A DNA stretch of 64,000 nt from an uncultured Anaerolineae bacterium (GTDB lineage: Bacteria > Chloroflexota > Anaerolineae > Aggregatilineales > UBA3940). The position numbers and the translations under genes are program-made. Positions 1 to 64,000 of the stretch are shown here, one piece after another; positions within the stretch are counted from its first letter, which is position 1, and each line of letters starts with the position of its first letter. The DNA lies in contig CAZRXG010000001.1 of the NCBI GenBank assembly GCA_964603985.1, positions 170,363 through 234,362 on the forward strand, in the 5' to 3' direction. Below the pieces are notes generated by a model. That model was not told where the DNA came from, ran no database searches, and worked only from the letters and a program-made list of their open reading frames with translations.

Positions 1-1
1 C

Positions 2-142
2 ACCGTCATTGAGGACGCCAGCCGCCGGCGCTACGAACTGGAGACCGGCATGGGGATGGATGTGCAGGACTACGTCCAGAAGCCGGTCAGGCCAGGAGAA
101 TTGCTTCGGCGGATAGAAAAACTGTTGGAGAGCCATGCCTGA
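2..142 (+). CDS. response regulator receiver protein, C-terminal fragment (5' truncated by window)
   Basis: Manual translation TVIEDASRRRYELETGMGMDVQDYVQKPVRPGELLRRIEKLLESHA*; DYVQKP is the receiver-domain Lys-Pro motif; stop overlaps the next ATG. Confidence 0.8.
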   Translation, partial: TVIEDASRRRYELETGMGMDVQDYVQKPVRPGELLRRIEKLLESHA

Positions 143-1343
143 CAGAAGATCTCTTCCCCCATCCATCATTGCCGAGCGCCTGGGTCGCTCGGAGCTTTTT
201 GGCGACCTCTCCAAGGTGGATCTCGCTGCCATCGCCGAATTCTGCCGCGAAGAGATCTACCACGAGGGCGAGATCGTGCTGGTTGAGGACGAACCGGCAG
301 ATAGGTTGTTCATTGTTGAGCGGGGCAGGCTGGCACTGGAGAAGAAAATACAGATCGGTCGACACTCCACGTCGCGCAGCGCCACCATTGACTACGTTGG
401 CCCCGGAGAGACGGCTGGCTTTTCCACCCTGACCCCGCCCCACATTTACTCTACCTCGGCTGTCTGTGTCGAGCCAGTGCGGGTCATCGTGGCGGATGGC
501 GCGAAGCTGTTCGACTATCTACAGGCGCACCCGGCAGCCGGTCTCAAAGTGATGAACACTCTGGCCGCGCTGATCGGCAGCCGCTACCGCCACGCCACCA
601 ATACACTGACTTACTTCCTATCCATCGTTTCGCACGAACTGCGCTCACCGCTGGCCGCCATCGAAAACTATTTGCGGACCATGTTGGGCGGCTTTGTGGG
701 CGATCTCAACCCGAAGCAGGAGCGCATGGTGAAGCGCAGCATCTTGCGGGTGACCGACCTGACCGCCCAGATCGGCGACGTGGTGGATCTGGCCCGGATG
801 CGCCCGGAGCAGATCCAGACCGACTTCGAGTGGTTTGACCCCGGCGAGGTCGTGACGGAGGCCGTCGAGGATGTGCGGCTGGCGGCGTCAGAGAAGCAGA
901 TTTACATCAAGTTCGAAGGACCTGCACAGTTTGAGCCAATCGTCGGGGCGCGCAGACGTATGCGCCAGGCACTGACCAACCTGCTGACCAACGCGGTCAG
1001 ATACTCGCCGTCGGGCAGCAGGGTGCTCCTCCGCACCCGCTACGAGCCGGACTCGGTGATCTTTGAGGTGGAGGACGAAGGGCCGGGCATCTCGCCGGAG
1101 GATATGCCGCACATCTTCAAGGATTTCTACCGTGCCAGCAACGTCGGGGACGTTACGGGCATGGGCCTTGGGCTTTCGATTGCCAAGAAGATCGTTGATG
1201 CCCACGGGGGACAGATCGTGGTCAAGAACCTGGCTGACGAGGAAGAGGACCGGACCGGTACACGCTTCACCGTGACCATCCCACGCAACCTGATGACGCC
1301 GGAGATGCGGCGTCGGGAGTGGGCTGCAGAGGAGAACAAGTAG
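135..1343 (+). CDS. cyclic-nucleotide-binding domain sensor histidine kinase
   Basis: N-terminal cNMP-binding domain (YHEGEIVLVEDEPADRLFIVERG); H-box SHELRSPL, N-box LLTNAVRY, DEGPGI, GMGLGL; no TM segment. Confidence 0.9.
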   Translation: MPDRRSLPPSIIAERLGRSELFGDLSKVDLAAIAEFCREEIYHEGEIVLVEDEPADRLFIVERGRLALEKKIQIGRHSTSRSATIDYVGPGETAGFSTLTPPHIYSTSAVCVEPVRVIVADGAKLFDYLQAHPAAGLKVMNTLAALIGSRYRHATNTLTYFLSIVSHELRSPLAAIENYLRTMLGGFVGDLNPKQERMVKRSILRVTDLTAQIGDVVDLARMRPEQIQTDFEWFDPGEVVTEAVEDVRLAASEKQIYIKFEGPAQFEPIVGARRRMRQALTNLLTNAVRYSPSGSRVLLRTRYEPDSVIFEVEDEGPGISPEDMPHIFKDFYRASNVGDVTGMGLGLSIAKKIVDAHGGQIVVKNLADEEEDRTGTRFTVTIPRNLMTPEMRRREWAAEENK

Positions 1344-1408
1344 CGTCAATGTAGCAGTTTCCTTGTGCTCGCGAGCGACTAGTTGAAGACGGGTATAAGA
1401 ACCCCGCC

Positions 1409-4400
1409 ATGAACAACACACACTTGCCAAAGGAGAACCCCGCACACACCACGCAGTCACGCGTAGTTGGTGCCGTCATGGTGGTCGGCGGCGGCATCGC
1501 CGGGATGCAGGCTGCGCTGGACCTGGCCGATCAGGGCTTCAAGGTCTATCTGGTCGAGAAGCAGTCAGCCATCGGTGGGCATATGGCGCAGCTTGACAAG
1601 ACCTTTCCCACCAACGACTGTGCCATGTGCAGCATCAGCCCGAAGCTGGTGGACACCGGACGCCACCCCAACATCGAGATCCTGACCGGTACTGACGTTC
1701 TTGATGTTGAGGGGAAGAGCGGGGACTTCACCGTGACGCTGCGCCGGAGGCCGCGTTACATCGACGCGACCAAGTGCGTCGGCTGCGGTGACTGCGCTGA
1801 GGTGTGTCCGGTTTCGCTGCCCGACCCGTACGAAGAAGGGTTAAAAGACCGCCGGGCAGTTTATCGGCTGTACGCCCAGGCCGTTCCCACCGCCTACGCC
1901 ATCGAGAAGCTGGGCACCGCCCCCTGCCGGGGTGCCTGCCCCGCCGGACAGCGCGCGCAGGGCTACATTGCGCTGATCGCACAGGGACGCTACAGGGAAG
2001 CGCTGCGCGTCATCACCGAGGACAACCCCTTCCCCAGCGTTTGTGGGCGCACGTGCCACCACCCCTGCGAGGGACACTGCACGCGTGCCCTGGTCGATGA
2101 GCCGGTGAGCATCATGTCGCTCAAGCGCTTCGTGGTGGATTTTGCCCTGGCCTACGGGCGCGAGCCGGTCGAGCCTGCCCCGCGCACACAGCCCGAGTGG
2201 GTTGCCATCGTCGGCGCGGGGCCTGCCGGTCTGACTGCTGCCCACGACCTGGCGAAGATGGGATACGGCGTGACCGTCTACGAGGCGCTGCCGGTGGCTG
2301 GTGGTATGATGCGGGTCGGGATTCCGGCTCACCGGCTGCCCAAGGGCGTGCTTCAGCAGGACATCGATGACATTCTGGCCCTGGGCGTGATGCTCAAGAC
2401 CAACTCCCCGGTTAAAGATCCCACCGAGCTGCTTGAGCAGGGCTACGACGCGGTCTGCCTGGCGACCGGGATCTCGTCCCGCGACCACTCGCTGGGAATT
2501 GAAGGCGAGGACGCCGAAGGGGTGCTCTCGGCGGCTACCTTCCTGCGTAAGATCAACCTGGGAGAGCCGGTCACGGTCGGCGAGCGTGTGGCCGTGGTGG
2601 GCGGTGGAGTCACTGCCTTGGACGCGGCCTCGGTCGCCCGGCGGCTGGGCGCCACCGAGGTTTACGTGGCGCTCGACCGCCCGCGCGGTGAGCTGCCTGC
2701 CTACGAGCGAGAGGTTGCGGCCATTGAGGCGGAGGGCATCCACCTGCACGAGCGCGTCACCGCCACACGCATCCTGACCGAGAACGGCAAGGTAGTCGGG
2801 GTGGAGCTCGCCCAGACGGGCAAGGGGATGACGGTGGACGAGCAAGGACGCCGCCGCCCCAAGATCGAGCCCGGCACCGAGTTCACGCTCGAAGTTGATA
2901 CTGTCATCGGCACCGTGGGCCAGTTCTCGGACCTGTGCTTCCTTGACCAGCGCTTCGACGACCTGGAAGTGGACAAGGACACACTGGCGAGCCAGGTCCC
3001 CGGCCTGTTCGTGGTCGGTGGCCGTAAGACCGGGGCGAGCTTTATTATCGAGGCCGTGGCGCTCGGCCACCGGGTGGCAACCTCCATGCACCGCTACCTG
3101 CGAGGCGAGCCGCTGGATCGGGCCGATCCCCCGGCCCCACCCGTTTTGAAGTTCACCCGCGAGGAGTTGCTGGAGCGGGTGCAGAGCGGCGAGATCAGCC
3201 CGCAGCCGCGCGCCGAACCGGCCCTGTTGCCCATGGAGGAGCGGGTGACCAGCTTCCGCGAGGTCGTGCTGGGCCTGACCGAGCGTCAGGCGCGGGCCGA
3301 GGCGCAGCGCTGCATCCAGTGCGGGATCTGTTCGGAGTGCCTGGCCTGCGTGTACGCCTGCGGCGCCGACGCCATCGACCACAGCATGGTGGCCCAGGAG
3401 GAGCAGGTCAACGTGGGGGCGATTATCCTTGCTCCCGGCTACCAGGTCTACCACGCCGAGCTTTCCGAGGAGTACGGCTACGGGCGCTACCCCAACGTGA
3501 TCACCGCGCTCCAGTTCGAGCGGCTGCTTTCCGCCTCCGGCCCGACGATGGGCCACATCCAGCGCCCGTCCGACGGGCAGACGCCGGAGCGGATCGCCTT
3601 CTTGCAGTGCGTTGGCTCGCGCGATCAGAGCCACGACTACTGCTCGGCGGTGTGCTGCATGTACGCCACCAAAGAGGCCCTTATGGCCAAGGAGCACCAC
3701 CCCGACCTGGACATTCACGTCTTCATGATGGACATGCGTGCCTTTTCTAAGGGCTACTGGGGCTACTTTGAGACCGCGCGCGACCGCTACGGCGTGCAGT
3801 ACACCCGCTGTCGGCTCAGCGACGTGAAGGAGGACCCGCACACCCATAACCTGACTGTGCACTACCAGGACGAGGATGGAACGACCCACGACGAGACCTT
3901 TGGCATGGTTGTGCTGTCGGTCGGCATGGAGATTTCGGAGTCGGTGCGCGAGTTGGGGCGGCGGCTGGGTGTCGAGCTGGATGAGTACGGCTTCTGCCAC
4001 ACGGTACAGTTCAACCCGCTGGAAACCAGCCGCCCCGGCCTCTACGCCGTCGGGCCGTTCCGCGAGCCGAAGGACATCCCCGAGTCGGTTATCGAGGCCA
4101 GCGGGGCGGCGGCAGCGGCTGCCACGCGGCTCGGCTCGTCACGCTTCACGCTGACCACGACCCCTGAGTTCCCACCTGAGCGGGACATCAGCGGTGAGGA
4201 ACCGCGCATCGGTGTGTTCGTCTGCCACTGCGGTTCGAACATCGGCGGCTACCTCGACGTACCCTCCGTCGCCGGGTATGCGGCAACGCTGCCGGGCGTC
4301 GTCCACGCCGAGGATAACCTGTACTCCTGCTCGCAGGACAGTATTCGCCACATCGCCGAGCAGATCGAGGAGCACAATCTCAACCGGGTGGTGGTCGCCA

Positions 4401-5926
4401 GTTGCACGCCGATCACACACCAGCCGCTCTTCCGGGACTGCCTGCGGAGTGCCGGGCTGAACCCTTACCTGTTCGAGATGGCTAACATCCGCAACCAGTG
4501 CTCGTGGGTGCACTCGCATGACCAGGACATCGCCACGGACAAGGCCGAAGACCTGGTGCGGATGGCCGTCGCGCGCGCGGCGCTGCTTGAGCCGCAGCAG
4601 ACCTTCGAAGTGCCCATCCAGCATGCCGCGCTGGTGGTCGGTGGGGGGGCTGCCGGGATGACTGCCGCGCTCTCACTGGCCGGGCAGGGCTTCCCGGTTC
4701 ACCTGGTCGAGCGCGAGGCCGAACTGGGTGGCAATCTGCGTCACGTGTACAGTGCCATCGACGGCAAAGACCCGCAGCGCGTCCTGCGCCAACTCGTCGA
4801 GCAGGTCGGAGACGACCCTTTGATCACCGTTCACCTGGAGAGCGAGGTAGTCGCGTCGAGCGGCTTCATGGGCAACTTCACCAGCACGATTCGGCGTGCG
4901 GATGGGGGCCAGGCTGACATCCAACACGGGGTGATCATCCTGGCTACCGGCGCACAGGAGTACCGGGGGCCGGAGTACGGCTACGGCTCCGATCTGCGTA
5001 TCGTGACGCAGCAGGAATTTGAGGCCAGGATTGCAGAAGACGAAGATTTGCCCGCCTCGGTGGTGATGATCCAGTGCATCGGCCCTGCCGAGCATTTCTG
5101 CAGCCGCATCTGCTGCACGGTGGCGCTCAAGAACGCGCTCACACTGAAAAAGAAGAACCCGGACGCGCAGGTCGTGATCCTGTACAGGGACATCCGCACC
5201 TACGGCTTCAAGGAGCGGCTCTACACCGAAGCGCGCGAAAAGGGTGTGATCTTCGTGCGCTACGACGACGATCACCGACCGGTGGTCGAGGCGGACGGCG
5301 ATTTGAGAGTTCAGGCCTGGGACCCGGCCCTCAAGCAGCCACTTGTCCTGGAGCCGGACCTGCTGGTGCTGAGCATGCCGGTCGTGCCGCGCGACGACGT
5401 GCGCAAGCTGGCCGGGCTGTTCAAGGCCAACATCGACAACGACGGTTTCTTCCTGGAGGCGCACGTCAAGCTCCGCCCGGTCGACTTCGCCTCAGATGGG
5501 GTGTTCATGGCCGGGATGGCGCACTACCCCAAACTGCTGGACGAGGCTATGATTCAGGCGCAGGCCGCCGCCTCGCGGGCCGCACGGGTGCTCAGCCGCG
5601 AGACGTTGAAAGCGGGCGGGCGCGTGGCCGTAGTCGATCCGCTGATGTGCACCGGTTGTTTGACCTGCGTGCGGGTCTGTCCCTTCGGCGTGCCGCAGAT
5701 CAGGCGCGACCTGACCGGCGTGGGCGGTGTGGAGGGAGCGGCCTACATCGAGACCGCCGTGTGCCAGGGCTGTGGATCGTGCGTTGCCGAGTGCCCGGCG
5801 GGGGCGATCCAATTGATGCACTACACCGACGCGCAGTTGGCGGCCAAGGTTGGAGCACTCCTCGATCCGTCGATGGATTACGTGTCGCTTGGTCGGGCTG
5901 TGGCATCGGAGGGGAAGAAACGGTGA
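1409..5926 (+). CDS. hdrA: HdrL-type large heterodisulfide reductase subunit A: two HdrA FAD modules, an inserted GltD/NfnB-like NAD(P)H oxidoreductase module and ferredoxin motifs
   Basis: VVGGGIAG and DKTFPTNDCAMC (HdrA); CRGACP/CGRTCHHPCEGHC, VGAGPAG, VVGGGVTA (GltD-like); RIGVFVCHCGSNIG, second VVGGGAAG, C-terminal CxxCxxCxxxCP pairs. Confidence 0.9.
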   Translation: MNNTHLPKENPAHTTQSRVVGAVMVVGGGIAGMQAALDLADQGFKVYLVEKQSAIGGHMAQLDKTFPTNDCAMCSISPKLVDTGRHPNIEILTGTDVLDVEGKSGDFTVTLRRRPRYIDATKCVGCGDCAEVCPVSLPDPYEEGLKDRRAVYRLYAQAVPTAYAIEKLGTAPCRGACPAGQRAQGYIALIAQGRYREALRVITEDNPFPSVCGRTCHHPCEGHCTRALVDEPVSIMSLKRFVVDFALAYGREPVEPAPRTQPEWVAIVGAGPAGLTAAHDLAKMGYGVTVYEALPVAGGMMRVGIPAHRLPKGVLQQDIDDILALGVMLKTNSPVKDPTELLEQGYDAVCLATGISSRDHSLGIEGEDAEGVLSAATFLRKINLGEPVTVGERVAVVGGGVTALDAASVARRLGATEVYVALDRPRGELPAYEREVAAIEAEGIHLHERVTATRILTENGKVVGVELAQTGKGMTVDEQGRRRPKIEPGTEFTLEVDTVIGTVGQFSDLCFLDQRFDDLEVDKDTLASQVPGLFVVGGRKTGASFIIEAVALGHRVATSMHRYLRGEPLDRADPPAPPVLKFTREELLERVQSGEISPQPRAEPALLPMEERVTSFREVVLGLTERQARAEAQRCIQCGICSECLACVYACGADAIDHSMVAQEEQVNVGAIILAPGYQVYHAELSEEYGYGRYPNVITALQFERLLSASGPTMGHIQRPSDGQTPERIAFLQCVGSRDQSHDYCSAVCCMYATKEALMAKEHHPDLDIHVFMMDMRAFSKGYWGYFETARDRYGVQYTRCRLSDVKEDPHTHNLTVHYQDEDGTTHDETFGMVVLSVGMEISESVRELGRRLGVELDEYGFCHTVQFNPLETSRPGLYAVGPFREPKDIPESVIEASGAAAAAATRLGSSRFTLTTTPEFPPERDISGEEPRIGVFVCHCGSNIGGYLDVPSVAGYAATLPGVVHAEDNLYSCSQDSIRHIAEQIEEHNLNRVVVASCTPITHQPLFRDCLRSAGLNPYLFEMANIRNQCSWVHSHDQDIATDKAEDLVRMAVARAALLEPQQTFEVPIQHAALVVGGGAAGMTAALSLAGQGFPVHLVEREAELGGNLRHVYSAIDGKDPQRVLRQLVEQVGDDPLITVHLESEVVASSGFMGNFTSTIRRADGGQADIQHGVIILATGAQEYRGPEYGYGSDLRIVTQQEFEARIAEDEDLPASVVMIQCIGPAEHFCSRICCTVALKNALTLKKKNPDAQVVILYRDIRTYGFKERLYTEAREKGVIFVRYDDDHRPVVEADGDLRVQAWDPALKQPLVLEPDLLVLSMPVVPRDDVRKLAGLFKANIDNDGFFLEAHVKLRPVDFASDGVFMAGMAHYPKLLDEAMIQAQAAASRAARVLSRETLKAGGRVAVVDPLMCTGCLTCVRVCPFGVPQIRRDLTGVGGVEGAAYIETAVCQGCGSCVAECPAGAIQLMHYTDAQLAAKVGALLDPSMDYVSLGRAVASEGKKR

Positions 5927-6378
5927 CAGAAAATACCCGGCTGTATATTATCTCGTACTGCTGCGAGCATTGCGCCTACGCCGCAGCCGACCTCGCGGGC
6001 GGGCTGAGGATGCAGTATCCTCCGGAGGTCAGGATCGTCCTGCTGCCCTGCACGGGCAGGATCGACGTGCTGACGGTGCTGCGCGCCTTTGAGGATGGCG
6101 CCGACGGCGTGATGGTGGCCGGTTGACTGCCTGGGGACTGCCATTACCTGGAAGGTAATGCTAACGCCAGGCGCCGCGTAGAGCGCGTTAGGGAACTGCT
6201 GGCCCAGATTGGCCTGGAGCCAGAGCGGATGCAAATGTTCAATATGTCGGCTGCGATGGCGGGCGAATTTGTCGCCAGAGCAGAGGAGATGACCCAGCGG
6301 ATTGCGGCCCTGGGGCCGAGTCCTTTACACGTCACATCGATCACTTCATCGAAGATAAACACGGAGAGTAAAACATGA
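5923..6378 (+). CDS. mvhD: MvhD-family [2Fe-2S] protein, selenocysteine-containing (in-frame TGA at 6124-6126, codon 68)
   Basis: GTG overlaps hdrL stop; YCCEHCAY..PCTGRID..GADGVMVAG-TGA-LPGDCHYLEGN..GLEPERM; frame continues to a TGA overlapping the metV ATG; SECIS-like hairpin follows the TGA. Confidence 0.9.
6129..6172 (+). promoter_or_regulatory. bacterial SECIS element (candidate)
   Basis: Lower stem GCCTGG/CCAGGC, upper stem CATTACC/GGTAATG, apical loop TGGAA, starting 3 nt after the in-frame TGA. Confidence 0.8.
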
Positions 6379-7058
6379 TTGTTGCCGAACAAAAACCACT
6401 CGAGGAGATCAAGAAGCTCGTCGGAGACGCCGAAAAGGTGCTGGTTGTAGGATGCGGCACCTGTGTGACGGTCTGCTTCGCTGGCGGTTCGCGCGAGGCG
6501 GCCATTGTGGCGGCATCGCTGCGCATGGCCTCCAAGCTCGACGGCGGCGAGAAAGACGTCACCGACGTAACCGTCCAGCGCCAGTGCGAGTGGGAATACC
6601 TGGACGAGATCAAGGACGCAGTCGGCGAGGCCGACCTGGTGCTGTCGCTGGGCTGCGGGATCGGCGTGCAGGCGATAGCCGAGCACTTCCCCGACACCTG
6701 GGTCGTGCCCGGCCTGAACACCACCTTCCTGGGTTTGCCTGAGGAGCAGGGCATCTGGTCCGAACGCTGCGCGGCCTGCGGCGACTGCATCCTGGGGCTG
6801 ACGGGGGGCATCTGCCCCATCGCGCGTTGTTCCAAGTCGCTGCTTAACGGGCCGTGTGGTGGATCGGAGAACGGGCACTGTGAGATCGACCCCGACGTCC
6901 CCTGTGCCTGGCAGCTGATCTACGACCGGCTGAGCAGTATGGATAAGCTCGACGTTCTGCTGGAAATTCAACCCCCGAAAAACTGGAGCACCTCGCGTGA
7001 TGGTGGGCCGCGCAAGATCGTGCGCGAGGACCTGCGCCTGGTGTCGGAAGAGGAGTAG
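6375..7058 (+). CDS. metV: methylenetetrahydrofolate reductase Fe-S/Zn subunit MetV
   Basis: MIVAEQKPLEEI, GCGTCV, GCGIG, CAACGDC, GGICP, LLNGPCGG motifs; adjacent to metF. Confidence 0.9.
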   Translation: MIVAEQKPLEEIKKLVGDAEKVLVVGCGTCVTVCFAGGSREAAIVAASLRMASKLDGGEKDVTDVTVQRQCEWEYLDEIKDAVGEADLVLSLGCGIGVQAIAEHFPDTWVVPGLNTTFLGLPEEQGIWSERCAACGDCILGLTGGICPIARCSKSLLNGPCGGSENGHCEIDPDVPCAWQLIYDRLSSMDKLDVLLEIQPPKNWSTSRDGGPRKIVREDLRLVSEEE

Positions 7059-7061
7059 GCC

Positions 7062-8078
7062 ATGACCGCTGAAGCTAGCAGCAACGGGCATCTGGTTGGC
7101 TCAAACCTGGAGCGTGTGCTTCGGGCCGGGCACTTCGCCGTCACAGCCGAGCTTGGCCCTCCCCAGAGCGCCGACGGCGACGAGATACGCCACAAGGCCA
7201 CTTTGCTGCGGGGCAACTGCGACGCGGTGAACATCACCGATAACCAGACGGCAATCGTCCGCATGTCCAGCATTGCCGCCGGAGCCATCGTCGTGCAGGA
7301 GGGGCTGGAGCCAATCGTCCAGATGACCTGTCGCGACCGCAACCGCCTGGCGATCCAGAGCGACCTGCTGGGCGCGTACGCGCTGGGAATGCGCAACCTG
7401 CTGTGTCTCACCGGCGACCACCAGACCTTTGGCAACCACCCCACGTCCAGGAACGTGTTTGACATCGACTCGCTGCAACTGTTGCAGATGGTGACCGCCA
7501 TGCGCGACGACTGCGTCTTCCAGTGCGGTGACGCGTTCAAAGGGCAGGAGCCACGCTTCTTCATCGGCGCGGCGGCTGCGCCCTTTGCCGACCCGATTGA
7601 CTTCCGTCCCTACCGCCTGGCAAAGAAGGTCAAGGCCGGAGCGAACTTCATCCAGACCCAACTCGTCTACGACATCGAGGCGTTTGAGGAATACATGGCA
7701 AAGGTACGCGAGATGGGGCTGCACGAGCAACTTTACATCCTGGCCGGGGTTGGGCCGCTGAAAAGTCCGGGCATGGCCCGCTATATGAAGAACAGCGTCC
7801 CCGGCATCCTCGTCAAAGACGAGTACATCGAGCGGATGAAGGCTGCCGGTGAACCCTGGGCGGGGAAATCCAAGGACGAGATGACCCCGGAGGATAAAAA
7901 AGCTCGATCCGAGGCCTGGAAGCAGGAGGGCATCAACATCTGCGTCGAACTGATCCAGCGGCTGCGTGAAGTAGAAGGTGTGGCCGGTGTGCATATCATG
8001 GCGATTGAGTGGGAAGAGGCCGTCGAACCGATTGCCTCCGGTGCCGGTCTGCTGCCACGCCCCGAAGTATCCCTCTAG
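7062..8078 (+). CDS. metF: methylenetetrahydrofolate reductase catalytic subunit MetF
   Basis: VTAELGPP, NITDNQ, QMTCRDRNRLAIQ, LTGDH, FIQTQ, GVHIMA motifs. Confidence 0.93.
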   Translation: MTAEASSNGHLVGSNLERVLRAGHFAVTAELGPPQSADGDEIRHKATLLRGNCDAVNITDNQTAIVRMSSIAAGAIVVQEGLEPIVQMTCRDRNRLAIQSDLLGAYALGMRNLLCLTGDHQTFGNHPTSRNVFDIDSLQLLQMVTAMRDDCVFQCGDAFKGQEPRFFIGAAAAPFADPIDFRPYRLAKKVKAGANFIQTQLVYDIEAFEEYMAKVREMGLHEQLYILAGVGPLKSPGMARYMKNSVPGILVKDEYIERMKAAGEPWAGKSKDEMTPEDKKARSEAWKQEGINICVELIQRLREVEGVAGVHIMAIEWEEAVEPIASGAGLLPRPEVSL

Positions 8079-8093
8079 TCCTGGAGATGGCTC

Positions 8094-9518
8094 ATGGAAG
8101 AAAAACAACAACCAACCACCGAACCAATGACCATCGACTCTGAGCTGGCGCAGCGCGTCATGGACGAGCTGGGGCAGAACGTCTATCTGTGCTACCAGTG
8201 CGTCAAGTGCACCAGCGGCTGCCCGGTATCGGAGTTCTTCGATTGGCAGCCCAACCAGATCATGCGTGCCGTGCAGTTGGGCCAGGAGGACATCGCCCTG
8301 CGCTCCAAGACGCCGTGGCTGTGCGCCTCATGCCAGACGTGTACGACGCGCTGCCCGCAGGGGTTGGACATCGCGGCGATCATGGAGTTCCTGACCCGCG
8401 AGGCGCTTAAACGGGACATCAAACCCCAGGTGCCCGAAACAGACTACTTCAACAAGGCCTCCATGCGCGAGGTGAAACTGTGGGGGCGGGCCTATGAGCT
8501 GGGCCTGATGATGGAGATGAAGCTCCGCACGCTCGACATCATGGGTGACATGGACCTGGGTGTCAGGATGCTTCTGAAGAACAAGCTGGCTCTTCTGCCC
8601 AGCCCGACGCGCCCGCCGGACAAGGTAAAGCCTATGCCCGGCGCAGCGCGTGCCATCGCCTACTATCCGGGCTGCTCGCTGCACTCCACGGCACCGGAGT
8701 TTGACATCTCAACGCGGGCCGTGTGCGAGGCGCTCGACATGACCCTGATCGAGCCGAAGGGCTGGGTGTGTTGCGGCAGTTCGGCTGCCCATCGCGCCGA
8801 CCCGGCTGAAGCGCTACGCTTGCCGATGGTAAACCTGTCCATCATCGAGCAGAGCGGATTCAACGAAGTGACGATGCCGTGCGCGATGTGCTTCAGCCGC
8901 CATAAGTTTGCCCAGCACGAGATCAGGCACGACGAGCAGCACAAGGCTGAGGTAGAGGAAGCATTGGACTACAATTACCAGGACACGGTGCACGTCAGCA
9001 CGCTGATCGAGGCAATCCACGATCACGTTGGAACAGAGGCCGTCAGCGAGAAAATCGAGAAGCCGCTCGACGGGCTGCGTGTGGCCTGTTACTATGGCTG
9101 CCTGCTGACGCGCCCGCCCGAAGTCACCGGGGTGGAACATCCCGAAAACCCGACCGACATGGACGAGCTGATGGTGGCACTGGGGGCAGAGGTCGTCGAT
9201 TGGTCCTACAAGACCAACTGCTGTGGGGCGGGTCTGTCGCTGACGCGCCCTGAGATCGTGCTTGAACTGAGCAGCGCCATCATCGAGCATGCCCGCGAAG
9301 CCGGTGCCGAAGTGATCGCAGTGGCCTGCCCGATGTGCCACGCCAACCTGGATGCCCGCCAGTTCCAGATGGGCCTGGAAGCGCCCGTGCCGGTGCTGTA
9401 CTTTACACAGTTGATGGCGCTGGCCCTGGGGCTGCCGGAGAAGGCTGCCGCACTGAGCAGGAATTTGGTCGACCCGCGCCCAATCCTGAAGAGCAAGGGC
9501 TTTCTCGGCCAGCGCTGA
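8094..9518 (+). CDS. hdrCB: fused heterodisulfide reductase subunits C and B (HdrC-HdrB)
   Basis: N-terminal CYQCVKCTSGCP and CASCQTCTTRCP (HdrC); two CCG domains YYPGC..CCGSS..PCAMC and YYGC..CCGAG..ACPMC (HdrB). Confidence 0.88.
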   Translation: MEEKQQPTTEPMTIDSELAQRVMDELGQNVYLCYQCVKCTSGCPVSEFFDWQPNQIMRAVQLGQEDIALRSKTPWLCASCQTCTTRCPQGLDIAAIMEFLTREALKRDIKPQVPETDYFNKASMREVKLWGRAYELGLMMEMKLRTLDIMGDMDLGVRMLLKNKLALLPSPTRPPDKVKPMPGAARAIAYYPGCSLHSTAPEFDISTRAVCEALDMTLIEPKGWVCCGSSAAHRADPAEALRLPMVNLSIIEQSGFNEVTMPCAMCFSRHKFAQHEIRHDEQHKAEVEEALDYNYQDTVHVSTLIEAIHDHVGTEAVSEKIEKPLDGLRVACYYGCLLTRPPEVTGVEHPENPTDMDELMVALGAEVVDWSYKTNCCGAGLSLTRPEIVLELSSAIIEHAREAGAEVIAVACPMCHANLDARQFQMGLEAPVPVLYFTQLMALALGLPEKAAALSRNLVDPRPILKSKGFLGQR

Positions 9519-9603
9519 GGCGGCTGGCCGACCAGTAACGCAAGCAACCAGCCGGAGGAGACACAGAAGCTAAACTCTCTGTAAAGATTCTCCCGCCACA
9601 GGT

Positions 9604-10158
9604 GTGCTGCAGGGGGTGACCGTGGTCCTTGTAGATATGCTGGACGAAGTTCTGGAAGCGGCGTGGCGGACAATTTGCAGCACGTATAACATAACCGCCG
9701 GGTCTCCGACCGTACAGGTTCTGTTCGAGGGGGCCGACTTAGATGCGTCGACCCAGGCGGCGGAGACGGTCATCGTCAACATGCTGTCGGAGGCCATAGA
9801 GAAGATCGACCGCTTTTCCCCCTGGTACAAGATGCCGGCCAGGGCATTTGGCCTGATCGCGGTGCGCGACAGCACTACCAATTGTCTGCGTTGGGTTCTC
9901 GCACCTGAAGCTGTGCAGCGCTGGCAGCAGTTGTTGGGAGATCTTACAGTTGCCATTCAGAGAAACAGCGGGCTACTCCAGGCCACCAAGCTGGTCGACG
10001 AACTGGTGAGGAAGGCCCCCGCTGACGACCCGTGCGTGATGGCCTGTTGCGGCTGTGTCCCCAGACGGACTATCCTGGTCAAACAGTCGGTTCTGCTCGG
10101 CACCGAGGTCGTGTGCGGCGCGTGCAAACAGCCCTTCCGCCCGGTAGAGTGCGAGTAG
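9604..10158 (+). CDS. hypothetical protein with C-terminal Cys-rich, possible zinc-binding motif
   Basis: 184-aa ORF filling an intergenic space; CCGC-x(19)-CGAC near the C-terminus; start uncertain. Confidence 0.6.
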   Translation: MLQGVTVVLVDMLDEVLEAAWRTICSTYNITAGSPTVQVLFEGADLDASTQAAETVIVNMLSEAIEKIDRFSPWYKMPARAFGLIAVRDSTTNCLRWVLAPEAVQRWQQLLGDLTVAIQRNSGLLQATKLVDELVRKAPADDPCVMACCGCVPRRTILVKQSVLLGTEVVCGACKQPFRPVECE

Positions 10159-10228
10159 GCACGCCTGCTTAAACGGGAAACGACCCGGCGCGCACTCGGT
10201 TCTGCGCCGACTACGGACGGTTATAGCG

Positions 10229-10651
10229 CTACGGTTTGCAGCGTTCGTGCTCCCTGATGAACGCCATCAGGATGTCGGACGAGGTAACGATCCCCACCAG
10301 TGTTTCGCTGCGCATCACGGGTAAGCAACCGATCCGGTTAGCCAGCATGAGCCGGGCGGCTTCGGTGGCAGGGGTGCTCGGTTCGGCGGTAATTGGCGCG
10401 GGGGTCATCGTATTACGCACCAGGATCTCATAAACCCGCTCCTCGTCACGCCAGTGGTCGCGCATTGTGTATGGCAGATTGAGCGCCGCGTGGCAGTCGT
10501 GATCGGTGAGGATGCCGGTTAGATGTCCGTCGTCGCTCAGCACCGGCAGATGGTGGCAGCCAACGTGTTCCATCTTCTCAAGCGCATCCGCTAACGTCCT
10601 GTCCTGTTGAATCGTGACTGGCTTCTCAGTCATGATGTCAGACACGTTCAT
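10229..10651 (-). CDS. CBS domain-containing protein (AcuB-like)
   Basis: MNVSDIMT..PVTI, HHLPV, GILTDHD, IGCLPV, LVGIVTSSD: tandem CBS pair. Confidence 0.88.
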   Translation of the reverse strand: MNVSDIMTEKPVTIQQDRTLADALEKMEHVGCHHLPVLSDDGHLTGILTDHDCHAALNLPYTMRDHWRDEERVYEILVRNTMTPAPITAEPSTPATEAARLMLANRIGCLPVMRSETLVGIVTSSDILMAFIREHERCKP

Positions 10652-11020
10652 AACGAATCTCCGGAATAATCCCTGCCCGCAATGGATGTTCCACGCCCAG
10701 GGACGTGCCTTAACGCTTGAGAAACTACTGTTTACAACTGCCGTCCAGCGCCGGTGCTACTTCGCCTGCCCTCCTGTTGGCCCAACTAAACTCTCTCCCC
10801 GGTGCCCACGGCGAGAACCCATTGAGAAACCGCCTATGAAGGGTGCTGCAAGATCATTGCTCCGGTATTAGGAGATGTGCCTCACCGGCGAAAGGAGCCA
10901 GAGGTCAAGAGCCGCTATTCAAAAGAGCGTCTGGATACTGAATGGGGTTCGCCGCCCAAGCGTGATGCTTACCCGTTCCTATCAGGATACGATCTTACGG
11001 GAGAACAATGGTACTGAGAA

Positions 11021-11042
11021 GAGGGTGATAGATGTCACATTT
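11021..11042. promoter_or_regulatory. CRP-family-like operator GGTGA-N6-TCACA
   Basis: gagGGTGAtagatgTCACAttt closely matches TGTGA-N6-TCACA. Confidence 0.45.
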
Positions 11043-11051
11043 AACCGGCTG

Positions 11052-12221
11052 TCAGGATGCCCCCACCGGTATGCTAATGGTGAGGCGCGTTCCCTGGTGG
11101 GGGGCCGACTCGATCCGCACCTGGCCATCGTGGATCTGCGCACGCTGCTGGATGTTGCGCAGCCCCAAACCGGTGTGATCAGACAGATTGTTCAGGTCAA
11201 AGCCCTGCCCGTCGTCTGTAATGACGATCTGGAAAACATTGCCGTTTTGCCGGGCTGCGACGGTGATCTGGTGAGCGTTCGCATGGCGGATCGCATTGCT
11301 GATGGCTTCGTTGGCGATCTGGCAGATCGCCTCAAAGGTTGCCGGCACGAAAGGGGGTTCCTGATCCGGTGCCTCGATGCTGACGGTCAGCGTTTCGGGG
11401 ATGTGCAGGCGGGCCACCAGATCGGCCAGCGACTCGTAGATTGACTCGCGTCGGTGGTTTCTCCGTTGCAAGTTGTGAATATAGCCGCGAATGTCCTCGA
11501 TCACTCCGTTAAGCTCGTCGATGAGTAGCTGGGGTTCGTCCGGCTGGACATGTCCCGACATACGAAGAAGTTCCAGGTGCATGCCGATGGCGTAGAGCGA
11601 CTGTATCACGCCGTCGTGCAGCTCCATGCCGATCCGCTCGCGTTCCTCCAGCAGGGCTACCCGGCTCTGCTGCTCGCTTAACTGGGCACCGGCAATCGCC
11701 AGCGCAGCATAACCGGCCATGGCTTCAATGAGCCATTGATCCTGCTCGCTGAAAGGCTCGCCGTCTTCGCGGTCACACAGGTAAAGCAGGCCAAAGAGCT
11801 GCTGACCAACCTGGATCGGAACACCCAGCAGGCTGGTCATGGGGGGATGTCCCGCGCAAAAGCCAACAGAACGGGGGTGATCGGCCATCCGTGCCAGGCG
11901 AAGCGTTTTTCTCTTCTCCTGGATCACCCTCAAGAGTCCCTCCCCCCTTGGCAGGTGCGCTACTTCCTCAATCTCTTGCTGAGTCATTCCGGAAACTTTG
12001 AAGTACTTCAACCCGCCGCGCTCGTCAGGAACGCTCAGCGCCGCATAACGTGCGTTGACAAGCTCCCTTGAAGCGTGGGCGATCCGCTCCAATACCTGCT
12101 CCAGCGTCCTGGCTTCGGCGGCGTGCATCACCGTCGAGGCTATGCTGTTGAGAGTGTTCAGGACGTCGCGCACGCTCCCTGAGGAATGGTGCTTGTTGTT
12201 GTTTGCCATATTGTATATCAC
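11052..12221 (-). CDS. DosS/DevS-like heme-binding GAF sensor histidine kinase (HisKA_3)
   Basis: GAF with HLPRGEG..SVGFCAGHPPMTSLLGVP; H-box IGMELHDGVIQ; DDGQGF, GLGLRNI; start may be ATG of MANN. Confidence 0.85.
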   Translation of the reverse strand: MIYNMANNNKHHSSGSVRDVLNTLNSIASTVMHAAEARTLEQVLERIAHASRELVNARYAALSVPDERGGLKYFKVSGMTQQEIEEVAHLPRGEGLLRVIQEKRKTLRLARMADHPRSVGFCAGHPPMTSLLGVPIQVGQQLFGLLYLCDREDGEPFSEQDQWLIEAMAGYAALAIAGAQLSEQQSRVALLEERERIGMELHDGVIQSLYAIGMHLELLRMSGHVQPDEPQLLIDELNGVIEDIRGYIHNLQRRNHRRESIYESLADLVARLHIPETLTVSIEAPDQEPPFVPATFEAICQIANEAISNAIRHANAHQITVAARQNGNVFQIVITDDGQGFDLNNLSDHTGLGLRNIQQRAQIHDGQVRIESAPHQGTRLTISIPVGAS

Positions 12222-12431
12222 ATTTACGAAGAGAATATGTTAAAATCGACACTATATGTCTATACTATAAATGTACCACATTCTTTGGCTTAAGTGCAGG
12301 GCTGAACGGCCCCGACCACATTGAAGCCCCAGGAATCACCGGGAACAAACCTCCGACTCAAGTCGGAACCGCCAGCCTCAGAGGTTGCCTGTGACCGGGA
12401 CGGTGCCGCCGGGGCACAGTGCTGGGTCAGT

Positions 12432-12445
12432 CTTGAGTACTCAAG
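12432..12445. promoter_or_regulatory. perfect 14-bp palindrome CTTGAGTACTCAAG, candidate operator
   Basis: Perfect dyad about 20 nt upstream of the response regulator ATG in a divergent intergenic region. Confidence 0.4.
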
Positions 12446-12464
12446 CAGAAAAGCCGGACAGGTT

Positions 12465-13151
12465 ATGTCCAAGACAGTACGAATTCTTATCGCAGACGAT
12501 CACGCAGTAGTCAGGGCGGGGCTGCGTGCCTTGCTCGAACGCCGCGAGGACTTCACCATCGTCGCTGAGGCATCCACCGGTGAAGAAGCAGTCACCAAAG
12601 CCCAGGAGCACAAGCCAGAGGTGGCTGTGCTCGACATCCGTATGCCGGGGCTGTCCGGCATCGAAGCCTGCCGCCGCATCGTGGAAACGGTGGAAGGCTG
12701 CAAGGTGATCATGCTCACCGCATATGCCGAGGACGAGTTGCTGTTTGCTGCCATCCAGGCAGGTGCGGCGGGCTACGTGCTGAAGCGGATCGGGGATGAG
12801 GAGTTGGTGCAGGCCATTGATCGAGTCAGCCGGGGCGAGGGAATGCTCGATCCCTCTATGACGGTCAGCGTCTTCTCCGAAATGCGCAAAGCCAGAGAAG
12901 CACAGCACGCCGCGGCCTTCGCCGACCTGACCCCTCAGGAGTTAGCCGTGCTGGCGCTGGTAGCAGAGGGGCTGACCAACCGCCAGATCGCCGTCAAGCT
13001 TTACCTGGGTGAGGGCACCGTCCGCAACTACGTCAGCAGTGTGCTCGCCAAAATCGGCGCATCCAACCGCGCCGAGGCGGCGGCCTATGCTGTCAAGCAT
13101 AACATCAACGAGTTTGTGCCGCCGCCCCCTGACGACAGCAGAGAAAAATGA
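12465..13151 (+). CDS. NarL/DosR-family response regulator (REC + LuxR HTH)
   Basis: MSKTVRILIADDHAVVR, VLDIRMP, MLTAY, GYVLK, LTPQE..GLTNRQIA; ATG at 12465 preferred over the longer track start. Confidence 0.92.
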   Translation: MSKTVRILIADDHAVVRAGLRALLERREDFTIVAEASTGEEAVTKAQEHKPEVAVLDIRMPGLSGIEACRRIVETVEGCKVIMLTAYAEDELLFAAIQAGAAGYVLKRIGDEELVQAIDRVSRGEGMLDPSMTVSVFSEMRKAREAQHAAAFADLTPQELAVLALVAEGLTNRQIAVKLYLGEGTVRNYVSSVLAKIGASNRAEAAAYAVKHNINEFVPPPPDDSREK

Positions 13152-13191
13152 GCCGGGCCGGCAGGTCCGGCTGAAGATACGCCAGACAAAA

Positions 13192-13231
13192 CAACTCCGT
13201 GACGGGTGATGCGCATTCCGTCACGGAGTTG
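13192..13231. terminator. bidirectional intrinsic terminator candidate between convergent genes
   Basis: 14-bp stem CAACTCCGTGACGG/CCGTCACGGAGTTG flanked by AAAA and CGCTTTT. Confidence 0.7.
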
Positions 13232-13255
13232 CGCTTTTGCAGTTGGTTGGTAGTC

Positions 13256-13807
13256 TCAGGCGGTCACCAGACTGAGGGCAACCTCGGCGCCTTTGTCCAG
13301 CGCCTGGTAGTTGATGTCCAGCATATTCCGCCGATGCTCAGGTATGTGTCCGTCGAGTGCGTGCTTGATGGCATCGATAGAGAGGATGGGGTGGACGGTG
13401 AGCATGGCCCCAAGCATGACGACGTTGGCCAGGCGAAGGTTGCCCAGTTCGTCCGCCAGGCCGGCGGCCGGAACGGCAAGCTCGGTGATGTCGGTGCGCC
13501 CGCTTGCCTGTGAGATCAGGGAAGCGTTGCGGACCAGCACCCCGCCCGGCGCAACAAGCGATTCGTACTTCTCAAAAGAGGGGTTGTTGAAGACGAGCGC
13601 CACTTTCGGGCGGCTGACGATGGGTGAGCCGATAGGCTTATCGCTGAGTACCACGTAGCAGTGAGCCGTCCCGCCGCGCATTTCGGGGCCATAAGAGGGA
13701 ATCCAGGTGACCTCCATGCCCTCGTCCATCCCGGCGTATGCCAGCAGTTGACCGGCGAACATCACACCCTGGCCGCCAAAACCGGCGAACAAGAATTCTT
13801 CTTGCAT
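13256..13807 (-). CDS. 2-oxoacid:ferredoxin oxidoreductase gamma subunit
   Basis: FAGFGGQGVM, SYGPEMRGG, ANVVMLGA. Confidence 0.92.
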   Translation of the reverse strand: MQEEFLFAGFGGQGVMFAGQLLAYAGMDEGMEVTWIPSYGPEMRGGTAHCYVVLSDKPIGSPIVSRPKVALVFNNPSFEKYESLVAPGGVLVRNASLISQASGRTDITELAVPAAGLADELGNLRLANVVMLGAMLTVHPILSIDAIKHALDGHIPEHRRNMLDINYQALDKGAEVALSLVTA

Positions 13808-13820
13808 CGTTTCTATCCTG

Positions 13821-14609
<789 letters not shown>

Positions 14610-14630
14610 GTCTGATCTCCTGCCTGCGGC

Positions 14631-15704
14631 CTAGCCGGGCTGAAGGGTCGCGAGCTTCTCATACTCGTCCTCGATGGCCGCCAGAATCTCGTCCGGCATG
14701 GGGATAACGCCCCCCATACGCCCGTAGAAGGCCACGGGAATCTGTCCACCGACCGCCAGCCGGACATCTTCGAGCATTTGCCCCGCGTTCATCTCGACAA
14801 CCAGGCAGCCGTTAGCCGTGTCGGCAAGCTCGGAGATACGGTCTTCGGGGAAAGGCCACAGTGTCTGCGGGCGCAGCAGTCCAACCTTAAGCCCTTTCTC
14901 ACGGGCGGCTTCGACGGCACTGTAGGCGATACGCCCGGCGGTGCCGTAGCCGATCACCAGCAGGTCTGCGTCGTCGGTCGCGTACTCAAACCAGCGCTGT
15001 TCGTTTTTCTTAATCTCCTTGAGCCGTTCCTGTATCCTGAGGTTGTAGGCTTCCTCCTCCTCGCCCTTCAGGTAAATCGAGGAAACGAGATTTGGCTCCC
15101 GTCCTCTGGCACCGGTCAGGGCCCAGTCAGGGTGCCCCTTCTTGACCTTTTGCATAGGGGGCAGTTCAGCCGGTTCCATCATCTGCCCGATCTGCCCATC
15201 AGCAGCGACGATGACCATGTGGCGGTATTTTTCAGCCAGGTCAAAGGCCAGGACGGTGAAGTCAATGGCCTCTTGCACGGAAGCGGGGCCGAGCACAAGC
15301 GGGTGGAAATCGCCGTGCCCTGCCGAGCGGGTCACCTGGAAATAGTCACCCTGGGAGGGAAGAATGTTGCCCAACCCCGGACCGCCGCGCATGATGTCAA
15401 CGATCACGCAGGGCAGGTACGACCCGGCGATGTAGGACAGCCCTTCTTGCATCAGGCTGATTCCAGGGCTGGACGAGGATGTCATCACCCTGATGCCCGT
15501 GCAGGCCGCACCGTAAACCATGTTGATGGCGGCGACCTCGCTCTCGGCCTGGAGAAAAACCCGGTTCAGTTCGACCATGCGGCGTGATAGGTGCTCCAGC
15601 AGCTCGGTCTGAGGGGTGATGGGATATCCGAAATAGGCTTGCAGCCCGGCGCGCACGGCAGCTTCGGCAATAGCGACGTTGCCTTTAAGCATCTCCTTAG
15701 CCAT
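14631..15704 (-). CDS. vorB: 2-oxoacid:ferredoxin oxidoreductase alpha subunit (3-methyl-2-oxobutanoate dehydrogenase VorB type)
   Basis: [45 protein letters not shown]. Confidence 0.88.
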
Positions 15705-15724
15705 AACGCCTTACCTTTCTCCCG

Positions 15725-15973
15725 TCAGGCCGTCGCCTTAGCACGGCGTCTGACGGGTTCTCGATAAACCGTGATGCACACGTCCGGGCAGATCACGGCG
15801 CAGACTGCGCAACCAGTGCACTTGTCATCCGGATCGACCAGCATGGCCGGGTGATAGCTCTTGGCATTCAGCGTGTCTTGGTCGATAACGATCACCTCCT
15901 GCGGGCATACCGTCGGGCATAGTCCGCAACCCTTGCACCTGTCTTGGTCAATGAATATGGTCCCTTTTGCCAT
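15725..15973 (-). CDS. 2[4Fe-4S] ferredoxin (oxidoreductase delta subunit)
   Basis: CKGCGLCPTVCP and CTGCAVCAVICP; first gene of the vor/kor operon. Confidence 0.9.
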   Translation of the reverse strand: MAKGTIFIDQDRCKGCGLCPTVCPQEVIVIDQDTLNAKSYHPAMLVDPDDKCTGCAVCAVICPDVCITVYREPVRRRAKATA

Positions 15974-16178
15974 AGAAAATCCTCAATAGTTAACCAGTCT
16001 CACATTGGAGGGTCTGAGCAGTGGGTGGATCTGCTGCTTATTACTTATCGTAATGTACGGCTCATGGCGAACACCAGTGCAGAACGTCACACCTCAACAC
16101 GCCGGTTGTCACCGAAAGTCGGGTAAAATCGATAAAAGAGAGCGTATTAGATAGATCAAAGTGACACTTATCTGATAG

Positions 16179-16200
16179 GAATGTGTCACATGTCACTTAC
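16179..16200. promoter_or_regulatory. CRP-family-like site in the divergent vor/por promoter
   Basis: gaaTGTGTcacatgTCACTtac; overlaps a GTGACAC-N15-GTGTCAC inverted repeat (16161-16189). Confidence 0.4.
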
Positions 16201-16303
16201 GTCACAGGCCCCTGCGTGCCAGAATGACGGAAAGGTTCGTGCATTGGCCTACGAGAGACCAGAGGCGAGGCATCGCCTCTGTGCCATGTAAGGAGATACA
16301 AGA

Positions 16304-16900
16304 ATGGCGGAGTCAGCAACCGCAACAAAGGATGAGCTACTTGAAATACGCTGGCACGGGCGTGGAGGGCAGGGTGTGGTGACGGCAGGTAAGCTGCTGG
16401 CAGACGCTGCCCTGGACGCGGGCCTGTACTTCCAGGCTTTTCCCGACTACGGGCCGGAGCGCATGGGTGCGCCCATCCGGGCGTTTACACGCATGAGCAA
16501 ATCCCCTATCCACGTACACTCACAGATCGTCGAGCCAAACGTGCTTTTGGTCCTCGACCCAACCGTGATGAGTGCGCTCGATGTCACGGAAGGCCTGGTC
16601 GAGGATGGCGTGGTTATCGTGAATACGTCCGATTCGCCGCAGCAGATCCGCGAGGAGTTAGGGCTGAAGAGCGGTCGAGTTTTCACGGTGGATGCCAGCG
16701 CCATTGCCATCAAACACCTTGGACGTGAGATCACCAACACCCCGATGCTGGGTGCGCTGGCGGCGGCAACGGGCATCTTTGAACTGGAAGAATTAGCAGG
16801 GCAGATTCGCCACAAGTTCGAGCGCAAGTTCGGCGAGCAGATCGTTCTGGCGAACATTGATGCCCTGAACGAAGCGGCAGAGCAGCTACGGGAGGGATAG
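16304..16900 (+). CDS. porC: pyruvate:ferredoxin oxidoreductase gamma subunit
   Basis: EIRWHGRGGQG, FPDYGPERMGAP, NTPMLGA. Confidence 0.92.
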   Translation: MAESATATKDELLEIRWHGRGGQGVVTAGKLLADAALDAGLYFQAFPDYGPERMGAPIRAFTRMSKSPIHVHSQIVEPNVLLVLDPTVMSALDVTEGLVEDGVVIVNTSDSPQQIREELGLKSGRVFTVDASAIAIKHLGREITNTPMLGALAAATGIFELEELAGQIRHKFERKFGEQIVLANIDALNEAAEQLREG

Positions 16901-16904
16901 CATA

Positions 16905-17204
16905 ATGGCAAAAGAGAAAAACTGGCAGGAGCTCCCTATCGGTGGGTTGATCGTAGACGCGGGCAACGCCATCGAGTACAACACCGGCAGCTGGCGAGCC
17001 TTCCGGCCCATCGTCGACATGGAGAAGTGCACCCACTGTCTGTTCTGCTGGCTCTACTGCCCGGATGTCGCCATCATTGTCAAAGATGGTCAGATGATGG
17101 GGATTGACTATGAGCACTGCAAGGGCTGCGCCGTCTGCGCCGAAGTTTGCCCGCCCAAGTGCATCACCATGCACCCTGAGTACGAGTTCGCGGAGGAAGG
17201 GTAG
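16905..17204 (+). CDS. porD: pyruvate:ferredoxin oxidoreductase delta subunit
   Basis: TGSWR..P, CTHCLFCWLYCP, CKGCAVCAEVCP. Confidence 0.92.
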   Translation: MAKEKNWQELPIGGLIVDAGNAIEYNTGSWRAFRPIVDMEKCTHCLFCWLYCPDVAIIVKDGQMMGIDYEHCKGCAVCAEVCPPKCITMHPEYEFAEEG

Positions 17205-17207
17205 AAA

Positions 17208-18443
17208 ATGAGCAAGGTCAAGACGACTGTTAAGGCCCTGGATGGCAACGCGGCCATCGCCGAGGCAATGCGCCAGATCAACCCGGATGTGGTTGCCGCC
17301 TACCCGATCACTCCTTCGACGGCCATCCCGCAGACCTTCTCGCAGTTCGTGGCCGATGGGCTGGTCGACACCGAGTTCGTCCCGGTGGAGAGCGAGCACA
17401 GCGCAATGAGCGCCTGCATCGGCGCAGCGGCAGCCGGTGGGCGCGTCATGACGGCGACGGCCAGCGCCGGGCTGGCGCTGATGTGGGAGGTTGTCTACGT
17501 GGCGGCCAGCACGCGCCTGCCGATTGTGATGGCGATCGTCAACCGCGCGCTCAGCGCCCCGATCAACATCCACTGCGACCACTCGGACTCGATGGGCGCA
17601 CGTGACTCAGGCTGGATTCAACTCTACTCGGAGAACGCACAGGAAGCCTACGAGAACACCTTCCAGGCGGTGCGCATCGCCGAGCACATGGACGTGCGCC
17701 TGCCGGTGATGGTCATGCAGGACGGCTTCATCACCAGCCACGGTGTGGAGCGCGTCGAAGTGTACGACGACGCGGCCATACGGGACTTCCTGGGCGAGCT
17801 CCAGGCAATCTACCCCCTGCTGGATGTCGACAACCCTGTTACTTACGGCCCCCTCGACTTCTACGACTACTACTACGAGCACAAGCGCCAGCAGGTCGAG
17901 GCGATGCGCAACGCGCCGGACGTGATCAGGGCAGTCGGCAAGGAGTTCGGCAAGAAGTTCGGGCGTGAGTATGGCATGTTCGAGACCTACGCGCTGGACG
18001 ATGCCGACGTTGCCATCGTGGTGCTTTCTTCGACCGCCGGGACGGCCCGCGTGACGGTTGACAGGCTGCGGGCAGAAGGCCTCAAGGTCGGGCTGCTCAA
18101 GCCGCGCGTTTTCCGTCCTTTCCCCGCCGACGAGTTGGTCGACGCGCTGCGGAACCTGAAGGCAATCGCGGTCATGGACCGCGCGATCTCCTTCGGCGCG
18201 TTGGATAACTGCGGCCCCCTGTGGCTGGAGATAGTCAGCGCGGCTTATACGCGCGGGCTGCAAATCCCAATCGTGGACTACATCTTCGGGCTGGGTGGCC
18301 GTGACACCACCATAGCGGAGGTCGAAAACATCTACCGCCATATTCTGCACGTGGCCGAAACCGGCCAGGTCGATCAGAACGTCCACTACGTCGGCGTGCG
18401 TGGCGAAGAGCCTTTGCTCGCGGGCAACGGGCACAAGGGTTAG
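17208..18443 (+). CDS. porA: pyruvate:ferredoxin oxidoreductase alpha subunit
   Basis: DGNAAIA, AYPITP, VESEHSA, TATASAGL, NRALSAPINIHCDHSD. Confidence 0.93.
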   Translation: MSKVKTTVKALDGNAAIAEAMRQINPDVVAAYPITPSTAIPQTFSQFVADGLVDTEFVPVESEHSAMSACIGAAAAGGRVMTATASAGLALMWEVVYVAASTRLPIVMAIVNRALSAPINIHCDHSDSMGARDSGWIQLYSENAQEAYENTFQAVRIAEHMDVRLPVMVMQDGFITSHGVERVEVYDDAAIRDFLGELQAIYPLLDVDNPVTYGPLDFYDYYYEHKRQQVEAMRNAPDVIRAVGKEFGKKFGREYGMFETYALDDADVAIVVLSSTAGTARVTVDRLRAEGLKVGLLKPRVFRPFPADELVDALRNLKAIAVMDRAISFGALDNCGPLWLEIVSAAYTRGLQIPIVDYIFGLGGRDTTIAEVENIYRHILHVAETGQVDQNVHYVGVRGEEPLLAGNGHKG

Positions 18444-18461
18444 CCGGGGAGGAAAAACGAA

Positions 18462-19409
18462 ATGGCAATTGAAATCAATACCCGCTTTACGCTGAAAGAC
18501 ATCGCAGCAAAGGAAGACCGGCTCAGCCCTGGGCACCGCATGTGCGCGGGCTGCGGCGCGCCAATCATTGTGCGCCAGATCCTCAATGCGATTGAAGAAC
18601 CGGTCGTCGTCGCCAACGCGACAGGCTGCCTGGAAGTCGCCACGACGATCTATCCCTACACCGCCTGGCGTGTGCCCTGGATCCACAGCGCCTTCGAGAA
18701 CGCCGCCGCGACAATCGCTGGCGTCGAGGCGATGTACCGCTCGCTGGTACGCCAGGGCAAGATCGAGGATAGGAACATCAAGTTCCTGGCCTTTGGTGGT
18801 GACGGCGGCACGTACGACATTGGCCTCCAGGCCCTGAGCGGGGCGCTGGAGCGCGGTCACAATTTCCTGTACATCTGCTACGATAACCAGGGCTACATGA
18901 ACACCGGCATCCAGCGCTCAAGCGCGACGCCCCACGGCGCGGCGACCACCACGTCGCCCGCCGGGACGGTGATCCCCGGCAAGCCCCAGTTCCGCAAGGA
19001 CCTGACGGCTATCGTCGCCGCTCACGATATCCCCTATGCAGCACAGGCGTCACTGTTCCGCTGGAAGGACCTGATGACCAAGGTCCGCAAGGCGGTCGCT
19101 GCCAATGGCCCGTCCTTCCTCAACGTCTACGCGCCCTGCAATCGCGGCTGGCGCATCGACACCAGCGACACCATCGAAAACTCGAAGCTGGCCGTCGATA
19201 GCTGCTTCTGGCCGCTGTTTGAGGTCGAGTACGGGGAGTGGAAGGTCAACTACAAACCGCGCGAAAAGCTGCCGGTCCGGGAATGGGTTCAGGCGGAGGG
19301 ACGCTTCAAGCACCTCTTCACGCCCGGCAACGAGCACGTCATCGACGAGCTGCAGGCCGAGGTCGACCGGCGTTGGGAGATGCTGCTCAAGCGGGCCGGT
19401 GAGCTGTAG
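18462..19409 (+). CDS. porB: pyruvate:ferredoxin oxidoreductase beta subunit
   Basis: GHRMCAGC, ATGCLEV, FENAAA, GGDGGTYDIG, DNQGYMNTGIQRS, APCNRGW. Confidence 0.93.
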   Translation: MAIEINTRFTLKDIAAKEDRLSPGHRMCAGCGAPIIVRQILNAIEEPVVVANATGCLEVATTIYPYTAWRVPWIHSAFENAAATIAGVEAMYRSLVRQGKIEDRNIKFLAFGGDGGTYDIGLQALSGALERGHNFLYICYDNQGYMNTGIQRSSATPHGAATTTSPAGTVIPGKPQFRKDLTAIVAAHDIPYAAQASLFRWKDLMTKVRKAVAANGPSFLNVYAPCNRGWRIDTSDTIENSKLAVDSCFWPLFEVEYGEWKVNYKPREKLPVREWVQAEGRFKHLFTPGNEHVIDELQAEVDRRWEMLLKRAGEL

Positions 19410-19436
19410 CCGGGCCCAGCCTACCAGACAGATCCA

Positions 19437-19465
19437 GGGGACGCTCGCAAGCAGCGTCCCCTTTT
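19437..19465 (+). terminator. intrinsic terminator of the por operon
   Basis: GGGGACGCT-cgcaagc-AGCGTCCCC followed by TTTT. Confidence 0.85.
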
Positions 19466-19554
19466 GCTTCTAATTTTTCACAAAAGCCCCCCGGCGTGGT
19501 TATAGTAAGTGAAGACATTGGCAGGCAGCAGATCCCGAACACGGTGGACACCCT

Positions 19555-20088
19555 ATGACGGCAGCACCCCTGCGCTTTGAGACCCTGATCGAGCGCCATC
19601 ACGACGAGATATTCGCCTACCTGTGGCGGCTGCTCGACGGAGCCAGCAGGCGCGACTACGCGGTAGATGCGGAGGATTTGACGCAGGAAGTCTTTATGCG
19701 GGCTTACCGGGCCTTCGAGCGGCTCAGGCCGGGCAGTAATTACCGGGCGTGGCTCTACAAGATCGCCACCAACTGCGCGTACACGGCCTTGAAGCGCGAC
19801 CGGCGGCAGGCGCGGCGCATCACACCCCTGGGCGACGAAGTCAACCATATACCGGAGGGTGGGCCATCGCACGATGATCGGGTCATTGTCAAAGAATCGG
19901 TGGCGCTGGTGCGGCAGGCTATCGGCGCACTGCCGCCCAGTCAGCGGGCGGCGGTGATCATGCGTCACATCCAGGGGTTGGATTACGCGGAGATCGCGGC
20001 GGCGATGGACTGCTCCGAAGACAGCGCCCGCGCCAACGTCTACCAGGCGATCCGCCGCCTGCGCCGGGATCTGGCGCATAACGAATAG
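19555..20088 (+). CDS. ECF RNA polymerase sigma factor
   Basis: Region 2 DAEDLTQEVF..WLYKIATN; region 4 LPPSQR..YAEIA..; 177 aa. Confidence 0.92.
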   Translation: MTAAPLRFETLIERHHDEIFAYLWRLLDGASRRDYAVDAEDLTQEVFMRAYRAFERLRPGSNYRAWLYKIATNCAYTALKRDRRQARRITPLGDEVNHIPEGGPSHDDRVIVKESVALVRQAIGALPPSQRAAVIMRHIQGLDYAEIAAAMDCSEDSARANVYQAIRRLRRDLAHNE

Positions 20089-20097
20089 AGGCAGCCG

Positions 20098-20697
20098 ATG
20101 GACGAACAACTGTTAAAGCATCTTCAGGACGTAACGGGCACCCCACCCCGAGACGCGGTAGCGCACTCACAGCGCCGGGTTGGGGCATGGTTTGCGGAGG
20201 CGGCCCCACTGCTCCTTTGGGATGTGGTCGAGTCGCCGGTCGGCCCGCTCGTGCTCGTGGCGAGTGACAGGGGTCTGCGCGGCGTGGGCTTCGGCGCAGA
20301 CCCGGACGCTTTTCTGGGGCGGCTCGACCCCCTGGCCCGCGCCGAACAAAACGACGAAGCCCTGGCCTTCGTCACGCGGGCACTGGGCGAGTACTTCGCC
20401 GGGAAGCGTTTCCACCTCGACCTTCCCATCGACTTTGGCCGGATGAAGCCCTTCCAGCGAAGCGTCTTGCAGGTTGCCTATACCATTCCCTCCGGGACAG
20501 TTTGGACATATAAGCAGGTGGCGCAGGCTGTCGACAGGCCGGAGGCCAGCCGGGCGGTCGGGCAGGCGCTGGCCCGCAACCCCATACCGATTGTCTTGCC
20601 CTGCCACCGCGTGGTCGGCAGCAGCGGCGGGCTGCGTGGATACGGCGGTGGACTGGAGATCAAACGATACCTGCTGAAGCTGGAAGGAGCCTTGTGA
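20098..20697 (+). CDS. ogt: methylated-DNA-[protein]-cysteine S-methyltransferase with N-terminal extension
   Basis: Active site PCHRV; SPVGPL, TYKQVA, RAVGQA, GYGGGL..K..LL.LE. Confidence 0.92.
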   Translation: MDEQLLKHLQDVTGTPPRDAVAHSQRRVGAWFAEAAPLLLWDVVESPVGPLVLVASDRGLRGVGFGADPDAFLGRLDPLARAEQNDEALAFVTRALGEYFAGKRFHLDLPIDFGRMKPFQRSVLQVAYTIPSGTVWTYKQVAQAVDRPEASRAVGQALARNPIPIVLPCHRVVGSSGGLRGYGGGLEIKRYLLKLEGAL

Positions 20698-20708
20698 CCC
20701 GCTATCAG

Positions 20709-20733
20709 GCCCCCGGCTGCACAGGCCGGGGGC
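20709..20733 (+). terminator. GC-rich hairpin after ogt (no U-tract)
   Basis: GCCCCCGGC-tgcacag-GCCGGGGGC. Confidence 0.5.
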
Positions 20734-20791
20734 ACCTCGCGCCCCTCGTGATTCCGTCCCTCTGAGTGATCCTGGACGTGTGACGCCCCGC

Positions 20792-20820
20792 TTTACACTG
20801 CCCGCACAATTTGTTACAAT
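20792..20820 (+). promoter_or_regulatory. sigma70-type promoter of lysR
   Basis: TTTACA-N17-TACAAT. Confidence 0.6.
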
Positions 20821-20828
20821 ATTCACAA
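20811..20828. promoter_or_regulatory. Rex-like operator overlapping the -10 box
   Basis: TTGTTACaataTTCACAA vs Rex consensus TTGTGAA-N4-TTCACAA (2 mismatches, perfect right half). Confidence 0.55.
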
Positions 20829-20872
20829 GAATCCCCGGTAGTTGGTTAAGCCAGGCTGGATTGGACTCGTTT

Positions 20873-21862
20873 ATGCTGAACATCCACGAACTAGAGGTAT
20901 TTCTCACAGCCGCCGAGACCGAGAACTTCTCAGAAGCTGGACGTAAGCTGAACATCTCGCAGCCCGCCGTGAGCATGCAGATTCGCTCGTTGGAAGATCG
21001 GCTGAGCATGGATCTGTTTCACCGGTCGGGGCGGCACATCGCCCTGACCGAAGCGGGGCGGGCGCTGGTGCCAATGGCCCGCAACCTGCTCGAACAGGCG
21101 ATCCAGATCGAAGAGGCGATGGCCTCGCTGCAGGGAGAGATCGTCGGCCAGCTCAGGCTGGGCTGCAGCACGGCGGCGGGCAAGTACGTCCTTCCCAGGC
21201 TCCTCTCCGGTCTCCGCGAGGAGCATCCCCGGATAGACGTGGCCTGTCACATCGCCCCACACGGTGTGGCGCTGCAGATGCTGCAAGAAGGGGGGATTCA
21301 CGTTGCGCTCACCGGTCTGGGTGAGCCACACAGGGGTATCGAGTACCGGCCTTTCCTGACCGATCCCGTCGTCCTCATCGCCCCGCCTGATCATCCCTGG
21401 GCACGCAGCGACGAGGCCATCAAGCTTGACGACCTGCTGGCTGAGAACTTTATTCTCCACAGGGAGGAATCCGGCACGTATCAGGCGCTCAAGGAGGGGT
21501 TAGCCTGGCACGATCTAAGTCCCAATCACCTGAACACCGGCATGGTGCTGGGCGATTCGGAGGTAATCCGTATGGCCGTACAGGAGGGCGTCGGGGTCGC
21601 TTTCGCGTCGATGACGGTGGTGTCCGAGGCGGTTCAGGCGGGGATGCTGGCCGTCGTCCGGGTGGAGGGTCTGGAATTGAGCAAGACACTGTACCTGGCC
21701 CGCCGCACAGACCATCCCGTGAGTTGTGCCCAATCCGCCTTCTGGGAGTTCGCCTTTGCGCCGGAGAACAAGATGATCCGGCAGATCCCCGGCCCATTTG
21801 TCAACCCGGACGTGCTTACCCTCGACGAGCCTGGGGCTTCCGTATCTGCGGAGACAAAGTAA
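20873..21862 (+). CDS. LysR family transcriptional regulator (CysL-like)
   Basis: MLNIHELEVF..NFSEAGRKLNISQPAVSMQIRSLE; GCSTAAGKYVLP; ATG at 20873 preferred. Confidence 0.92.
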   Translation: MLNIHELEVFLTAAETENFSEAGRKLNISQPAVSMQIRSLEDRLSMDLFHRSGRHIALTEAGRALVPMARNLLEQAIQIEEAMASLQGEIVGQLRLGCSTAAGKYVLPRLLSGLREEHPRIDVACHIAPHGVALQMLQEGGIHVALTGLGEPHRGIEYRPFLTDPVVLIAPPDHPWARSDEAIKLDDLLAENFILHREESGTYQALKEGLAWHDLSPNHLNTGMVLGDSEVIRMAVQEGVGVAFASMTVVSEAVQAGMLAVVRVEGLELSKTLYLARRTDHPVSCAQSAFWEFAFAPENKMIRQIPGPFVNPDVLTLDEPGASVSAETK

Positions 21863-21863
21863 A

Positions 21864-21887
21864 TGCCCCGCCACGAGTGGTGGGGCA
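21864..21887. terminator. hairpin between convergent genes
   Basis: TGCCCCGCCA-cgag-TGGTGGGGCA (one G-U pair). Confidence 0.55.
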
Positions 21888-21919
21888 CTCCTGCGAGGCT
21901 AACCGGGAGGAGCCTCCCG

Positions 21920-22900
21920 CTAGCTGTGGCCCAGCACCGGGTGCGGCGTGTAAAGCTCCTCCAGGAAGGTGATCTCCTCCTCTGAAAGGTCGATCTCCAG
22001 TGCGGCGACCGCCTCCTCCAGGTGAGGCATCTTGCTTGCGCCGATGATCGGGCTGGTGATGCCCGGCTTGTGGAGCATCCAGGCCAGCGCGATCTGCGCG
22101 GGTGAGTTGCCGCGCCGCTCCGCCAGTTCGACCACGCGGTCCACGATGTCGAAATCGGCGTCTTGATAGTACATGTCGTGCGCGTAATCATCGACCTGTG
22201 AGCGGGTGGTCTTGCCGCCTTTGTCGCGTGTGCGGTTGCCCGCCAGGAAGCCGCGTGCCATCGGACTCCAGGGGATGATCCCCACCCCCTGGTCGATGCA
22301 GAGCGGGATCATCTCCCGCTCCTCCTCCCGGTAGATCAGGTTATAGTGGTTCTGCATCGCGACGAAGCGCGTCCAGCCGTGCAGGTCGGCGGTGTACAGC
22401 ATCTTGGCGAACTGCCAGGCGTACATGCTGGACGCGCCGATGTAACGCGCCTTGCCCGCCTTGACCACATCGTGCAGCGCCTCCAGCGTCTCCTCGACCG
22501 GTGTCTCAGGGTCCCAGCGGTGAATCTGGTAAAGATCGACGTAGTCAGTACCCAGCCGCTGCAGCGAGGCATCAATAGAATCCAGGATGTGCTTACGGCT
22601 CAGGCCGCTCTGGTTGGGTTTATCGCCCATCGGGAAGAAAACCTTGGTGGCGACGATGACCTCGTCACGCTTGGCGAAGTCGCGCAGTGCCCGCCCCAGC
22701 ACTTCCTCGCTGACACCAAGCGAGTACATGTCGGCTGTGTCGATGAAGTTAATGCCCAGCTCCAACGCCCGCCTGATGAAGGGGCGGCTGTCCTCCTCCG
22801 GGAGCACCCAGTCACGCCACTCAGGCGTGCCGTAAGTCATGGTGCCCAGACAGATGCGGGAAACCTTAAGGCCGCTGCGGCCCAGGTTGGTGTACTCCAT
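21920..22900 (-). CDS. aldo/keto reductase (aryl-alcohol dehydrogenase-like)
   Basis: LGRSGLKVSRICLGTM, DTADMYS, ATKV, DLYQIHRWD, PWSPMARG. Confidence 0.93.
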   Translation of the reverse strand: MEYTNLGRSGLKVSRICLGTMTYGTPEWRDWVLPEEDSRPFIRRALELGINFIDTADMYSLGVSEEVLGRALRDFAKRDEVIVATKVFFPMGDKPNQSGLSRKHILDSIDASLQRLGTDYVDLYQIHRWDPETPVEETLEALHDVVKAGKARYIGASSMYAWQFAKMLYTADLHGWTRFVAMQNHYNLIYREEEREMIPLCIDQGVGIIPWSPMARGFLAGNRTRDKGGKTTRSQVDDYAHDMYYQDADFDIVDRVVELAERRGNSPAQIALAWMLHKPGITSPIIGASKMPHLEEAVAALEIDLSEEEITFLEELYTPHPVLGHS

Positions 22901-22929
22901 TGCCGTTCCTTTCTTCGCTGACTCGTCGG

Positions 22930-23331
22930 TTATCCGGTGTTTTTCACCTTGGCCTCTACTCGCTCAAGGAAGCGCTCAACGTCGATCACGTAGCGGGTGT
23001 GGGTTCCCTCGCCGATCAGCTCCTCCTCGTCCCACGCCTGGACGGTGAATGTCACACGCCGCCCGTCGACTTCGGTCACCTCGGCGCGTGCCCGGACCTG
23101 GTGTCCGAGCGGTGTGGCCGCCAGATGCCGCACCTCAAGCGAGGAGCCTACGCTGGCCTGCCCTTCAGGCAGGAGTGGATCGATGGCAGCGACGGCGGCA
23201 GCCTCCATCAGAGCGATCATGGCGGGTGTGGCATATACGTCGATCCCGCCGCTTCCCAGGTGAGCGGCCGTGAGGGTCTCGGTGACGGTTGCTGCCTGCT
23301 CGCCAACTAGGCCCGGTTGTATCGTCTCCAT
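22930..23331 (-). CDS. hotdog-fold thioesterase (fluoroacetyl-CoA thioesterase FlK-like)
   Basis: GSG..VYATPAMIALMEAA, VRHLAATPLG, GEGTHTR. Confidence 0.88.
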   Translation of the reverse strand: METIQPGLVGEQAATVTETLTAAHLGSGGIDVYATPAMIALMEAAAVAAIDPLLPEGQASVGSSLEVRHLAATPLGHQVRARAEVTEVDGRRVTFTVQAWDEEELIGEGTHTRYVIDVERFLERVEAKVKNTG

Positions 23332-23465
23332 GCAAAGTACCTCCTGCGTACTGATAGTATAGAGGGAGTTGGTCAGAAAAAAAGTGGGCGCGGCTGTGAA
23401 GCTGGGTTATGATTCTTGCGGCTGCCGCGTCGAGGCAGCACTCTCCAGTCGCAAAGGAGAAAACC

Positions 23466-24119
23466 GTGCACGAAGAACTATTCGAGGCCATGGCCCGGAG
23501 TGTCATCGACGGTGAAGAAGAGATCGCCGTGGAGTTAGCACAGCGGGCCGTCACCGGGGACATCGATCCCCTGGAAGCCATCAACCGGGGGTTTGTCATC
23601 GGCGTGAACGAGGTCGGCGAGCGGTTTGGCTGCGGTGAGGTGTTCCTGCCCGACCTGGTGATGGCGGGCAAGGCGATGAAGGCCGCCATCGCCTTGCTGG
23701 AGCCGGAGATGACCCGCCGGGGCACCGAGCGCCAGGTGTTGGGCCGGGTGGTGCTGGGCACCGTCGAGGGCGACATCCACGAGATCGGTAAGATGCTGGT
23801 CGGCATCATGCTGACGGCGAACGGTTTTGAGGTCCACGACCTGGGTGTGGACGTGCCGGTCGCGAAGTTCGTCGAGAAGGCGCGCGAGGTGAGCGCCGAC
23901 ATCGTCGGCCTGAGCGCCCTGCTGACCACGACGATGCCCCAGCAGAAGCGCGTCATTGAGCTGCTGGAGGACGGCGGTCTGCGCCATAGCGTCAAGGTGA
24001 TGGTGGGCGGCTCGCCCGTCACCCGGAGTTGGGCCGACGAGATCGGCGCGGACGGCTACAGCGAGGACGCCATCGGCGCGGTGAAGGTCGCCAAAGATCT
24101 GGTCGAGGCGTCGTCATGA
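23466..24119 (+). CDS. cobalamin-binding corrinoid protein (MttC/MtbC-like)
   Basis: B12 cap (GEVFLPDL), EGDIHEIGK (DxHxxG), DLGVDVP, LSALLTTTM, VGGSPV; GTG start after AAGGAG. Confidence 0.92.
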   Translation: MHEELFEAMARSVIDGEEEIAVELAQRAVTGDIDPLEAINRGFVIGVNEVGERFGCGEVFLPDLVMAGKAMKAAIALLEPEMTRRGTERQVLGRVVLGTVEGDIHEIGKMLVGIMLTANGFEVHDLGVDVPVAKFVEKAREVSADIVGLSALLTTTMPQQKRVIELLEDGGLRHSVKVMVGGSPVTRSWADEIGADGYSEDAIGAVKVAKDLVEASS

Positions 24120-25570
24120 GCCGCGAGATTACCTCTATCAGCAGCCCCCGGTTGAGCCTCAACATTCTCAGCCGGGAGGACGTGGAGCGCATCCACACCG
24201 CCACACTGGATGTCATCGAGAAGACCGGCGTGCGCTTTCCCTCGCAGCGTGCGCTCGACATCTGGGAGGCTCACGGCGCGACCGTCGACCGGGACACCAT
24301 GATCGTCCGGGTTCCCGGTCAGGTGATCGAAGAAGCGCTCAAGCACGCGCCGCCGACCTACATGCTGGCCGCCCGCGACCCGGCGCAGGATCTGCCGCTG
24401 GATGGCAATCACGTCTTCGTAGGCACCGACGGCTGCGGCGTGGAGGTGCTCGACCTGTACACCGCCGAGCGCCGCCGATCATGCTGGCAGGACGTGGCCG
24501 ACATCGCACGCGTCGCCGATGCTGTGGAAGAGATCGCCTTCCACTGGGTGGCCGTCTCGGCGCAGGATCGCCCGCCCGAATCGCGCGGCCTGCACGAATT
24601 GCTCGCCATCTGGCAAAACTCGACCAAGCACGCCCAGACGGAAAGCATTTACGCCACCGAGGCGGAAGCGCGGGCCGGTGTCGAGATGGCTGCCACCATT
24701 GCCGGGGGGCACGACGCTCTGCGCCAGCGCCCGGTGCTCTCGGTCATGCAGTGCACGGCACCGCCGCTGGGGCACGACGGCGGCAGCCTCAACGCCGCCC
24801 TGATCGCCGCCGAGGCGGGTCTGCCAGTCGGGTTCATGACGATGGCCTCCTGCGCCTCGACCGGCCCGACGACGATGGCCGGTACGCTGGTCGTCGGCAA
24901 CGCGGAGGTGATCAGCGCGCTGGCGCTGATCCAGCTTGCCTATCCCGGTGTGCCGGTCTTTTACGCCGCCGCCCAGACGGCGATGGATCTCCGCACGGGC
25001 GCTTACACCGGCGGCGGCCCGGAGGACTTCCTGTTCGGCGCGGCCACCAACGTGCTGTCCGACTTCTACGACGTGCCGCTCTCGATGGGGTCGTTTGCCA
25101 CCGGTGCAAAGGAACCGGACTGGCAGGCGGGCATCGAGAACAGCCTCTCGACCTTTATGGCGTCGGTCGTCATGTCGGATATGCTGCTGGGCGTGGGGCT
25201 GCTGCACGGCAGTCGCATCTGGTCGTTTGAGCAGATGCTGATGGACTGTGAGATCTTCAGCATCGTGCACAAGATGATGGCCGGTATCCCGGTCAGCGAC
25301 GAGACGCTGGCCCTCGACGTGATCGACGCGGTGGGGCCGGGTGGTCACTTTCTGGCACAAAAGCACACCCGCAAACACATGCACGACCTGTGGCAGCACA
25401 CGCTGATGGACCGCCGCCCCTACAGCGTGTGGGAGGAGAAGCGCGATGGGGCCCGCGAGTGGGCGCGCGAAAAGGCGCAGCAGATTCTGGAGACGCACCA
25501 GCCTGAGACGCTCGACCCGAAGCTGGCCGCCGAATTGGAGCGTATTATCGCCTCGGTTGAAGAGGCGTGA
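24116..25570 (+). CDS. mttB: trimethylamine methyltransferase family protein (MttB-like, no pyrrolysine)
   Basis: ATG overlaps corrinoid gene stop; ERIHTATLDVIEKTGV, GTLVVGNAE, PDWQAG, SFEQ..DCEI, VGPGGHFL; no in-frame TAG. Confidence 0.9.
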   Translation: MSREITSISSPRLSLNILSREDVERIHTATLDVIEKTGVRFPSQRALDIWEAHGATVDRDTMIVRVPGQVIEEALKHAPPTYMLAARDPAQDLPLDGNHVFVGTDGCGVEVLDLYTAERRRSCWQDVADIARVADAVEEIAFHWVAVSAQDRPPESRGLHELLAIWQNSTKHAQTESIYATEAEARAGVEMAATIAGGHDALRQRPVLSVMQCTAPPLGHDGGSLNAALIAAEAGLPVGFMTMASCASTGPTTMAGTLVVGNAEVISALALIQLAYPGVPVFYAAAQTAMDLRTGAYTGGGPEDFLFGAATNVLSDFYDVPLSMGSFATGAKEPDWQAGIENSLSTFMASVVMSDMLLGVGLLHGSRIWSFEQMLMDCEIFSIVHKMMAGIPVSDETLALDVIDAVGPGGHFLAQKHTRKHMHDLWQHTLMDRRPYSVWEEKRDGAREWAREKAQQILETHQPETLDPKLAAELERIIASVEEA

Positions 25571-25705
25571 GACTAACCGTATCGCACGGCAACCTGTTAT
25601 GGAGAAGCTGATCGTGGTCTGCCCTGTCTCGATCCTGAGCGGAAGCAGATCGTATTTGAAGGACTGAATACCGGGCAGGATAACCTGGCCAGAAGAGGGA
25701 TTATA

Positions 25706-27943
25706 ATGGCACAATCTTCCGGTAGATCGTTGCTGTCTCGCCTGCTTGATGAGCTTCATCCCAGTCGCCTGCTGCCCGGCCTGACGGCGGGTCTGGTCAT
25801 CGGAATCATCGTGGTGATCGTCTCGATCTCTTTTGCGGCCCTGATTTTCTCCGGCGATCTGGCCGGGTACGCCTCCACCGGGATGGGACTTGTGCTGTTC
25901 AGCGCCGTTGTCATGAGCCTTGTGACTGCGTTGACAAGCTCCTTCCCCGGCATGGCCGCCGTCCCGCAGGACACACCGGCGGCCATTCTGGCTCTGGTTG
26001 CAGCCGCGATTGCCTCCAACATGGCCCCTGACGCAGTGGGGGAGAGTGTCTTCCTCACAGTTGTCGCTGCCATCATACTGACTTCGCTGCTCACCGGCGT
26101 TTTCTTCCTGGCGCTGGGGTTTTTCAAACTCGGCAGCCTGATCCGGTTCGTCCCCTACCCGGTCATCGGCGGTTTCCTGGCTGGCACCGGCTGGCTCCTG
26201 ATCCCGGGCAGCATCGGCGTCATGACGGGCATTTCCCCCACCCTGGCCCAACTCCCTCTTCTGTTTCAATCTGCGATACTGGCCAGGTGGCTGCCCGGTT
26301 TGATCTTCGCCGTGCTGCTGCTCGTGATCCTGCGCCGCGTCAATCACTTCCTGGTCATGCCCGCGATGCTGCTGGGGGCAGTCGGGCTGTTCTATATCGT
26401 CCTGTGGCTGACGAACACCCCGGTCGCCGAAGCGGGAGCGCAGGGCTGGTTGATGGGCCCGTTCCCGGAAGGTAGCCTCTGGCAGCCCACCCTGACCTTC
26501 CACGCGCTGGCGCAGGCGGACTGGTCGGCGATATTCGGGCAGATCGGCGGCGTGGCCACGATCCTGGCCGTCGGTGCGGTGGCTCTGCTGCTCAACGCCA
26601 GCGGGATCGAGCTTGTTGCCGAGCAGGACATCGACCTGGACCGCGAATTGCAGGTCGCCGGGCTGGGCAATATCATCGCCGGGCTGGGCGGTGGCTCCGC
26701 CGGTTACCAGGCCATGAGCCTGACGGCGCTGGGCTACCGGGTCGGCGCGAGAAGCCGCCTGATGGGCCTGTTCGCGACAGCCGTGTGCGGCGTGGCGCTC
26801 ATCTTCGGAGCGTCCCTGCTGTCTTTCTTCCCCAGGGTGGTGTTGGGCGGCCTGCTGATGTTCCTCGGTCTGGCCTTTCTGGTCGAGTGGCTGGTCGATG
26901 CCTGGGCGACGCTCCCCAAGACCGACTACGCCGTCGTTCTGCTGATCGTGGTCGTGATCGGCGCGGTGGGCTTTCTAGAGGGTGTCGGCGTCGGCTTGGT
27001 CGCGACCATCATCCTGTTTGTCGTCAACTACAGCCGCGTCAGCGTGGTCAAAGACTGCCTCTCCGGTGTCACCTACCACAGCAACGTCGAGCGCCCCCGC
27101 CTCTATCGTCAGATCCTACAGCGCAAAGGCCACTGGCTCTACGTCCTCAGGCTTCAGGGGTTTATCTTCTTCGGCACGGCCCACGGGCTGCTGGAGCAGA
27201 TCCGCCAGCGCATCGACGCCCCCAACCTCTCGCCCCCGCGCTTCGTCGTGCTTGACTTCCGCCTGGTGACCGGTCTCGATTCGTCCGCCGTGTTCAGCTT
27301 CGTCAAGCTCCGGCAACTGGCCCAGCGGCACGGTGTTGTGCTGGTGTTCACCCACCTCTCGCCCGGTATCCGCCGCCGGGCGGAGAAGCTGGTCTTTGAG
27401 GACGGCGAGGGTCACATCTTCCCCGACCTGGATCACGGGGTCGAGTGGTGCGAAGACCAGATGATCGCCACCGTCGAAAGCACCGGCCTGGCGACCCGCC
27501 CCAAAACCCTCACCGATCAGCTCACCGAGGCCCTCCCCGGCCCCGACGATGTGGCTCGCCTGATGGAGTATCTACGGACGGAGAGCGTCGATCCAGGGGA
27601 TTACCTGGTGCGCCAGGGCGACGCGCACGGGGGGATTCACTTCATCGAGTCGGGCCAGGTGACCGCCCTCCTGGAGCAGGACGACGGCAGCACGCTTCGC
27701 CTACGAACCATGAGCGCCGGTACGGTGATCGGCGAGATGGGCGTCTACCTGAGCGCACCGGCCTCTGCTTCGGTCGTGGCCGAGCAGCCCACGACACTCT
27801 ATATCCTGTCCGCCGACGCGCTCGCCCGGATGGAGGTGGACGACCCTGCCCTCGCCTCGGCCTTTCACCGCTTCATGGCAGGGCTGCTGGCCGAGCGGCT
27901 GGACGGTGCCACCGACACCATTCAGGCCCTTCTCCGCGACTGA
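25706..27943 (+). CDS. SulP/SLC26 family anion transporter with STAS and C-terminal cNMP-binding domains
   Basis: Many TM helices, PYPVIGGFLAG; STAS LQGFIFFGTA..LDFRLVTGLDSS; cNMP domain LVRQGD..GTVIGEMG. Confidence 0.9.
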   Translation: MAQSSGRSLLSRLLDELHPSRLLPGLTAGLVIGIIVVIVSISFAALIFSGDLAGYASTGMGLVLFSAVVMSLVTALTSSFPGMAAVPQDTPAAILALVAAAIASNMAPDAVGESVFLTVVAAIILTSLLTGVFFLALGFFKLGSLIRFVPYPVIGGFLAGTGWLLIPGSIGVMTGISPTLAQLPLLFQSAILARWLPGLIFAVLLLVILRRVNHFLVMPAMLLGAVGLFYIVLWLTNTPVAEAGAQGWLMGPFPEGSLWQPTLTFHALAQADWSAIFGQIGGVATILAVGAVALLLNASGIELVAEQDIDLDRELQVAGLGNIIAGLGGGSAGYQAMSLTALGYRVGARSRLMGLFATAVCGVALIFGASLLSFFPRVVLGGLLMFLGLAFLVEWLVDAWATLPKTDYAVVLLIVVVIGAVGFLEGVGVGLVATIILFVVNYSRVSVVKDCLSGVTYHSNVERPRLYRQILQRKGHWLYVLRLQGFIFFGTAHGLLEQIRQRIDAPNLSPPRFVVLDFRLVTGLDSSAVFSFVKLRQLAQRHGVVLVFTHLSPGIRRRAEKLVFEDGEGHIFPDLDHGVEWCEDQMIATVESTGLATRPKTLTDQLTEALPGPDDVARLMEYLRTESVDPGDYLVRQGDAHGGIHFIESGQVTALLEQDDGSTLRLRTMSAGTVIGEMGVYLSAPASASVVAEQPTTLYILSADALARMEVDDPALASAFHRFMAGLLAERLDGATDTIQALLRD

Positions 27944-28112
27944 CAGCGCCACCGGAAGGGCGTCTGGCCGGTGACAACGACGCTTTGGAGGTTGTGCCGG
28001 GTTCTCGTGATTTTTCGCAAAACATCTCGCCATTCATAACAGGCGAGGTGTTTTCATATCGCTGTTTTGACCGGCGTGGCGGCAACCGCCCGCGCCAATC
28101 CTCCTGCCCCGG

Positions 28113-28883
28113 TCACTGCGTCTTCAGGAACGCAATAATGGCGTCGACCTGCTCCTGGGTCAGCAGCCGCCCATATTCGGGGAACATCGACGCGTTTTCA
28201 AAGCCGGGCGGTTTATAGGCTGCGGGTGTGACAATTGAGGTGAAGAGGTAAGTCTCCGTGGACTGCCGCCGGACGCGCTTGTCGGCCGTCCTGCCAATGT
28301 CCTGCAATGATGGGCCGACGAGCACCGATCCGTCAAGCGAGTGGCACATCGAGCAGGCCGGAGCGTACTCGGTGCCGTTGTAGAACAACTCCTCCCCCAG
28401 AACGACCATCGGATCGGGCGTTGGCTCCGGGCTGATAGACCGGACGATGTTCGTTCCAACCTGCAAGGCCCAGCTTGCACGGTCATCCCAGCGCAGCACG
28501 TACCCGGTGAAATCAATGAAGAGCGTCAGCAACAGCAGGCTTATGCCGATCAGCCAGTTGGAGCGACGCTTCTTGTAGCCACCGCTGAAGATGACGCGCA
28601 TCATGTGCAGCGTCACCACGATCACCATTGCCTGGGCTGCCCAGTAGTGCATGTTGCGGATCAGCCAGCCGTACGGCACGACGTAGGCGATCAGTTTGAC
28701 GCTGGCGTTGGCCTCCTCCGGCGTCGGCACGTAGAAGAACATCTCCAGGATGCCGGTCACCAATAGGATGGCGAACAGCGCCGCGCTGATCGCGCCCAGG
28801 TGGAAGGTATACATGAAGCGGGCTGCAGGGGTTGGCGTGATGGGCCTGCGCAGGTGTTCGTAGAAATTAGGACGACGAGCCAT
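28113..28883 (-). CDS. cytochrome b N-terminal half (helices A-C) fused to a class I cytochrome c
   Basis: GILEMFFYVP, IRNMHYW..TLHMMRV (His pair), FTGYVLRWD..WALQVGTNI, linker SPEPTPDP, CSMCH and SMFP. Confidence 0.88.
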   Translation of the reverse strand: MARRPNFYEHLRRPITPTPAARFMYTFHLGAISAALFAILLVTGILEMFFYVPTPEEANASVKLIAYVVPYGWLIRNMHYWAAQAMVIVVTLHMMRVIFSGGYKKRRSNWLIGISLLLLTLFIDFTGYVLRWDDRASWALQVGTNIVRSISPEPTPDPMVVLGEELFYNGTEYAPACSMCHSLDGSVLVGPSLQDIGRTADKRVRRQSTETYLFTSIVTPAAYKPPGFENASMFPEYGRLLTQEQVDAIIAFLKTQ

Positions 28884-28923
28884 AATACACAACCTTGCTT
28901 GGCGGAAGGATCAAGGCAGCGCC

Positions 28924-29415
28924 CTAAGAGGCGGACAGCCGGAAGTCGGGCTCGACCTGGTCGGCGCGATCTACGACGAGCTGCCCGTCGCTGCCCCAGG
29001 AGAGCCGCACAAACCGCAGTGGGAGGGTGGCCGGACCGTGCATCACAGTGCCATCCTGGGCAAACCGGCTGCTGTGGCAGGGGCAGTAGTAGGTGCCGTC
29101 GGGCTGGAGGTTGACCGTGCAGCCGAGGTGCGTGCAGATCCCGTCAACGGCGTAGAAGCCCGCTCCATCCTTATGGAGCCACACCTGTGCCTCCTCGACG
29201 TAGACCGGTAGTTCGGGCAGGTTCGCGGGCGCTCCCAGCGTGAAACGCGTGACCTGTGTCGCAGGCGGCTCGAAGCGTATGTATCTGAGCAGTTCGGCCA
29301 CGCTCGCCGCAAGCGGAACGGCCCAGGCAAAGTTCAGTATCCCTTTCAGCGCTTCGCGGCGTGTCAGCGATTTCGCGGTTGATTTGACACTCGATGCGAT
29401 CGATTTTACAGACAT
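28924..29415 (-). CDS. Rieske [2Fe-2S] protein of a Rieske/cytochrome b complex
   Basis: Tat-like TRREALK plus TM; CTHLGC and CPCHSS boxes; GPA..PL. Confidence 0.92.
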   Translation of the reverse strand: MSVKSIASSVKSTAKSLTRREALKGILNFAWAVPLAASVAELLRYIRFEPPATQVTRFTLGAPANLPELPVYVEEAQVWLHKDGAGFYAVDGICTHLGCTVNLQPDGTYYCPCHSSRFAQDGTVMHGPATLPLRFVRLSWGSDGQLVVDRADQVEPDFRLSAS

Positions 29416-29419
29416 TCAG

Positions 29420-30103
29420 TCACCTCAAGGCAGCACGGACGGTCAGTCCAAGAACGATCAGGAACAGCACGGTCAGGATAATCTGGGCAACCCGGCCTTG
29501 GCGGTTGAACCACACAGCGATGCCTTCATTCGACCGGTCCGTGTAGGGCAGCAAAGTCAGCAGCAGGACGACCACCATAGGCACCAGCACCCCCGCAATC
29601 GCCGGGGGCCAGATGCGTAGCAGTTCCTGCACCCAGATAAAGATCCAGGGCGCTTTTGAGTGCTCGGTCAGCGAGCCTATCTCGGCGGCTTTGCCAACCG
29701 GCACGTCAACGAAAGCCGAAATAATTACCAGGGTCGCGATGGTGATGAAGAAGGTGAGTGTCTCGCGGCGGACGATCACGGCGCGGTCGACCTTCTCCAC
29801 TTCCTCCTCAGGCGATTCGCGCTCCGGGCTGGAGACTCCCCCGTCCCGGCGAACGCGAAATCCGTGCCAGGCGATCAGCAGCAGCATCGGGACCGACAGC
29901 CCCATCACGTGCCAGGCGTAAAAGCGCAACAGCGTCACCTCGCTGATGGTCGGGCCACCGACGATCAGCCGGTACAGGGCTTCTCCCAGGGTAAGCGGTC
30001 CCTCGTCCCCAGTAGCGGGGGCTGCACAGGCCGCCAGGAGGAAAGCGCTCCCCGCGAGCAGGATGCCCAGAACGATCCTGGTTCTAAGCACTGGTTTGGC
30101 CAA
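29420..30103 (-). CDS. cytochrome b C-terminal half (cd2, helix D, subunit IV-like E-G) with lipoprotein signal peptide
   Basis: TTG start after GAGGAG; lipobox LAAC (Cys26); GEALYRLIVGGPTISEVTLLRFYAWH..WH; KAPW (PEWY-like); LLPYTD. Confidence 0.85.
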   Translation of the reverse strand: MAKPVLRTRIVLGILLAGSAFLLAACAAPATGDEGPLTLGEALYRLIVGGPTISEVTLLRFYAWHVMGLSVPMLLLIAWHGFRVRRDGGVSSPERESPEEEVEKVDRAVIVRRETLTFFITIATLVIISAFVDVPVGKAAEIGSLTEHSKAPWIFIWVQELLRIWPPAIAGVLVPMVVVLLLTLLPYTDRSNEGIAVWFNRQGRVAQIILTVLFLIVLGLTVRAALR

Positions 30104-30400
30104 ATTGTCTCCTCACGTCGTCACACGTTGTCACAGGCCCTTTTCAGGTTGGCGGGCACTATTCTACCGCGTCGGGGGAATTTCTTGTAGGACAAAATCC
30201 CGTTTCGAGGAATATTGCCTGACATTTATCACCTTTTGGTCGTGGCACAAGGCACTATCGGTACACGCATTCTGTCTGCTACAGTAAGCGTGGACAGCCC
30301 ACAACTTCACCAATGAACCGGGTTGACCGTTTTCACGCGGGGGCCGTGAGCATAAGTACACTGCATTTCCCTAGGTCGTTCCAGGAGTCTCGGCTGCGTA

Positions 30401-31780
30401 ATGAGTCGTTCACTTGATCGCGCAAAGAAATCGCTACCGCGCGTTAATTACGCCGTCCTGATCGGCACCGCTGTGCTGATCGTTGCACTGATCGTGGCGG
30501 GGATAAGACAGGCGCGCCCGTCCTGGCACCGCTACACCGGCAGTGCCCAGGTGCGCATTCTGACACCCACTCTGACCGGCGAGCCGGAGCTTTGCCTGAC
30601 CTGCCACTACGGCATCCAGGAGATCAGCGTGGCACACCAGGTCGACGCCTTTGGCTGTGTGGTGTGCCACGGCGGCGACCGTCTCTCACTCGACGAGGAA
30701 ACCGCCCACCAGGACTTGATCGGGGGACGCAATCCCTCCGATCTGGCCGTCGTCCAGCAGGGCTGCGGCAGCAGCGATTGCCACGGCGGCAGCCCCGAAG
30801 ACGCCCGTGACCACATCGCCCGCGTCGAGCGTAACGTGAGGACGACCTACGCAGGCGCGATCAACCAGGTGCTTCTCAGTCTCAACCAGATCGACGAGGG
30901 CGATTTGCTTTATGGCGTCGAGGCGGTGGAGGACGGCGATCCCGTCCACCCGGAGGCAGTTGCCGCGCTGCAAACGTTCGACCCGGCAGACTTCGACAAC
31001 CCGCTCATCACCACGTTTGGCGAAGATTGCCAGACCTGCCACCTGAGAGCCGAGCCGGTCGACGAGCCTTATCACTACCGCAGCGTCGGCTGTGCAACCT
31101 GCCACGTGCTGTATAACAGCACCGGGCTGTACACCGGCGACGACCCAACCATCCCCCATGACGAAGCGGGCCACATGGCGCAGCACCGCCTCACCACCCA
31201 GATCCCGTTCACTCAGTGCAACACCTGCCACAACCGGGGTAACTACTCTGTGGAGCAGATGTCGTTCACCCCGCGCGACGACGTTCCTTCGCCGCATGCC
31301 CTGCCCTCCGACCCGACCAAGTACCGGCTGGCCCAGTACTACCAGCCCACCACGCTGTACGCGCTGTGCGAATGGGAGCTTGACTGCATCGACTGCCACA
31401 CGGCCAGAGAAGTGATGGGCGATGGTGATATTCACCCCAACCAGGCAAGCGCGCAAAGCGTCCAGTGCCGGACCTGTCACGGCACGCCAGACGAGCTGCC
31501 TACCTTCGTCACCGTCACCGACACCGACAACCCCACGGTGCGGCGCGCCGACCTCAATCCCTATTATGACGTTATCGTCGGCACCCAAGTGCTCCTGGCT
31601 CCGGATGGTGATACGCTGGGGGCCGTCCAGCTTGTCGGCGATCAGGTTGTGCAGATCGGCAAGGTGACGGGCCGTCGCTTCATCATCCCGATGGTGATGG
31701 GGTCGGACTGCCCGCAGGACCCGGAGCAGCAGGAGGCCTACTACTGCCGCCAGTGCCATGCCGTCAACGCGTCACAATGA
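30401..31780 (+). CDS. membrane-anchored multiheme cytochrome c (8 CxxCH + 1 CX4CH)
   Basis: N-terminal TM; CLTCH, CVVCH, CGSSDCH, CQTCH, CATCH, CNTCH, CIDCH, CRTCH, CRQCH. Confidence 0.9.
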   Translation: MSRSLDRAKKSLPRVNYAVLIGTAVLIVALIVAGIRQARPSWHRYTGSAQVRILTPTLTGEPELCLTCHYGIQEISVAHQVDAFGCVVCHGGDRLSLDEETAHQDLIGGRNPSDLAVVQQGCGSSDCHGGSPEDARDHIARVERNVRTTYAGAINQVLLSLNQIDEGDLLYGVEAVEDGDPVHPEAVAALQTFDPADFDNPLITTFGEDCQTCHLRAEPVDEPYHYRSVGCATCHVLYNSTGLYTGDDPTIPHDEAGHMAQHRLTTQIPFTQCNTCHNRGNYSVEQMSFTPRDDVPSPHALPSDPTKYRLAQYYQPTTLYALCEWELDCIDCHTAREVMGDGDIHPNQASAQSVQCRTCHGTPDELPTFVTVTDTDNPTVRRADLNPYYDVIVGTQVLLAPDGDTLGAVQLVGDQVVQIGKVTGRRFIIPMVMGSDCPQDPEQQEAYYCRQCHAVNASQ

Positions 31781-31978
31781 TCGGCAGGCTGTCGCCAGCA
31801 TAGGCGTGGCTGCCTCGTCCAGGCGGTCTGGCGGGTATCTCACGCATGTAACGCTTGTTGCTGCATATTCGATGCCTGTGGTAAGATGGGGCTGGCTACA
31901 ATAACTTGAGTGCAGCCCTTACCCTCGATTTGCTGCACGGTGCTGCCTTCGCTGCCTGGACCGGCAAAGGGATTTGCC

Positions 31979-32719
31979 ATGCGTTACCTGGTCATTTCTG
32001 ATATTCACGCCAACCTGACTGCGTTTGAGGCCGTCCTGGATGATGCCGGAACGCTGGGCAAAGACTACGATTTCGTCTGGTGCCTGGGCGACGTTGTCGG
32101 TTACGGCCCCGACCCCAACGAGTGTGTTGATCTGCTGCGCAGCATGCCCCATCTGTGTCTGGCCGGTAACCACGACTGGGCGGCCCTGGGGCGGCTCGAC
32201 ATCCGTACCTTCAACGCCGACGCCCGCAAGGTCGTGGCCTGGACGCGGGACACCCTGATCGAGGAAAACCTGGCCTACCTTGAGGCACTGCCCACGACCT
32301 TCGTGCTGGGCGATTTCACACTGGCGCACGGGTCGCCGCGTGAACCCGTCTGGGAGTATATCCTTGACCCGCTGATCGCCTCCCTCAATTTCCCACACTA
32401 CCAGACGCCCTATTGCCTGGTCGGGCACACGCACACCCCCGTCATCTTCGAGTTGGTGAACGAAAAAGGTGAGTGCAATCCCATCGCGCCGGTCTACAAC
32501 CAGCAGCTTAAGCTCAACGGCACGCGCCGGATCATCAACCCCGGCAGTGTCGGCCAACCACGCGACTCGGACCCACGCGCTGCCTATGCTCTTCTGGACA
32601 TCGAGCGCCTGACGTGGGAGCACCGCCGCATTCCTTACGATATTGGCGTGGTCCAGGAAAAGATGCGCGCGGCTGACATGCCCGAACGCCTGATCACGCG
32701 CCTAGATCACGGCTGGTGA
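31979..32719 (+). CDS. calcineurin-like metallophosphoesterase
   Basis: SDIHAN, LGDVVGYG, GNHD, AHGSP, GHTH, NPGSVGQPRD. Confidence 0.92.
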   Translation: MRYLVISDIHANLTAFEAVLDDAGTLGKDYDFVWCLGDVVGYGPDPNECVDLLRSMPHLCLAGNHDWAALGRLDIRTFNADARKVVAWTRDTLIEENLAYLEALPTTFVLGDFTLAHGSPREPVWEYILDPLIASLNFPHYQTPYCLVGHTHTPVIFELVNEKGECNPIAPVYNQQLKLNGTRRIINPGSVGQPRDSDPRAAYALLDIERLTWEHRRIPYDIGVVQEKMRAADMPERLITRLDHGW

Positions 32720-32869
32720 TCCCCGGACACCGCTGAGTTCCCTGCTGCCCAACAACAAATGGTTCACCTGAGCCTCTCCGCGCACCCGGTTGCGCAGACA
32801 TCCACCGGGTGATAGACTCGCGTCACTCACGTTGCATCCACGCTGGGGATTCTGTTCCAGGAGCGGCAC

Positions 32870-34546
32870 ATGGCCTCGCAGGCCCTCTACCTGAAATGGC
32901 GCCCGATGACCTTCGAAGAGGTGGTCGGGCAGGAACATGTCACCTATACACTGCGCAACGCGCTGACAGGCGGGCGCATCGCCCATGCCTACCTGTTCAG
33001 TGGGCCGCGTGGCACGGGCAAGACGACGACTGCTCGCCTGCTGGCAAAAGCCGTCAACTGCCTGCACAAAGACCCTGCCCTGCGTCCCTGCAACGAATGC
33101 GCGTATTGTGTAGCCGTCAACGAGGGCCGCTTCCTGGACATGATCGAGATCGACGCAGCTTCACATACCGGCGTCGATGACGTGCGCGAGTTGCGTGACC
33201 GGATCGCGTTCGCCCCCAACGAGGGCCGCTACAAGGTATACATCATCGACGAGGTGCATCGCTTCTCCGGGGCAGCTTTCGATGCGCTGCTAAAGACCAT
33301 CGAGGAGCCGCCTGCGCACGCCATTTTTGTGCTGGCGACGACCGAGATCCACAAGGTGCCGCAGACCATCCTCTCACGTTGCCAGCGCTTCGACTTCCGG
33401 CGCATCCCGCTCAGTCTGATCGTCGAGCGGCTGCGAGAGATGGTCGACGCCGAGGGATTGCAGGCCGAGGACGCCGCGCTGGAGTTGATCGCCCGCCAGG
33501 CGACAGGATCCCTGCGCGACGCGATCAGTCTGCTCGACCAGCTTGGCGCGCAGCCGGGCGAGGCGCTGACGGTCGAGGTGGCGCAGGCGATCCTGGGGGC
33601 GGTCGCCAACGAGGCCGTGCAGGCCCTGACCGATGCCCTGATCGCCGGTGACACCGCCGCCGGGTTTGACCTGATCAACCAGGTGATGGACGAAGGCGGT
33701 GACGCGCGCCAGTTCGCCCGGCAGATGGTTGAATACCTGCGGGCGGCGATGCTGATCCAGGCCGGGGGGATGGAGGTTGCTGGGACATTAGGCTCGCCGG
33801 AGGCGCTGGCCGTCGCAGGCGAGCAGGCCACGCAGATCCCCCGCCGGGCGTTGATCAAGGCGCTGGAGGCATTCAACGAGGCAGCCTCGGACTCGCAGGG
33901 TGGGTGGCAGCCTCAGTTGCCAATTGAGCTGGCCTTTCTGGAGAGCGTCGAGACACTTTACGCGCCCCAGCAGGAGCCTGCGCCGCCTGCCGCAGCCCGA
34001 CCGGCCCCGCCTGTGCAGCCTGCTCCTGCCCCGGAGCCGGTGCGGCCACCGTCCACGCCGGACGGGCCGGAGCCTGCCCCGGAGCCTTCCGCACAGGAGG
34101 AGCCGGAACCCGCGCCGAAGCCGCCCCCACAAGACGAGAGTGAGCCTGCCCTGGAGCCGCCTGCGCCGGATGCCCCCACATTGGAACAACTGCACGCCCA
34201 CTGGGGCGAGGTACAGAAGGTCGCTCGCGGGCTTGATCTGGCGGTCGAAGCGCTGCTCAACTCGGGTCGGCTGTACGGCATCGAGGGGTACACCGTCATC
34301 CTGCAAATGCCAAGCGACCTGCTGTGCAATAAAATCGAAACAGACCAGAATCGGGAGTTGATCGAGCGGGCGTTGCATCAGGTGTTCCAGCAGCCCCTGA
34401 AGGTCCGCTGCCGGGCTCAGGCCGGGAAGGGCGGCAAACTCTCCGATAAGGTCGAGGATCTGCTGGCGCAGGACAGCGTGGTAGCCCATGCGGTCAACGA
34501 GCTGGGCGGCAGAGTAAAGCGCATCGAGGACAGAAGGAGCGATTGA
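32870..34546 (+). CDS. dnaX: DNA polymerase III subunit gamma/tau
   Basis: LYLKWRP..F.EVVGQ, FSGPRGTGKT, zinc Cys motif, EIDAAS, IIDEVH, TILSRC; Pro-rich linker. Confidence 0.96.
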   Translation: MASQALYLKWRPMTFEEVVGQEHVTYTLRNALTGGRIAHAYLFSGPRGTGKTTTARLLAKAVNCLHKDPALRPCNECAYCVAVNEGRFLDMIEIDAASHTGVDDVRELRDRIAFAPNEGRYKVYIIDEVHRFSGAAFDALLKTIEEPPAHAIFVLATTEIHKVPQTILSRCQRFDFRRIPLSLIVERLREMVDAEGLQAEDAALELIARQATGSLRDAISLLDQLGAQPGEALTVEVAQAILGAVANEAVQALTDALIAGDTAAGFDLINQVMDEGGDARQFARQMVEYLRAAMLIQAGGMEVAGTLGSPEALAVAGEQATQIPRRALIKALEAFNEAASDSQGGWQPQLPIELAFLESVETLYAPQQEPAPPAAARPAPPVQPAPAPEPVRPPSTPDGPEPAPEPSAQEEPEPAPKPPPQDESEPALEPPAPDAPTLEQLHAHWGEVQKVARGLDLAVEALLNSGRLYGIEGYTVILQMPSDLLCNKIETDQNRELIERALHQVFQQPLKVRCRAQAGKGGKLSDKVEDLLAQDSVVAHAVNELGGRVKRIEDRRSD

Positions 34547-34547
34547 C

Positions 34548-34916
34548 GTGGCAAAGAAAAAACGATCGGGTCGCGGGTATGTTCCTCCCCGGCAGCCGTC
34601 CGGCATGTCAAACCTGGCCCAGCAGATCCAGAGGATGCAGGAGCAGATGATCAAGGAGCAGGAAGTCCTCTCCAACGAGACGCTGGAGGTCACGGCTGGC
34701 GGCGGCATGGTCACCATCGTGATCACCGGCGACCAGCGCGTGGAGTCGATCACCCTTAAACCGGAAGTGGTCGACCCGGACGACATGGATATGCTGCAAG
34801 ATTTGCTGGTCGCGGCGGTCAACCAGGCCATTGAACAATCGCAGGCGATGGCCGCCGAGCGTCTCGAAGGGCTGACCGGTGGGCTGAACCTGCCGGGGCT
34901 TCCTGGGTTAGGTTGA
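34548..34916 (+). CDS. ebfC: YbaB/EbfC nucleoid-associated protein
   Basis: AGGGMV, VVDPDD..MLQDL..AAVNQA; dnaX-ebfC-recR synteny. Confidence 0.93.
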   Translation: MAKKKRSGRGYVPPRQPSGMSNLAQQIQRMQEQMIKEQEVLSNETLEVTAGGGMVTIVITGDQRVESITLKPEVVDPDDMDMLQDLLVAAVNQAIEQSQAMAAERLEGLTGGLNLPGLPGLG

Positions 34917-35527
34917 TGAGCAAAGCGGTTCCTGCGCCGGTCACACGCTTGGTCGACGAGTTCTCGCGCCTGCCGGGGATTGGCCCTAAGACGGCCGCGC
35001 GGTTGACCTACTACCTGCTGCGCACCCCCGACGAGCACGCCCTGGCCCTGGCCGAGGCGCTGCGCGATCTCAAGGCATCGACCAGGCTGTGCTCGATCTG
35101 TTACAACATCACCGAGCAGGATCCCTGCCCGATCTGCTCCGACGAGGAGCGCGACCCGGCGCTGATCTGTGTGGTCGAAGAGCCGCTCGACGTGATCGCC
35201 ATAGAGCGCACGGAGAACTACCACGGGCGCTACCACGTTCTACATGGAGCGATCAACCCGATGGAAGGCATTGGGCCGGATCAACTGCGCATCGTGGAGC
35301 TGGTCGCGCGGGTGGAGGGCGGAGCGGTGCGCGAGGTGATCATGGCTACCAACGTTGGGCTGGAAGGCGACGCCACTGCCATGTACATCCACCGCCAACT
35401 GCGCGACAAGGTGCGCCTGACGCGCCTGGCGCGCGGGCTGCCGGTCGGCGGGGATCTGGAATACGCCGACAGCGTCACCCTGGCGGGGGCGCTCGATGGA
35501 CGCCGGGAGATGCGGGAAGAGGAGTAG
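34913..35527 (+). CDS. recR: recombination protein RecR
   Basis: LPGIGPKTA, CSIC..CPIC, YHVLHG, EG..TA, RLARGLPVGG.LEYAD. Confidence 0.96.
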   Translation: MMSKAVPAPVTRLVDEFSRLPGIGPKTAARLTYYLLRTPDEHALALAEALRDLKASTRLCSICYNITEQDPCPICSDEERDPALICVVEEPLDVIAIERTENYHGRYHVLHGAINPMEGIGPDQLRIVELVARVEGGAVREVIMATNVGLEGDATAMYIHRQLRDKVRLTRLARGLPVGGDLEYADSVTLAGALDGRREMREEE

Positions 35528-35552
35528 CCGATCACTCCAGGCAGAGCGCAAT

Positions 35553-35578
35553 GTCCCGCCGCCGGGCGGGGCTTTTTT
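35553..35578 (+). terminator. intrinsic terminator after recR
   Basis: GTCCCGCC-gccg-GGCGGGGC followed by TTTTTT. Confidence 0.85.
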
Positions 35579-35872
35579 GTTTGCCCGACCGGCCAGAATA
35601 GCTCCCAACTGGCTGTGAGGGGACGGGGGACAGAACCATCAGGCCCCGTGAGAAGCAGGGACACCTGCAATCGGGTGCGATCCGCTCATGAAAGGCCATC
35701 GACAACACAGAATAGTGTTAAAAAGATGCAACAATGAGGAGTGGGATCCCTCCCAGACTAGCACATTTATGGTGAATACGGTAGGATCACCTCAGAAGTG
35801 AAAACGGACAAATTTGGTTGTTGATCTTGGTGGTAGATTTTCCAAAACGGAAGAAGACGGAGGGCTGATCTC

Positions 35873-38368
<2,496 letters not shown>

Positions 38369-38392
38369 GGGCATCCCCTGGTTGAATGACGG

Positions 38393-38421
38393 AGCGGGGT
38401 CGGTATTCGGCCCCGCTTTTT
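38393..38421 (+). terminator. intrinsic terminator after clpC
   Basis: AGCGGGGTCG-gtatt-CGGCCCCGCT followed by TTTT. Confidence 0.85.
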
Positions 38422-38510
38422 GCATAGAATTTCCCTTGTGTCCATTAGCGCTCCTCTCCTGCTCACTCCGGGCCTAGTCACCGTCTTCGCGCCGCGGGCC
38501 TTGCGCGCTT

Positions 38511-38539
38511 TTGACCGCCCCCCGTGCCTGCGCTATAAT
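38511..38539 (+). promoter_or_regulatory. sigma70-type promoter of the rpmH operon
   Basis: TTGACC-N17-TATAAT. Confidence 0.75.
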
Positions 38540-38647
38540 CACGTGATGGTTTAGCCACATGCTTCTGGCTTTCTCTATGTTATGGTACGTCCCCGCCCCG
38601 CTGATCCGGGGCGGATGATTTGTGGACAAACAAGGTGGTGTTGAATA

Positions 38648-38821
38648 ATGCCCAAACGAACTTACCAGCCAAAGAAGCGGCGGCGGGCGCGTGTTCACGG
38701 CTTCCGGCGGCGCATGAAATCGCGTGGCGGGCGCGCCGTGCTGAAGTCGCGCCGGGCCAAGGGCCGCCATAAACTGGCCGTCAGCCCCAACCACGTCAAG
38801 AAGGTCAATTGGAAGTCTTAG
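38648..38821 (+). CDS. rpmH: 50S ribosomal protein L34 (not in ORF track)
   Basis: Manual translation [57 protein letters not shown]. Confidence 0.97.
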
Positions 38822-38839
38822 CCTACGCTGGCCCGGGCG

Positions 38840-39193
38840 ATGCTTCCCCGCCACCTGCGTTTGAGGCGTTCGCAGGACTTCGCAGCCATCCGGCGGCATG
38901 GCAGGCACTGGCGAGAAGACCTGTTGATCCTGGGCGTTTTACCCAACCGGCTCCCGTATAGCCGGGTTGGGCTTGTCGTCAGCAAACGAGTCGGCAAAGC
39001 CGCGGCCCGCAATCTGGTCAGGCGTCGTCTGCGTGAAGTCGTCCGCCGGTGGCTACCCCGGATGCAAAAAGGGTATGATGCAGTCATTGTCGCCCGGTCA
39101 GCGGCGTCTGAGGCTACCTATCACGAGTTGGAAGCCGGGTTGGGGGAATTGCTCAGAAACGCGTGTTTGGCGGTGGACGAAGAAGAACACTAG
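38840..39193 (+). CDS. rnpA: ribonuclease P protein component
   Basis: [29 protein letters not shown]; follows rpmH. Confidence 0.95.
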
Positions 39194-39194
39194 C

Positions 39195-39419
39195 ATGAAG
39201 TACGTTGCTATGGGGCTTATCCGCCTTTACCAGTTGACATTCTCCCGGATCCTGCCGTCCTCCTGCCGCTTCACGCCTTCGTGCTCGCAGTACGGCTACG
39301 AGGCGATCAAACGGTTCGGCTTCTTTAAGGGAGGCTGGCTGGCCGCCAAGCGGGTATCACGCTGCCATCCCTTTAATCCCGGTGGTTACGACCCTGTTCC
39401 TGAGGAGTTTCATTTTTGA
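39195..39419 (+). CDS. yidD: membrane protein insertion efficiency factor YidD
   Basis: [32 protein letters not shown]. Confidence 0.95.
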
Positions 39420-40780
39420 TCGCAAAAAAGTTACGGCTGTGGCAGATTAGCCTTTTGCTGCTTGTGCTGTCTGTGCTGTTGGCTGGCTGTGGTAGCTCGT
39501 CGAGCCGCGCCATTATGACAGGGGCAAGCTGGCCCGGCATTACCGTTCACGACGATACGATCTATATGGCCTTCGAGTCGGGGGTATACGCCATCGATCC
39601 TGAGACGAGCGAGGCGGCCTGGGTATTTTCACCCTCTTCCGGACGCCGGGGATTCTTCTCCGGCCCCGCGCAGACTTTCTTCGCTCCCCCTGCCGCCGCC
39701 GATGAGCTTGTCGTCGTGGCCGACTATATCAATTCACTCTATGCCCTCGACCCCGCTACCGGACGTGGGAAGTGGTCTTTCAAGAGCGACCACCGCTTCA
39801 TCGGCGGTGCCGCGATGGATGAGAGCTACGTCTACGCCGGGACGGTGAACGGAGTCCTGCACGCGTTGGATCGTGACAGCGGCGAGGAGGTCTGGACGTT
39901 CTCAGCCGAGCGTGACATCTGGTCGACGCCCTTGTTGGCGGACGGCACGCTCTATATGACATCGCTGGATCGCCACATCTACGCCATCGACGCGGCCAGC
40001 GGTGGCCTGCTGTGGAAGTTCCCTGCAGCGGCGGGTGACGAAGGCGACCCACCTATGGGCGGTGTCGTCGGCACGCCCACCCTGTACGAAGGCGTGCTCT
40101 ACTTCGGCAGTCTGAACAACCACATCTATGCGCTGGACATCGAGGCACAGGACGTACTCTGGAAGTACGAAACGAGTAACTGGGTGTGGAGCAGTCCGGT
40201 CGTCGACGAGGAGTCCAACTCGGTGGTCGGCGGTGATCTGGACGGCCACATCTTCGCCCTGGACAGGGAGAGCGGCAGGGAGCGGTGGGCTTTTGAGGCC
40301 GATGGGCCAGTTGTCGGTGCGCCGGTGATCGGCGAGCTTGCCGACGGAACCCGGGCCGTTTATGCGACTTCCGGTGTCTTTAACCCCGGCGACTCCAACC
40401 TGTATATACTGGATGTTGAGGACGGCAGCGAGACCCGGTCTCCCGCCTCGATCAAGGCGGAGTTCACGACGCGCTTCCTCTTTATCACAACCGGCGCAGA
40501 TCTGCGTACCGTCCCGGTTTACGCCCCGCCGGTGCTCTATGAGGACTTGCTTCTGGTTGGAGAACATCAGAGCGAGAACCCGCTCCATGCGCTGGACCGC
40601 GAAACTCTGGTTGAGCGATGGGAGTTCTCTCCCACGGGGCAACAGCAGCAGCAGGCAGCACAATCAGAGGAAGAGCAGCAGACCCAATCGCCGCTCCAAT
40701 TCTTCATGATCTGGGTTCTGCCGTTCGTGGTTATGTTCCTCGTGCTCTCGCTCCTTCAGGGCCGTCGCGCCGAACGCTGA
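39416..40780 (+). CDS. PQQ-like (BamB-type) beta-propeller lipoprotein with C-terminal TM helix
   Basis: TTG overlaps yidD stop; lipobox LAGC (Cys25); repeated YALD..G..W.F blades; Gln-rich linker then [19 protein letters not shown]. Confidence 0.85.
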
Positions 40781-40804
40781 CACTGGAAAGAGGCTGACCC
40801 AACT

Positions 40805-41656
40805 ATGTGGGATTTATTACTCCTAGACCCGATGATCAATGGCCTGATCTGGTTTTACGGCTTTCTGGGCAACAGCTACATTCTTGCCATCCTGATCGCG
40901 ACGGCGCTGACTCGTCTGATCGTTTTCCCGTTGACGTGGCAACAGCAGAAGTCGTCTCTGGCTATGCAGGAGTTGCAGCCGGAGCTGATGAAGCTCCGCG
41001 AGAAGTACAAAGACGACATGGAGACCCAGCAGCGTAAGCAGATGGAGCTTTACCGCGAGAAGGGGGTCAGCCCCCTGGGCGGTTGTCTGCCCACGCTGAT
41101 CCAGTTCCCAATCCTGATCGCTTACTACCAGGCTATCATGCGGTCCCTCGCGGCCTCGCCGCTCCAACTGGTTGAGCTTTCCCAGCATCTCTACAAGAAC
41201 ATCCCCGCGTGGTTACCCAACGCCCAATCGCTCATTCCGCTGAATAACCGCTTCTTGTGGCTCAACCTGGCTGCGCCGGATCCATACTACATCCTGCCTG
41301 TGCTGGTCGTCGTTTCGACCTTCGTGCAGCAAAAGCTACTGACCCCACCGTCCAGCGGCGGCGATCAGCAGGCTGCCATGACACGCTCTATGCAGCTCTT
41401 CATGCCGTTCTTCATTGGCCTGATATCGCTGAACTTCCCTTCCGGGCTGTCGATTTACTGGGTCGTCTCCAACATCATCGGCTTCGTCCAATACGCGGCG
41501 ATGGGCCGGGCCAGTCTGAAAAACCTGTTTGGCACCGAGGATGGCCGCTTCAGCCTGCCGGGCCTGCTTGGCCTCCCGGTCCCGGAGAGCGCCTCGCCGA
41601 AGGGGAGAAGCAGAGCCGGAAGCCGGAGCAAGAGCGGGAGCCGGAAGCGGCGATAA
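40805..41656 (+). CDS. yidC: membrane protein insertase YidC (short form lacking the P1 domain)
   Basis: MQELQPEL.KLREKY, GGCLP.LIQFPI, FLWLNL..PDP.YILP, PSGL.IYW..SN. Confidence 0.95.
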   Translation: MWDLLLLDPMINGLIWFYGFLGNSYILAILIATALTRLIVFPLTWQQQKSSLAMQELQPELMKLREKYKDDMETQQRKQMELYREKGVSPLGGCLPTLIQFPILIAYYQAIMRSLAASPLQLVELSQHLYKNIPAWLPNAQSLIPLNNRFLWLNLAAPDPYYILPVLVVVSTFVQQKLLTPPSSGGDQQAAMTRSMQLFMPFFIGLISLNFPSGLSIYWVVSNIIGFVQYAAMGRASLKNLFGTEDGRFSLPGLLGLPVPESASPKGRSRAGSRSKSGSRKRR

Positions 41657-41708
41657 GTAGCGGTTTTCCCGGCGTATATTGCCGGATAGACGAATGTGAG
41701 GTCATTGT

Positions 41709-42431
41709 ATGAGTGATAGCGAGCATACACAGCCCATTGACGTAACCGGGCCGACTCTTGAGGAAGCAATCGAAGAGGGGCTATCGCAGCTTGGGCTGAC
41801 ACGCACCGAGGTGATCATCGAGATCATCGAAGAAGGTGGCAAGGGGATGCTCGGCCTGGGCGGGGCACGCGAGGCACTGGTCAGGCTGACGCCCCTGCGT
41901 CCTCCCCAGCCCTCCCCCCTGCCCCTGGCTCCAGACGAGGATGGTGGTGAAGAAGATGCAAGAATTGGCCTTGAGATCCTGGAAGAGCTCCTGAGCTACA
42001 TGCAGATCGAGGCCACCATCGACACCTACCGCGCTGAGCCTTCCGAAGCCGATGAGGATACCCCCTGGATCCTGGATATCAAAGGGCCTGACCTGGGCAT
42101 CTTGATCGGCCGTCGTGGAGAGACGCTCGACGCCTTGCAGTACGTCACCCGCCTGATTATCAGCCGGGAGTTGCAGCGTCGCGCCAACATCGTTCTCGAT
42201 GTCGAAGGCTACAAAGCCCGCCGCGAAACTACTCTGCGTCGGCTGGCGGAGCGGATGGCCGCTCAGGCCCGCAAGCTCGGCCGTACCATGACGCTCGAAC
42301 CGATGCCGCCCAACGAGCGGCGGGTTATCCACATCGCCCTGCGCGATGATGACACCGTAACCACCGAGAGCGTGGGAGTCGGAGACCGGCGCAAGGTGAC
42401 GATTATTCCGGTCGGCGGCCAGTATCGTTAA
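41709..42431 (+). CDS. jag: Jag/EloR/KhpB RNA-binding protein
   Basis: Jag-N, KH LIGRRGETLDALQ, R3H PMPPNERRVIH. Confidence 0.94.
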   Translation: MSDSEHTQPIDVTGPTLEEAIEEGLSQLGLTRTEVIIEIIEEGGKGMLGLGGAREALVRLTPLRPPQPSPLPLAPDEDGGEEDARIGLEILEELLSYMQIEATIDTYRAEPSEADEDTPWILDIKGPDLGILIGRRGETLDALQYVTRLIISRELQRRANIVLDVEGYKARRETTLRRLAERMAAQARKLGRTMTLEPMPPNERRVIHIALRDDDTVTTESVGVGDRRKVTIIPVGGQYR

Positions 42432-42457
42432 CGCGCCGACAGCAATACCGAACGCTC

Positions 42458-42486
42458 GAGCAGGGGTGCACATTGCGCCCCTGCTC
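42458..42486 (+). terminator. terminator-like hairpin after jag
   Basis: GAGCAGGGGTGC-acatt-GCGCCCCTGCTC followed by TGTTTGT. Confidence 0.65.
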
Positions 42487-42526
42487 TGTTTGTCTATGCT
42501 AAAATAGCTGCCGGGGGGACCGAGTT

Positions 42527-43357
42527 GTGACTGTCGATTATCTGGTCATCGGCCACGTCAGCAGAGATCTGACCGGCAGCGGCCCGATGCTGGGCGGCAC
42601 CGTCTCCTATAGCGCCCTCACCGCGCGGGCGCTCGGACGGCGCGCCGCCATCCTCACCAGCGCCCCGGATGACATGCTGCCGCTGCTCAAGCCCCTGGAG
42701 GCCGTGCCGTGCGTCCGGGTCCCCTCCGCCAATCCGACCTCGTTTGAGTTGGCCTACACACCGGAGGGCCGTGTCCTGCGGCTTGTACACCGCGCTGCAC
42801 CGCTCGATTTCGAACACCTGCCTCCCGGCTGGCGCTCCCCCGCCGTCGTGCAGCTCTCTCCTATCGCGGACGAGGTCGCGCCGTCGCTGGCAAGCCGCTT
42901 CTCCGGCGCGCTTGTGACCGTCACACCCCAGGGCTGGATGCGCCGTTGGGACGATGCCGGACGTGTTTCCCGGATGCCCTGGGCCAGCGCCTCGGAGGTG
43001 CTTCCCAACGTGCGGGCCGTCGTGTTGAGCGTCGACGACATCGGAGGGGACGAGGCACTCGCCCGCCGGTACGCCGCGCAGGTCGCGGTTCTGGCATTAA
43101 CGCGCGGGCCGGACGACATCACACTTTACGTGGGCAGCCGGCCACACCCCATCCCTGTCCCGGCAGTCGAGGTGCGCGACGAGACCGGGGCCGGGGACAT
43201 CTTCGCCGCTGCGTTCTCCATCCACCTGGAGGCGACCGGCGATCCCTTCACGGCAGCGCGCTTCGCGGTTGCCATCGCCAGTGCCTCGGTGACACAGGTC
43301 GGCGTGGACAGTATTCCCGACGCGGCGACAATCGAAAAAGCCCTGGCGAGTCTGTGA
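42527..43357 (+). CDS. PfkB family carbohydrate kinase
   Basis: IGHV..D, GGTV.YS, DETGAGDIFAAAF. Confidence 0.88.
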   Translation: MTVDYLVIGHVSRDLTGSGPMLGGTVSYSALTARALGRRAAILTSAPDDMLPLLKPLEAVPCVRVPSANPTSFELAYTPEGRVLRLVHRAAPLDFEHLPPGWRSPAVVQLSPIADEVAPSLASRFSGALVTVTPQGWMRRWDDAGRVSRMPWASASEVLPNVRAVVLSVDDIGGDEALARRYAAQVAVLALTRGPDDITLYVGSRPHPIPVPAVEVRDETGAGDIFAAAFSIHLEATGDPFTAARFAVAIASASVTQVGVDSIPDAATIEKALASL

Positions 43358-43367
43358 GCCGGGCCGT

Positions 43368-44858
43368 TCACTCCGGCGCAAGCCCTGCCTCGGAGCGGGT
43401 GATGTTCCTGACGTGCCGCCAGCGCCCCACCAGCAGCACCAGTATGAGGCATAGCGCTTCACCGGCCCATAGCAGGGGAAGGTTCGGGGCGTTGCGGAAG
43501 ACCGTTCCCAACAACGTGGCGATATTGTCCGGTGGTGTCGCGAGGGGGCGTAGCTGGCTCAAGTCAAGGTTGTAGTTCCACGAAAAGGCGATGTGCATGA
43601 ACTGGTTACGCACCGAGAGGAACAGCAGCCCAAAGAACAGCAGCGACCGGCCCAGGTGCACCAGATCATTCTTGCTGGCAGCGTAATACCGGTCCAGCCA
43701 GAAGGCCAGCGGCACAAACCACAGCCCAACGAACGTCGTCAGGTAGCGCCCGTCGTTGGTCAGCGGGTTGTACGTCGTGCTCTTGGAGAAGATCAACAGG
43801 TACACGACAAACAGGCCCATGATCAGCGCAAAGTGGCGGCGCGAGTACCGGAAGAACGGCACCAGCCCCAGCAGCGCCAACAGTGTGACCGGGGCCAGCA
43901 GGAAAAGCCCCTGGTTATCGTTGCTGCTGTAGAACAGCATCCCCGGCAGACCCTCGCTCAGCGGCGTGGCGAAGTCGGCGGCCAGGCCCGCGTTCTGGGG
44001 CCAACGTTCGGTGTCTGCGTGGAAGGTTGATACCTCGAACAGCCCGCCGAAGTTGATCGCGTTGTAGATAAGCAGGAAGGCAACCGGGATCAGCCCGCCG
44101 ATCACCAGGGCCGCCAGGCTGCGCAGCCAGTTGGGGCGCGTCTCAGGAGAGGCCAGCCCCGCTTTAGCCGCGCGCCAGAACGCAAAGACGAGGTAAAGCC
44201 CGGTGATGGCCGAGAAGGGTATGTGTGTGTATTCGACCAGCGGGGCGAACCCCAGCGCGAATCCCAGCGCAAAAGCCGACGGCCATCGCAGCCCGCCTTC
44301 ATGGTCAGCCTTCAATACCAGGTACAGCGCCAGCCATACGACCAGTGCCGCCTGCGCGTGCGAGTACAGCACGCTGCCGTATTTCCAGGTGGTGGTGCCC
44401 AACGCCAGCGCCAGGCTGGCCGTGACCGCCCCCATCTGCGAGATCGAGAAGTACCGGCGCAGCGCCAGGTAAAACAGGACGATTGCGGTGCTGGCCGCCA
44501 GCGGGGCGGTTGCGACTGCGTAGAGCATGCGCGGGTTTCCGGCGTCGTGCCTGGAGGGCAAATCTACCGGTGGCTGCGGGCCGATCTCCGACAGCGCGTA
44601 CAGCGGGGCGGCCAGCAAAGCTGTGCCCGGCGGGCGGTCGCTGAAGTTCAGGTCGCCGTTGAGGGCGTAATCCTGGTATTCGGTGAACGCCATGTAGGGC
44701 GAGATCTCAAAGCTGCGGCGCTCCACCAGCGCCCGAACCAATGCGTAGTGACTGCCGTCGTTGCTCGATGTCACGCCCGTGATGGTTGCGAAGTAGATCG
44801 ACGAGATGACGGCGAATAAGGCTAAAGCGATGCGTTTATCTTGATCCGGCAGCGGCAT
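43368..44858 (-). CDS. polytopic membrane protein, probable GT-C fold glycosyltransferase
   Basis: First loop SSND.SH..L..AL, SDRPPGTALL, many TM helices, DGRYL; ATG at 44858 preferred. Confidence 0.65.
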   Translation of the reverse strand: MPLPDQDKRIALALFAVISSIYFATITGVTSSNDGSHYALVRALVERRSFEISPYMAFTEYQDYALNGDLNFSDRPPGTALLAAPLYALSEIGPQPPVDLPSRHDAGNPRMLYAVATAPLAASTAIVLFYLALRRYFSISQMGAVTASLALALGTTTWKYGSVLYSHAQAALVVWLALYLVLKADHEGGLRWPSAFALGFALGFAPLVEYTHIPFSAITGLYLVFAFWRAAKAGLASPETRPNWLRSLAALVIGGLIPVAFLLIYNAINFGGLFEVSTFHADTERWPQNAGLAADFATPLSEGLPGMLFYSSNDNQGLFLLAPVTLLALLGLVPFFRYSRRHFALIMGLFVVYLLIFSKSTTYNPLTNDGRYLTTFVGLWFVPLAFWLDRYYAASKNDLVHLGRSLLFFGLLFLSVRNQFMHIAFSWNYNLDLSQLRPLATPPDNIATLLGTVFRNAPNLPLLWAGEALCLILVLLVGRWRHVRNITRSEAGLAPE

Positions 44859-45010
44859 AAAAAATCGATCCGTTTGCAAGCTATGACCTTCAACAGGGCG
44901 CGGACATTCTACACCAACAGGCCCGGCCTGCCCACAGAGCAAAGGACGCCCTGCCATTACGCAGAGCGTCCTTTGTGGCTCATCTGGTCGCTTTGAGCAG
45001 TGTCTTGCTG

Positions 45011-46186
45011 CTACTCCTCCAGCCGGATCATCCGGTAGATCGCGGCAAGGTCGCTGAAGTAGATGAAGCCGTCTGGCCCGGTCGTGATGGACGCCGCGCA
45101 GCGGGCATAACCGGTGTCAAGCGCACGCGCGCCGAGCACCGACACGCCGTCCTCGGCCAGCTTCACCCGGTACACCTTCCCGAAGTTGTAGGCACAGAAG
45201 AACATATCGTATTTCCACTCCGGGAAGACATCGCCCGTGTAGAACATGATACTGGTCGGTGAGATGGGCGGCGTGTAGTACAGGACCGGTGGGATGAAGC
45301 GCTCCGGGTAGTCATCGGGTAAGTTGTTGTCCTCGCACAGCCCGTCGACGCGCCAGCCGTGGTCGCCGCCGGGAACCACCAGGTCGATCTCGTCGTCACA
45401 ATCCGGCCCGTTGTCCGTTGCGTACATCTGGCCCGTAAGGGGGTGGAACGTGAAGCCGTAGACGTTGCGGAACCCGTATGCCCAGATCGTCGAGCCGGGC
45501 CGGAGGCTGTCCTCCGGGATCCCTGTGGGGATGGTCGGCGTCATGCGGTGGATCTTGCCGTGCGGCGCGTCCCGGTCGACGACCAGCAGGATGTTGTTGG
45601 TCGATCCCGGCGAGACGTACAGCATGCCATCCGGCCCAAAGCCGATCTCGCCGCCGTTCAGGATCGTCGACTCGGTGAATCCATCTTTGATCTCCCAGGC
45701 GACCTGAACGTCGCTTCCCTTGCCGTTGTTCTCTGTGATGCGCACCAGGCGGTGCCATACCTCACCTGGGCGCTCGTTGTCCGGGTCAGACCAGGTATGG
45801 TAGAGCCAGATGTGGTGGTTTGTTTCATAGTCGGGGTCCAGCGCGATGCCCAATAGTCCCTGTTCGCCTTCCTCATCTGTGGGAAGCTCGATCACCGGTT
45901 CCGGCTGTAGATCCCCTTCCGGTGAGACAACTCGCAGCGCACCGCCCTTCTCCGTGACGAACAGACGGCCATCTGGTGCCCAGGCCATCCGCGTTGGGAA
46001 GTTGATCCCCGCCACGTACAGCTCGGCGTGATAGGGGATGACCTCCACCTGGAGCAGAGGGAACGGCTCCTGAGGCCCAAGCGGTATGCCTTCTGGCGTG
46101 GGTTGGGCTTTCCCACCGCACGCGGTCAGGAGAAGCGCAATGCCGATCAAAGCGAGCAAGGGCCTATAAGAGGTCCAGCATTTCAT
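45011..46186 (-). CDS. PQQ-dependent sugar/sorbosone dehydrogenase family lipoprotein
   Basis: Lipobox LTAC; P..MAWAPDGRLFVTEKGG, GEQGLLGIALDP, FGPDG.LY, AYGFRN, DNGP..DEI. Confidence 0.88.
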   Translation of the reverse strand: MKCWTSYRPLLALIGIALLLTACGGKAQPTPEGIPLGPQEPFPLLQVEVIPYHAELYVAGINFPTRMAWAPDGRLFVTEKGGALRVVSPEGDLQPEPVIELPTDEEGEQGLLGIALDPDYETNHHIWLYHTWSDPDNERPGEVWHRLVRITENNGKGSDVQVAWEIKDGFTESTILNGGEIGFGPDGMLYVSPGSTNNILLVVDRDAPHGKIHRMTPTIPTGIPEDSLRPGSTIWAYGFRNVYGFTFHPLTGQMYATDNGPDCDDEIDLVVPGGDHGWRVDGLCEDNNLPDDYPERFIPPVLYYTPPISPTSIMFYTGDVFPEWKYDMFFCAYNFGKVYRVKLAEDGVSVLGARALDTGYARCAASITTGPDGFIYFSDLAAIYRMIRLEE

Positions 46187-46391
46187 AGTAGATTCCTCTC
46201 TTACGGTTGCTCAACTGGCAGTCACCTGCCAAAACGCCGGGGAGTATAGCACACGATGGGAGTAAATTCGAGGGGTTTCGCTGCTTGCCCGCTTGCCTGC
46301 ACGAGACATTTGGCCCTCGTAGTTCAGCTTCTCGGAGTTGGGAACTGATAGAGACCGGGATATTTGTCCACATTGCACCAGCAGTTCGCTA

Positions 46392-46420
46392 TTGACACGG
46401 TCAAAAAAACATGATAGGCT
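46392..46420 (+). promoter_or_regulatory. sigma70-type promoter of the lacI-family gene
   Basis: TTGACA-N17-TAGGCT. Confidence 0.7.
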
Positions 46421-46421
46421 G

Positions 46422-46449
46422 TGTACAACGTTGTATACAACGTTGTACA
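46422..46449. promoter_or_regulatory. tandem LacI-family operator (perfect 28-bp palindrome)
   Basis: TG-TACAACGTTGTA-TACAACGTTGTA-CA, immediately downstream of the -10 box. Confidence 0.8.
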
Positions 46450-46482
46450 TTCACCGTATCCCTTTTCTCTGCAGGTCTACTA

Positions 46483-47592
46483 TTGGCTGCCAAACGGACG
46501 AAACGTGTAACGCTGAAAGATGTTGCCGAGCGCGCAGGCGTCTCTGTGAAGACCGCTTCGAATGTGAAGAACGACTGGCCTTATGTCAGTGAGGAAACGC
46601 GCGCGAAAGTCAAGCGAGCAATGAAGGAGCTTGGTTACCGGCCATCTAAGGTAGCGCAAAGTCTCAAGACCGGATGCTCTGAGACGATCGGCGTTGTCGT
46701 GCCCGATATCTCTAACCCCTTCTTCAGCACGGCCTTTCGCGGTTGCGAGGACGAACTCACCCTCAACGGCTACAGCGCGTTCCTGTGTAACACGGACGAG
46801 GATCTCGGCAAGGAGAAGTATTACCTGGACATGCTCAGCGGCCAGGAGGTCGATGGGCTGCTGTTGTGGGGATCGTGCGCTGAGGCTGATATCCTGGCCG
46901 ACTACGTCCGCGACGATATCCCGGCGGTTTCAGTGGACGGTCTGGCCCAGCAGGGACTGGATCATTTCACCTTCGTTCATGTGGATAACGAAGGCGGGGC
47001 CGAGCGGATTATGCGTCACCTGATCGAGAGCGGTCGAAAGCGAATCGCCCACCTGTCGGGTGCCTCGCACCGCCTGCCCGCACAGGAGCGCGTGGCAGGC
47101 TATAAGCACGCGCTCAAAGCAGCAGATCTTCCTATAGATGAGTCGTTGATGGCCGATGGCGCGCCGTCGATAGGTGGGGGCTACAGCGCCGCCATGCAGT
47201 TGCTCACCCGTGAGGACCCTGACGCCGTTTTCTGCTATAACGACTTGATGGCGATTGGCGCGCTCGCTGCTGCCGAAGAACTGAACATCGACGTGCCACA
47301 AGATCTCGCGATTGCTGGCTTTGACGATATAGTCTCGGCGGTGCTGGTCACCCCGATGCTGACAACGATCCGCATCCCCCAATACGAGCTTGGTCAATAC
47401 GCTGTGGAGCTCCTGATGGAGCGTGTCCGGACCCCCGACCTCGAAGAGCGAAGGGTGGAGTACCCGGTAGAGCTTGTCGTTCGCAACTCCTGTGGCACCC
47501 GCGAGCTGACCGCCGAAATGCGGCGCGACCTGCTGCGCAGTCTGGTGGCGTCGGCGGTCAATTTACCCGATCCTACCCGGAAAACGTCTTGA
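46483..47592 (+). CDS. LacI family transcriptional regulator
   Basis: TLKDVAERAGVS..TAS.V, LGYRP, IGVVVPDISNPFF, GFDD, LTTI; TTG at 46483 is the inferred start. Confidence 0.93.
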   Translation: MAAKRTKRVTLKDVAERAGVSVKTASNVKNDWPYVSEETRAKVKRAMKELGYRPSKVAQSLKTGCSETIGVVVPDISNPFFSTAFRGCEDELTLNGYSAFLCNTDEDLGKEKYYLDMLSGQEVDGLLLWGSCAEADILADYVRDDIPAVSVDGLAQQGLDHFTFVHVDNEGGAERIMRHLIESGRKRIAHLSGASHRLPAQERVAGYKHALKAADLPIDESLMADGAPSIGGGYSAAMQLLTREDPDAVFCYNDLMAIGALAAAEELNIDVPQDLAIAGFDDIVSAVLVTPMLTTIRIPQYELGQYAVELLMERVRTPDLEERRVEYPVELVVRNSCGTRELTAEMRRDLLRSLVASAVNLPDPTRKTS

Positions 47593-47806
47593 ACGGGCGT
47601 GCATTCGGCGGGGGATCTCGCCACAACAGGTATTGAAGCCATCTTTACCAGTCACGGATGCTCAGGTCTTGGTGCAAAAGGAGGTGTCTATAGGGAGCGA
47701 GAAGAGGCCATAGACATTGTGCCCACGATATCAGGTGCCCGCTGCAACAAGCTGTGATTGCGGCTAGGCACCCCGGCAATCCTAAGGGAGAAGGAGAAAG
47801 GAAGAA

Positions 47807-49210
47807 ATGAAGAAGTTTTTGCTCGTCCTGATGCTTGCTCTGGCGACCAGCCTGGTCCTCAGTGCCTGCACGCCAGCCGAGACGATCGTCGAGAAGACAG
47901 TCGTCGTAACCGAAGTGATTGAAGTCGCTGGTGAGGAGGTTATCCAGGAAGTCGTCGTGACGGCCACCCCCGAGCCGGAAGAGCCTCAGATTGAGATCTT
48001 CCACTGGTGGACGGCACCGGGTGAGCGTGAGGCAGCGGATGCTATGTTTGAAGCGCTGGCTGCCAAATACCCGGAGATTGAGGTCGTCGAGAATCCCGTG
48101 GCCGGTGGTGGTGGCGTCAGCCATCGCGTCGTGCTGCAGGGTCGTATGGCTGCCGGTATCCCCCCGGACACGTTCCAGACGCTGGGTGGTGCTGAGCTGA
48201 AGGCATACGTCGATGGTGATGCCCTGGAGCCGCTGGATGATCTGTACGCGGAGCTGGGCTACGCCGATGTCATCCCTGGCCCCCTGTTGAACGCCGTTTC
48301 GATTGACGGCCACCCCTACGTGGTGCCGCTCAACATGCACATCCAGAACATCCTCTACTACGACATGGCGCTCTTCGAGGAGCTGGGGCTGGAAGCCCCG
48401 ATGAACTTCGAAGAGTTGATCGCTGCGTGCGAGGCGATCAAGGCCGCATATCCTGATATGTCCCCCATGGCCCTCGGCTCAACGGAGAACTGGGGCGCGG
48501 CCTTCGTGCTCGACAGCATCATCCTCGAAGTGGGTGGGCCCGAGTACTACGTCCAGCTCTTCAAGGGTGAGGTCGACGTGACCACCGACCCGGTCTACCG
48601 CGAGTCGCTGGAAAAGCTGGCCCAGTTGATGCAGTACATCAACCCCGGCCACTCCAGTCTGACGTGGGACCAGTCGGTCAGTGAGGTGGTCAATGGCAAC
48701 TCGGCCATGGTCATCATGGGCACCTGGGCAATTGGCGCGTTTGAGAAGGGCGGCGGCTGGAAGGCCGGTGTGGACTTCGGCGCTGTCACCTTCCCGCAGG
48801 AGCCTGAGCGCATCCTGCTCTTCCACCCGGACACCTACGGGTTGGCCAAGAACGCACCGCACCCCGAGGCCACCAAGAAGTGGCTGGAGGTCGTTGCCTC
48901 GCCTGAGCTGCAGATCCCGACCGACGTGATCCAGGGCGGTATGTTCGCTCGTATCGACATCGATCCGACCGAGTTCCCCGACCCGATCCGCCAGGAGATG
49001 CAGCAGTTCCTGCGCGACAACCCCGGCCAGCTGATTCTCGACCAGCACGGCAGCATCGCGCCTGCCAGCTTCTCGAACGAGTACTGGATCGTCATTGCGG
49101 CCTTCATGGCCGAGGACGACCCGGATATTGATGCCACGATCGATCAGGTCGCGACGCTGTTCGAGACCTACGACGTCAAAAACCAAGCCGCCTGGTACAC
49201 CTGGCCGTAG
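47807..49210 (+). CDS. sugar ABC transporter substrate-binding lipoprotein (glucose/galactose type)
   Basis: Lipobox LSAC, EVVVTATP linker, EIFHWW..GE, NPVAGGGG, AMVIMGTW. Confidence 0.9.
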   Translation: MKKFLLVLMLALATSLVLSACTPAETIVEKTVVVTEVIEVAGEEVIQEVVVTATPEPEEPQIEIFHWWTAPGEREAADAMFEALAAKYPEIEVVENPVAGGGGVSHRVVLQGRMAAGIPPDTFQTLGGAELKAYVDGDALEPLDDLYAELGYADVIPGPLLNAVSIDGHPYVVPLNMHIQNILYYDMALFEELGLEAPMNFEELIAACEAIKAAYPDMSPMALGSTENWGAAFVLDSIILEVGGPEYYVQLFKGEVDVTTDPVYRESLEKLAQLMQYINPGHSSLTWDQSVSEVVNGNSAMVIMGTWAIGAFEKGGGWKAGVDFGAVTFPQEPERILLFHPDTYGLAKNAPHPEATKKWLEVVASPELQIPTDVIQGGMFARIDIDPTEFPDPIRQEMQQFLRDNPGQLILDQHGSIAPASFSNEYWIVIAAFMAEDDPDIDATIDQVATLFETYDVKNQAAWYTWP

Positions 49211-49230
49211 GCCGGAGACTGCCCGGTGTA

Positions 49231-49256
49231 GGCGGGTGGGGTTCGCCCTACCTGCC
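49231..49256 (+). repeat. REP-like hairpin with UUCG loop, preceded by GTAG
   Basis: GGCGGGTGGGG-ttcg-CCCTACCTGCC (two G-U pairs). Confidence 0.55.
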
Positions 49257-49294
49257 GAGCTGAGACATTGAGGCATCAAAGTGTCTTAAAACAG

Positions 49295-49324
49295 GGTAGG
49301 GACGCAGGTACCTGCGTCCCTACC
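49295..49324. repeat. perfect 30-bp GTAG-family REP-like palindrome
   Basis: GGTAGGGACGCAGGTACCTGCGTCCCTACC equals its own reverse complement. Confidence 0.7.
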
Positions 49325-49428
49325 GAGCTTCAACCAGACGTGATGGCATCCGTCATCCCCAGAGTTATAATCTGTTCCGTTTATTTGTGGATAGGGTCCT
49401 AATCCAACATTTGGCAAAGGGTAATGCG

Positions 49429-50364
49429 GTGAGCATATTAAACCAAACCCGGCAGAGCCGCCCCAGGCGCGTCAGAGATGTCCGGTCACGGATGTCCCTG
49501 GGCGAGTTCCTGGTCTTCCTCTTACCCCTTCTGGTTTTTGTGATTATCCTGTATGGAATGTTGATCTGGACGATCTACGTTTCCTTTGCAGACTGGCAGG
49601 GTGTTAGACCCAATTTTGATTTGGTTGGCACCAAGTGGTACCGGATGATGTTCAGCCTGGCCCGCTTCCGGGCTGATGTGGCCAATAACCTCAAATGGCT
49701 GGTCTTTGGGGTGATTCCGACGGTCATTCTCGCCATTGGCATCGCTTACCTGCTGGAACTGGGGAACATCAAAGGAACCGAGAACTACATCCGGACGCTG
49801 ATCCTGTACCCGGTTGCTATGTCCTTTATCGTCACGGGCACGATCTGGTCATGGATGTACCAGCCTGACCGGGGGGTGTTTAACACCATCCTGAGAGGAG
49901 TCGGACTGGATAGCCTCACCGGACGCTACATCACCGATCCCAAGATGGCCACCTATTGGCTGGTTATCATCTTTGTGTGGCAGTATCTGGGTTTTGCCGT
50001 CATCATCCTGCAGTCGTCTTTCCGGACAAACGAGCTGCAGGAGATGATCGAGGCAGCGATTGTGGATGGCGCGTCACGGTTCGGGATCCTGATCCGGATC
50101 ATCGTTCCCAACATCCGGGGCGGAATCCTCATCCTGGTGTCCCTGCTGTTGATCTCGGCGCTCAAGGTTTTCGACATCGTGTACGTGGTCACCTTCGGCG
50201 GCCCGGGTTTTGCCACCGACGTGCTGGCGTTTTACATGCTTGTCGCGACCTTCCAACAGCACCTTGTCTCGTTGGGCGCTGGTCTGGGAGTAATCATCTT
50301 CGGCCTGGCTTTTATCATCGTCATCCCCTATACAATCTACGCATTTAGGAAGTGGTTCGAATGA
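49429..50364 (+). CDS. sugar ABC transporter permease (MalF/UgpA type)
   Basis: LYPVAMSFIV..IWSWMY, EAAIVDGAS, LKVFD; start uncertain (49387, 49429 or 49492). Confidence 0.9.
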   Translation: MSILNQTRQSRPRRVRDVRSRMSLGEFLVFLLPLLVFVIILYGMLIWTIYVSFADWQGVRPNFDLVGTKWYRMMFSLARFRADVANNLKWLVFGVIPTVILAIGIAYLLELGNIKGTENYIRTLILYPVAMSFIVTGTIWSWMYQPDRGVFNTILRGVGLDSLTGRYITDPKMATYWLVIIFVWQYLGFAVIILQSSFRTNELQEMIEAAIVDGASRFGILIRIIVPNIRGGILILVSLLLISALKVFDIVYVVTFGGPGFATDVLAFYMLVATFQQHLVSLGAGLGVIIFGLAFIIVIPYTIYAFRKWFE

Positions 50365-51185
50365 AGGCTCAACAGCGCACAATTACGGTCCTGGTCCTCA
50401 TCACCATGGCGGCCCTGTCCGTCGTGTATATTCTGCCTGTATACGTGGTGGTGGTGACATCGCTCAAGACCTCGGCAGAGCTTCAGGCGCGGCAGTACCT
50501 GCTGCCAAGTACAAGCCTGCAGTTTGTGAACTTCGTCCAGTCATTCAAGCTCATCTTTCCGTCGCTGCTCAACTCGACGATTATCACCTTCTCCGTCACG
50601 GCCCTGTGTGCTCTCTTAGGGGGTCTGGGTGGTTACTTCCTCAGCCGGTGGCGAACGAGATTTGCACAGATTCTCTTCATCCTGGTGGGTATAGCCATCT
50701 ATTTGCCCTATCAGGTGATCCTTATTCCACTGGTGCAGATCATGGCGCGTACAGGTCTGGCGTTAACGCACTTTGGGTTGATCGCCAGCTACCTGATCCT
50801 CAATGTGCCCCTGGCCTCGGTGCTGATGGGCACCTTTTTCATCTCGATTCCGAGGGAGTTGGAGGAAGCCGCTGAGGTCGACGGGGCATCCAGAGTGCAG
50901 GTCTTTTTTCGGGTGATCTCGCCGATCGCGCTACCCGCCTACGCCTCGACCGCCATCATCATCTTCACGCAGGTGTGGAATGAGTTTCTGTTGGCGCTGA
51001 CGCTGGCCACGCCGCACACGACGACGATCCAGGTCAAGCTGGCTGAGATCAAGGGCAGCTTCGTCGCGCTCTATCACCTGCAGATGGCCGCTGCGCTGAT
51101 CACTTTGCTCGTGCCCCTGATCTTCTTCTTGGCGCTGGGGCAGTACTTTATCAAGGGTATTCTGGCTGGCGCCCTCAAAGGCTGA
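50361..51185 (+). CDS. sugar ABC transporter permease (MalG/UgpE type)
   Basis: ATGA overlap; IPRELEEAAEVDGAS, WNEFL. Confidence 0.92.
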   Translation: MKAQQRTITVLVLITMAALSVVYILPVYVVVVTSLKTSAELQARQYLLPSTSLQFVNFVQSFKLIFPSLLNSTIITFSVTALCALLGGLGGYFLSRWRTRFAQILFILVGIAIYLPYQVILIPLVQIMARTGLALTHFGLIASYLILNVPLASVLMGTFFISIPRELEEAAEVDGASRVQVFFRVISPIALPAYASTAIIIFTQVWNEFLLALTLATPHTTTIQVKLAEIKGSFVALYHLQMAAALITLLVPLIFFLALGQYFIKGILAGALKG

Positions 51186-53252
<2,067 letters not shown>

Positions 53253-53263
<11 letters not shown>

Positions 53264-54407
53264 CACGCCATCGCTGCTTGAATCCATAAAGGCGGAATAC
53301 AGCACGCGCTTCAGCGCCGGGCCGGAGGTGATCGCCCGCGCGCCGGGGCGCGTAAACCTGATCGGCGAGCACACCGACTACAATGATGGGTTTGTCTTCC
53401 CGATGGCGATTGATCGGGCGATCTGGATGGCGATCCGCTCGCGCGGTGACCGCCGTGTCGTGCTCCACTCGCTTGACTTCGGCCAGGTGATCGACTTCTC
53501 CCTCAATAACTTCCAGAAGGGTGAGACCAGCCCCGCGGAGTACGTCAAGGGGGTTGCGTGGTCGTTGCAGGAGGCGGGCTACGCGCTGCATGGGTTCGAG
53601 GGCGTGATGCGGGGTGACGTACCAATCGGTGCCGGGTTGTCTTCGTCGGCGGCGTTGGAGGTGGTCACGGCCCGCGTTTTTGCGGCACTCTCAGGCTTCG
53701 AGTGGAATGCGCCGCGTATGGCGCGGCTGGCGCAGCGTGCCGAGAACCAGTGGGTCGGCATGAACTGCGGCATCATGGATCAGATGATCTCGGCAGCGGG
53801 AGAGGCAGGTCACGCGCTGCTGATCGACTGCCGCTCGCTCGACACGGAGGCCGCCCCCCTGCCCAGGGGTACGGCGGTGGTTGTGATGGACACTGGCGTG
53901 CGGCGCGGACTGGTCGACTCTGCTTACAACGAGCGCCGCGCGCAGTGTGAGACGGCGGCAGCATTCTTCGGCGTGCCCGCCCTCCGCGACGTGACACTTG
54001 AGACGTTTGAGGAGCGCGCGTCGGAACTGGGTGAGCCGATACGTAGGCGCGCGCGCCACGTGATTACGGAGAACCGCCGCACGTTGCAGGCCCGCGACGC
54101 AATGCTGGCCGATGACGCGCAAACGCTCGGCGAGTTGATGTGTGCAAGCCACGTCAGCCTGCGCGACGATCTGGAAGTATCATGCAACGAGCTTAACGCG
54201 ATGGTTGACCTGGCGCTTGAGCACTCGGGGTGCTATGGTGCACGCATGACGGGGGGCGGCTTTGGCGGCTGTGCCGTTGCGTTGGTCAGGGACGACGCCG
54301 TCGACGATTTCGCCGCGCAGGTTGCCCCGCGCTACCGGCGGCAGACCGGTCTCGAACCCAGGCTGTACATCTGCGAGGCGGCATCCGGCGCGTCGGTCCT
54401 ACCGTAG
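53253..54407 (+). CDS. galK: galactokinase
   Basis: APGRVNLIGEHTDYN, VPIGAGLSSSAA, CGIMDQ, GARMTGGGFGGC. Confidence 0.96.
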
Positions 54408-54445
54408 GTGCGACGTGTCGATGCCGGTTCTTACGACCTGGTATG

Positions 54446-54465
54446 AAAAAGCCCCATAATGGGGC
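54446..54465 (-). terminator. intrinsic terminator of the tRNA pair
   Basis: Minus strand GCCCCA-tta-TGGGGC followed by TTTTT. Confidence 0.75.
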
Positions 54466-54471
54466 CAAGTG

Positions 54472-54544
54472 TGGGCCCGGTAGGATTCGAACCTACGACC
54501 AACCGGTTATGAGCCGGCCGCTCTAACCGCTGAGCTACGGGCCC
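54472..54544 (-). tRNA. tRNA-Ile2 (anticodon CAT, lysidine-modified type); CCA not encoded
   Basis: GGGCCCGTAGCTCAGCGGTTAGAGCGGCCGGCTCATAACCGGTTGGTCGTAGGTTCGAATCCTACCGGGCCCA; acceptor and anticodon arms resemble Ile2 rather than Met. Confidence 0.88.
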
Positions 54545-54549
54545 TCAAG

Positions 54550-54620
54550 AGCGGGCAACGGGACTCGAACCCGTAACAACAGCTTGGAAGGCTGATGTGT
54601 TACCGTTACACCATGCCCGC
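54550..54620 (-). tRNA. tRNA-Gly (anticodon TCC); CCA not encoded
   Basis: GCGGGCATGGTGTAACGGTAACACATCAGCCTTCCAAGCTGTTGTTACGGGTTCGAGTCCCGTTGCCCGCT. Confidence 0.93.
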
Positions 54621-54639
54621 GTCTATCGGCATTGTACCC

Positions 54640-56019
54640 TTAAACGGTTCCGCTATCAACCTCCACGGCCTCTCGCCTGCCTTCGCCAAAGCCCGACGCT
54701 TCGGTTGGCAGCATAACCAGTCCCGTAATCACCTTGGGGTAAAAGTCGGTGCTTTTCTGAGGCATCACCTCGCCCCGTGCCACGCAGGCCCTGATCTGCT
54801 CCATGCGCGTAGGGCCAAGGAAGAACGCGAGGCTAGCCTCGCCCCGGCGCACGTTTTCAACCGGTCGCCGGGCATCACGATGGTAGTGGATGGCCGTTCC
54901 GTCACTCATATCTTCGCGAGACATCCCGGCGATTTGCGCCAGCAGGACTTCGTGCAGGACGTTAACCGGCAGCGCCTTCCACTCATTCGAGTATGCGCCG
55001 CCGATCAGGTCGGGGGGGGATGATTTGTTGTTGAGTGTCAGGACGTGGAACCCCACCTCCTCACCACCGTAGAAACCGAACGAATACCCGGCTGGGTCAG
55101 CGTTGACGGCGGACAGGCACGCGTCCAAGTCCGTTGCTGCTGCGGTGGTGAAGTGTGCACGGGCACGTTCCAGGATCGCTGCCGGGCTGGCGGTAACGGT
55201 GTCTCGGATTTCGCGGTGGGTGGGCAGGATGACCAGGCTGGGGTCGTCCATACTGACCAGCACTGCCAGGACGTAGTTGAACATGGCCCCGTCAGGGGCG
55301 TCCGGCTGTGCCTGGCGCCGGGCATCGCGGTAGCTCAGGCCGGTGATGTAACGGTGGTGCCCGTCGGCAATAATCAGGTTTTGCTTGGGCGCCATCTCGG
55401 CCTGAACGGCCTGGATGGTCGTTTGATCGGTGATCACCCACATCCGGTGTTGGGCCGTGCCGTTGTCCGCGATGTCGACCACCGGCGTTTGGCCGCCAAT
55501 CGTTTGGCTAAGCAGGCTGTTGATCCCGTGTTCTGCGCCGGGATATAGCAAGAAGACCGGCTCTGTGTGGACTGCAAGCGCATTTAACAGCCGCAGCCGA
55601 TCCGCCCGGGGGCCGGGGTATGTCCGCTCGTGGGGAAGGATGACTCCCTCCTGAAAGTCGGCCAGTCTAACCGCACCGATCACCCCCCACCTGGAATAGC
55701 GCTCGTCGCCAACTTGAAAGCGCTGTTCGTAGGCATATAGCGCCGGCTGGCTCTCGCGGATTAAGGCTCCCTCGTCCAGCCACCGCCGGTAGTATGCCTT
55801 TGCACGGGTATAGACATCGGGCAAGTCCTGCATTGCGGGACGGTCACCGTCGTCAGCCCGGCCTTTGACGATACGCACGATGTTGTATGGGCTTGATGCG
55901 TAGTACTCCCTCTGGAGGGCGTCATCGATCCGGTCGTAGGGCTGGCTGACCACAGCCTGCATGTTTGCGATATATTCCGGATTGTAGCGCACAGCGCGGA
56001 ACGGTTTGATAACGGCCAT
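54640..56019 (-). CDS. DUF1015 family protein (ParB/Sulfiredoxin-like fold)
   Basis: IKPFRAVRY, SQPYD.I, SPYN.VR, PHERT, IADGHHRY, PQKST.FYPK. Confidence 0.88.
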   Translation of the reverse strand: MAVIKPFRAVRYNPEYIANMQAVVSQPYDRIDDALQREYYASSPYNIVRIVKGRADDGDRPAMQDLPDVYTRAKAYYRRWLDEGALIRESQPALYAYEQRFQVGDERYSRWGVIGAVRLADFQEGVILPHERTYPGPRADRLRLLNALAVHTEPVFLLYPGAEHGINSLLSQTIGGQTPVVDIADNGTAQHRMWVITDQTTIQAVQAEMAPKQNLIIADGHHRYITGLSYRDARRQAQPDAPDGAMFNYVLAVLVSMDDPSLVILPTHREIRDTVTASPAAILERARAHFTTAAATDLDACLSAVNADPAGYSFGFYGGEEVGFHVLTLNNKSSPPDLIGGAYSNEWKALPVNVLHEVLLAQIAGMSREDMSDGTAIHYHRDARRPVENVRRGEASLAFFLGPTRMEQIRACVARGEVMPQKSTDFYPKVITGLVMLPTEASGFGEGRREAVEVDSGTV

Positions 56020-56049
56020 GTCACACCTGGGTGGCGGTCGTCTGGTAGG

Positions 56050-57219
56050 TCATGGAGTGTCGTTGTCCTCTCTTCCGGTGGGCCAGGGGCCGACTCCGCC
56101 GGGGAGGCCTGCGCTGACGGCTCTGGCCACCGCAGCCGCGCGGGCGTGAACCCCCAGAATCTTGTAAATGGCTTTGAGATGACGCTTGACGGTGTTGGTG
56201 GAGATCATCAGTGTTTCGGCAATATCCTTATTTGCCATACCTTTGGCCAGCAGCGCCAAGACCTGGCGCTGGCGCTCGGTCAACCGGTCTAACTCGCTGT
56301 CGGCCCGGTCGGCAGCCTGGAGGTTCCTGACCGTTCGCAGGAAGGCATGTCGGTCAAATGTTTGCTTCTCCAGGCAGGCGAAGATTCCATACTGGACGTA
56401 GATGCGCTCGATCTCCGGGGGTGTCGTGACGCCGCTGACCACAATGGTGGGGAGGCCGGTTGCCTGAGTGCAGGCCAGCAGCCGGTAGCCGTCCAGGTCG
56501 CGGTTTAATCCCTGATCCCCCTGTTCAGCTTCGGGTGTGCGCAAGGGAAAGGCGGGCACCTGGCCCACAAGCGAGAGATCCACGACCGCCACATCGTACC
56601 GCTCGCGTCCCAGGCAGCCCAGAGCTTCGCCCAGACCATTACACAGGTGTACCTCGTATCCCACCTCGGACAGCAGTTCGGAGAAGATGCTGCGCCAACC
56701 GGCATCATCCTCCACAACCAGGGCCACACCGGACGGCGACTTCGCGGCTGCGGTGTGTGTCCTCTCCGGTAGGCCCCCGGCTGACTCGCCGCCGTCCCGG
56801 CCCGGCTTGGCGCTCGTCCACGGCTGGGGGCTGGCCAGTGCCTGCCGCACGATCCAGCGGAAATCGGCCCGGGTGAAATTCTCCTTGCGCAGGCAGGTGA
56901 ACGCTCCCTGTTCGGTCAGTGCGCTGACGGCCAGTTCTACCGTAGCGTAACCAGTGAGCAGCAGAGAAACGCAGCCCGGATCATACAGTCTTATGGCCTC
57001 CAGCACCCGGATCCCATCCCGGTTGTGATGGTCGCTGCCGCCCAGGCACAGGTCGACCACCGCCAGCCGGTGTGGGGTGGCCCGTATGCTGGCAATTGCC
57101 GTGTCCAGATCACTGGCTACGTCCACCACCAGACCGACATCGGCCAATATCTCAGACAGGATGTGCTGCCACGATTGCTCGTCTTCGACGATCAACGCTC
57201 GGATGACAGACCGGCTCAT
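56050..57219 (-). CDS. response regulator with two receiver domains and a LuxR HTH
   Basis: REC1 LIVEDE..VVDL..LLTGY..RKE; REC2 LVVEDD..VVDL..VVSG..EKQ; LTERQ..GMANKDIA..TVKRH. Confidence 0.88.
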   Translation of the reverse strand: MSRSVIRALIVEDEQSWQHILSEILADVGLVVDVASDLDTAIASIRATPHRLAVVDLCLGGSDHHNRDGIRVLEAIRLYDPGCVSLLLTGYATVELAVSALTEQGAFTCLRKENFTRADFRWIVRQALASPQPWTSAKPGRDGGESAGGLPERTHTAAAKSPSGVALVVEDDAGWRSIFSELLSEVGYEVHLCNGLGEALGCLGRERYDVAVVDLSLVGQVPAFPLRTPEAEQGDQGLNRDLDGYRLLACTQATGLPTIVVSGVTTPPEIERIYVQYGIFACLEKQTFDRHAFLRTVRNLQAADRADSELDRLTERQRQVLALLAKGMANKDIAETLMISTNTVKRHLKAIYKILGVHARAAAVARAVSAGLPGGVGPWPTGREDNDTP

Positions 57220-59570
57220 GGCAATTCCTTCCCAGAACTCCCGGAACTGTCGTCCGACACGCAGGGCAACCTGAGGTGGAACGTGGTTCCGCTCTGGCCA
57301 TCACTTTCGACAGTGATGGAACCGCCAAGCCGCGTCATGAGCATCTTAACCCACCACAGGCCAAATCCCAGTTTCCCCGCGTGAGCCGAGGGATGCCCGG
57401 AGAAGTTGAACTCGAAGATATGGCCGTGCAGCTCAGGTGCGATGCCGGGACCGGTGTCACTGACCTCAATTCTCACGTCATCCCGGCGGATCGTCCCCCG
57501 GATCGTCACAATGCCAGTGTCGTTCATGGCATGGGTTGCATTCTCCAGCAGGTTGGTGAAGACCAGCCTCAGGCTTTGCCTCCCTGCCTTGACGGGGGGG
57601 AGACCGTCCAGGTCCTCGATCCGGATACGCACGCCCGGCGGCAGATCGATCGTCGAAATGGCCTCCTGCACGCACGCCGCCAAGTCGACCGGCACCAGGG
57701 TGATCGGGCGTAACAGAGCCAGGTTTTCCTGAACCACTCTCATCGCCTCACGCGCGCCCTCTTCAATCTCGGCCAGATTGGTCGCTAGATAGGAATCGGC
57801 CACCAGAGCGGCCTGGCATTTGTCCTGGATGCCCTGCACGCGCACCGGGATGATGCCTACCTTGTTGTTGAGCTGGTGCAGCAGGTTGGCCGCGATGTCG
57901 CCTAAAGCGGCGAAGGTCTCGGCTACAGTCCGCTGGTCTTGGGCTGCCTGCAGGGCCTCCTGGCGGGCGGCGTCGAGGACGGCAAAGGTGGCGTAGTCGG
58001 CCAGGATCGTGAGCACTTTCTTGATCCATTCCGACTCGGCTAAGCGCCTGGGGTCGTCGTCGACGCAGTAGACGCTGAAGGCGCCGATCGGCTCCTGGTC
58101 TTCATTGGCCTGCAGAGGTACAACAAGAGCGCGTGTCCATCCCTGGGCACGCGCCAGATCAGACTGGTAAAACCGGGGATCGGTTTGCACGTCGTCGGAC
58201 AGAACCGCCTGCCGCCTGAGAACTGCCTGCCCCACAAGGCTGCGCCGAAGCGGTACGTGGTCCCTGTGCTCATGTCCAGCATTGGCTGCCTGCAAGACCA
58301 GCCGGTCGTCCTCAAGGACCCAGATCGCGACGTCCGCCGCGTTGAGCAGTTCGGCGGCCAACTCTGCCAGACGCTCCAGCACCTGCTTCTGTGGCTCGGT
58401 CAGCAGACGTTCGGCGATCTCCTTCAGGGCGTCCAGGAGGAGCACTTCCTGGATGGCGATCACCGCCTGGGTTGCCAGCGCCTGGAGCAGGAGCTTATCC
58501 TGTTTGCTGAAGGCGTTTGGTGTGGGACTTTCCAGGTTCAGCACCCCCTGCAGGCGGCCCGAGGCGTTGATCAGGGGCACCGCCAGCTCAGAGCGCATCT
58601 CCAGGTCGTGGTCGAAGGGACAATAGATGCTGGCCCAGGGTTCAACCCGCAGGTCGGGAATGCACACGGCCTGGCGGTGTCCGGCCACCCAGGTCGTTAT
58701 GCTCGGTGAGTTGAGGGGGATGTTATCCGTAAACGGGCGGCTGAGCCGCTCGCCCGCCATGACCGCGATGGTCAGGCACTTGCCTTTCTCATCCACAAGC
58801 CAGAAGTTTCCGTATTGGGCACCGGTTACGTCCAGCGCCATCTGGAGGATGGCCTCCAGCGTCTCCTCCAGGCGCAGACGGGAGGAGATCAGCAGCCCTG
58901 CCCGGTGCAGGCGGGCCACTTCGTCCTCTCGACGCGCGAGGTCGCGCTGTATGCTGGTCATCTGGCGCGCGTGGTAGATCGCCATGGCAGCCTGATTAAC
59001 GAAGTTCTCCAGCAGCAGCAGTTCCAGATCACTGAATTCACGGTCGTCGTGCAGATAGACGTACAGCGCCCCTACGGCCTGCTCGGCGACGACCAGCGGG
59101 AAGCACGCCACGGCCTTGGCCCCCGCATCGATCTTAACGGGATGGATGTCCAGCCCCTCCTCCTCATAGGAAAGGATGCGACGGCGCTGGTTGATGGCGC
59201 GGTTTCCCATCCCGTTGGGCCGGGGTTCGTCACCGGGAACCGGGGGCGTCTGTTCGCCTGCGGAAACGCGAGAGGAGGGGGCGAAGGCCCGGTGAGTATG
59301 GTCGTAGGTATAAATCACAGCCGAAGTGCCGGGCACGACTTTGATGGCGCTCTGTACGATCAGGGGCAGCGCAGCTTCAATGCTGGCCGAGTCGCCTGGC
59401 TCGATATCGTTGATGGCTGAGCCGATCTCGTTGAGACTAGCCAGCGCGTTTAACAGTTGCGGGTGGGCTTTGTATACACCGCTCATTTGCAGTCGGTCCG
59501 CTAACTCTACCTGATTCGCTGAGGCCCGATTATTACCCACCCGCCTTCTAATGGCAATGTCTTGTTGCAT
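57216..59570 (-). CDS. cytoplasmic triple-GAF sensor histidine kinase
   Basis: Three GAF repeats; H-box LLHQLNN, NLLENA, DTGPGI, GFGLW; start codon uncertain. Confidence 0.88.
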   Translation of the reverse strand: MQQDIAIRRRVGNNRASANQVELADRLQMSGVYKAHPQLLNALASLNEIGSAINDIEPGDSASIEAALPLIVQSAIKVVPGTSAVIYTYDHTHRAFAPSSRVSAGEQTPPVPGDEPRPNGMGNRAINQRRRILSYEEEGLDIHPVKIDAGAKAVACFPLVVAEQAVGALYVYLHDDREFSDLELLLLENFVNQAAMAIYHARQMTSIQRDLARREDEVARLHRAGLLISSRLRLEETLEAILQMALDVTGAQYGNFWLVDEKGKCLTIAVMAGERLSRPFTDNIPLNSPSITTWVAGHRQAVCIPDLRVEPWASIYCPFDHDLEMRSELAVPLINASGRLQGVLNLESPTPNAFSKQDKLLLQALATQAVIAIQEVLLLDALKEIAERLLTEPQKQVLERLAELAAELLNAADVAIWVLEDDRLVLQAANAGHEHRDHVPLRRSLVGQAVLRRQAVLSDDVQTDPRFYQSDLARAQGWTRALVVPLQANEDQEPIGAFSVYCVDDDPRRLAESEWIKKVLTILADYATFAVLDAARQEALQAAQDQRTVAETFAALGDIAANLLHQLNNKVGIIPVRVQGIQDKCQAALVADSYLATNLAEIEEGAREAMRVVQENLALLRPITLVPVDLAACVQEAISTIDLPPGVRIRIEDLDGLPPVKAGRQSLRLVFTNLLENATHAMNDTGIVTIRGTIRRDDVRIEVSDTGPGIAPELHGHIFEFNFSGHPSAHAGKLGFGLWWVKMLMTRLGGSITVESDGQSGTTFHLRLPCVSDDSSGSSGKELP

Positions 59571-59571
59571 G

Positions 59572-59722
59572 TTGCTCTCGTGACGCGTGAATGGGTGCGG
59601 TGTAAGCCGCCTCCCCTATGGCCTTCGGACGGCTACTATTTTAGGGGGAGAGGACAGCCGGAACCATTACCCGAATGGGTCATTCCACCCCTAGCGGGCC
59701 TGGAATCAAATCACGAGAGCAA
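59572..59722 (-). other. multi-hairpin element closed by a perfect 12-bp inverted repeat (structured leader or MITE-like)
   Basis: TTGCTCTCGTGA (59572-59583) / TCACGAGAGCAA (59711-59722) enclosing several internal stems. Confidence 0.4.
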
Positions 59723-59750
59723 AGGTAAAGCGGAAAGCCGGTCGGGGAAC

Positions 59751-61142
59751 TTAGAAGCGGCTGCCCGGATTACGGTCTGAAAGCCGTTCCCTGGCCAAGG
59801 CAATCTGCCGGGCAACGGCGTCGGGAGCCGTGCCCCCGGTGAGGGCCCGGCGGGATACGGCCCGCTCGAAGTCAAATATCGCCTCAACGTCCGCCCCGAA
59901 GGCATGATGCTCGGCGCGCAGATCTTTCGGCGCAAGCTGGGACAGTGATATCTCTCGCTCCTCGGCTTGCTTCACCAGACGGCCCACCACCTGATGGGCC
60001 TCCCTGAAGGGCACGCCGCGCTCGACCAGGTAGTCCGCAAGGTCGGTGGCCAACATCCCCTCATCCAGTGCGGCAAGCATTGCCTCGCCGTCGGGGATCA
60101 GCGTATCGACGACGCCGCTCAGCACCGGCAGAGTCAGACTCAGCGTATCGACGGCGTCGAAGAGCGGCTCTTTGTCCTCCTGCAGATCCTTGTTGTAGGT
60201 TAACGGCAGCCCCTTCAGCACGACCATCATGCCGATCAATGTGCCGATCAACCGCCCGCTCTTGCCACGCGCCAGCTCAAGCGAGTCGGGGTTCCGCTTC
60301 TGGGGCATCAGGCTGGAGCCGGTCGCGTAGGCTTCCCCGACTGACACGAAGCGATAGCCAGGGCCGCTGAACACGATCAGGTCTTCTGCCAACCGGCTGG
60401 CGTGCAGCCCGATCAGCGCACCGGCGAAGAGAAACTCGGCCACAAAGTCCCGGTCGCTGACCGCGTCGAGGCTGTTCTGGGTGACGGCCTCCATCCCCAA
60501 CGCGGCGGCCAGCGCCTCACGGTCGATGGGAAACGGATTCCCGGCCAACGCGCCCGCGCCAAGCGGGCAGACTGCCGTTCGTCGTCGGCAGTCTGCCAGC
60601 CGGTCACGGTCACGCTCAAACATCCAGAAATAGCTCATCAGCCAGTGGCCGAAAAGCACCGGCTGGGCCGGTTGCAGGTGGGTGTAGCCCGGCATGATTA
60701 GGTCGAGGTGCGCCTCGGCCTTCTCGACGATGGCCGTTTGCAGCCGGTTCAGGTCGTGCTGAACCTGTGCAATGGCCTCCACCAGCCACAGGCGCAGGTC
60801 GACGGCCACTTGGTCGTTGCGGCTGCGCCCGGTGTGGAGTTTGCCTGCCGCCGGGCCGATCAATTCCGTCAATCGGCGCTCGACGGCGGTGTGGATGTCT
60901 TCGTCGGTCGGCTGCGGCGCGAAATCTCCCGTCTCGAACTCGCCCCTGACCTGCTCCAGCCCGGCGACGATGGCAGCGTGCTCATCTTCGCTCAGCAGGT
61001 CAATCTGCCGCAGTGCGCCCGCGTAGGCAACGCTGCCCTGGATGTCGGCTGCATACAGGCGCTGGTCGAAGGCGAAACTGTCGTTGAAGCGCTGCATCAA
61101 CTCATCTACGTCACCCTCGAAGCGGCCACCCCATAACTTCAT
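59751..61142 (-). CDS. argH: argininosuccinate lyase
   Basis: MKLWGGRF, LHTGRSRNDQ, MPGYTHLQPAQP, GSSLMPQKRNPD, YNKDLQEDK. Confidence 0.96.
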   Translation of the reverse strand: MKLWGGRFEGDVDELMQRFNDSFAFDQRLYAADIQGSVAYAGALRQIDLLSEDEHAAIVAGLEQVRGEFETGDFAPQPTDEDIHTAVERRLTELIGPAAGKLHTGRSRNDQVAVDLRLWLVEAIAQVQHDLNRLQTAIVEKAEAHLDLIMPGYTHLQPAQPVLFGHWLMSYFWMFERDRDRLADCRRRTAVCPLGAGALAGNPFPIDREALAAALGMEAVTQNSLDAVSDRDFVAEFLFAGALIGLHASRLAEDLIVFSGPGYRFVSVGEAYATGSSLMPQKRNPDSLELARGKSGRLIGTLIGMMVVLKGLPLTYNKDLQEDKEPLFDAVDTLSLTLPVLSGVVDTLIPDGEAMLAALDEGMLATDLADYLVERGVPFREAHQVVGRLVKQAEEREISLSQLAPKDLRAEHHAFGADVEAIFDFERAVSRRALTGGTAPDAVARQIALARERLSDRNPGSRF

Positions 61143-61158
61143 TGAGCGTTCTTCCTCC

Positions 61159-62424
<1,266 letters not shown>

Positions 62425-62496
62425 GTCAACTGCTCCTTATGGTTGGTAAATAGACCCTTGTGAGATAGCGCAGGGTGCTGTACCCCTCGGCGGCAC

Positions 62497-63690
62497 TCAC
62501 GTCCGGTAATGCCCGTTGATGGTCACATACTCGTGGCTGAGGTCACACGTCCAGACGATGGCCGACGCGCCGCCCAGCCCCAGGTCGAGCCGCAGGCCCC
62601 ACTCATCGCCCTGCATGAGCGCGATGGCGACCGGCTCGTCGTAGTCGAGCGGCTGGCCGTCTGCGACAAGCTGGATCGCCTCCCGGCCGTCCACGTCGAG
62701 CAGCCAGAGGGCCAGCCTGTCCGGGTCAATATCGACGCCTGAATAGCCCGCCGCGCACACGACGCGCCCCCAGTTTGGGTCGCCACCGTAGAAGGCCGTT
62801 TTGCACAGCGGCGAAGCGGCGATGCTGTGCGCGACCGCATTGGCTGCCTCCACGTCGGGCGCGCCGCTCGCCTGCACGGTGACGAACTTGGTCGCGCCCT
62901 CGCCATCACGGACGATGGCCTGGGCCAGCGCGGTGCACACCCGGCCCAGCGCACTGGCAAACGCCTCGTCGGCCTCGCCGACCTCCACGCCGGACGCGCC
63001 GTTGGCGAGCAGCAGCACGGTGTCATTGGTGCTCATGTCTCCATCAACCACGATGCGGTTGAAGCTGAGGTCGGCGGCGCGCTTCAGTGCCCTTTGCAGG
63101 CCATCCACCCCGAAGGAGGGCGCTGCGTCGGTGGCGATCACTGCCAGCATCGTCGCCATGTGGGGGGCGATCATGCCCGCGCCTTTGGCGAGGCCCGTGA
63201 TGGTGTATCCCGCCTCGACGGTGACGCTGGCGAGCTTGGGGCGCGTGTCGGTCGTCATGACGGCACGGACTGCGTCCTCCCAGCCATCGGCGTGCAGATG
63301 CCGTGCCGCCGCCTCGATACCGGGCACGATCACGTCCATCGACATTGGCAGGCCAATCACACCCGTCGAGAGCACCAGCACCTCGTCTGGCTGGCAGCCG
63401 AGCGCGGCAGCCGTGTGCCGGGCCATCGCGCGCGCGTCTGCCATGCCCTGGTCGCCCGTGCAGGCGTTGGCGTTGCCCGCGTTGGCGACGACGGCGCGCA
63501 CTTGCGTACCGGTGGCCAGCACAGCCTGGTCGTAAAGCACCGGTGCGGCCTTGACGCAGTTGGTTGTGAACACGCCCGCCGCCACGCAGGGGACATCGCT
63601 GGTGACCAGCGCCAGATCCTTCAGGCTGCCGGGCTTAAGGCCGCAGTGCACTCCCGCCAGCCTGAATCCTTCGACCGGTTGAGGGTTCAT
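62497..63690 (-). CDS. argJ: bifunctional glutamate N-acetyltransferase/amino-acid acetyltransferase ArgJ
   Basis: AGVFTTN, NAGNANACTG, STGVIG, MTTDT, KGAGMIAPHMATML, DGDMSTND, DGEGATK, DPNWGR. Confidence 0.96.
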   Translation of the reverse strand: MNPQPVEGFRLAGVHCGLKPGSLKDLALVTSDVPCVAAGVFTTNCVKAAPVLYDQAVLATGTQVRAVVANAGNANACTGDQGMADARAMARHTAAALGCQPDEVLVLSTGVIGLPMSMDVIVPGIEAAARHLHADGWEDAVRAVMTTDTRPKLASVTVEAGYTITGLAKGAGMIAPHMATMLAVIATDAAPSFGVDGLQRALKRAADLSFNRIVVDGDMSTNDTVLLLANGASGVEVGEADEAFASALGRVCTALAQAIVRDGEGATKFVTVQASGAPDVEAANAVAHSIAASPLCKTAFYGGDPNWGRVVCAAGYSGVDIDPDRLALWLLDVDGREAIQLVADGQPLDYDEPVAIALMQGDEWGLRLDLGLGGASAIVWTCDLSHEYVTINGHYRT

Positions 63691-64000
63691 GTCCGCTGCC
63701 CGTTGCCTGACTCCGGCAGCGCGAGCCGGTAGATCAGCGCCACCTCGTCACACGCATCTTTGAAGGGACAGGGTTCACAGTCGCGCCAGACCTTTTCGGG
63801 GAAGTTGGCGACGAGATCGCGCCGGAAGTCGAGCCGCTCAAACAGGCTGACTGAGCGCGTCAGCGCCAGGACACGCCCCATGCCGCGCTCCCTGGCGAGG
63901 TCGATTGCCGCCCGCACGAGCGCGCTGCCCAACCCGTGTCCGCGCACGGTGGGGTGGACGGCCAGCGAGCGCACCTCGCATAGTTCACCGTCGAAGAAGA
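63687..64000 (-). CDS. argA: GNAT N-acetyltransferase, short ArgA-like (5' truncated by window)
   Basis: EVRSLAV..RGHGLG, FPEKVWRDCEPCP..CDEVAL; overlaps the argJ start. Confidence 0.8.
   Translation of the reverse strand, partial: FFDGELCEVRSLAVHPTVRGHGLGSALVRAAIDLARERGMGRVLALTRSVSLFERLDFRRDLVANFPEKVWRDCEPCPFKDACDEVALIYRLALPESGNGQRT

Follow-up and report, generated by a model that had tools for sequence, protein, structure and literature searches.

The closest described counterpart of the gene cluster considered here is the type IV methylene-THF reductase (MTHFR) of Moorella thermoacetica, MetFV-HdrCBA-MvhD (Mock et al. 2014), the proteins of which co-purify (PMC5861303). In its large HdrA, an extra thioredoxin reductase (TrxR) module is interrupted by a GltD domain with sites for FAD, NAD(P)H and [4Fe-4S] clusters (PMC9430772). 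Oxidation of NADH by the complex was reported in 2014 (PMC5861303; PMC13040438). NADH is oxidised with benzyl viologen and methylene-THF is reduced with reduced viologen (PMC5861303, PMC13040438), and a third partner is required to couple the two activities (PMC13040438). Ferredoxin is not the acceptor in Moorella, and no type IV enzyme has ever been shown to bifurcate electrons (PMC13040438). On purification, MetVF of S. ovata is obtained by itself; it takes electrons from reduced ferredoxin, and its binding to the Hdr proteins is loose (PMC9430772).

Large HdrA fusions are known from other organisms as well. HdrL of Desulfobacterium autotrophicum is a fusion of HdrA with a glutamate-synthase-type protein, it has an NADH site, and mvhD always follows its gene (Strittmatter et al. 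2009, PMC2702500). The organism is rich in selenoproteins, with selenocysteine (Sec) in the products of mvhD1, 2, 3 and 5, and HdrL was tied to sulfite reduction and DsrC and thought unique (PMC2702500). HdrA9-11 of ANME-1 possess an NfnB-like insertion of ~500 aa inside the inserted ferredoxin domain (Chadwick et al. 2022, PMC9012536). According to the accessible part of Sewell et al. (2017, PMC5736913), the marine Anaerolineae DscP3, An-B22 and SM23_63 carry hdrA-hdrCB-mvhD-metVF clusters.

The window, i.e., the whole 64-kb stretch of DNA that was analysed, contains a cluster at 1409-9518 whose genes were called from open reading frames (ORFs) together with Pfam and NCBIfam scans:

1409..5926, + strand: hdrL, 1505 aa, a giant HdrA with two fused HdrA modules and a GltD/NfnB-like insert
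5923..6378, + strand: mvhD, 151 codons with a GTG start inside GTGA, a [2Fe-2S] MvhD/FlpD protein
6375..7058, + strand: metV, Fe-S/zinc subunit of MetVF (DUF5981/MTHFR_C, PF12225, 3e-39)
7062..8078, + strand: metF, catalytic methylene-THF reductase flavoprotein with an MTHFR family match
8094..9518, + strand: hdrCB fusion, with Fer4 and two CCG domains

The functions of metF, metV, hdrA, hdrB, hdrC and mvhD are all present in this one cluster and are co-directional. Direct reading of the sequence gives a GTGA overlap at the hdrL/mvhD junction (5923-5926), an ATGA overlap at the mvhD/metV junction (6375-6378), and gaps of 3 nt between metV and metF and 15 nt between metF and hdrCB. ORFs, domain scans and junctions thus bear out the original prediction of five tightly packed genes with overlapping stop and start codons, and from the spacing alone we infer that the five are co-transcribed. 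Cofactor motifs are intact throughout the cluster proteins. The HdrC-like part of HdrCB has two [4Fe-4S] motifs (C33-C43 and C77-C87), and the HdrB-like part has two intact CCG motifs (C194…CC226/227…C263xxC266 and C332…CC376/377…C412xxC415). For MetV, a search for a solved structure found none.

Direct protein alignments with M. thermoacetica DSM 21394 (locus L212) identified a collinear orthologue in the window for each of the six Moorella subunits, and the Moorella counterpart is the best reciprocal-type match of each cluster product. HdrL is 47% identical to the 1487-aa Moorella HdrA (Moth_1194 type) and collinear with it over 1504 residues, while the identities of MvhD, MetV, MetF, HdrC and HdrB are 50%, 58%, 57%, 44% and 40%, respectively. 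HdrL also matches the published domain plan of the large Moorella HdrA (PMC9430772). In both proteins the GltD insert occupies the same place, the nucleotide site is non-YRR, module 2 is devoid of the inserted ferredoxin domain, and E696/K750 and E1204/K1246 of Moorella align with E704/K755 and E1205/K1241 of HdrL. The order mvhD-metV-metF is common to both loci. In contrast, the Moorella order is hdrC-hdrB-hdrA-mvhD-metV-metF, whereas here hdrL comes first and hdrCB last; hdrC and hdrB are separate there and fused here; Moorella MvhD has Cys where Sec is predicted here; the nucleotide motif is CLE there and LDR here; the GltD-like modules are just ~40% identical; and the host here is an Anaerolineae-like member of Chloroflexota, with no acs genes adjoining the cluster in the window. 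Judged from sequence, the cluster is a real but unremarkable instance of a type IV (Moorella-type) MTHFR gene cluster as already known, and its local peculiarities are the predicted selenocysteine in MvhD and the unusual nucleotide-site motif.

The assignment to the Moorella type, as originally made, is supported by the six collinear orthologues and the shared HdrA plan. The accompanying claim that the fused NAD(P)H dehydrogenase sets this locus apart from Moorella does not hold, as the 1487-aa Moorella HdrA has this NAD(P)H-oxidising insert as well; a built-in module for nucleotide input is therefore not new. Nor is the pyridine nucleotide input of the Moorella complex uncertain, as had been assumed, given the NADH oxidation reported in 2014. 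It is the third redox partner that the field is asking about, and because that partner is still needed, the operon is not the complete, self-contained bifurcation/confurcation circuit that had been proposed.

Domain mapping of HdrL confirms a 1505-aa HdrA with two FAD modules and an inserted GltD/NfnB-like flavoprotein, arranged as follows:

1409..1915, + strand: HdrA module 1, N-terminal part, residues 1-169 (HdrL 22-167 aligns with 5odc_A 145-290)
1916..3310, + strand: GltD/NfnB-like NAD(P)H:FAD module, residues 170-634
3311..4195, + strand: HdrA module 1, C-terminal part, residues 635-929
4196..5926, + strand: HdrA module 2, residues 930-1505 (930-1084 align with HdrA 2-156 and 1302-1482 with HdrA 472-647)

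The N-terminal part of module 1 contains an FAD-binding GxGxxG (residues 27-32), C71/C74 as the equivalent of Cys197, and the first CxxCxxCxxxC motif of the inserted ferredoxin domain (C123-C133). The second motif of that domain (C635-C651) is found in the C-terminal part, along with CIQC and a TrxR-like domain bearing E704/K755. The GltD/NfnB-like insert sits between the two cluster motifs and splits module 1, which lacks both the HdrA N-terminal domain and the C-terminal ferredoxin domain. Module 2 comprises an HdrA N-terminal cluster domain, a TrxR-like FAD domain (GxGxxG at 1078; E1205/K1241) and a C-terminal 2x[4Fe-4S] ferredoxin domain; the inserted ferredoxin domain (an alignment gap opposite residues 113-654 of module 1) and the Cys197 equivalent are absent. 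Both TrxR-like domains therefore carry the E/K signature, defined with reference to E356/K409 of M. thermolithotrophicus, by which bifurcating HdrA flavins are recognised (PMC9430772). With two [4Fe-4S] sites, an FAD GxGxxG at 269-274 and an NAD(P)H GxGxxA at 398-403, all intact, the insert is predicted to be a complete NAD(P)H:FAD module, and it matches NfnB and StnC-like PDB chains with E values of 1e-70 to 1e-103.

Among proteins of known structure, the insert is closest to the GltD-like domains of StnC of the Sporomusa Stn transhydrogenase (8oh5) and of NfnABC/Bfu (9n5u, 9bov), with E values of 1e-82 to 1e-103. The permuted order, with RC(I/L)QC after the flavin domains, and a Lys ligand at the proximal cluster are common to all, but these relatives bind NADPH through YRR and supply electrons to a NuoF-type bifurcating module rather than to HdrA. 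The Lys in HdrL is K239, which aligns with StnC K170 and replaces the Glu ligand of the proximal [4Fe-4S] cluster in NfnB (Glu117 in T. maritima). In StnC, the K170 ligand marks a non-bifurcating input flavin (PMC10482914). No NfnA-like partner ([2Fe-2S], FAD, NADH site) was found among the five cluster genes by Pfam.

The nucleotide-binding site of the insert deviates from these relatives:

2666..2686, + strand: VALDRPR, nucleotide 2'-phosphate site, residues 420-426 of HdrL

LDR (residues 422-424) aligns with the YRR of all NADPH-binding PDB homologues, so that the YRR triad of NfnB is absent, and the NADH-oxidising Moorella HdrA has CLE at this position. The classical determinant of NAD(H) binding is an acidic residue where Rossmann strand beta-2 ends. 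In NfnB, the 2'-phosphate of NADPH is bound by YRR; specificity for NADP(H) is seen in DsrL proteins that have YRR, and those lacking it favour NAD(H) (PMC7596348). Loss of the triad thus points to NADH as the nucleotide of HdrL, and the preference for NADH over NADPH read earlier from VALDRPR appears reasonable. Use of NADPH, or of both nucleotides as in canonical NfnB, GltD and StnC, is conceivable because the motif keeps R424 and, two residues on, R426; moreover, the nearest relatives of the insert outside the LDRP clade are YRR-type Chloroflexota modules (57-61% identity), and YRR-type HdrLs adjoin metVF in many genomes too. We consider this unlikely, since Leu and Asp replace the Tyr and first Arg of the triad and both the acidic beta-2 residue and the DsrL precedent (PMC7596348) speak for NADH.

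The second peculiarity resides in mvhD, which is an open frame only with readthrough of a TGA codon:

6124..6126, + strand: in-frame TGA, mvhD codon 68 (…VMVAG-U-LPGDCHY…), predicted selenocysteine
6128..6173, + strand: SECIS-like stem-loop, from RNA folding and codon choice in TGA genes

With Cys substituted for UGA, the Pfam FlpD profile covers MvhD at full length (1-123/123, 1.1e-48), and the alignment of homologues runs on past the TGA. Of 170 distinct homologous genes, 58 have TGA at the aligned codon and the other 112 have TGC or TGT. An apical hairpin at 6142-6160 (CAUUACC-UGGAA-GGUAAUG) lies 18-36 nt past the UGA and has G residues in its loop. At its synonymous sites, TGA genes use CAT (49/58), GGT (45/58; GGC 0) and AAT (57/58), whereas Cys genes use CAC 60/CAT 48, GGC 55/GGT 15 and AAC 65/AAT 47; the hairpin-preserving choice is thus restricted to TGA genes, and 5.9 of 7 pairs form in these versus 3.5 of 7 in Cys genes. 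Compensatory change is seen for one pair type, A-U to U-A, in 5 genes. The minimum free energy of the whole 60 nt had no discriminating power (p = 0.44). TGA also serves as an ordinary stop codon in this genome, as both hdrL and mvhD terminate with it. A search for selA, selB, selD and tRNA-Sec within the 64-kb window found none. ORF finders end mvhD at 6126, as would be expected of a pseudogene cut at the TGA or of a sequencing error. Such an origin is extremely improbable: the frame beyond the TGA is open and conserved up to the ATGA overlap with metV, the very same Cys position is TGA in 58 independent homologues, and only these show the hairpin-preserving codon choice. From the Sec/Cys pairing in the 170 homologues and the conserved hairpin, the in-frame TGA almost certainly encodes selenocysteine. 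We also note that selenocysteine in MvhD was absent from the original prediction.

A synteny survey, suggested earlier for Chloroflexota, located hdrL-mvhD-metV-metF in that phylum and in Desulfobacterota, Planctomycetota, Bacillota and other phyla; metV and metF are adjacent in 66 of 182 HdrL-like matches. The marine Anaerolineae clusters share the phylum, gene set, fused hdrCB and Pyr_redox_2 in HdrA, by description only, and the accessible part of that paper (PMC5736913) mentions neither a selenocysteine in MvhD nor the nucleotide-site motif. Like the HdrL of D. autotrophicum (Strittmatter et al. 2009), the protein here is large and HdrA-like with a glutamate-synthase-type NAD(P)H domain, and mvhD follows its gene; in contrast to that case, metVF comes after hdrL-mvhD here and in many Desulfobacterota loci, and HdrL here is without Sec. 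The name HdrL is apt (PMC2702500), yet the protein is of the same type as Moorella HdrA. The ANME-1 proteins share the NfnB-like insertion and the fused HdrA pairs with complementary Cys197 and N-terminal domain, but they are archaeal, HdrA9-11 do not share a cluster with MetF, and the carrier proposed for them is NADPH (PMC9012536).

The cluster probably encodes a type IV MTHFR composed of MetF-MetV, HdrL, MvhD and fused HdrCB. The FAD of the GltD-like insert would accept a hydride from NADH, rather than from NADPH, and act as a plain two-to-one-electron converter; a non-bifurcating role is suggested by the Lys ligand of the proximal cluster, as in StnC, in place of the NfnB Glu. Electrons would pass through the two [4Fe-4S] clusters of the insert and the split inserted-ferredoxin domain to the FAD of HdrA module 1. 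The two HdrA modules would form an intramolecular pseudo-heterodimer, with module 1 contributing the Cys197 equivalent and module 2 the N-terminal cluster domain, a complementarity that matches the fused-HdrA pattern of PMC9012536. One HdrA flavin with the E/K signature would split or merge electron pairs. The high-potential branch would reach the MetF flavin and methylene-THF by way of HdrCB and/or MetV, and the other branch, probably via the selenocysteine-containing MvhD, would run to or from the third partner, a low-potential carrier or, in confurcation, quinol.

Co-oxidation of NADH and menaquinol by a membrane-linked enzyme that reduces methylene-THF in a redox loop was proposed for Moorella in 2026, where ferredoxin is not the acceptor (PMC13040438), and confurcation with ubiquinol and H2 was proposed for S. 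ovata, whose MvhD is mostly found at the membrane (PMC9430772). It is rather unlikely here, as the cluster genes include no membrane subunit, the E/K signature marks bifurcating flavins (PMC9430772), and the proposal is without experimental demonstration in any organism. The loose binding of Hdr proteins in S. ovata implies that a stable six-protein complex is not guaranteed here. It is even conceivable that MetVF alone is a type II enzyme using reduced ferredoxin, as the S. ovata preparation would allow (PMC9430772), and that HdrL-MvhD-HdrCB merely shares the operon as an NAD(P)H-dependent (hetero)disulfide, DsrC-like or thiol reductase; the two CCG motifs of the heterodisulfide site are retained in HdrB, and many loci carry HdrL-MvhD without metVF. 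We regard both parts of this reading as very unlikely, because the Moorella proteins co-purify (PMC5861303), MetF and MetV contact HdrA, HdrB and MvhD in S. ovata pull-downs (PMC9430772), and the hdrL-mvhD-metV-metF order with its overlapping codons is conserved across phyla.

The type IV enzyme may operate in either direction in vivo. The 64-kb window contains no Wood-Ljungdahl genes, and the physiological direction is therefore not fixed by context. In the reverse direction, methyl-THF would be oxidised to methylene-THF, with co-oxidation of a low-potential donor driving endergonic NAD+ reduction; the source of methyl-THF would be methylated amines or acetate oxidation via the reverse Wood-Ljungdahl pathway. 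Role and source are each possible, though the less favoured option. The reaction is reversible in principle and methylotrophy has been discussed (PMC9430772); a non-pyrrolysine MttB-family methyltransferase (24029-25570) and a 2-oxoacid:ferredoxin oxidoreductase (13256-15704) are encoded in the window, and complete-oxidising Desulfobacterota have the same synteny. However, the methyltransferase gene lies at a distance of 14 kb and does not accompany the cluster in a conserved manner, the window shows neither a corrinoid protein nor acs genes, and sequence cannot reveal direction.

Downstream of the cluster lies a further gene:

9604..10158, + strand: orf184, conserved hypothetical protein of 184 aa, 85 nt downstream of hdrCB

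Its product has four invariant Cys (C149, C151, C171, C174), no Pfam match, and a predicted structure (pLDDT 92) with no significant fold match in the PDB. Homologues occur in 112 clusters and stand directly after hdrCB in loci L006, L008, L009, L011, L012, L023 and L153 (41-53% identity). Within this Anaerolineae clade, orf184 is possibly a sixth cluster member, and its product may regulate the complex or act as its partner.

Depending on the genome, the 2'-phosphate site of the insert is YRR (NADPH-like), CLE (as in NADH-using Moorella) or of the rare LDR class. A joint reading, which we offer tentatively, is that the insert is an exchangeable nucleotide-currency cassette, swapped in this lineage, with orf184 as the clade-specific regulator or partner. 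An ancestral CLE-type insert appears to have been replaced via recombination by a cassette of the YRR lineage, which then appears to have lost the phosphate-binding Tyr and Arg (YRR to LRR to LDR). If this is true, the enzyme would have returned to NADH after the loss of YRR, and the insert would set the pyridine-nucleotide currency of type IV MTHFRs.

The original prediction placed five co-directional genes at window positions 1409-9518. These limits proved exact, and the gene identities are backed by the ORF list, the sequence and Pfam/NCBIfam matches:

1409-5926 (+), hdrL, 1505 aa (ORF list and sequence)
5923-6378 (+), mvhD, GTG start within GTGA; FlpD/MvhD match over the whole profile at 1e-48 (Pfam/NCBIfam)
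6375-7058 (+), metV, ATGA overlap with mvhD; MTHFR C-terminal family DUF5981
7062-8078 (+), metF, 3-nt gap from metV; methylene-tetrahydrofolate reductase (MTHFR) match
8094-9518 (+), hdrCB, 15-nt gap from metF; HdrC-like dicluster domain and two CCG domains

The overlapping hdrL-mvhD and mvhD-metV junctions, also predicted, are read directly from the sequence as GTGA and ATGA, and in HdrCB ten of the ten Cys of the two CCG motifs are intact. A gene for a cNMP-binding histidine kinase is situated 65 nt upstream of hdrL. Scans of the cluster for sigma-70 promoters and intrinsic terminators gave no more matches than chance and are uninformative, so that it is the gene packing that points to co-transcription.

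HdrL was aligned to the HdrA of Methanothermococcus thermolithotrophicus (5odc_A) and to structures of the NfnB, GltD and StnC types, and its own halves were aligned to each other. The resulting domain map agrees with the prediction of a 1505-aa protein that carries two HdrA modules and a GltD/NfnB-like insert, with intact FAD and NAD(P)H motifs:

HdrL residues 1-169, start of a thioredoxin-reductase-like HdrA module: FAD motif GxGxxG, C71/C74, first inserted-ferredoxin motif CxxCxxCxxxC
HdrL residues 170-634 (window 1916-3310), complete NfnB/GltD-like module: two [4Fe-4S] sites, FAD motif GxGxxG at 269, NAD(P)H motif GxGxxA at 398
HdrL residues 635-929, RCIQC motif, second ferredoxin motif and remainder of HdrA module 1
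HdrL residues 930-1505, second HdrA: N-terminal cluster domain, FAD domain, C-terminal 2x[4Fe-4S] domain

The RCIQC motif, which is N-terminal in NfnB, here follows the NfnB/GltD-like module, which is thus permuted as in StnC. HdrA module 1 is without the N-terminal domain and the C-terminal ferredoxin domain, and its C71/C74 include the equivalent of HdrA Cys197; the second module has neither the inserted ferredoxin domain nor a Cys197 equivalent. The two modules are complementary, since each holds domains or a Cys absent from the other, a pattern described for fused HdrAs that serve as heterodimer partners to themselves (PMC9012536). The Glu/Lys pair that marks bifurcating HdrA flavins is present in both FAD domains (E704/K755 and E1205/K1241).

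This architecture is closely matched in Moorella thermoacetica, whose 162.8-kDa HdrA carries the E/K pairs E696/K750 and E1204/K1246 and has a C-terminal part without the inserted ferredoxin domain (PMC9430772). The locus of M. thermoacetica DSM 21394 (L212) was retrieved by a scan with a Bacillota MetF, and was not among the matches listed for the two scans with HdrL as query. Residues 20-1485 of HdrL and 11-1484 of Moorella HdrA form a single collinear alignment at 47% identity, in which the four E/K signature residues are in exact register. Identities of the remaining proteins are 50% for MvhD, 58% for MetV and 57% for MetF, while the N-terminal part of HdrCB shares 44% with Moorella HdrC and its C-terminal part 40% with HdrB. 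We consider it very probable that the cluster is an orthologue of the type IV MTHFR (MetFV-HdrCBA-MvhD).

The Moorella proteins form a complex and require a third partner for coupling (PMC5861303, PMC13040438). Two viologen-linked activities are established for the complex, NADH oxidation with benzyl viologen and methylene-THF reduction with reduced viologen (PMC5861303, PMC13040438). The missing piece is the third substrate: this partner “was not ferredoxin”, and confurcation with menaquinol was proposed as a model in 2026 (PMC13040438). The premise of the original prediction, that pyridine nucleotide input into Moorella-type complexes is uncertain, is wrong, as Moorella HdrA itself has the insert and oxidises NADH. 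The cluster is real and its interpretation is supported in part; the novelty claimed for it is unsupported, NADH input inside Moorella-type HdrA being already known. Further precedents exist. Fused-hdrCB clusters of the same kind were described from marine Anaerolineae in 2017 (PMC5736913), the name HdrL was coined for an HdrA/GltD fusion adjoining mvhD in D. autotrophicum (PMC2702500), and an NfnB-like insertion in the inserted ferredoxin domain has been described for ANME-1 (PMC9012536). Together with the Moorella orthology, these three precedents place the window cluster in an already known kind. Sequence searches of the PDB turned up neither a MetV relative nor a MetFV-Hdr complex.

At the nucleotide site of the insert, VALDRPR (HdrL residues 420-426) aligns with (V/I)(L/V)YRR(T/S)x of all NADPH-binding PDB relatives. 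In T. maritima NfnB the 2'-phosphate is held by Y310/R311/R312, and DsrL with YRR is NADP(H)-specific, while DsrL without it prefers or requires NAD(H) (PMC7596348). The triad is L-D-R in the window HdrL as against C-L-E in the NADH-oxidising Moorella HdrA. Three triad classes were found in the fetched loci, each of them occurring beside metVF, namely YRR (101 hits), x-x-Glu, mostly CLE (66 hits), and x-Asp-x, comprising LDRP, LDKP and FDRP (9 hits); in the Bacillota loci fetched with the MetF query, 26 HdrA modules have YRR and ~24 are CLE-like. The occurrence of both YRR and CLE beside metVF predicts NADPH- and NADH-dependent type IV MTHFRs. The NADH preference originally read from the Asp of the LDR site is reasonable, has precedent and seems somewhat probable; dual nucleotide specificity would be possible given that R424 and R426 are kept.

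The proximal cluster of NfnB has Glu117 as a ligand, which is linked to bifurcation at the NfnB FAD (PMC10482914, PMC7596348). The equivalent residue in StnC is Lys170, and the StnC FAD is a non-bifurcating input (PMC10482914). This position is occupied by Lys239 in HdrL, by K230 in Moorella and by Lys in the StnC-like PDB chains. Lys239 in place of Glu117 makes it unlikely that the GltD-like flavin is an NfnB-style bifurcation site; the StnC-like insert is better seen as a plain NAD(P)H dehydrogenase from which single electrons pass into HdrA, and we infer that any bifurcation or confurcation would take place at an HdrA flavin. In the proposed path, NADH would bind at the LDR site of the insert, the GltD-like FAD would serve as non-bifurcating input, and electrons would enter HdrA module 1 via the split ferredoxin domain; pairing of the HdrA modules would take place within a single chain. 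The high-potential branch would run through HdrCB and/or MetV to MetF, and a second branch via MvhD to or from the third partner, for which any single specific identity would be doubtful.

Pairwise identities further suggest that HdrL is a mosaic, with insert and scaffold closest to different sets of loci.

Identity of HdrL homologues in the fetched loci to the insert (residues 255-560) and the scaffold (residues 700-1500) of the window HdrL
Top 11 loci by scaffold (L006, L012, L008, L009 and others; all CLE-type): insert 37-43%; scaffold 69-80%
Top 7 loci by insert (L003, L004, L032, L001, L002, L005, L026; all LDRP/LDKP): insert 77-81%; scaffold 57-68%

The top 7 loci by insert represent one set of Anaerolineales. 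MetV, MetF, HdrCB and MvhD track the scaffold, with 70-85% identity to the CLE-type group, and outside its own clade the insert is nearest to YRR-type Chloroflexota modules (61%, 57%) and an LRRP variant (57%). These identities are most simply explained by a recombinational swap of the NAD(P)H cassette, followed by decay of its YRR triad.

Full-length HdrL homologues form at least 120 clusters at 70-80% identity in a protein search; the sources named are MAGs of Anaerolineales, Promineifilaceae or Chloroflexota, and the annotation does not go beyond “FAD-dependent oxidoreductase”. When species-representative genomes were scanned twice, at least 597 and at least 593 HdrL relatives were confirmed, and hosts among the matches listed include Chloroflexota, Desulfobacterota, Syntrophales, Acidobacteriota, Planctomycetota, Bacillota and several archaea. 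In the synteny survey, 66 of 182 HdrL-like hits (158 loci) have MetV and MetF as same-strand neighbours; 44 more of these hits are too near a contig end to judge. The hdrL-mvhD-metVF synteny is found in Anaerolineae, Dehalococcoidales, Desulfobacterales, Desulfarculus, Sedimentisphaerales, Anaerohalosphaeraceae and Victivallales, and also in Nitrospinaceae-labelled and Symbiobacterium genomes.

The surroundings of the cluster vary. No Wood-Ljungdahl genes were found within the 64-kb window, which also holds no relatives of the genes upstream of hdrC in the Moorella locus, putatively acsE, acsD and acsC as read from size and position only. Relatives of these three lie near hdrL/metVF in nine loci, one from Symbiobacterium (L058) and eight from Chloroflexota (L007, L014, L018, L020, L033, L111, L129, L158), and putative AcsE- and AcsD-like genes border the cluster in some Chloroflexota loci besides the window. 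A second pair, of hdrL or hdrA with mvhD, closely precedes the MTHFR cluster in many Anaerolineales: in L002-L005, L010, L026 and L032 it lies upstream of the metVF-linked hdrL by ~7 kb, and in L008 at 6174-9849; the paired MvhD copies are often opposite in Sec versus Cys state, and the window has the histidine kinase gene in that place. We also note that what looks like a ~1.9-kb insertion within the hdrL of L007, L008, L012, L018, L022, L023 and L033 (6.4-kb matches) is an artefact of separate 1055-aa hdrA-like and mvhD-like genes upstream of a normal 1505-aa hdrL.

A feature absent from the original prediction is the in-frame TGA of mvhD at 6124-6126 (…VMVAG-[TGA]-LPGDCHY…), where ORF callers truncate the gene; the frame is open only with read-through. 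TGA is a normal stop in this genome, as both hdrL and mvhD terminate in it. Among 170 distinct homologues, taken from the fetched loci and the window, the aligned codon is TGA (58) or TGC/TGT (112) and nothing else, and Moorella MvhD has Cys. The TGA genes have in common a hairpin, CAUUACC-UGGAA-GGUAAUG, located 18-36 nt past the UGA (structure region 6128-6173) inside the stretch that encodes the conserved CHYLEGN motif. Its stem-forming synonymous sites are nearly fixed only in TGA genes, in a window with GC3 of ~0.8.

Codons at stem-forming sites and stem pairing in TGA genes (58) and Cys genes (112)
His codon: TGA genes CAT 49, CAC 9; Cys genes CAC 60, CAT 48
Gly codon: TGA genes GGT 45, GGC 0; Cys genes GGC 55, GGT 15
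Asn codon: TGA genes AAT 57, AAC 1; Cys genes AAC 65, AAT 47
Pairable stem positions of 7: TGA genes 5.9; Cys genes 3.5

Five genes show a compensatory A-U to U-A change at one stem pair. The Sec-mvhD genes of Syntrophales/Smithella (L087, L090, L095-L097, L099, L100, L103, L110) have another hairpin, GCCACUA…UAGUGGC, at equal distance from the UGA, which suggests an independently shaped SECIS element. Sec and Cys genes are not told apart by the folding energy of the 60 nt past the UGA (p = 0.44), and the z-score of the window hairpin is only -1.1; the codon-level test is the informative one. Codon pairing and hairpin together are typical of a Sec/Cys pair with a bacterial SECIS, and selenocysteine is predicted in MvhD. 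No genes of the Sec machinery were found within the 64-kb window. Sec-containing MvhD proteins are known in D. autotrophicum (PMC2702500), so the predicted Sec-MvhD is a variant rather than a new kind.

Downstream of hdrCB lies a further conserved gene, and two other loci of the window bear on the metabolic setting:

9604-10158 (+), orf184, 184 codons, starting 85 nt past hdrCB
13256-15704 (-), 2-oxoacid:ferredoxin oxidoreductase, three genes (POR gamma, TPP-binding beta, POR_N alpha)
24029-25570 (+), full-length MttB-superfamily methyltransferase, no in-frame stop

Seven related Anaerolineae loci have a homologue of orf184, 41-53% identical, immediately behind hdrCB; its 112 homologous clusters are all ~183 aa and all “hypothetical”. 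The protein has four invariant Cys (CxC…CxxC) and no Pfam match even at E 5. Its AlphaFold model is confident (pLDDT 92), and a Foldseek search of the PDB gave nothing significant, the best hit being a weak MarR-like resemblance at E 0.07. The gene may be a clade-specific sixth member of the cluster, perhaps encoding a regulator or a small metal-binding partner. The MttB-family gene is of the non-pyrrolysine type, having no in-frame stop, and may be a methyl source for THF, bearing on the direction of the MTHFR; the 2-oxoacid:ferredoxin oxidoreductase would supply or take up reduced ferredoxin locally. The window further holds regulators, a SulP transporter, a multihaem cytochrome and housekeeping genes. 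An Rfam scan of the window gave two tRNAs only, and a permuted ‘tmRNA*’ called by ARAGORN at 54089-54561 (-), overlapping tRNA-Met, therefore looks spurious.

The new elements here are minor variants: the predicted Sec-MvhD in this clade, the LDR motif, the putatively swapped cassette and the conserved neighbour orf184. They are of low to moderate interest; physiologically, the enzyme may work in either direction. The type IV architecture itself is very widespread, with full-length relatives of HdrL in over 590 species-level genomes, in many of them ahead of mvhD-metVF, and many members, including that of the window, have a predicted Sec in MvhD that standard gene callers cut off. NADH and NADPH versions are predicted within the family. 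The value of the cluster lies in these comparative points, which could guide the choice of a tractable enzyme for identifying the third redox partner and for a first type IV MTHFR structure.

Follow-up and report, generated by a model that had tools for sequence, protein, structure and literature searches.

The window, by which we mean the whole 64-kb stretch of DNA that was analysed, contains all six functions of the Moorella-type methylenetetrahydrofolate reductase (MTHFR) operon (metF, metV, mvhD, hdrA, hdrB and hdrC) in one contiguous run (Table 1). The hdrL product matches Pfam Pyr_redox_2, Fer4_20 and Fer4, and among the NCBIfam models it scores 948 bits against HdrA2 and also matches NAD(P)-binding/GltD models. 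The hdrCB product scores below the cut-offs of the NCBIfam HdrB and HdrC models. The mvhD gene lies directly 3' of the hdrA-type gene, an arrangement shared by orthologous loci, and in most of these loci metV comes next after the form of mvhD that has a TGA at codon 68 (hereafter Sec-type, for selenocysteine). The GTG start of mvhD (5923-5925) shares bases with the hdrL stop as GTGA, and the equivalent position is used as the start in orthologues.

Table 1. Genes and features at the mvhD locus, in window coordinates
Feature	Position	Strand	Description
hdrL	1409..5926	+	1505-aa HdrA fusion with GltD-like NAD(P)-binding domain; upstream of mvhD
GGAGG	5908..5912	+	Shine-Dalgarno-like, 10 nt 5' of the mvhD GTG; read from sequence
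mvhD	5923..6378	+	predicted selenoprotein gene of 151 codons: GTG start, putative Sec68, stop TGA (6376-6378) overlapping the metV ATG (6375-6377)
UGA, predicted selenocysteine codon (codon 68)	6124..6126	+	motif VMVAG-U-LPGDCH
Whole folded hairpin	6128..6173	+	includes lineage-specific lower stem, 6128-6134 with 6167-6173
Conserved core of predicted SECIS	6143..6159	+	6-bp stem 6143-6148/6154-6159, apical loop UGGAA 6149-6153
metV	6375..7058	+	small MTHFR subunit; Pfam PF12225; translationally coupled to mvhD (ATGA)
metF	7062..8078	+	methylenetetrahydrofolate reductase; Pfam MTHFR PF02219
hdrCB fusion	8094..9518	+	HdrC-type 2x[4Fe-4S] domain and HdrB CCG domains; Pfam Fer4_17/Fer4_8 and CCG

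The mvhD frame runs from VTENT to GADGVMVAG, meets the TGA at 6124-6126 and continues as LPGDCHYLEGN without a frameshift, the residues around codon 68 being VMVAG-U-LPGDCHYLEGNANAR. With Cys substituted at the TGA, a Pfam search aligned residues 9-131 of the product with positions 1-123 of the 123-position FlpD/MvhD profile PF02662 (E=1.1e-48, 164.8 bits against a cut-off of 22.3); since this match is full-length, it spans the TGA uninterrupted. MvhD and VhuD chains in the PDB were matched with E-values from 3.5e-39 to 3e-32 (7bkb_F, 3.5e-39; 5odc_D, 6.7e-34), and none of the NCBIfam naming models reached its cut-off for this product. In the alignment of homologues, C14, C17, C43, C/U68 and C73 (window numbering) are invariant, and the TGA occupies column 68, which is Cys in all 31 of the closest full-length homologues. 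The original prediction, that a TGA stands where the family has a Cys and that the frame resumes in register and ends over the metV ATG, agrees with the sequence, the alignment and the uninterrupted domain match. It had also held that the ORF track breaks the gene, and the program-made list does split it into 5074..6126 and 6229..6378. On two related contigs, gene callers predicted only a 67-aa FlpD fragment for mvhD.

TGA is the normal stop of 24 of the 39 window genes, hdrL and mvhD among them, so the genetic code is taken to be standard. Decoding of the UGA as Trp, Gly or Cys, by an alternative code or near-cognate read-through, would account for the W found at column 68 in three database proteins (P0034, P0046 and P0047). 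The likeliest source of these entries, however, is gene calling under code 4, and column 68 demands Cys or Sec chemistry; together with the terminating role of TGA in hdrL, mvhD and the other window genes, this leaves such decoding almost certainly wrong.

A hairpin follows the TGA, and the arms and loop quoted in the original prediction are all present: GCCTGG (6129-6134) with CCAGGC (6167-6172), and CATTACC (6142-6148) with GGTAATG (6154-6160) around the loop TGGAA (6149-6153). The window adds a seventh pair, C6142-G6160, to the stem of the core. The 62-nt hairpin stretch has a minimum free energy of -26 kcal/mol (z = -2.6), and 2 of 200 shuffled sequences fold as well. The suggestion that the hairpin is written in unusual A/T-ending codons was borne out by the codon usage of 38 window genes, in which the share of CAT among His codons is 19%, of GAA among Glu codons 26%, of GGT among Gly codons 17% and of AAT among Asn codons 17%; from this usage, the six-codon string of the hairpin has a joint probability of ~7e-4. 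The window has a single copy of the core motif, where chance would give 0.05. No Rfam family matches the hairpin, and a permissive scan of 6090-6210 returned only a chance sRNA match. Rfam is not known to have a model of bacterial SECIS elements, which makes the null result uninformative.

A genome pattern scan, in which only the protein motif and the TGA were fixed, recovered TGA at column 68 of mvhD in at least 119 species genomes, 99 of them labelled Chloroflexota. Nearly all of these TGA-type genes lie within an hdrL-mvhD-metV-metF-hdrCB operon. In every listed species the frame remains open past the TGA for at least 54 codons, the shortest being ended by its locus edge, and the Sec-type frames that are not ended in this way reach the LGPNPL motif. 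Over the 66 codons 3' of the TGA, 115 orthologues show 60% amino-acid identity, and 43% of the differing codons are synonymous. Members with U at column 68 were also recovered from Desulfobacterota (L060, L070, L077, L092 and others).

The TGA is preserved in two contigs that come from other samples and are 98.6-99% identical to the window; four of the five mvhD differences in them fall at third codon positions. Another contig, FWWM01011562.1 (L249), whose DNA is 73% identical to window positions 3320-10137, carries a Sec-type mvhD in the same operon, with TGA at codon 68 and the SECIS core intact; selA lies 5.5 kb away on this contig. These occurrences bear on the reading in which mvhD is an ordinary Cys-type gene and its TGA a nonsense mutation or an error of sequencing or assembly. 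TGA is one base from TGC and TGT, and the best 120 database proteins listed were all Cys-type, a ranking in which truncated Sec-type products would score too low to be listed. The same TGA nevertheless recurs in close strains, from two metagenome assemblies made independently, and at least 119 further species have it too, always with a frozen hairpin that is specific to TGA, and mutation or error is extremely unlikely.

At the RNA level, 122 distinct Sec-type sequences (120 in the stem-pair counts) were compared with a control of 115 Cys-type sequences, obtained by the same pattern with TGY in place of TGA. Synonymous positions 21, 24, 27 and 36 after the TGA (in CAU, UAC/UUC, CUG and AAU) are invariant in 122 of 122 Sec-type genes and are divided about 50:50 in the 115 Cys-type genes. 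Synonymous sites near the frozen ones are saturated in the Sec-type genes; position 18, for example, is C in 68 and T in 54. Six to seven of seven stem pairs are formed in Sec-type genes versus two to six in Cys-type genes. All six pairs of the upper stem (20-25/31-36) are formed in 120 of 120 Sec-type sequences, and its covariation score exceeded those of 500 out of 500 shuffles and of all slid controls. Pair 23-33 is compensatory, with A-U in 108 and U-A in 12 of the 120 sequences. The apical loop U-G-G-A-A has G27 in 122/122 and G28 in 120/122 Sec-type genes, in keeping with the G that had been predicted near the start of the loop. The 18-nt core CAUUACCUGGAAGGUAAU is present in 92 of the 120 aligned genes, and the other 28 differ only at loop positions 26-30 and at the co-varying pair 23/33. 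The change from A-U to U-A at this pair divides Desulfobacterota-type from Chloroflexota-type sequences; because the split follows lineage, it may represent one inherited event and not 12 independent ones.

The element had been described as a two-stem SECIS, and of this description the upper stem-loop stood and the lower stem did not. In the register GCCUGG/CCAGGC, only 52.8% of the lower-stem cells are paired across orthologues, and this stem was rejected as a conserved part of the element. For a shorter lower stem (10-13/42-45) the paired fraction is 80%, while the Cys-type controls give 43-97% per pair. Bacterial SECIS elements of the E. coli fdhF type are hairpins that lie inside the ORF shortly after the UGA, and a bacterial SECIS model was reportedly presented by Zhang and Gladyshev in 2005. 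The window element resembles these in the ~22 nt that separate its apical loop from the UGA, in a G within the first two positions of that loop and in the conservation of the upper stem-loop only. It differs from the fdhF type in its sequence, in having no evident bulged U and in its loop UGGAA, which has GG and not GU.

It is also conceivable that mvhD is truly split into a 67-aa N-terminal fragment and a C-terminal part made separately, with the hairpin serving pausing, attenuation or mRNA stability. The hairpin is stable, and gene callers give 67-aa and 66-aa FlpD fragments in relatives. However, no conserved start codon or ribosome-binding site lies directly 3' of the TGA, and the first in-frame ATG, GTG or TTG in the window, at 6229, would lose the invariant LPGDCH cluster motif. 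The hairpin moreover has bacterial SECIS hallmarks, accompanies the TGA and is largely absent from Cys-type genes, and an archaeal homologue has Sec at exactly column 68. A split gene is highly unlikely on this evidence.

Sec machinery and further selenoproteins were searched for in the window and in retrieved loci. In the 64-kb window, ARAGORN and Rfam (gathering threshold) gave only tRNA-Met and tRNA-Gly and no tRNA-Sec, and Pfam scans of ~45 window ORFs gave no selA, selB or selD. In 1.8 Mb of retrieved loci, no tRNA-Sec was found by ARAGORN, and tblastn with Chloroflexota SelA detected selA only in the loci retrieved for selA. When the window was scanned for in-frame TGA codons between coding-like ORFs, no second TGA-interrupted gene came to light, the candidates being only adjacent same-frame genes and antisense artefacts. 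No in-frame TGA occurs in hdrL or its orthologues, and orthologues of HdrL, MetV, MetF and HdrCB show no recurrent Cys-aligned stop that would indicate Sec in these partner subunits. Many SelA homologues carry names from Anaerolineae and Chloroflexi MAGs. Published work reports SelB from single-cell genomes of Anaerolineales and from A. thermophila (PMC4959059).

A gene of selenoprotein ancestry in a host whose Sec machinery is lost or absent, with the UGA acting as a stop, would be a pseudogene in the making, and the lack of sel genes and tRNA-Sec in the 64-kb window would fit such a history. Sec-to-Cys changes and losses are common in the MvhD family (PMC1794560), and the tree of Sec/Cys states requires at least 29 state changes. 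The sel genes are, however, expected elsewhere in a multi-Mb genome. The window gene has a flawless SECIS core, its frame 3' of the TGA, metV coupling and ribosome-binding site are intact, and strains diverged by 1-1.4% keep the TGA with changes that are mostly at third positions. The window also has no second mvhD that could act as a replacement, and a relic is very unlikely.

The comparative evidence points instead, with a probability of about 0.9, to mvhD as an intact gene for a Sec-containing MvhD-type [2Fe-2S] subunit, its UGA being read as Sec by means of the SECIS hairpin. This reading is favoured because the TGA is present in at least 119 species, the downstream frame is conserved and the hairpin has frozen and co-varying sites specific to TGA-type genes, and further because selA lies on the contig of a Sec-type orthologue and archaeal VhuD has Sec at column 68. 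The central claim of the original prediction, a Sec-coding MvhD with a SECIS directly 3' of the UGA, is strongly supported by these comparisons, and where it had called for a comparison with Cys- and Sec-type MvhD, the alignment shows Cys at this column in the closest homologues (31/31) and the genome scan shows TGA (at least 119 species).

With the ribosome at the UGA, the stem-loop 6143-6159 would sit 16 nt further 3', within the open frame. This hairpin, whose loop has invariant G residues, would act as a bacterial SECIS tethering SelB-GTP-Sec-tRNA(Sec), and the tethered complex would deliver Sec at the UGA in place of release factor 2. The 150-residue MvhD would then be completed, with its stop coupled to the metV start. 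Such an RNA requirement would freeze the codons of His74-Tyr75-Leu76-Glu77-Gly78-Asn79 and would fix even the amino acids Leu-Glu in the loop. The product most likely serves as adaptor subunit in an HdrL-MvhD-MetVF-HdrCB complex. From its gene content this would be a Moorella-type MTHFR, and it is presumed to be electron-bifurcating.

The window gene is a new member of the long-known Sec-MvhD/FrhD family (PF02662), which is usually missed by annotation pipelines. Sec-containing MvhD/FrhD was the third most common bacterial selenoprotein family in a 2006 survey (PMC1794560), and four Sec-mvhD genes are known in Desulfobacterium autotrophicum HRM2, 8 in Syntrophobacter fumaroxidans and 1 in Moorella thermoacetica (PMC2702500, PMC1794560). 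The window gene shares with the bacterial members the family, a UGA for a conserved Cys, an in-ORF SECIS of bacterial type and a position directly after hdrA/hdrL, and differs in its host, an Anaerolineae-like Chloroflexota. A 2026 review confined Sec-MvhD forms to sulfate reducers and methanogens and gave the family motif as CxxU, at an N-terminal site (PMC13188914). Sec-MvhD in Chloroflexota would contradict this restriction, and in contrast to the CxxU motif, the window Sec falls in AG-U-LPGDC and the CxxC site stays Cys.

Methanococcus maripaludis VhuD (PDB 9sfi/9t1s, chain K), a [2Fe-2S] adaptor to HdrA (PMC13518236), is of the same fold family (E=3.4e-35) and has Sec (X) at the same column, VAG-X-KPNEC compared with VAG-U-LPGDC. 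All five Cys/Sec positions of the window MvhD are C or X in 9sfi_K. The archaeal protein differs in having a second Sec at its CxxU site, where the window has Cys17, and in its partner, which is a hydrogenase or Fdh and not MetVF. The window MvhD belongs to the VhuD superfamily and shares its Sec site, but is not the Methanococcales VhuD equivalog (NCBIfam NF045873), for which it scored 155.6 bits against a cut-off of 215 and has only the second site as Sec. In archaea, the untranslated region holds the SECIS element, which a different SelB recognises, whereas the window element is in-frame and of bacterial type.

BamF, from the class II benzoyl-CoA reductase of Geobacter metallireducens, is likewise an MvhD-homologous bacterial adaptor with Sec beside a [2Fe-2S] cluster in an HdrA-type bifurcating complex (bioRxiv 10.64898/2026.04.10.717634). 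It is >100 residues longer, and its Sec19 belongs to the N-terminal motif, at a non-ligand cysteine position near the cluster, whereas the window Sec is at the other site. The C17-equivalent is reported to be a non-ligand Cys/Sec in both BamF and MvhD (bioRxiv 10.64898/2026.04.10.717634), so that residue 68 would, by elimination, be a ligand. A literature search on which cysteines ligate the MvhD [2Fe-2S] cluster returned no match. As the original prediction held, Sec68 may be one of the four [2Fe-2S] ligands, and the enzyme may be selenium-dependent.

A wider proposal is offered tentatively, at somewhat less than even odds: that Sec68 is a direct selenolate ligand of the [2Fe-2S] cluster, that the Sec form is ancestral and prevalent in the Anaerolineae HdrL-MvhD-MetVF-HdrCB complexes, and that repeated Sec-to-Cys replacement left fossil SECIS elements behind. 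The hairpin core CATTACCTGGA(A/G)GGTAAT survives in the closest Cys-type orthologues, whose operon is the same, and this is the pattern expected of a fossil SECIS after a recent Sec-to-Cys change, a concept taken from PMC1794560. The survival of this core also counts in favour of the Sec reading of mvhD itself. If the Sec form were ancestral or prevalent, the Anaerolineae selenoproteome would be systematically under-annotated.

For annotation, the pieces of mvhD should be joined as a single CDS of 151 codons in which codon 68 specifies Sec. At least 119 species genomes need the same correction, mvhD there being likely to be split or truncated, or translated with Trp as in the three database entries. 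The result would make a selenoprotein part of core C1 metabolism (MTHFR) in Anaerolineae-type Chloroflexota, and it leaves the known mechanism of Sec decoding unchanged. Searches could be keyed on the sharply defined SECIS core, which could also mark recent Sec-to-Cys conversion.

In gene set and in order around metV-metF, the operon corresponds to the Moorella-type hexaheteromeric MTHFR MetFV-HdrABC-MvhD and to marine Anaerolineae clusters (DscP3, An-B22, SM23_63; PMC5736913). That paper makes no mention of Sec in MvhD, and a literature search on whether the MvhD of the Moorella complex is a Sec form gave no match. The window operon differs from these clusters in its HdrA, a long HdrL with a GltD-like NAD(P)-binding insert. 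As in the window, HdrC is fused to HdrB in DscP3 (PMC5736913), and a Cys-type protein (P0083), named by its source as SM23_63 MvhD, was among the homologues found.

Translation of mvhD, the gene for a small iron-sulfur subunit (Pfam FlpD, PF02662) in a five-gene MTHFR operon (hdrL, mvhD, metV, metF and hdrCB), gives 151 codons with one internal stop, the TGA at 6124-6126 (codon 68, between GADGVMVAG and LPGDCHYLEGN). The reading frame closes with TGA 6376-6378, within the ATGA that begins the next gene, in agreement with the predicted unshifted frame running onto the metV ATG. Its GTG start (5923-5925) overlaps, as GTGA, the TGA stop of an upstream 1505-codon ORF, and GGAGG lies upstream at 5908-5912 with a spacing of 10 nt. 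The FlpD domain is continuous across the internal TGA. As predicted, this TGA occupies the family Cys column: codon 68 aligns to Cys in 31 of 31 full-length database homologues (54-72% identity) among the closest matches listed, several of them source-named as Chloroflexi/Chloroflexota or Anaerolineae MAGs. The standard genetic code is in use, since TGA serves as the ordinary stop of 24 of the 39 window genes. Three database MvhD proteins (P0034, P0046 and P0047) have Trp at this column (...VMVAG-W-LPGDCH), most likely a TGA read under genetic code 4 by the gene caller; if so, they would be further hidden Sec-MvhD genes. The window gene is hidden in annotations because no NCBIfam model reaches its cut-off (best match VhuD NF045873, 155.6 bits against 215).

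The TGA is not an error of assembly or a nonsense mutation private to this sequence, because two other JGI samples each yielded a short contig that keeps it at the same mvhD site. These contigs encode the window's exact MetV protein, are 98.6% and 99.0% identical to the window in DNA, and have four of their five mvhD differences at third codon positions. On these contigs the gene caller gave a 67-residue FlpD fragment. The GTDB collection, with one genome per species, was scanned using a degenerate DNA pattern for D-[GA]-x-x-x-[AV]-G-TGA-[LM]-x-G-[DNE]-C-H, which places no constraint 3' of the His codon. This Sec-type pattern was found in at least 119 species genomes. Among the matches listed, at least 99 are labelled Chloroflexota (Anaerolineae, Anaerolineales, Promineifilaceae, Ardenticatenales, Aggregatilineales, Caldilineaceae and others), the rest being mostly Desulfobacterota/Thermodesulfobacteriota, with single bins of Acidimicrobiia, Acidobacteriota, Leptospirales and Zixibacteria. 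The frame is open past the TGA in all matches listed and reaches the C-terminal LGPNPL wherever the locus end does not cut it. Relative to the window, the 66 codons past the TGA average 60% amino acid identity, with 43% of differing codons synonymous; the 59 codons before it average 69%, with 54% synonymous. Sec-type mvhD lies in the same hdrL-mvhD-metV-metF-hdrCB order wherever the 8-kb locus extends far enough. Across the orthologues compared, the other four operon proteins have no recurrent in-frame stop aligned to Cys, which makes MvhD the sole selenoprotein of this complex type. One Chloroflexota contig (L035) carries two Sec-type mvhD genes less than 8 kb apart (884-943 and 7861-7920).

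A two-stem SECIS, the hairpin RNA element of selenoprotein mRNA, had been predicted 3' of the TGA, and its arms were located at 6129-6134/6167-6172 and 6142-6148/6154-6160, with the loop at 6149-6153. The 62 nt 3' of the TGA have a folding energy of -26 kcal/mol (z = -2.6). The A/T-ending hairpin codons CAT, GAA, GGT and AAT are indeed unusual, with shares of 19, 26, 17 and 17% of their families in 38 window genes, and the joint probability of CAT-TAC-CTG-GAA-GGT-AAT under window codon usage is about 7e-4. Numbering from the T of TGA (window coordinate = 6123 + position), all 122 distinct Sec-type sequences share one base at each of four synonymous third positions (U at 21 in His, C at 24 in Tyr/Phe, G at 27 in Leu and U at 36 in Asn), and Gly position 33 (U 110, A 12) is exactly matched by position 23 (A 110, U 12). 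Other synonymous sites in this set are saturated (position 18, C 68/T 54; position 12, A 23/C 67/G 13/T 19). As a control, the same pattern with TGY for TGA was run on metagenome contigs, yielding 115 distinct Cys-type sequences. In these the frozen sites are close to 50:50 (position 21, C 60/T 55; position 36, C 58/T 56), position 33 is distributed over all four bases, and 2-6 of the seven stem pairs are possible, compared with 6-7 in every Sec-type gene. The amino acids encoded by the two loop codons are restricted as well: Sec-type genes have Leu in 95% and Glu/Asp in 97%, and the Cys-type figures are 33% for Leu and 23% for Glu.

In an ungapped alignment of 120 sequences, the six pairs from 20-36 to 25-31 are formed in every sequence, with pair 23-33 being A-U in 108 and U-A in 12. 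The upper-stem covariation score exceeds 500 of 500 shuffles and all slid controls, and RNAalifold returned the upper stem only. Since all 12 U-A sequences belong to a Desulfobacterota-type clade, they probably represent one compensatory event, not twelve; the change is still telling, because the switch from GGU to GGA leaves Gly unaltered and can be understood only as an RNA effect. The window's seventh pair, C19-G37, is present in 52 of the 120 sequences. The predicted lower stem (positions 6-11 with 44-49) has 52.8% of its cells paired, its three central pairs forming in 22-30% of sequences. A shorter lower helix (10-13/42-45) is 80% paired, consists mostly of codons for Gly, Asp, Asn and Ala, and has pairs 43-97% formed in the Cys-type controls too. 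Thus the upper half of the two-stem model stands and the lower half is not conserved, which leaves as the conserved element the upper stem-loop (6143-6159), 16 nt after the UGA, whose loop UGGAA begins 22 nt after the UGA and has G at positions 2 and 3. Its 17-nt core motif is found a single time in the window, where chance would give 0.05 occurrences, and each Sec-type mvhD in the loci compared has one copy. Two metagenome contigs fetched for Cys-type mvhD have the core motif at a second site (L170:6021-6037 and L176:4066-4082), possibly a second, Sec-type mvhD copy.

With the TGA recurring across species and an RNA constraint specific to Sec-type genes, the original prediction of a hidden selenoprotein is right in its essentials: we put at about 0.9 the probability that mvhD, in a Moorella-type MTHFR operon, carries a true and conserved codon for selenocysteine together with a bacterial SECIS. 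The remaining doubt is whether the source genome still has the Sec machinery. No selA, selB, selD or tRNA-Sec was found within the 64-kb window. P0001, which among the Cys-type orthologues is the closest (70% identical, in an identical operon), has a selA gene 5.5 kb away. Look-up of P0124, a homologue 84% identical to that SelA, led to contig FWWM01011562.1 (L249), on which selA and the MTHFR operon are 5.5 kb apart, the operon DNA being 73% identical to window 3320-10137. Gene calling split FlpD there into pieces of 67 and 66 residues, and in the DNA codon 68 is TGA and precedes CTGCCAGGCGATTGTCATTACCTGGAGGGTAAT, an intact SECIS core, so that a Sec-type orthologue and selA share one contig. 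The window departs from these relatives after a 184-aa gene (9604-10158), without selA. SelA homologues from Anaerolineae and Chloroflexi MAGs were numerous in the database search, and single-cell genomes of Anaerolineales, as well as Anaerolinea thermophila, are reported to have SelB (PMC4959059).

Coordinates of the MTHFR operon in the window and of related features in comparison loci (L numbers)
Feature	Coordinates	Remarks
hdrL	1409-5926	HdrA fused to GltD-like NAD(P)-binding module
mvhD	5923-6378	
metV	6375-7058	
metF	7062-8078	
hdrCB fusion	8094-9518	
selA ~5.5 kb from MTHFR operon in window-lineage relatives	L249:5075-6487 and 12005-12460 (Sec-type mvhD); L248:16019-17443 (Cys-type mvhD)	
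Fossil SECIS, core CATTACCTGGA(A/G)GGTAAT	L242:6001-6456; L244:5648-6091; L246:3748-4167	TGC at column; same hdrL-mvhD-metVF-hdrCB operon

The hairpin core is kept in the three closest Cys-type orthologues examined as DNA (CATTACCTGGAAGGTAAT, CATTACCTGGAGGGTAAT and CATTACTTGGAAGGTAAT), one of which has a C-to-T change giving a G-U pair. A 'remnant SECIS' has been described as a signature of recent Sec-to-Cys conversion (Zhang et al., PMC1794560), and these cores are such fossils, pointing to recent conversion. Neighbour joining of 227 core sequences places Sec and Cys forms among one another, and parsimony counts 29 or more state changes; as the alignment is short and the two sets were sampled differently, this figure is approximate. 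Two of these relatives have a second HdrA-FlpD pair immediately upstream of hdrL (L242:885-1406 and L244:464-982), whose MvhD paralogue reads VVA-C-PIGNCHH without SECIS-type codons; the window has no such pair there, and a sensor-kinase gene (135-1343) takes its place.

Sec-containing MvhD/VhuD/FrhD is a classical selenoprotein family. It ranked third in frequency in a 2006 bacterial survey, with 19 genes, one in Moorella thermoacetica (PMC1794560), and D. autotrophicum has four Sec-mvhD genes adjoining hdrA/hdrL genes (PMC2702500). In M. maripaludis VhuD (PDB 9sfi chain K), X (Sec) stands at VAG-X, the equivalent of window codon 68, and a second at the CxxU site, equivalent to window Cys17, so that a solved structure had already shown Sec at this position. 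A 2026 review gives CxxU as the family motif and places Sec forms only in sulfate reducers and methanogens (PMC13188914), a range that the present data extend to many Anaerolineae. An hdrABC-mvhD-metVF cluster with fused hdrCB was reported in marine Anaerolineae, with Sec not mentioned (PMC5736913). This is not a novel type of selenoprotein. The value of the find is mainly for annotation and ecology.

Five Cys/Sec positions are invariant in the family (C14, C17, C43, U68 and C73), and a [2Fe-2S] cluster takes four ligand positions. According to a 2026 preprint, the MvhD of methanogens has one cysteine close to the cluster that does not ligate it but forms a regulatory disulfide, and the equivalent residue in BamF is Sec19 (bioRxiv 10.64898/2026.04.10.717634), which places the non-ligand site in the N-terminal motif. 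By elimination, residue 68 is somewhat more likely than not a cluster ligand, in line with the original prediction. Alternatively, U68-x4-C73 could act as a selenenylsulfide redox pair. MTHFR would be selenium-dependent only if no Cys paralogue substitutes, and no Cys-type mvhD paralogue was found in the 64-kb window.

The remainder of the window holds ordinary housekeeping and regulatory genes. ARAGORN called a permuted 'tmRNA*' at 54089-54561 (-), overlapping tRNA-Met 54471-54544 and the end of a galK-like ORF; it is probably a false positive, given that Rfam found nothing there beyond the two tRNAs. Two ORFs of 283 and 417 aa at 16731-18860 (-) match no Pfam family and have an unusually low GC3 of 0.53 and 0.65, where the value elsewhere is about 0.8; they could be of foreign origin or not be genes at all. 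A split cytochrome b, a Rieske protein and a multihaem cytochrome c gene lie at 28113-31780, and in L244 and L245 a cytochrome b/Rieske set is directly 3' of the orthologous MTHFR operon. At 24029-25570 (+) is a full-length MttB-family methyltransferase (513 aa, Pfam PF06253) without an in-frame stop, i.e., a non-pyrrolysine member, which may feed methyl groups into the same C1/THF pathway as MTHFR.

Follow-up and report, generated by a model that had tools for sequence, protein, structure and literature searches.

Where a cytochrome b is encoded by two genes, the break has so far had one place. A 2012 survey located all known splits between helices D and E (PMC3509893), and this regularity has been used both as a phylogenetic marker and in the argument over fusion versus fission (PMC3509893, PMC4122944, PMC5600118). 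The cytochrome b6 and subunit IV of the b6f complex and of the Bacillus and heliobacterial bc complexes are divided in this way, with the four His and both haems in one chain. In cytochrome b-cytochrome c fusions, the final helix of cytochrome b or of subunit IV is followed by a covalently joined class I cytochrome c on the outer side.

The locus described here has its closest relatives in unsplit Anaerolineae operons for a Rieske/cytochrome b complex and an octahaem cytochrome, which probably belong to the 'APWY clade' (Kao and Hunte 2014, PMC4122944). That work described the A-P-W-Y type of Qo motif and a cluster of delta-proteobacterial, Chloroflexi and planctomycete sequences; the complexes are uncharacterised, and operation in reverse has been proposed for them (PMC4122944). 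A further Rieske/cytochrome b module with multihaem cytochromes is the Geobacter ExtM-N-O-P-Q cluster, in which ExtO is the Rieske protein, ExtP the cytochrome b, ExtQ a membrane protein and ExtM multihaem (PMC5877670). It is also known that cytochrome b6 can assemble in vitro from separate fragments and after proteolysis of a loop (PMC5730185).

In this work we describe, from an uncultured Chloroflexota lineage, a predicted respiratory complex of the Rieske/cytochrome b type in which a break within the haem-binding bundle divides the cytochrome b gene; the two pieces also stand in a changed order in the operon. The break point, between helices C and D, is previously unreported; as the initial annotation of this DNA had supposed, full-text literature searches found no description of this split architecture.

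Results

The window (the whole stretch of 64,000 nucleotides that was analysed) contains three minus-strand genes. In order of transcription they encode the C-terminal half of cytochrome b (C-half), a Rieske iron-sulfur protein and the N-terminal half (N-half), with spacers of 4 and 40 nucleotides between them (Table 1). The open reading frames reported in the initial annotation were found at exactly the same positions. A multihaem cytochrome c gene, whose product has a transmembrane (TM) anchor, is transcribed divergently. Scans for sigma-70 promoters and intrinsic terminators around the operon gave nothing above background.

Table 1. Features of the split cytochrome b locus (positions in the window)
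Feature	Position	Strand	Evidence
C-half of cytochrome b, 227 aa, TTG start, GAGGAG ribosome-binding site: signal peptide, lipobox, linker, cd2, helices D, E, F, G	29420..30103	-	Pfam, alignment, ~97 clusters
Predicted type II (lipoprotein) signal peptide MAKPVLRTRIVLGILLAGSAFLLAAC	30026..30103	-	Rule-based features; homologue conservation
Lipobox LAAC; Cys26 = predicted lipidated first mature residue	30026-30037	-	
cd2 surface helix and TM helix D	29846..29989	-	Alignment, conservation
Helix-D haem ligands His65 and His80, 15 apart	29909-29911, 29864-29866	-	
Qo-site motif A-P-W-I (PEWY equivalent), start of ef helix	29642..29653	-	Aligned to 'kpeWyf' of mitochondrial cytochrome b
Rieske iron-sulfur protein, 163 aa	28924..29415	-	Pfam Rieske E 3e-10; NCBIfam PetC/QcrA-type matches below cutoff
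Rieske protein: Tat-like LTRREALKG; CTHLGC; CPCH	29341-29367; 29119-29136; 29074-29085	-	
N-half gene, complete, 256 aa counted from ATG	28113..28883	-	
N-half of cytochrome b: helices A, B, C and cd1, end ...GTNIVRSI	28434..28883	-	Pfam Cytochrome_B 10-138/189; b6 residues 34-158
Helix-B haem ligands His79 and His93, 14 apart	28647-28649, 28605-28607	-	Sequence, alignment
Pro-rich linker SPEPTPDP, cd1 to cytochrome c domain	28410..28433	-	GTN-to-CxxCH distance kept in homologues
Fused class I cytochrome c domain	28113..28409	-	Pfam PF00034; PDB 1w2l; invariant residues; dN/dS 0.08
CSMCH haem motif; distal ligand Met233	28341-28355; 28185-28187	-	
Membrane-anchored multihaem cytochrome c, 459 aa, 8 CxxCH and 1 CxxxxCH	30401..31780	+	Pfam Cytochrom_c3_2; NCBIfam ExtM-like 9e-49, below cutoff

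The N-half is a truncated cytochrome b with an addition. Its residues 1-150 match the Pfam Cytochrome_B model (E 2e-30), and a PDB search matches residues 27-150 to cytochrome b6 (E 5e-26); an alternative TTG start at 28892 is not used in N-half homologues. Cytochrome b homology stops at ...WALQVGTNIVRSI, and the linker and cytochrome c domain follow. This domain scores 25 bits against PF00034 (cutoff 21.3) and matches 1w2l with an E-value of 2e-8, confirming the earlier proposal that the linker leads into a CSMCH cytochrome c; the spacing proposed for the helix-B His pair was equally correct. C177, C180, H181 and M233 are invariant in the alignment of N-half homologues. In each of the 28 fused homologues that were measured, 33-36 residues separate GTN from CxxCH, and the linker sequence is variable. 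Both the fused cytochrome c and the multihaem gene are missing from a sub-lineage with N-halves of 152 aa (L007, L018). The split design can therefore do without the cytochrome c, whose role as Rieske acceptor is uncertain. A derivation of the domain from the cytochrome c genes of unsplit operons was considered and rejected, as a domain HMM matches none of those at E <= 1.

The C-half continues where the N-half ends. Residues 39-80 match Pfam Cytochrome_B and residues 147-217 match Cytochrom_B_C; in the alignment to mitochondrial cytochrome b, residues 39-210 pair with its residues 156-328. In a 43-sequence homologue alignment P152 and W153 of the Qo motif are invariant, and so is Cys26, with variable flanks. 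The N-terminus, MAKPVLRTR / IVLGILLAGSAFL / LAAC, reads as a charged n-region, a hydrophobic h-region and a lipobox of the form [LVI][ASTVI][GAS]C. A lipobox is present in 90 of 97 C-half clusters, the other seven being N-terminally truncated. Its Cys is invariant in all 90 complete C-halves, and the adjoining signal and linker sequences vary freely; helix D follows this Cys after 25-37 residues, mostly 29-32. Both the LAAC lipobox and the helix-D His spacing of 15 were noted correctly from the outset, and this conservation strongly supports the prediction that a signal peptide exports cd2. We infer that Cys26 is lipid-modified. A candidate origin of the signal peptide as a remnant of helix C was discarded; with a profile of helix C and cd1, real signal regions gained no advantage in score over shuffled ones.

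The initial annotation had placed the cut in the cd loop. Alignment of both halves to solved b6 and bc1 structures agrees with this and narrows the position to the turn between cd1 and cd2, which leaves helix B, with His79/His93, and helix D, with His65/His80, on separate chains. The halves are contiguous parts of one cytochrome b, with neither overlap nor gap: they cover Pfam positions 10-138 and 141-181, and run to b6 residue 158 and from mitochondrial cytochrome b residue 156. Unsplit relatives read continuously across the same point (...GTNLLKEIPGLGSALYR...). In total there are seven TM helices, three in the N-half and four in the C-half, with the signal peptide left out of the count. The functional residues conserved across both halves and the Rieske protein are the four His, which do not vary among homologues, the Rieske boxes, CxxCH and Met, and the P-W of the Qo motif. 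AlphaFold2 was run on each half singly, and only secondary structure was taken from these low-confidence models (pLDDT 64 and 67).

The arrangement is far from unique to this assembly. Homologue searches yielded about 97 C-half and 45 N-half protein clusters with the identical cut, all named as Chloroflexota/Anaerolineae. Another 13 distinct split loci, from other assemblies, have the same cut and the same gene order, and both halves lie in one operon in every split locus examined. Two of the 13 are independent assemblies of a close relative that repeat the window's arrangement together with its flanking genes; this synteny was read through a 93%-identical relative, the window's own C-half being absent from the contig index. 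Among homologues, reading frames are intact over 55-100% identity. The dN/dS ratios over the genes range from 0.06 to 0.32 (N-half 0.06, C-half 0.32, cytochrome c domain 0.08), indicating purifying selection. Independent cd-loop splits were also sought among 1.84 billion representatives. Every candidate with a match starting near residue 35 opens with ...LDFTGYVLRWD..., a helix C/cd1 sequence, and these were dismissed as truncated calls of unsplit genes.

How did the split arise? In a tree of the concatenated N and C parts, the split forms are one clan among unsplit relatives in 199 of 200 bootstraps. A tree of the N-half region only (150 residues) did not recover them as one group; we prefer the former for its longer alignment and the shared rare characters. 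An apparently closest 'unsplit' relative, P0046, resembles split-clade N-halves over its first ~90 residues and another unsplit group over the rest; it comes from a 1.2-kb contig, was treated as a chimera and was ignored. The usual order in the split clade is C-half, multihaem, Rieske, N-half, and most relatives have the multihaem gene between the C-half and Rieske genes. The cyclic order bN > bC > multihaem > Rieske is common to the split clade and to the unsplit types U2 and U3. The split-clade order is therefore a cyclic permutation of the unsplit one, with the break inside cytochrome b, which indicates one fission event in the lineage. The permuted gene order noted in the initial annotation can be explained in this way. 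The nesting of the split clade among unsplit relatives gives the direction of change. Taken from these orders and trees, the ancestor would have been an unsplit 'cyt b - multihaem - Rieske' operon, and fission probably went through tandem duplication, with both ends then lost; no remnant of the proposed duplication was found.

The locus has the features of a bc-type complex: His pairs 14 (helix B) and 15 (helix D) apart, an adjacent Rieske gene with CxHxGC ... CxCH, and the Qo motif APWI. With the cytochrome b6/subunit IV systems it shares a two-gene cytochrome b, seven TM helices in total and the helix-D His spacing, and with the Bacillus bc complex a cytochrome c fused to one cytochrome b piece. 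However, its cut lies between helices C and D, and it also differs from these systems in the permuted order, the lipoprotein signal on the second piece, the cytochrome c on the first and the lack of a haem ci Cys. Unlike the other cytochrome c fusions, that of the window follows cd1, beside the Qo lid. The Cys of CxGG that covalently holds haem ci is absent, and His28 aligns to b6 Cys35. The initial annotation was right to see a His there in the window, but relatives have H, Y or G, and the residue is a lineage quirk and no conserved feature.

The unsplit Anaerolineae operons have in common with the locus an A-P-W Qo motif, a cytochrome b of seven helices (337 aa in the unsplit form), the same Rieske and multihaem partners and the cyclic gene order; identity among the closest unsplit operon types is 57-64% in the N part and 44-51% in the C part. 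Their cytochrome b, in contrast, is a single chain that has no lipobox and no fused monohaem cytochrome c. The Qo motif is APWI in the window and APWF or APWI in relatives, and comparison with the APWY clade is by this motif. In NCBIfam, each of the three protein types matches the Geobacter Ext cluster best, at scores far below the equivalog cutoffs (ExtP 165 vs 290, ExtQ 44 vs 150, ExtM 166 vs 800). ExtP and ExtQ are divided by an ordinary b6/subunit IV-type cut, whereas the window's halves jointly cover ExtP 5-149 and 151-204.

Discussion

In our view the locus most likely specifies a functional quinol oxidoreductase of the Rieske/cytochrome b kind, within the menaquinol-type 'APWY' group, with a cytochrome b made from two chains cut at the cd1/cd2 turn. 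The assembly that we propose runs as follows. Helices A-C of the N-half would enter the membrane, and after helix C the C-terminus would lie outside, on the P side; there the cytochrome c would receive its haem. The lipoprotein signal peptide would export the N-terminus of the C-half; after cleavage, the lipidated Cys would anchor cd2 at the outer membrane surface, replacing the lost covalent link to helix C, and helices D-G would insert with normal topology. The two chains would then re-form the four-helix bundle. From the conserved His on helix B of the N-half and on helix D of the C-half, and from known bc1 and b6f structures, haems bL and bH would each be bound by one His from each chain, as the initial annotation had reasoned.

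At Qo, the first electron of quinol oxidation would pass to the Rieske cluster, from there to the tethered cytochrome c and finally to the cytochrome with 8-9 haems, and the second would cross the b haems. Tethered about 8 residues from cd1, the cytochrome c would be a built-in equivalent of c1 or f, although its position beside Qo and this role are, like the reassembly of the halves, what the residues lead us to infer.

Each element has a partial parallel. The b6 fragments show that the bundle tolerates lost loop continuity; they are man-made, whereas the window's split is natural. Cytochrome b559 alpha/beta and SdhC/SdhD likewise bind a bis-His b haem between two chains, in unrelated folds. 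ActE of the alternative complex III of Roseiflexus, a Chloroflexota respiratory subunit, has a lipobox and an observed N-terminal lipid anchor (PMC7439408). It is a soluble cytochrome domain, whereas the C-half is polytopic with its first surface helix predicted to be lipid-tethered.

The architecture could be as described and the hydrophobic N-terminal segment of the C-half nevertheless remain uncleaved and unlipidated, an eighth TM helix acting as a signal anchor that orients cd2 outward. The topology would be satisfied equally well, and the low-confidence AlphaFold model has residues 6-27 helical. A plain anchor, though, needs no L-x-[AGS]-C pattern, and this pattern with its Cys stands in 90 of 90 complete sequences while all other positions of the segment vary; lipobox processing is, moreover, documented for the Chloroflexota subunit discussed above. 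We therefore regard an uncleaved anchor as unlikely, and a cleaved, lipidated C-half as the preferred reading.

It is more improbable still that the halves never reassemble and serve separate roles, with the N-half, for example, anchoring the cytochrome c, or with homodimers of each half holding haem between identical helices. The faster evolution of the C-half (dN/dS 0.32 vs 0.06) might be read in that way, but residues relevant only to an intact cytochrome b are all kept (the four His and their spacings, cd1/cd2 and the Qo motif), the Rieske gene is always adjacent in the same operon, and both halves are kept in all split loci. Least credible of all is that the locus was misassembled, or that it is an operon in decay, with pseudogenes. 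The source is of metagenome type and the apparently close unsplit relative looks chimeric, yet independent assemblies of different samples show one and the same cut and gene order, and two of them also match the window in their flanking genes. The frames are intact, and the dN/dS ratios fall well short of 1. A signal peptide, a lipobox and a cytochrome c fused in frame could not come from a frameshift or from a chimera. On the independent assemblies and the dN/dS ratios, misassembly and pseudogene were both rejected.

Returning to a reassembled two-chain cytochrome b, the split adds a second naturally tolerated break point, within the haem bundle, to the one already known. It offers a test case for the assembly of a di-haem TM bundle from separate chains, an uncommon case of a polytopic membrane protein that would be oriented by a lipoprotein signal, and a cytochrome c on a short tether that would lie near Qo, at the docking place of the Rieske head. 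The gene orders reveal the mechanism, cyclic permutation of the operon, and the polarity of the change is clear.

There are also consequences for annotation. Software that uses adjacency or Pfam domains to match an N-terminal cytochrome b gene with its C-terminal partner will label these split complexes wrongly, and present database names for proteins of the split clade include 'hypothetical protein', 'c-type cytochrome' and 'cytochrome b-561'.

A fuller reading is tentative, and we place it slightly short of an even chance. It holds that this is a natural bc-type complex with b-haem sites across a subunit interface, the Qo lid (cd1/cd2) cut in two, a cd1-borne cytochrome c in place of c1 or f as Rieske acceptor, and a lipid-anchored cd2, all of which arose by one step-wise viable route of operon duplication and trimming. 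If this reading is true, the lineage would provide a dated, polarised cytochrome b fission that bears on the dispute over whether the short or the long form of cytochrome b came first.

Anatomy of the split cytochrome b

Three tightly spaced minus-strand ORFs (see table) encode the C-terminal half of a cytochrome b (cd2 and helices D-G), a Rieske protein and the N-terminal half (helices A-C and cd1), the permuted order that the initial annotation described and that recurs in two independent assemblies of a close relative, L089 and L090. The NCBIfam ExtP cytochrome b model (205 positions) is shared between the halves, the N-half covering positions 5-149 and the C-half 151-204 before running on into the ExtQ model; all locus proteins score well under the equivalog cutoffs. 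In alignments with solved structures, cytochrome b6 residues 34-158 match N-half residues 27-150 (E 5e-26) and mitochondrial cytochrome b residues 156-328 match C-half residues 39-210 (E 5e-6). These alignments place the cut where surface helix cd1 turns into cd2, on the outer face of the membrane, in line with the cd-loop position first proposed and with Pfam and NCBIfam.

The histidine pairs lie on separate polypeptides at the spacings originally noted: His79 and His93 of helix B (14 apart) on the N-half chain, His65 and His80 of helix D (15 apart) on the C-half chain. In bc1 and b6f structures every b haem has one histidine ligand from helix B and one from helix D; here, therefore, each b haem would bridge both chains. 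The haem ci cysteine of b6 is replaced by His28 in the window, as reported initially, but this histidine is not conserved: relatives carry Y or G.

Table. Features of the window and of related loci
Feature	Location	Strand	Description
C-half ORF	30103-29420	minus	Pfam Cytochrome_B 141-181, Cytochrom_B_C
Rieske ORF	29415-28924	minus	Pfam Rieske
N-half-cytochrome c ORF	28883-28113	minus	Pfam Cytochrome_B 10-138 of 189 (E 2e-30); 3' Cytochrom_C (25 bits, gathering score 21.3)
Multihaem cytochrome c gene	30401-31780	divergent from the three ORFs	membrane-anchored
CGSSDCH, multihaem residues 122-128	30764-30784	+	C-x4-CH
Flavoprotein/FeS protein, MTHFR, CCG-domain/4Fe-4S protein	1409-9518	+	side by side; the last HdrB/C-like
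Corrinoid-binding protein, then MttB-family methyltransferase	23409-25570	+	B12-binding, B12-binding_2; 513 aa
SulP-family transporter	25706-27943	+	745 aa; fused STAS and cyclic-nucleotide-binding domains
Three-CxxCH protein	L007 3222-4163	-	
Three-CxxCH protein	L018 2064-3017	-	
Oxidoreductase and cytochrome b genes	L006 346-6852		one Anaerolineales genome

Beyond ...GTNIVRSI, the SPEPTPDP linker joins the N-half to a class I cytochrome c that carries CSMCH and Met233, a fusion already recognised from the sequence and now supported by a Pfam match above the gathering score. Among solved structures this domain best matches the cytochrome c part of a caa3 oxidase subunit II (1w2l, E 2e-8), and GTN and CxxCH are 33-36 residues apart across fused homologues.

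The C-half begins with MAKPVLRTR-IVLGILLAGSAFL-LAAC, by its sequence a predicted type II signal peptide, and 12 linker residues separate LAAC from cd2 (LGEALYRLIVGG). The lipobox noted in the window recurs as L-x-[AGS]-C: of the 97 C-half clusters, 90 carry it ahead of cd2, and the other seven are fragments truncated at the N-terminus. Its cysteine is invariant in a 43-sequence alignment, the remainder of signal peptide and linker being nearly free to vary, and lies 25-37 residues (mostly 29-32) from the helix-D motif. AlphaFold2 models of the halves alone have low confidence (pLDDT 64 and 67), with secondary structure that fits helices A-C and cd1 for the N-half and the signal, cd2 and helices D-G for the C-half.

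A Tat-like TRREAL motif, CTHLGC and CPCH are all present in the Rieske protein. The multihaem protein combines an N-terminal anchor with eight CxxCH and one CxxxxCH; this last, CGSSDCH, has an equivalent C-G-x-x-x-C-H in relatives and is possibly a ninth, unconventional haem site.

Conservation

Searches with the N-half returned three length classes: 33 clusters of ~256 aa in which the cytochrome c is attached to the N-half (55-100% identity), 12 clusters of 152 aa that consist of the N-half alone and end in GTNLLRxIG[RQH], and unsplit cytochromes b of ~337-342 aa that are continuous across the cut site as GTNLVKEIPGIGxxLYRxxVGG. The C-half returned ~97 clusters of 185-264 aa, then the same unsplit proteins. 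All named sources of homologues of the halves are Chloroflexota, Anaerolineae or Anaerolineales.

The arrangement might have been unique to one assembly, as the initial annotation had considered. L089 and L090, independent JGI assemblies of a relative 93-97% identical, have the exact window layout including the divergent multihaem gene, and the longer contig, L089, has SulP, MttB, corrinoid protein, phosphoesterase, dnaX, ybaB and recR in common with the window across both flanks. Other split loci share the cut, with the C-half first and the N-half last in the operon. With L089 as reference, dN/dS is 0.06 for the N-half-cytochrome c gene (0.08 for the cytochrome c domain alone), 0.24 for Rieske, 0.32 for the C-half and 0.18 for the multihaem gene. 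Homologue clusters, constrained spacings, L089/L090 and low dN/dS together rule out chance, assembly artefact and decay, and we have high confidence in the anatomy and conservation of the split complex.

Among 1.84 billion representative proteins the split clade is essentially one 50%-identity cluster, and no second lineage with a signal-peptide-led C-half was found. The look-alike C-halves in this search are truncated calls that still include helix C.

Gene order and origin

We compared gene order across 88 loci, which come from metagenomes and from GTDB species representatives. The main split order is C-half - multihaem - Rieske - N-half-cytochrome c (L002-L005, L009-L012, L014-L017). L013 has C-half - Rieske - N-half-cytochrome c, as do the window, L089 and L090, where the multihaem gene is inverted upstream; the 152-aa class (L007, L018) has C-half - Rieske - N-half. 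Unsplit operons are ordered cytochrome c - Rieske - cytochrome b (U1), Rieske - cytochrome b - multihaem (U2), cytochrome b - multihaem - Rieske (U3, the commonest) or cytochrome c - cytochrome b - Rieske (U4). U2 and U3 are cyclic permutations of one another (loci L008-L088), which suggests that the Anaerolineae operon was duplicated and trimmed repeatedly. The cyclic order N-region, C-region, multihaem, Rieske is common to U2, U3 and the split form: the split operon is the U2/U3 circle opened inside cytochrome b.

The N and C regions of 79 sequences were concatenated (316 columns) for a neighbour-joining tree, and 199 of 200 bootstraps unite the split forms in a single clan. To our knowledge, helices C and D are contiguous in all other cytochromes b, and the split is therefore the derived state; we have high confidence that it arose once. 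The clan branches as (fused group 2, (short L007, (short L018, fused group 1))), and fused forms are monophyletic in none of the 200 bootstraps. Probably the first split form already had the fused cytochrome c, which the short class then lost along with the multihaem gene.

We infer, at lower confidence, that a U3- or U2-type operon was tandemly duplicated, after which the first N-region and the second C-region, multihaem and Rieske genes were lost, a route that would keep a functional complex at each step. No leftover of an operon duplicate was found, nor, in cytochrome genes nearby, a donor of the fused cytochrome c, nor evidence that helix C was ancestral to the C-half signal peptide. A 341-aa 'unsplit' cytochrome b on a 1227-bp ENA contig (P0046) matches split-clade N-halves over its first ~90 residues and another unsplit group over the remainder; it was rejected as the immediate unsplit ancestor, since with parts matching different groups the contig is probably chimeric.

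Neighbouring genes

The window's MttB frame is uninterrupted, so it has no in-frame amber codon for pyrrolysine, and with the corrinoid gene it looks like a non-Pyl MttB-type pair, e.g. for quaternary amines; in L089 this pair adjoins the operon as well. The 1505-aa flavoprotein (three Pyr_redox/NAD-binding regions, several 4Fe-4S domains) and its neighbours resemble the clusters that encode electron-bifurcating methylene-THF reductases of the MetF-Hdr type in anaerobes. Together with the MttB pair they hint at methyl-group metabolism. The SulP gene ends 170 bp from the convergent N-half gene's stop; in L089 a 382-aa HEAT-repeat gene lies between them.

In the short-class loci a conserved, membrane-anchored 313-317-aa protein with three CxxCH and no Pfam match is encoded on the opposite strand, ~0.6-0.9 kb upstream. 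It is a candidate to stand in as electron partner. L006 encodes a molybdopterin oxidoreductase, a 4Fe-4S protein and an NrfD-like membrane protein, then an unsplit cytochrome b and a multihaem cytochrome; no Rieske gene was detected within its 9.2-kb contig, and this cytochrome b may work without a Rieske partner.

Discussion

Attachment of c-type haem takes place outside the membrane, and helices A-C would put the N-half C-terminus there. The C-half would need its N-terminus on the outside too, which without an extra helix only a cleavable export signal would achieve. The topology of the two halves is thus self-consistent. The invariant lipobox argues for processing by signal peptidase II; the mature C-half would then begin with a lipid-anchored cysteine 12 residues ahead of cd2, the lipid substituting for helix C as cd2's membrane tether. 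Such processing is documented for a Chloroflexota respiratory subunit, ActE, which belongs to alternative complex III in Roseiflexus (PMC7439408). Separate halves of cytochrome b6 form the haem-containing protein in vitro, as does b6 with proteolysed loops (PMC5730185), and a natural two-chain bundle is therefore plausible. Our confidence in chain reassembly and lipidation is moderate.

In bc1 the Rieske head docks at the cd1/cd2 lid of the Qo pocket. The short tether of conserved length would set the cytochrome c beside this lid, next to the Rieske docking place, and we therefore propose it, at lower confidence, as the c1/f equivalent, which would pass electrons on to the multihaem cytochrome. 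However, the short class does without both cytochromes, which counts against a firm acceptor role. For the uncharacterised complexes that bear the A-P-W Qo motif, reverse running has been suggested (PMC4122944).

A 2012 survey puts every known cytochrome b split between helices D and E (PMC3509893). The 2014 Qo-motif study paired split genes by consecutive locus tags and described N/C (b6/subunit IV-type) splits alone (PMC4122944); later reviews give the same single break point (PMC5600118). In full-text searches of the open literature we found no paper that describes a cytochrome b cut in its cd loop, a cytochrome b part bearing a lipobox, or an operon in this order, consistent with the initial annotation, which knew of none. 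Databases list these proteins under generic names: 'hypothetical protein', 'c-type cytochrome', 'cytochrome b N-terminal domain-containing protein' and 'cytochrome b-561'. Sequence features that define a Rieske/cytochrome b complex are present at the locus, which differs from the b6/subunit IV split in its cut position and in having no haem ci cysteine. The original observation is confirmed, and its interpretation supported. As far as databases show, the split architecture is confined to one clade of uncultured Anaerolineae-type Chloroflexota.
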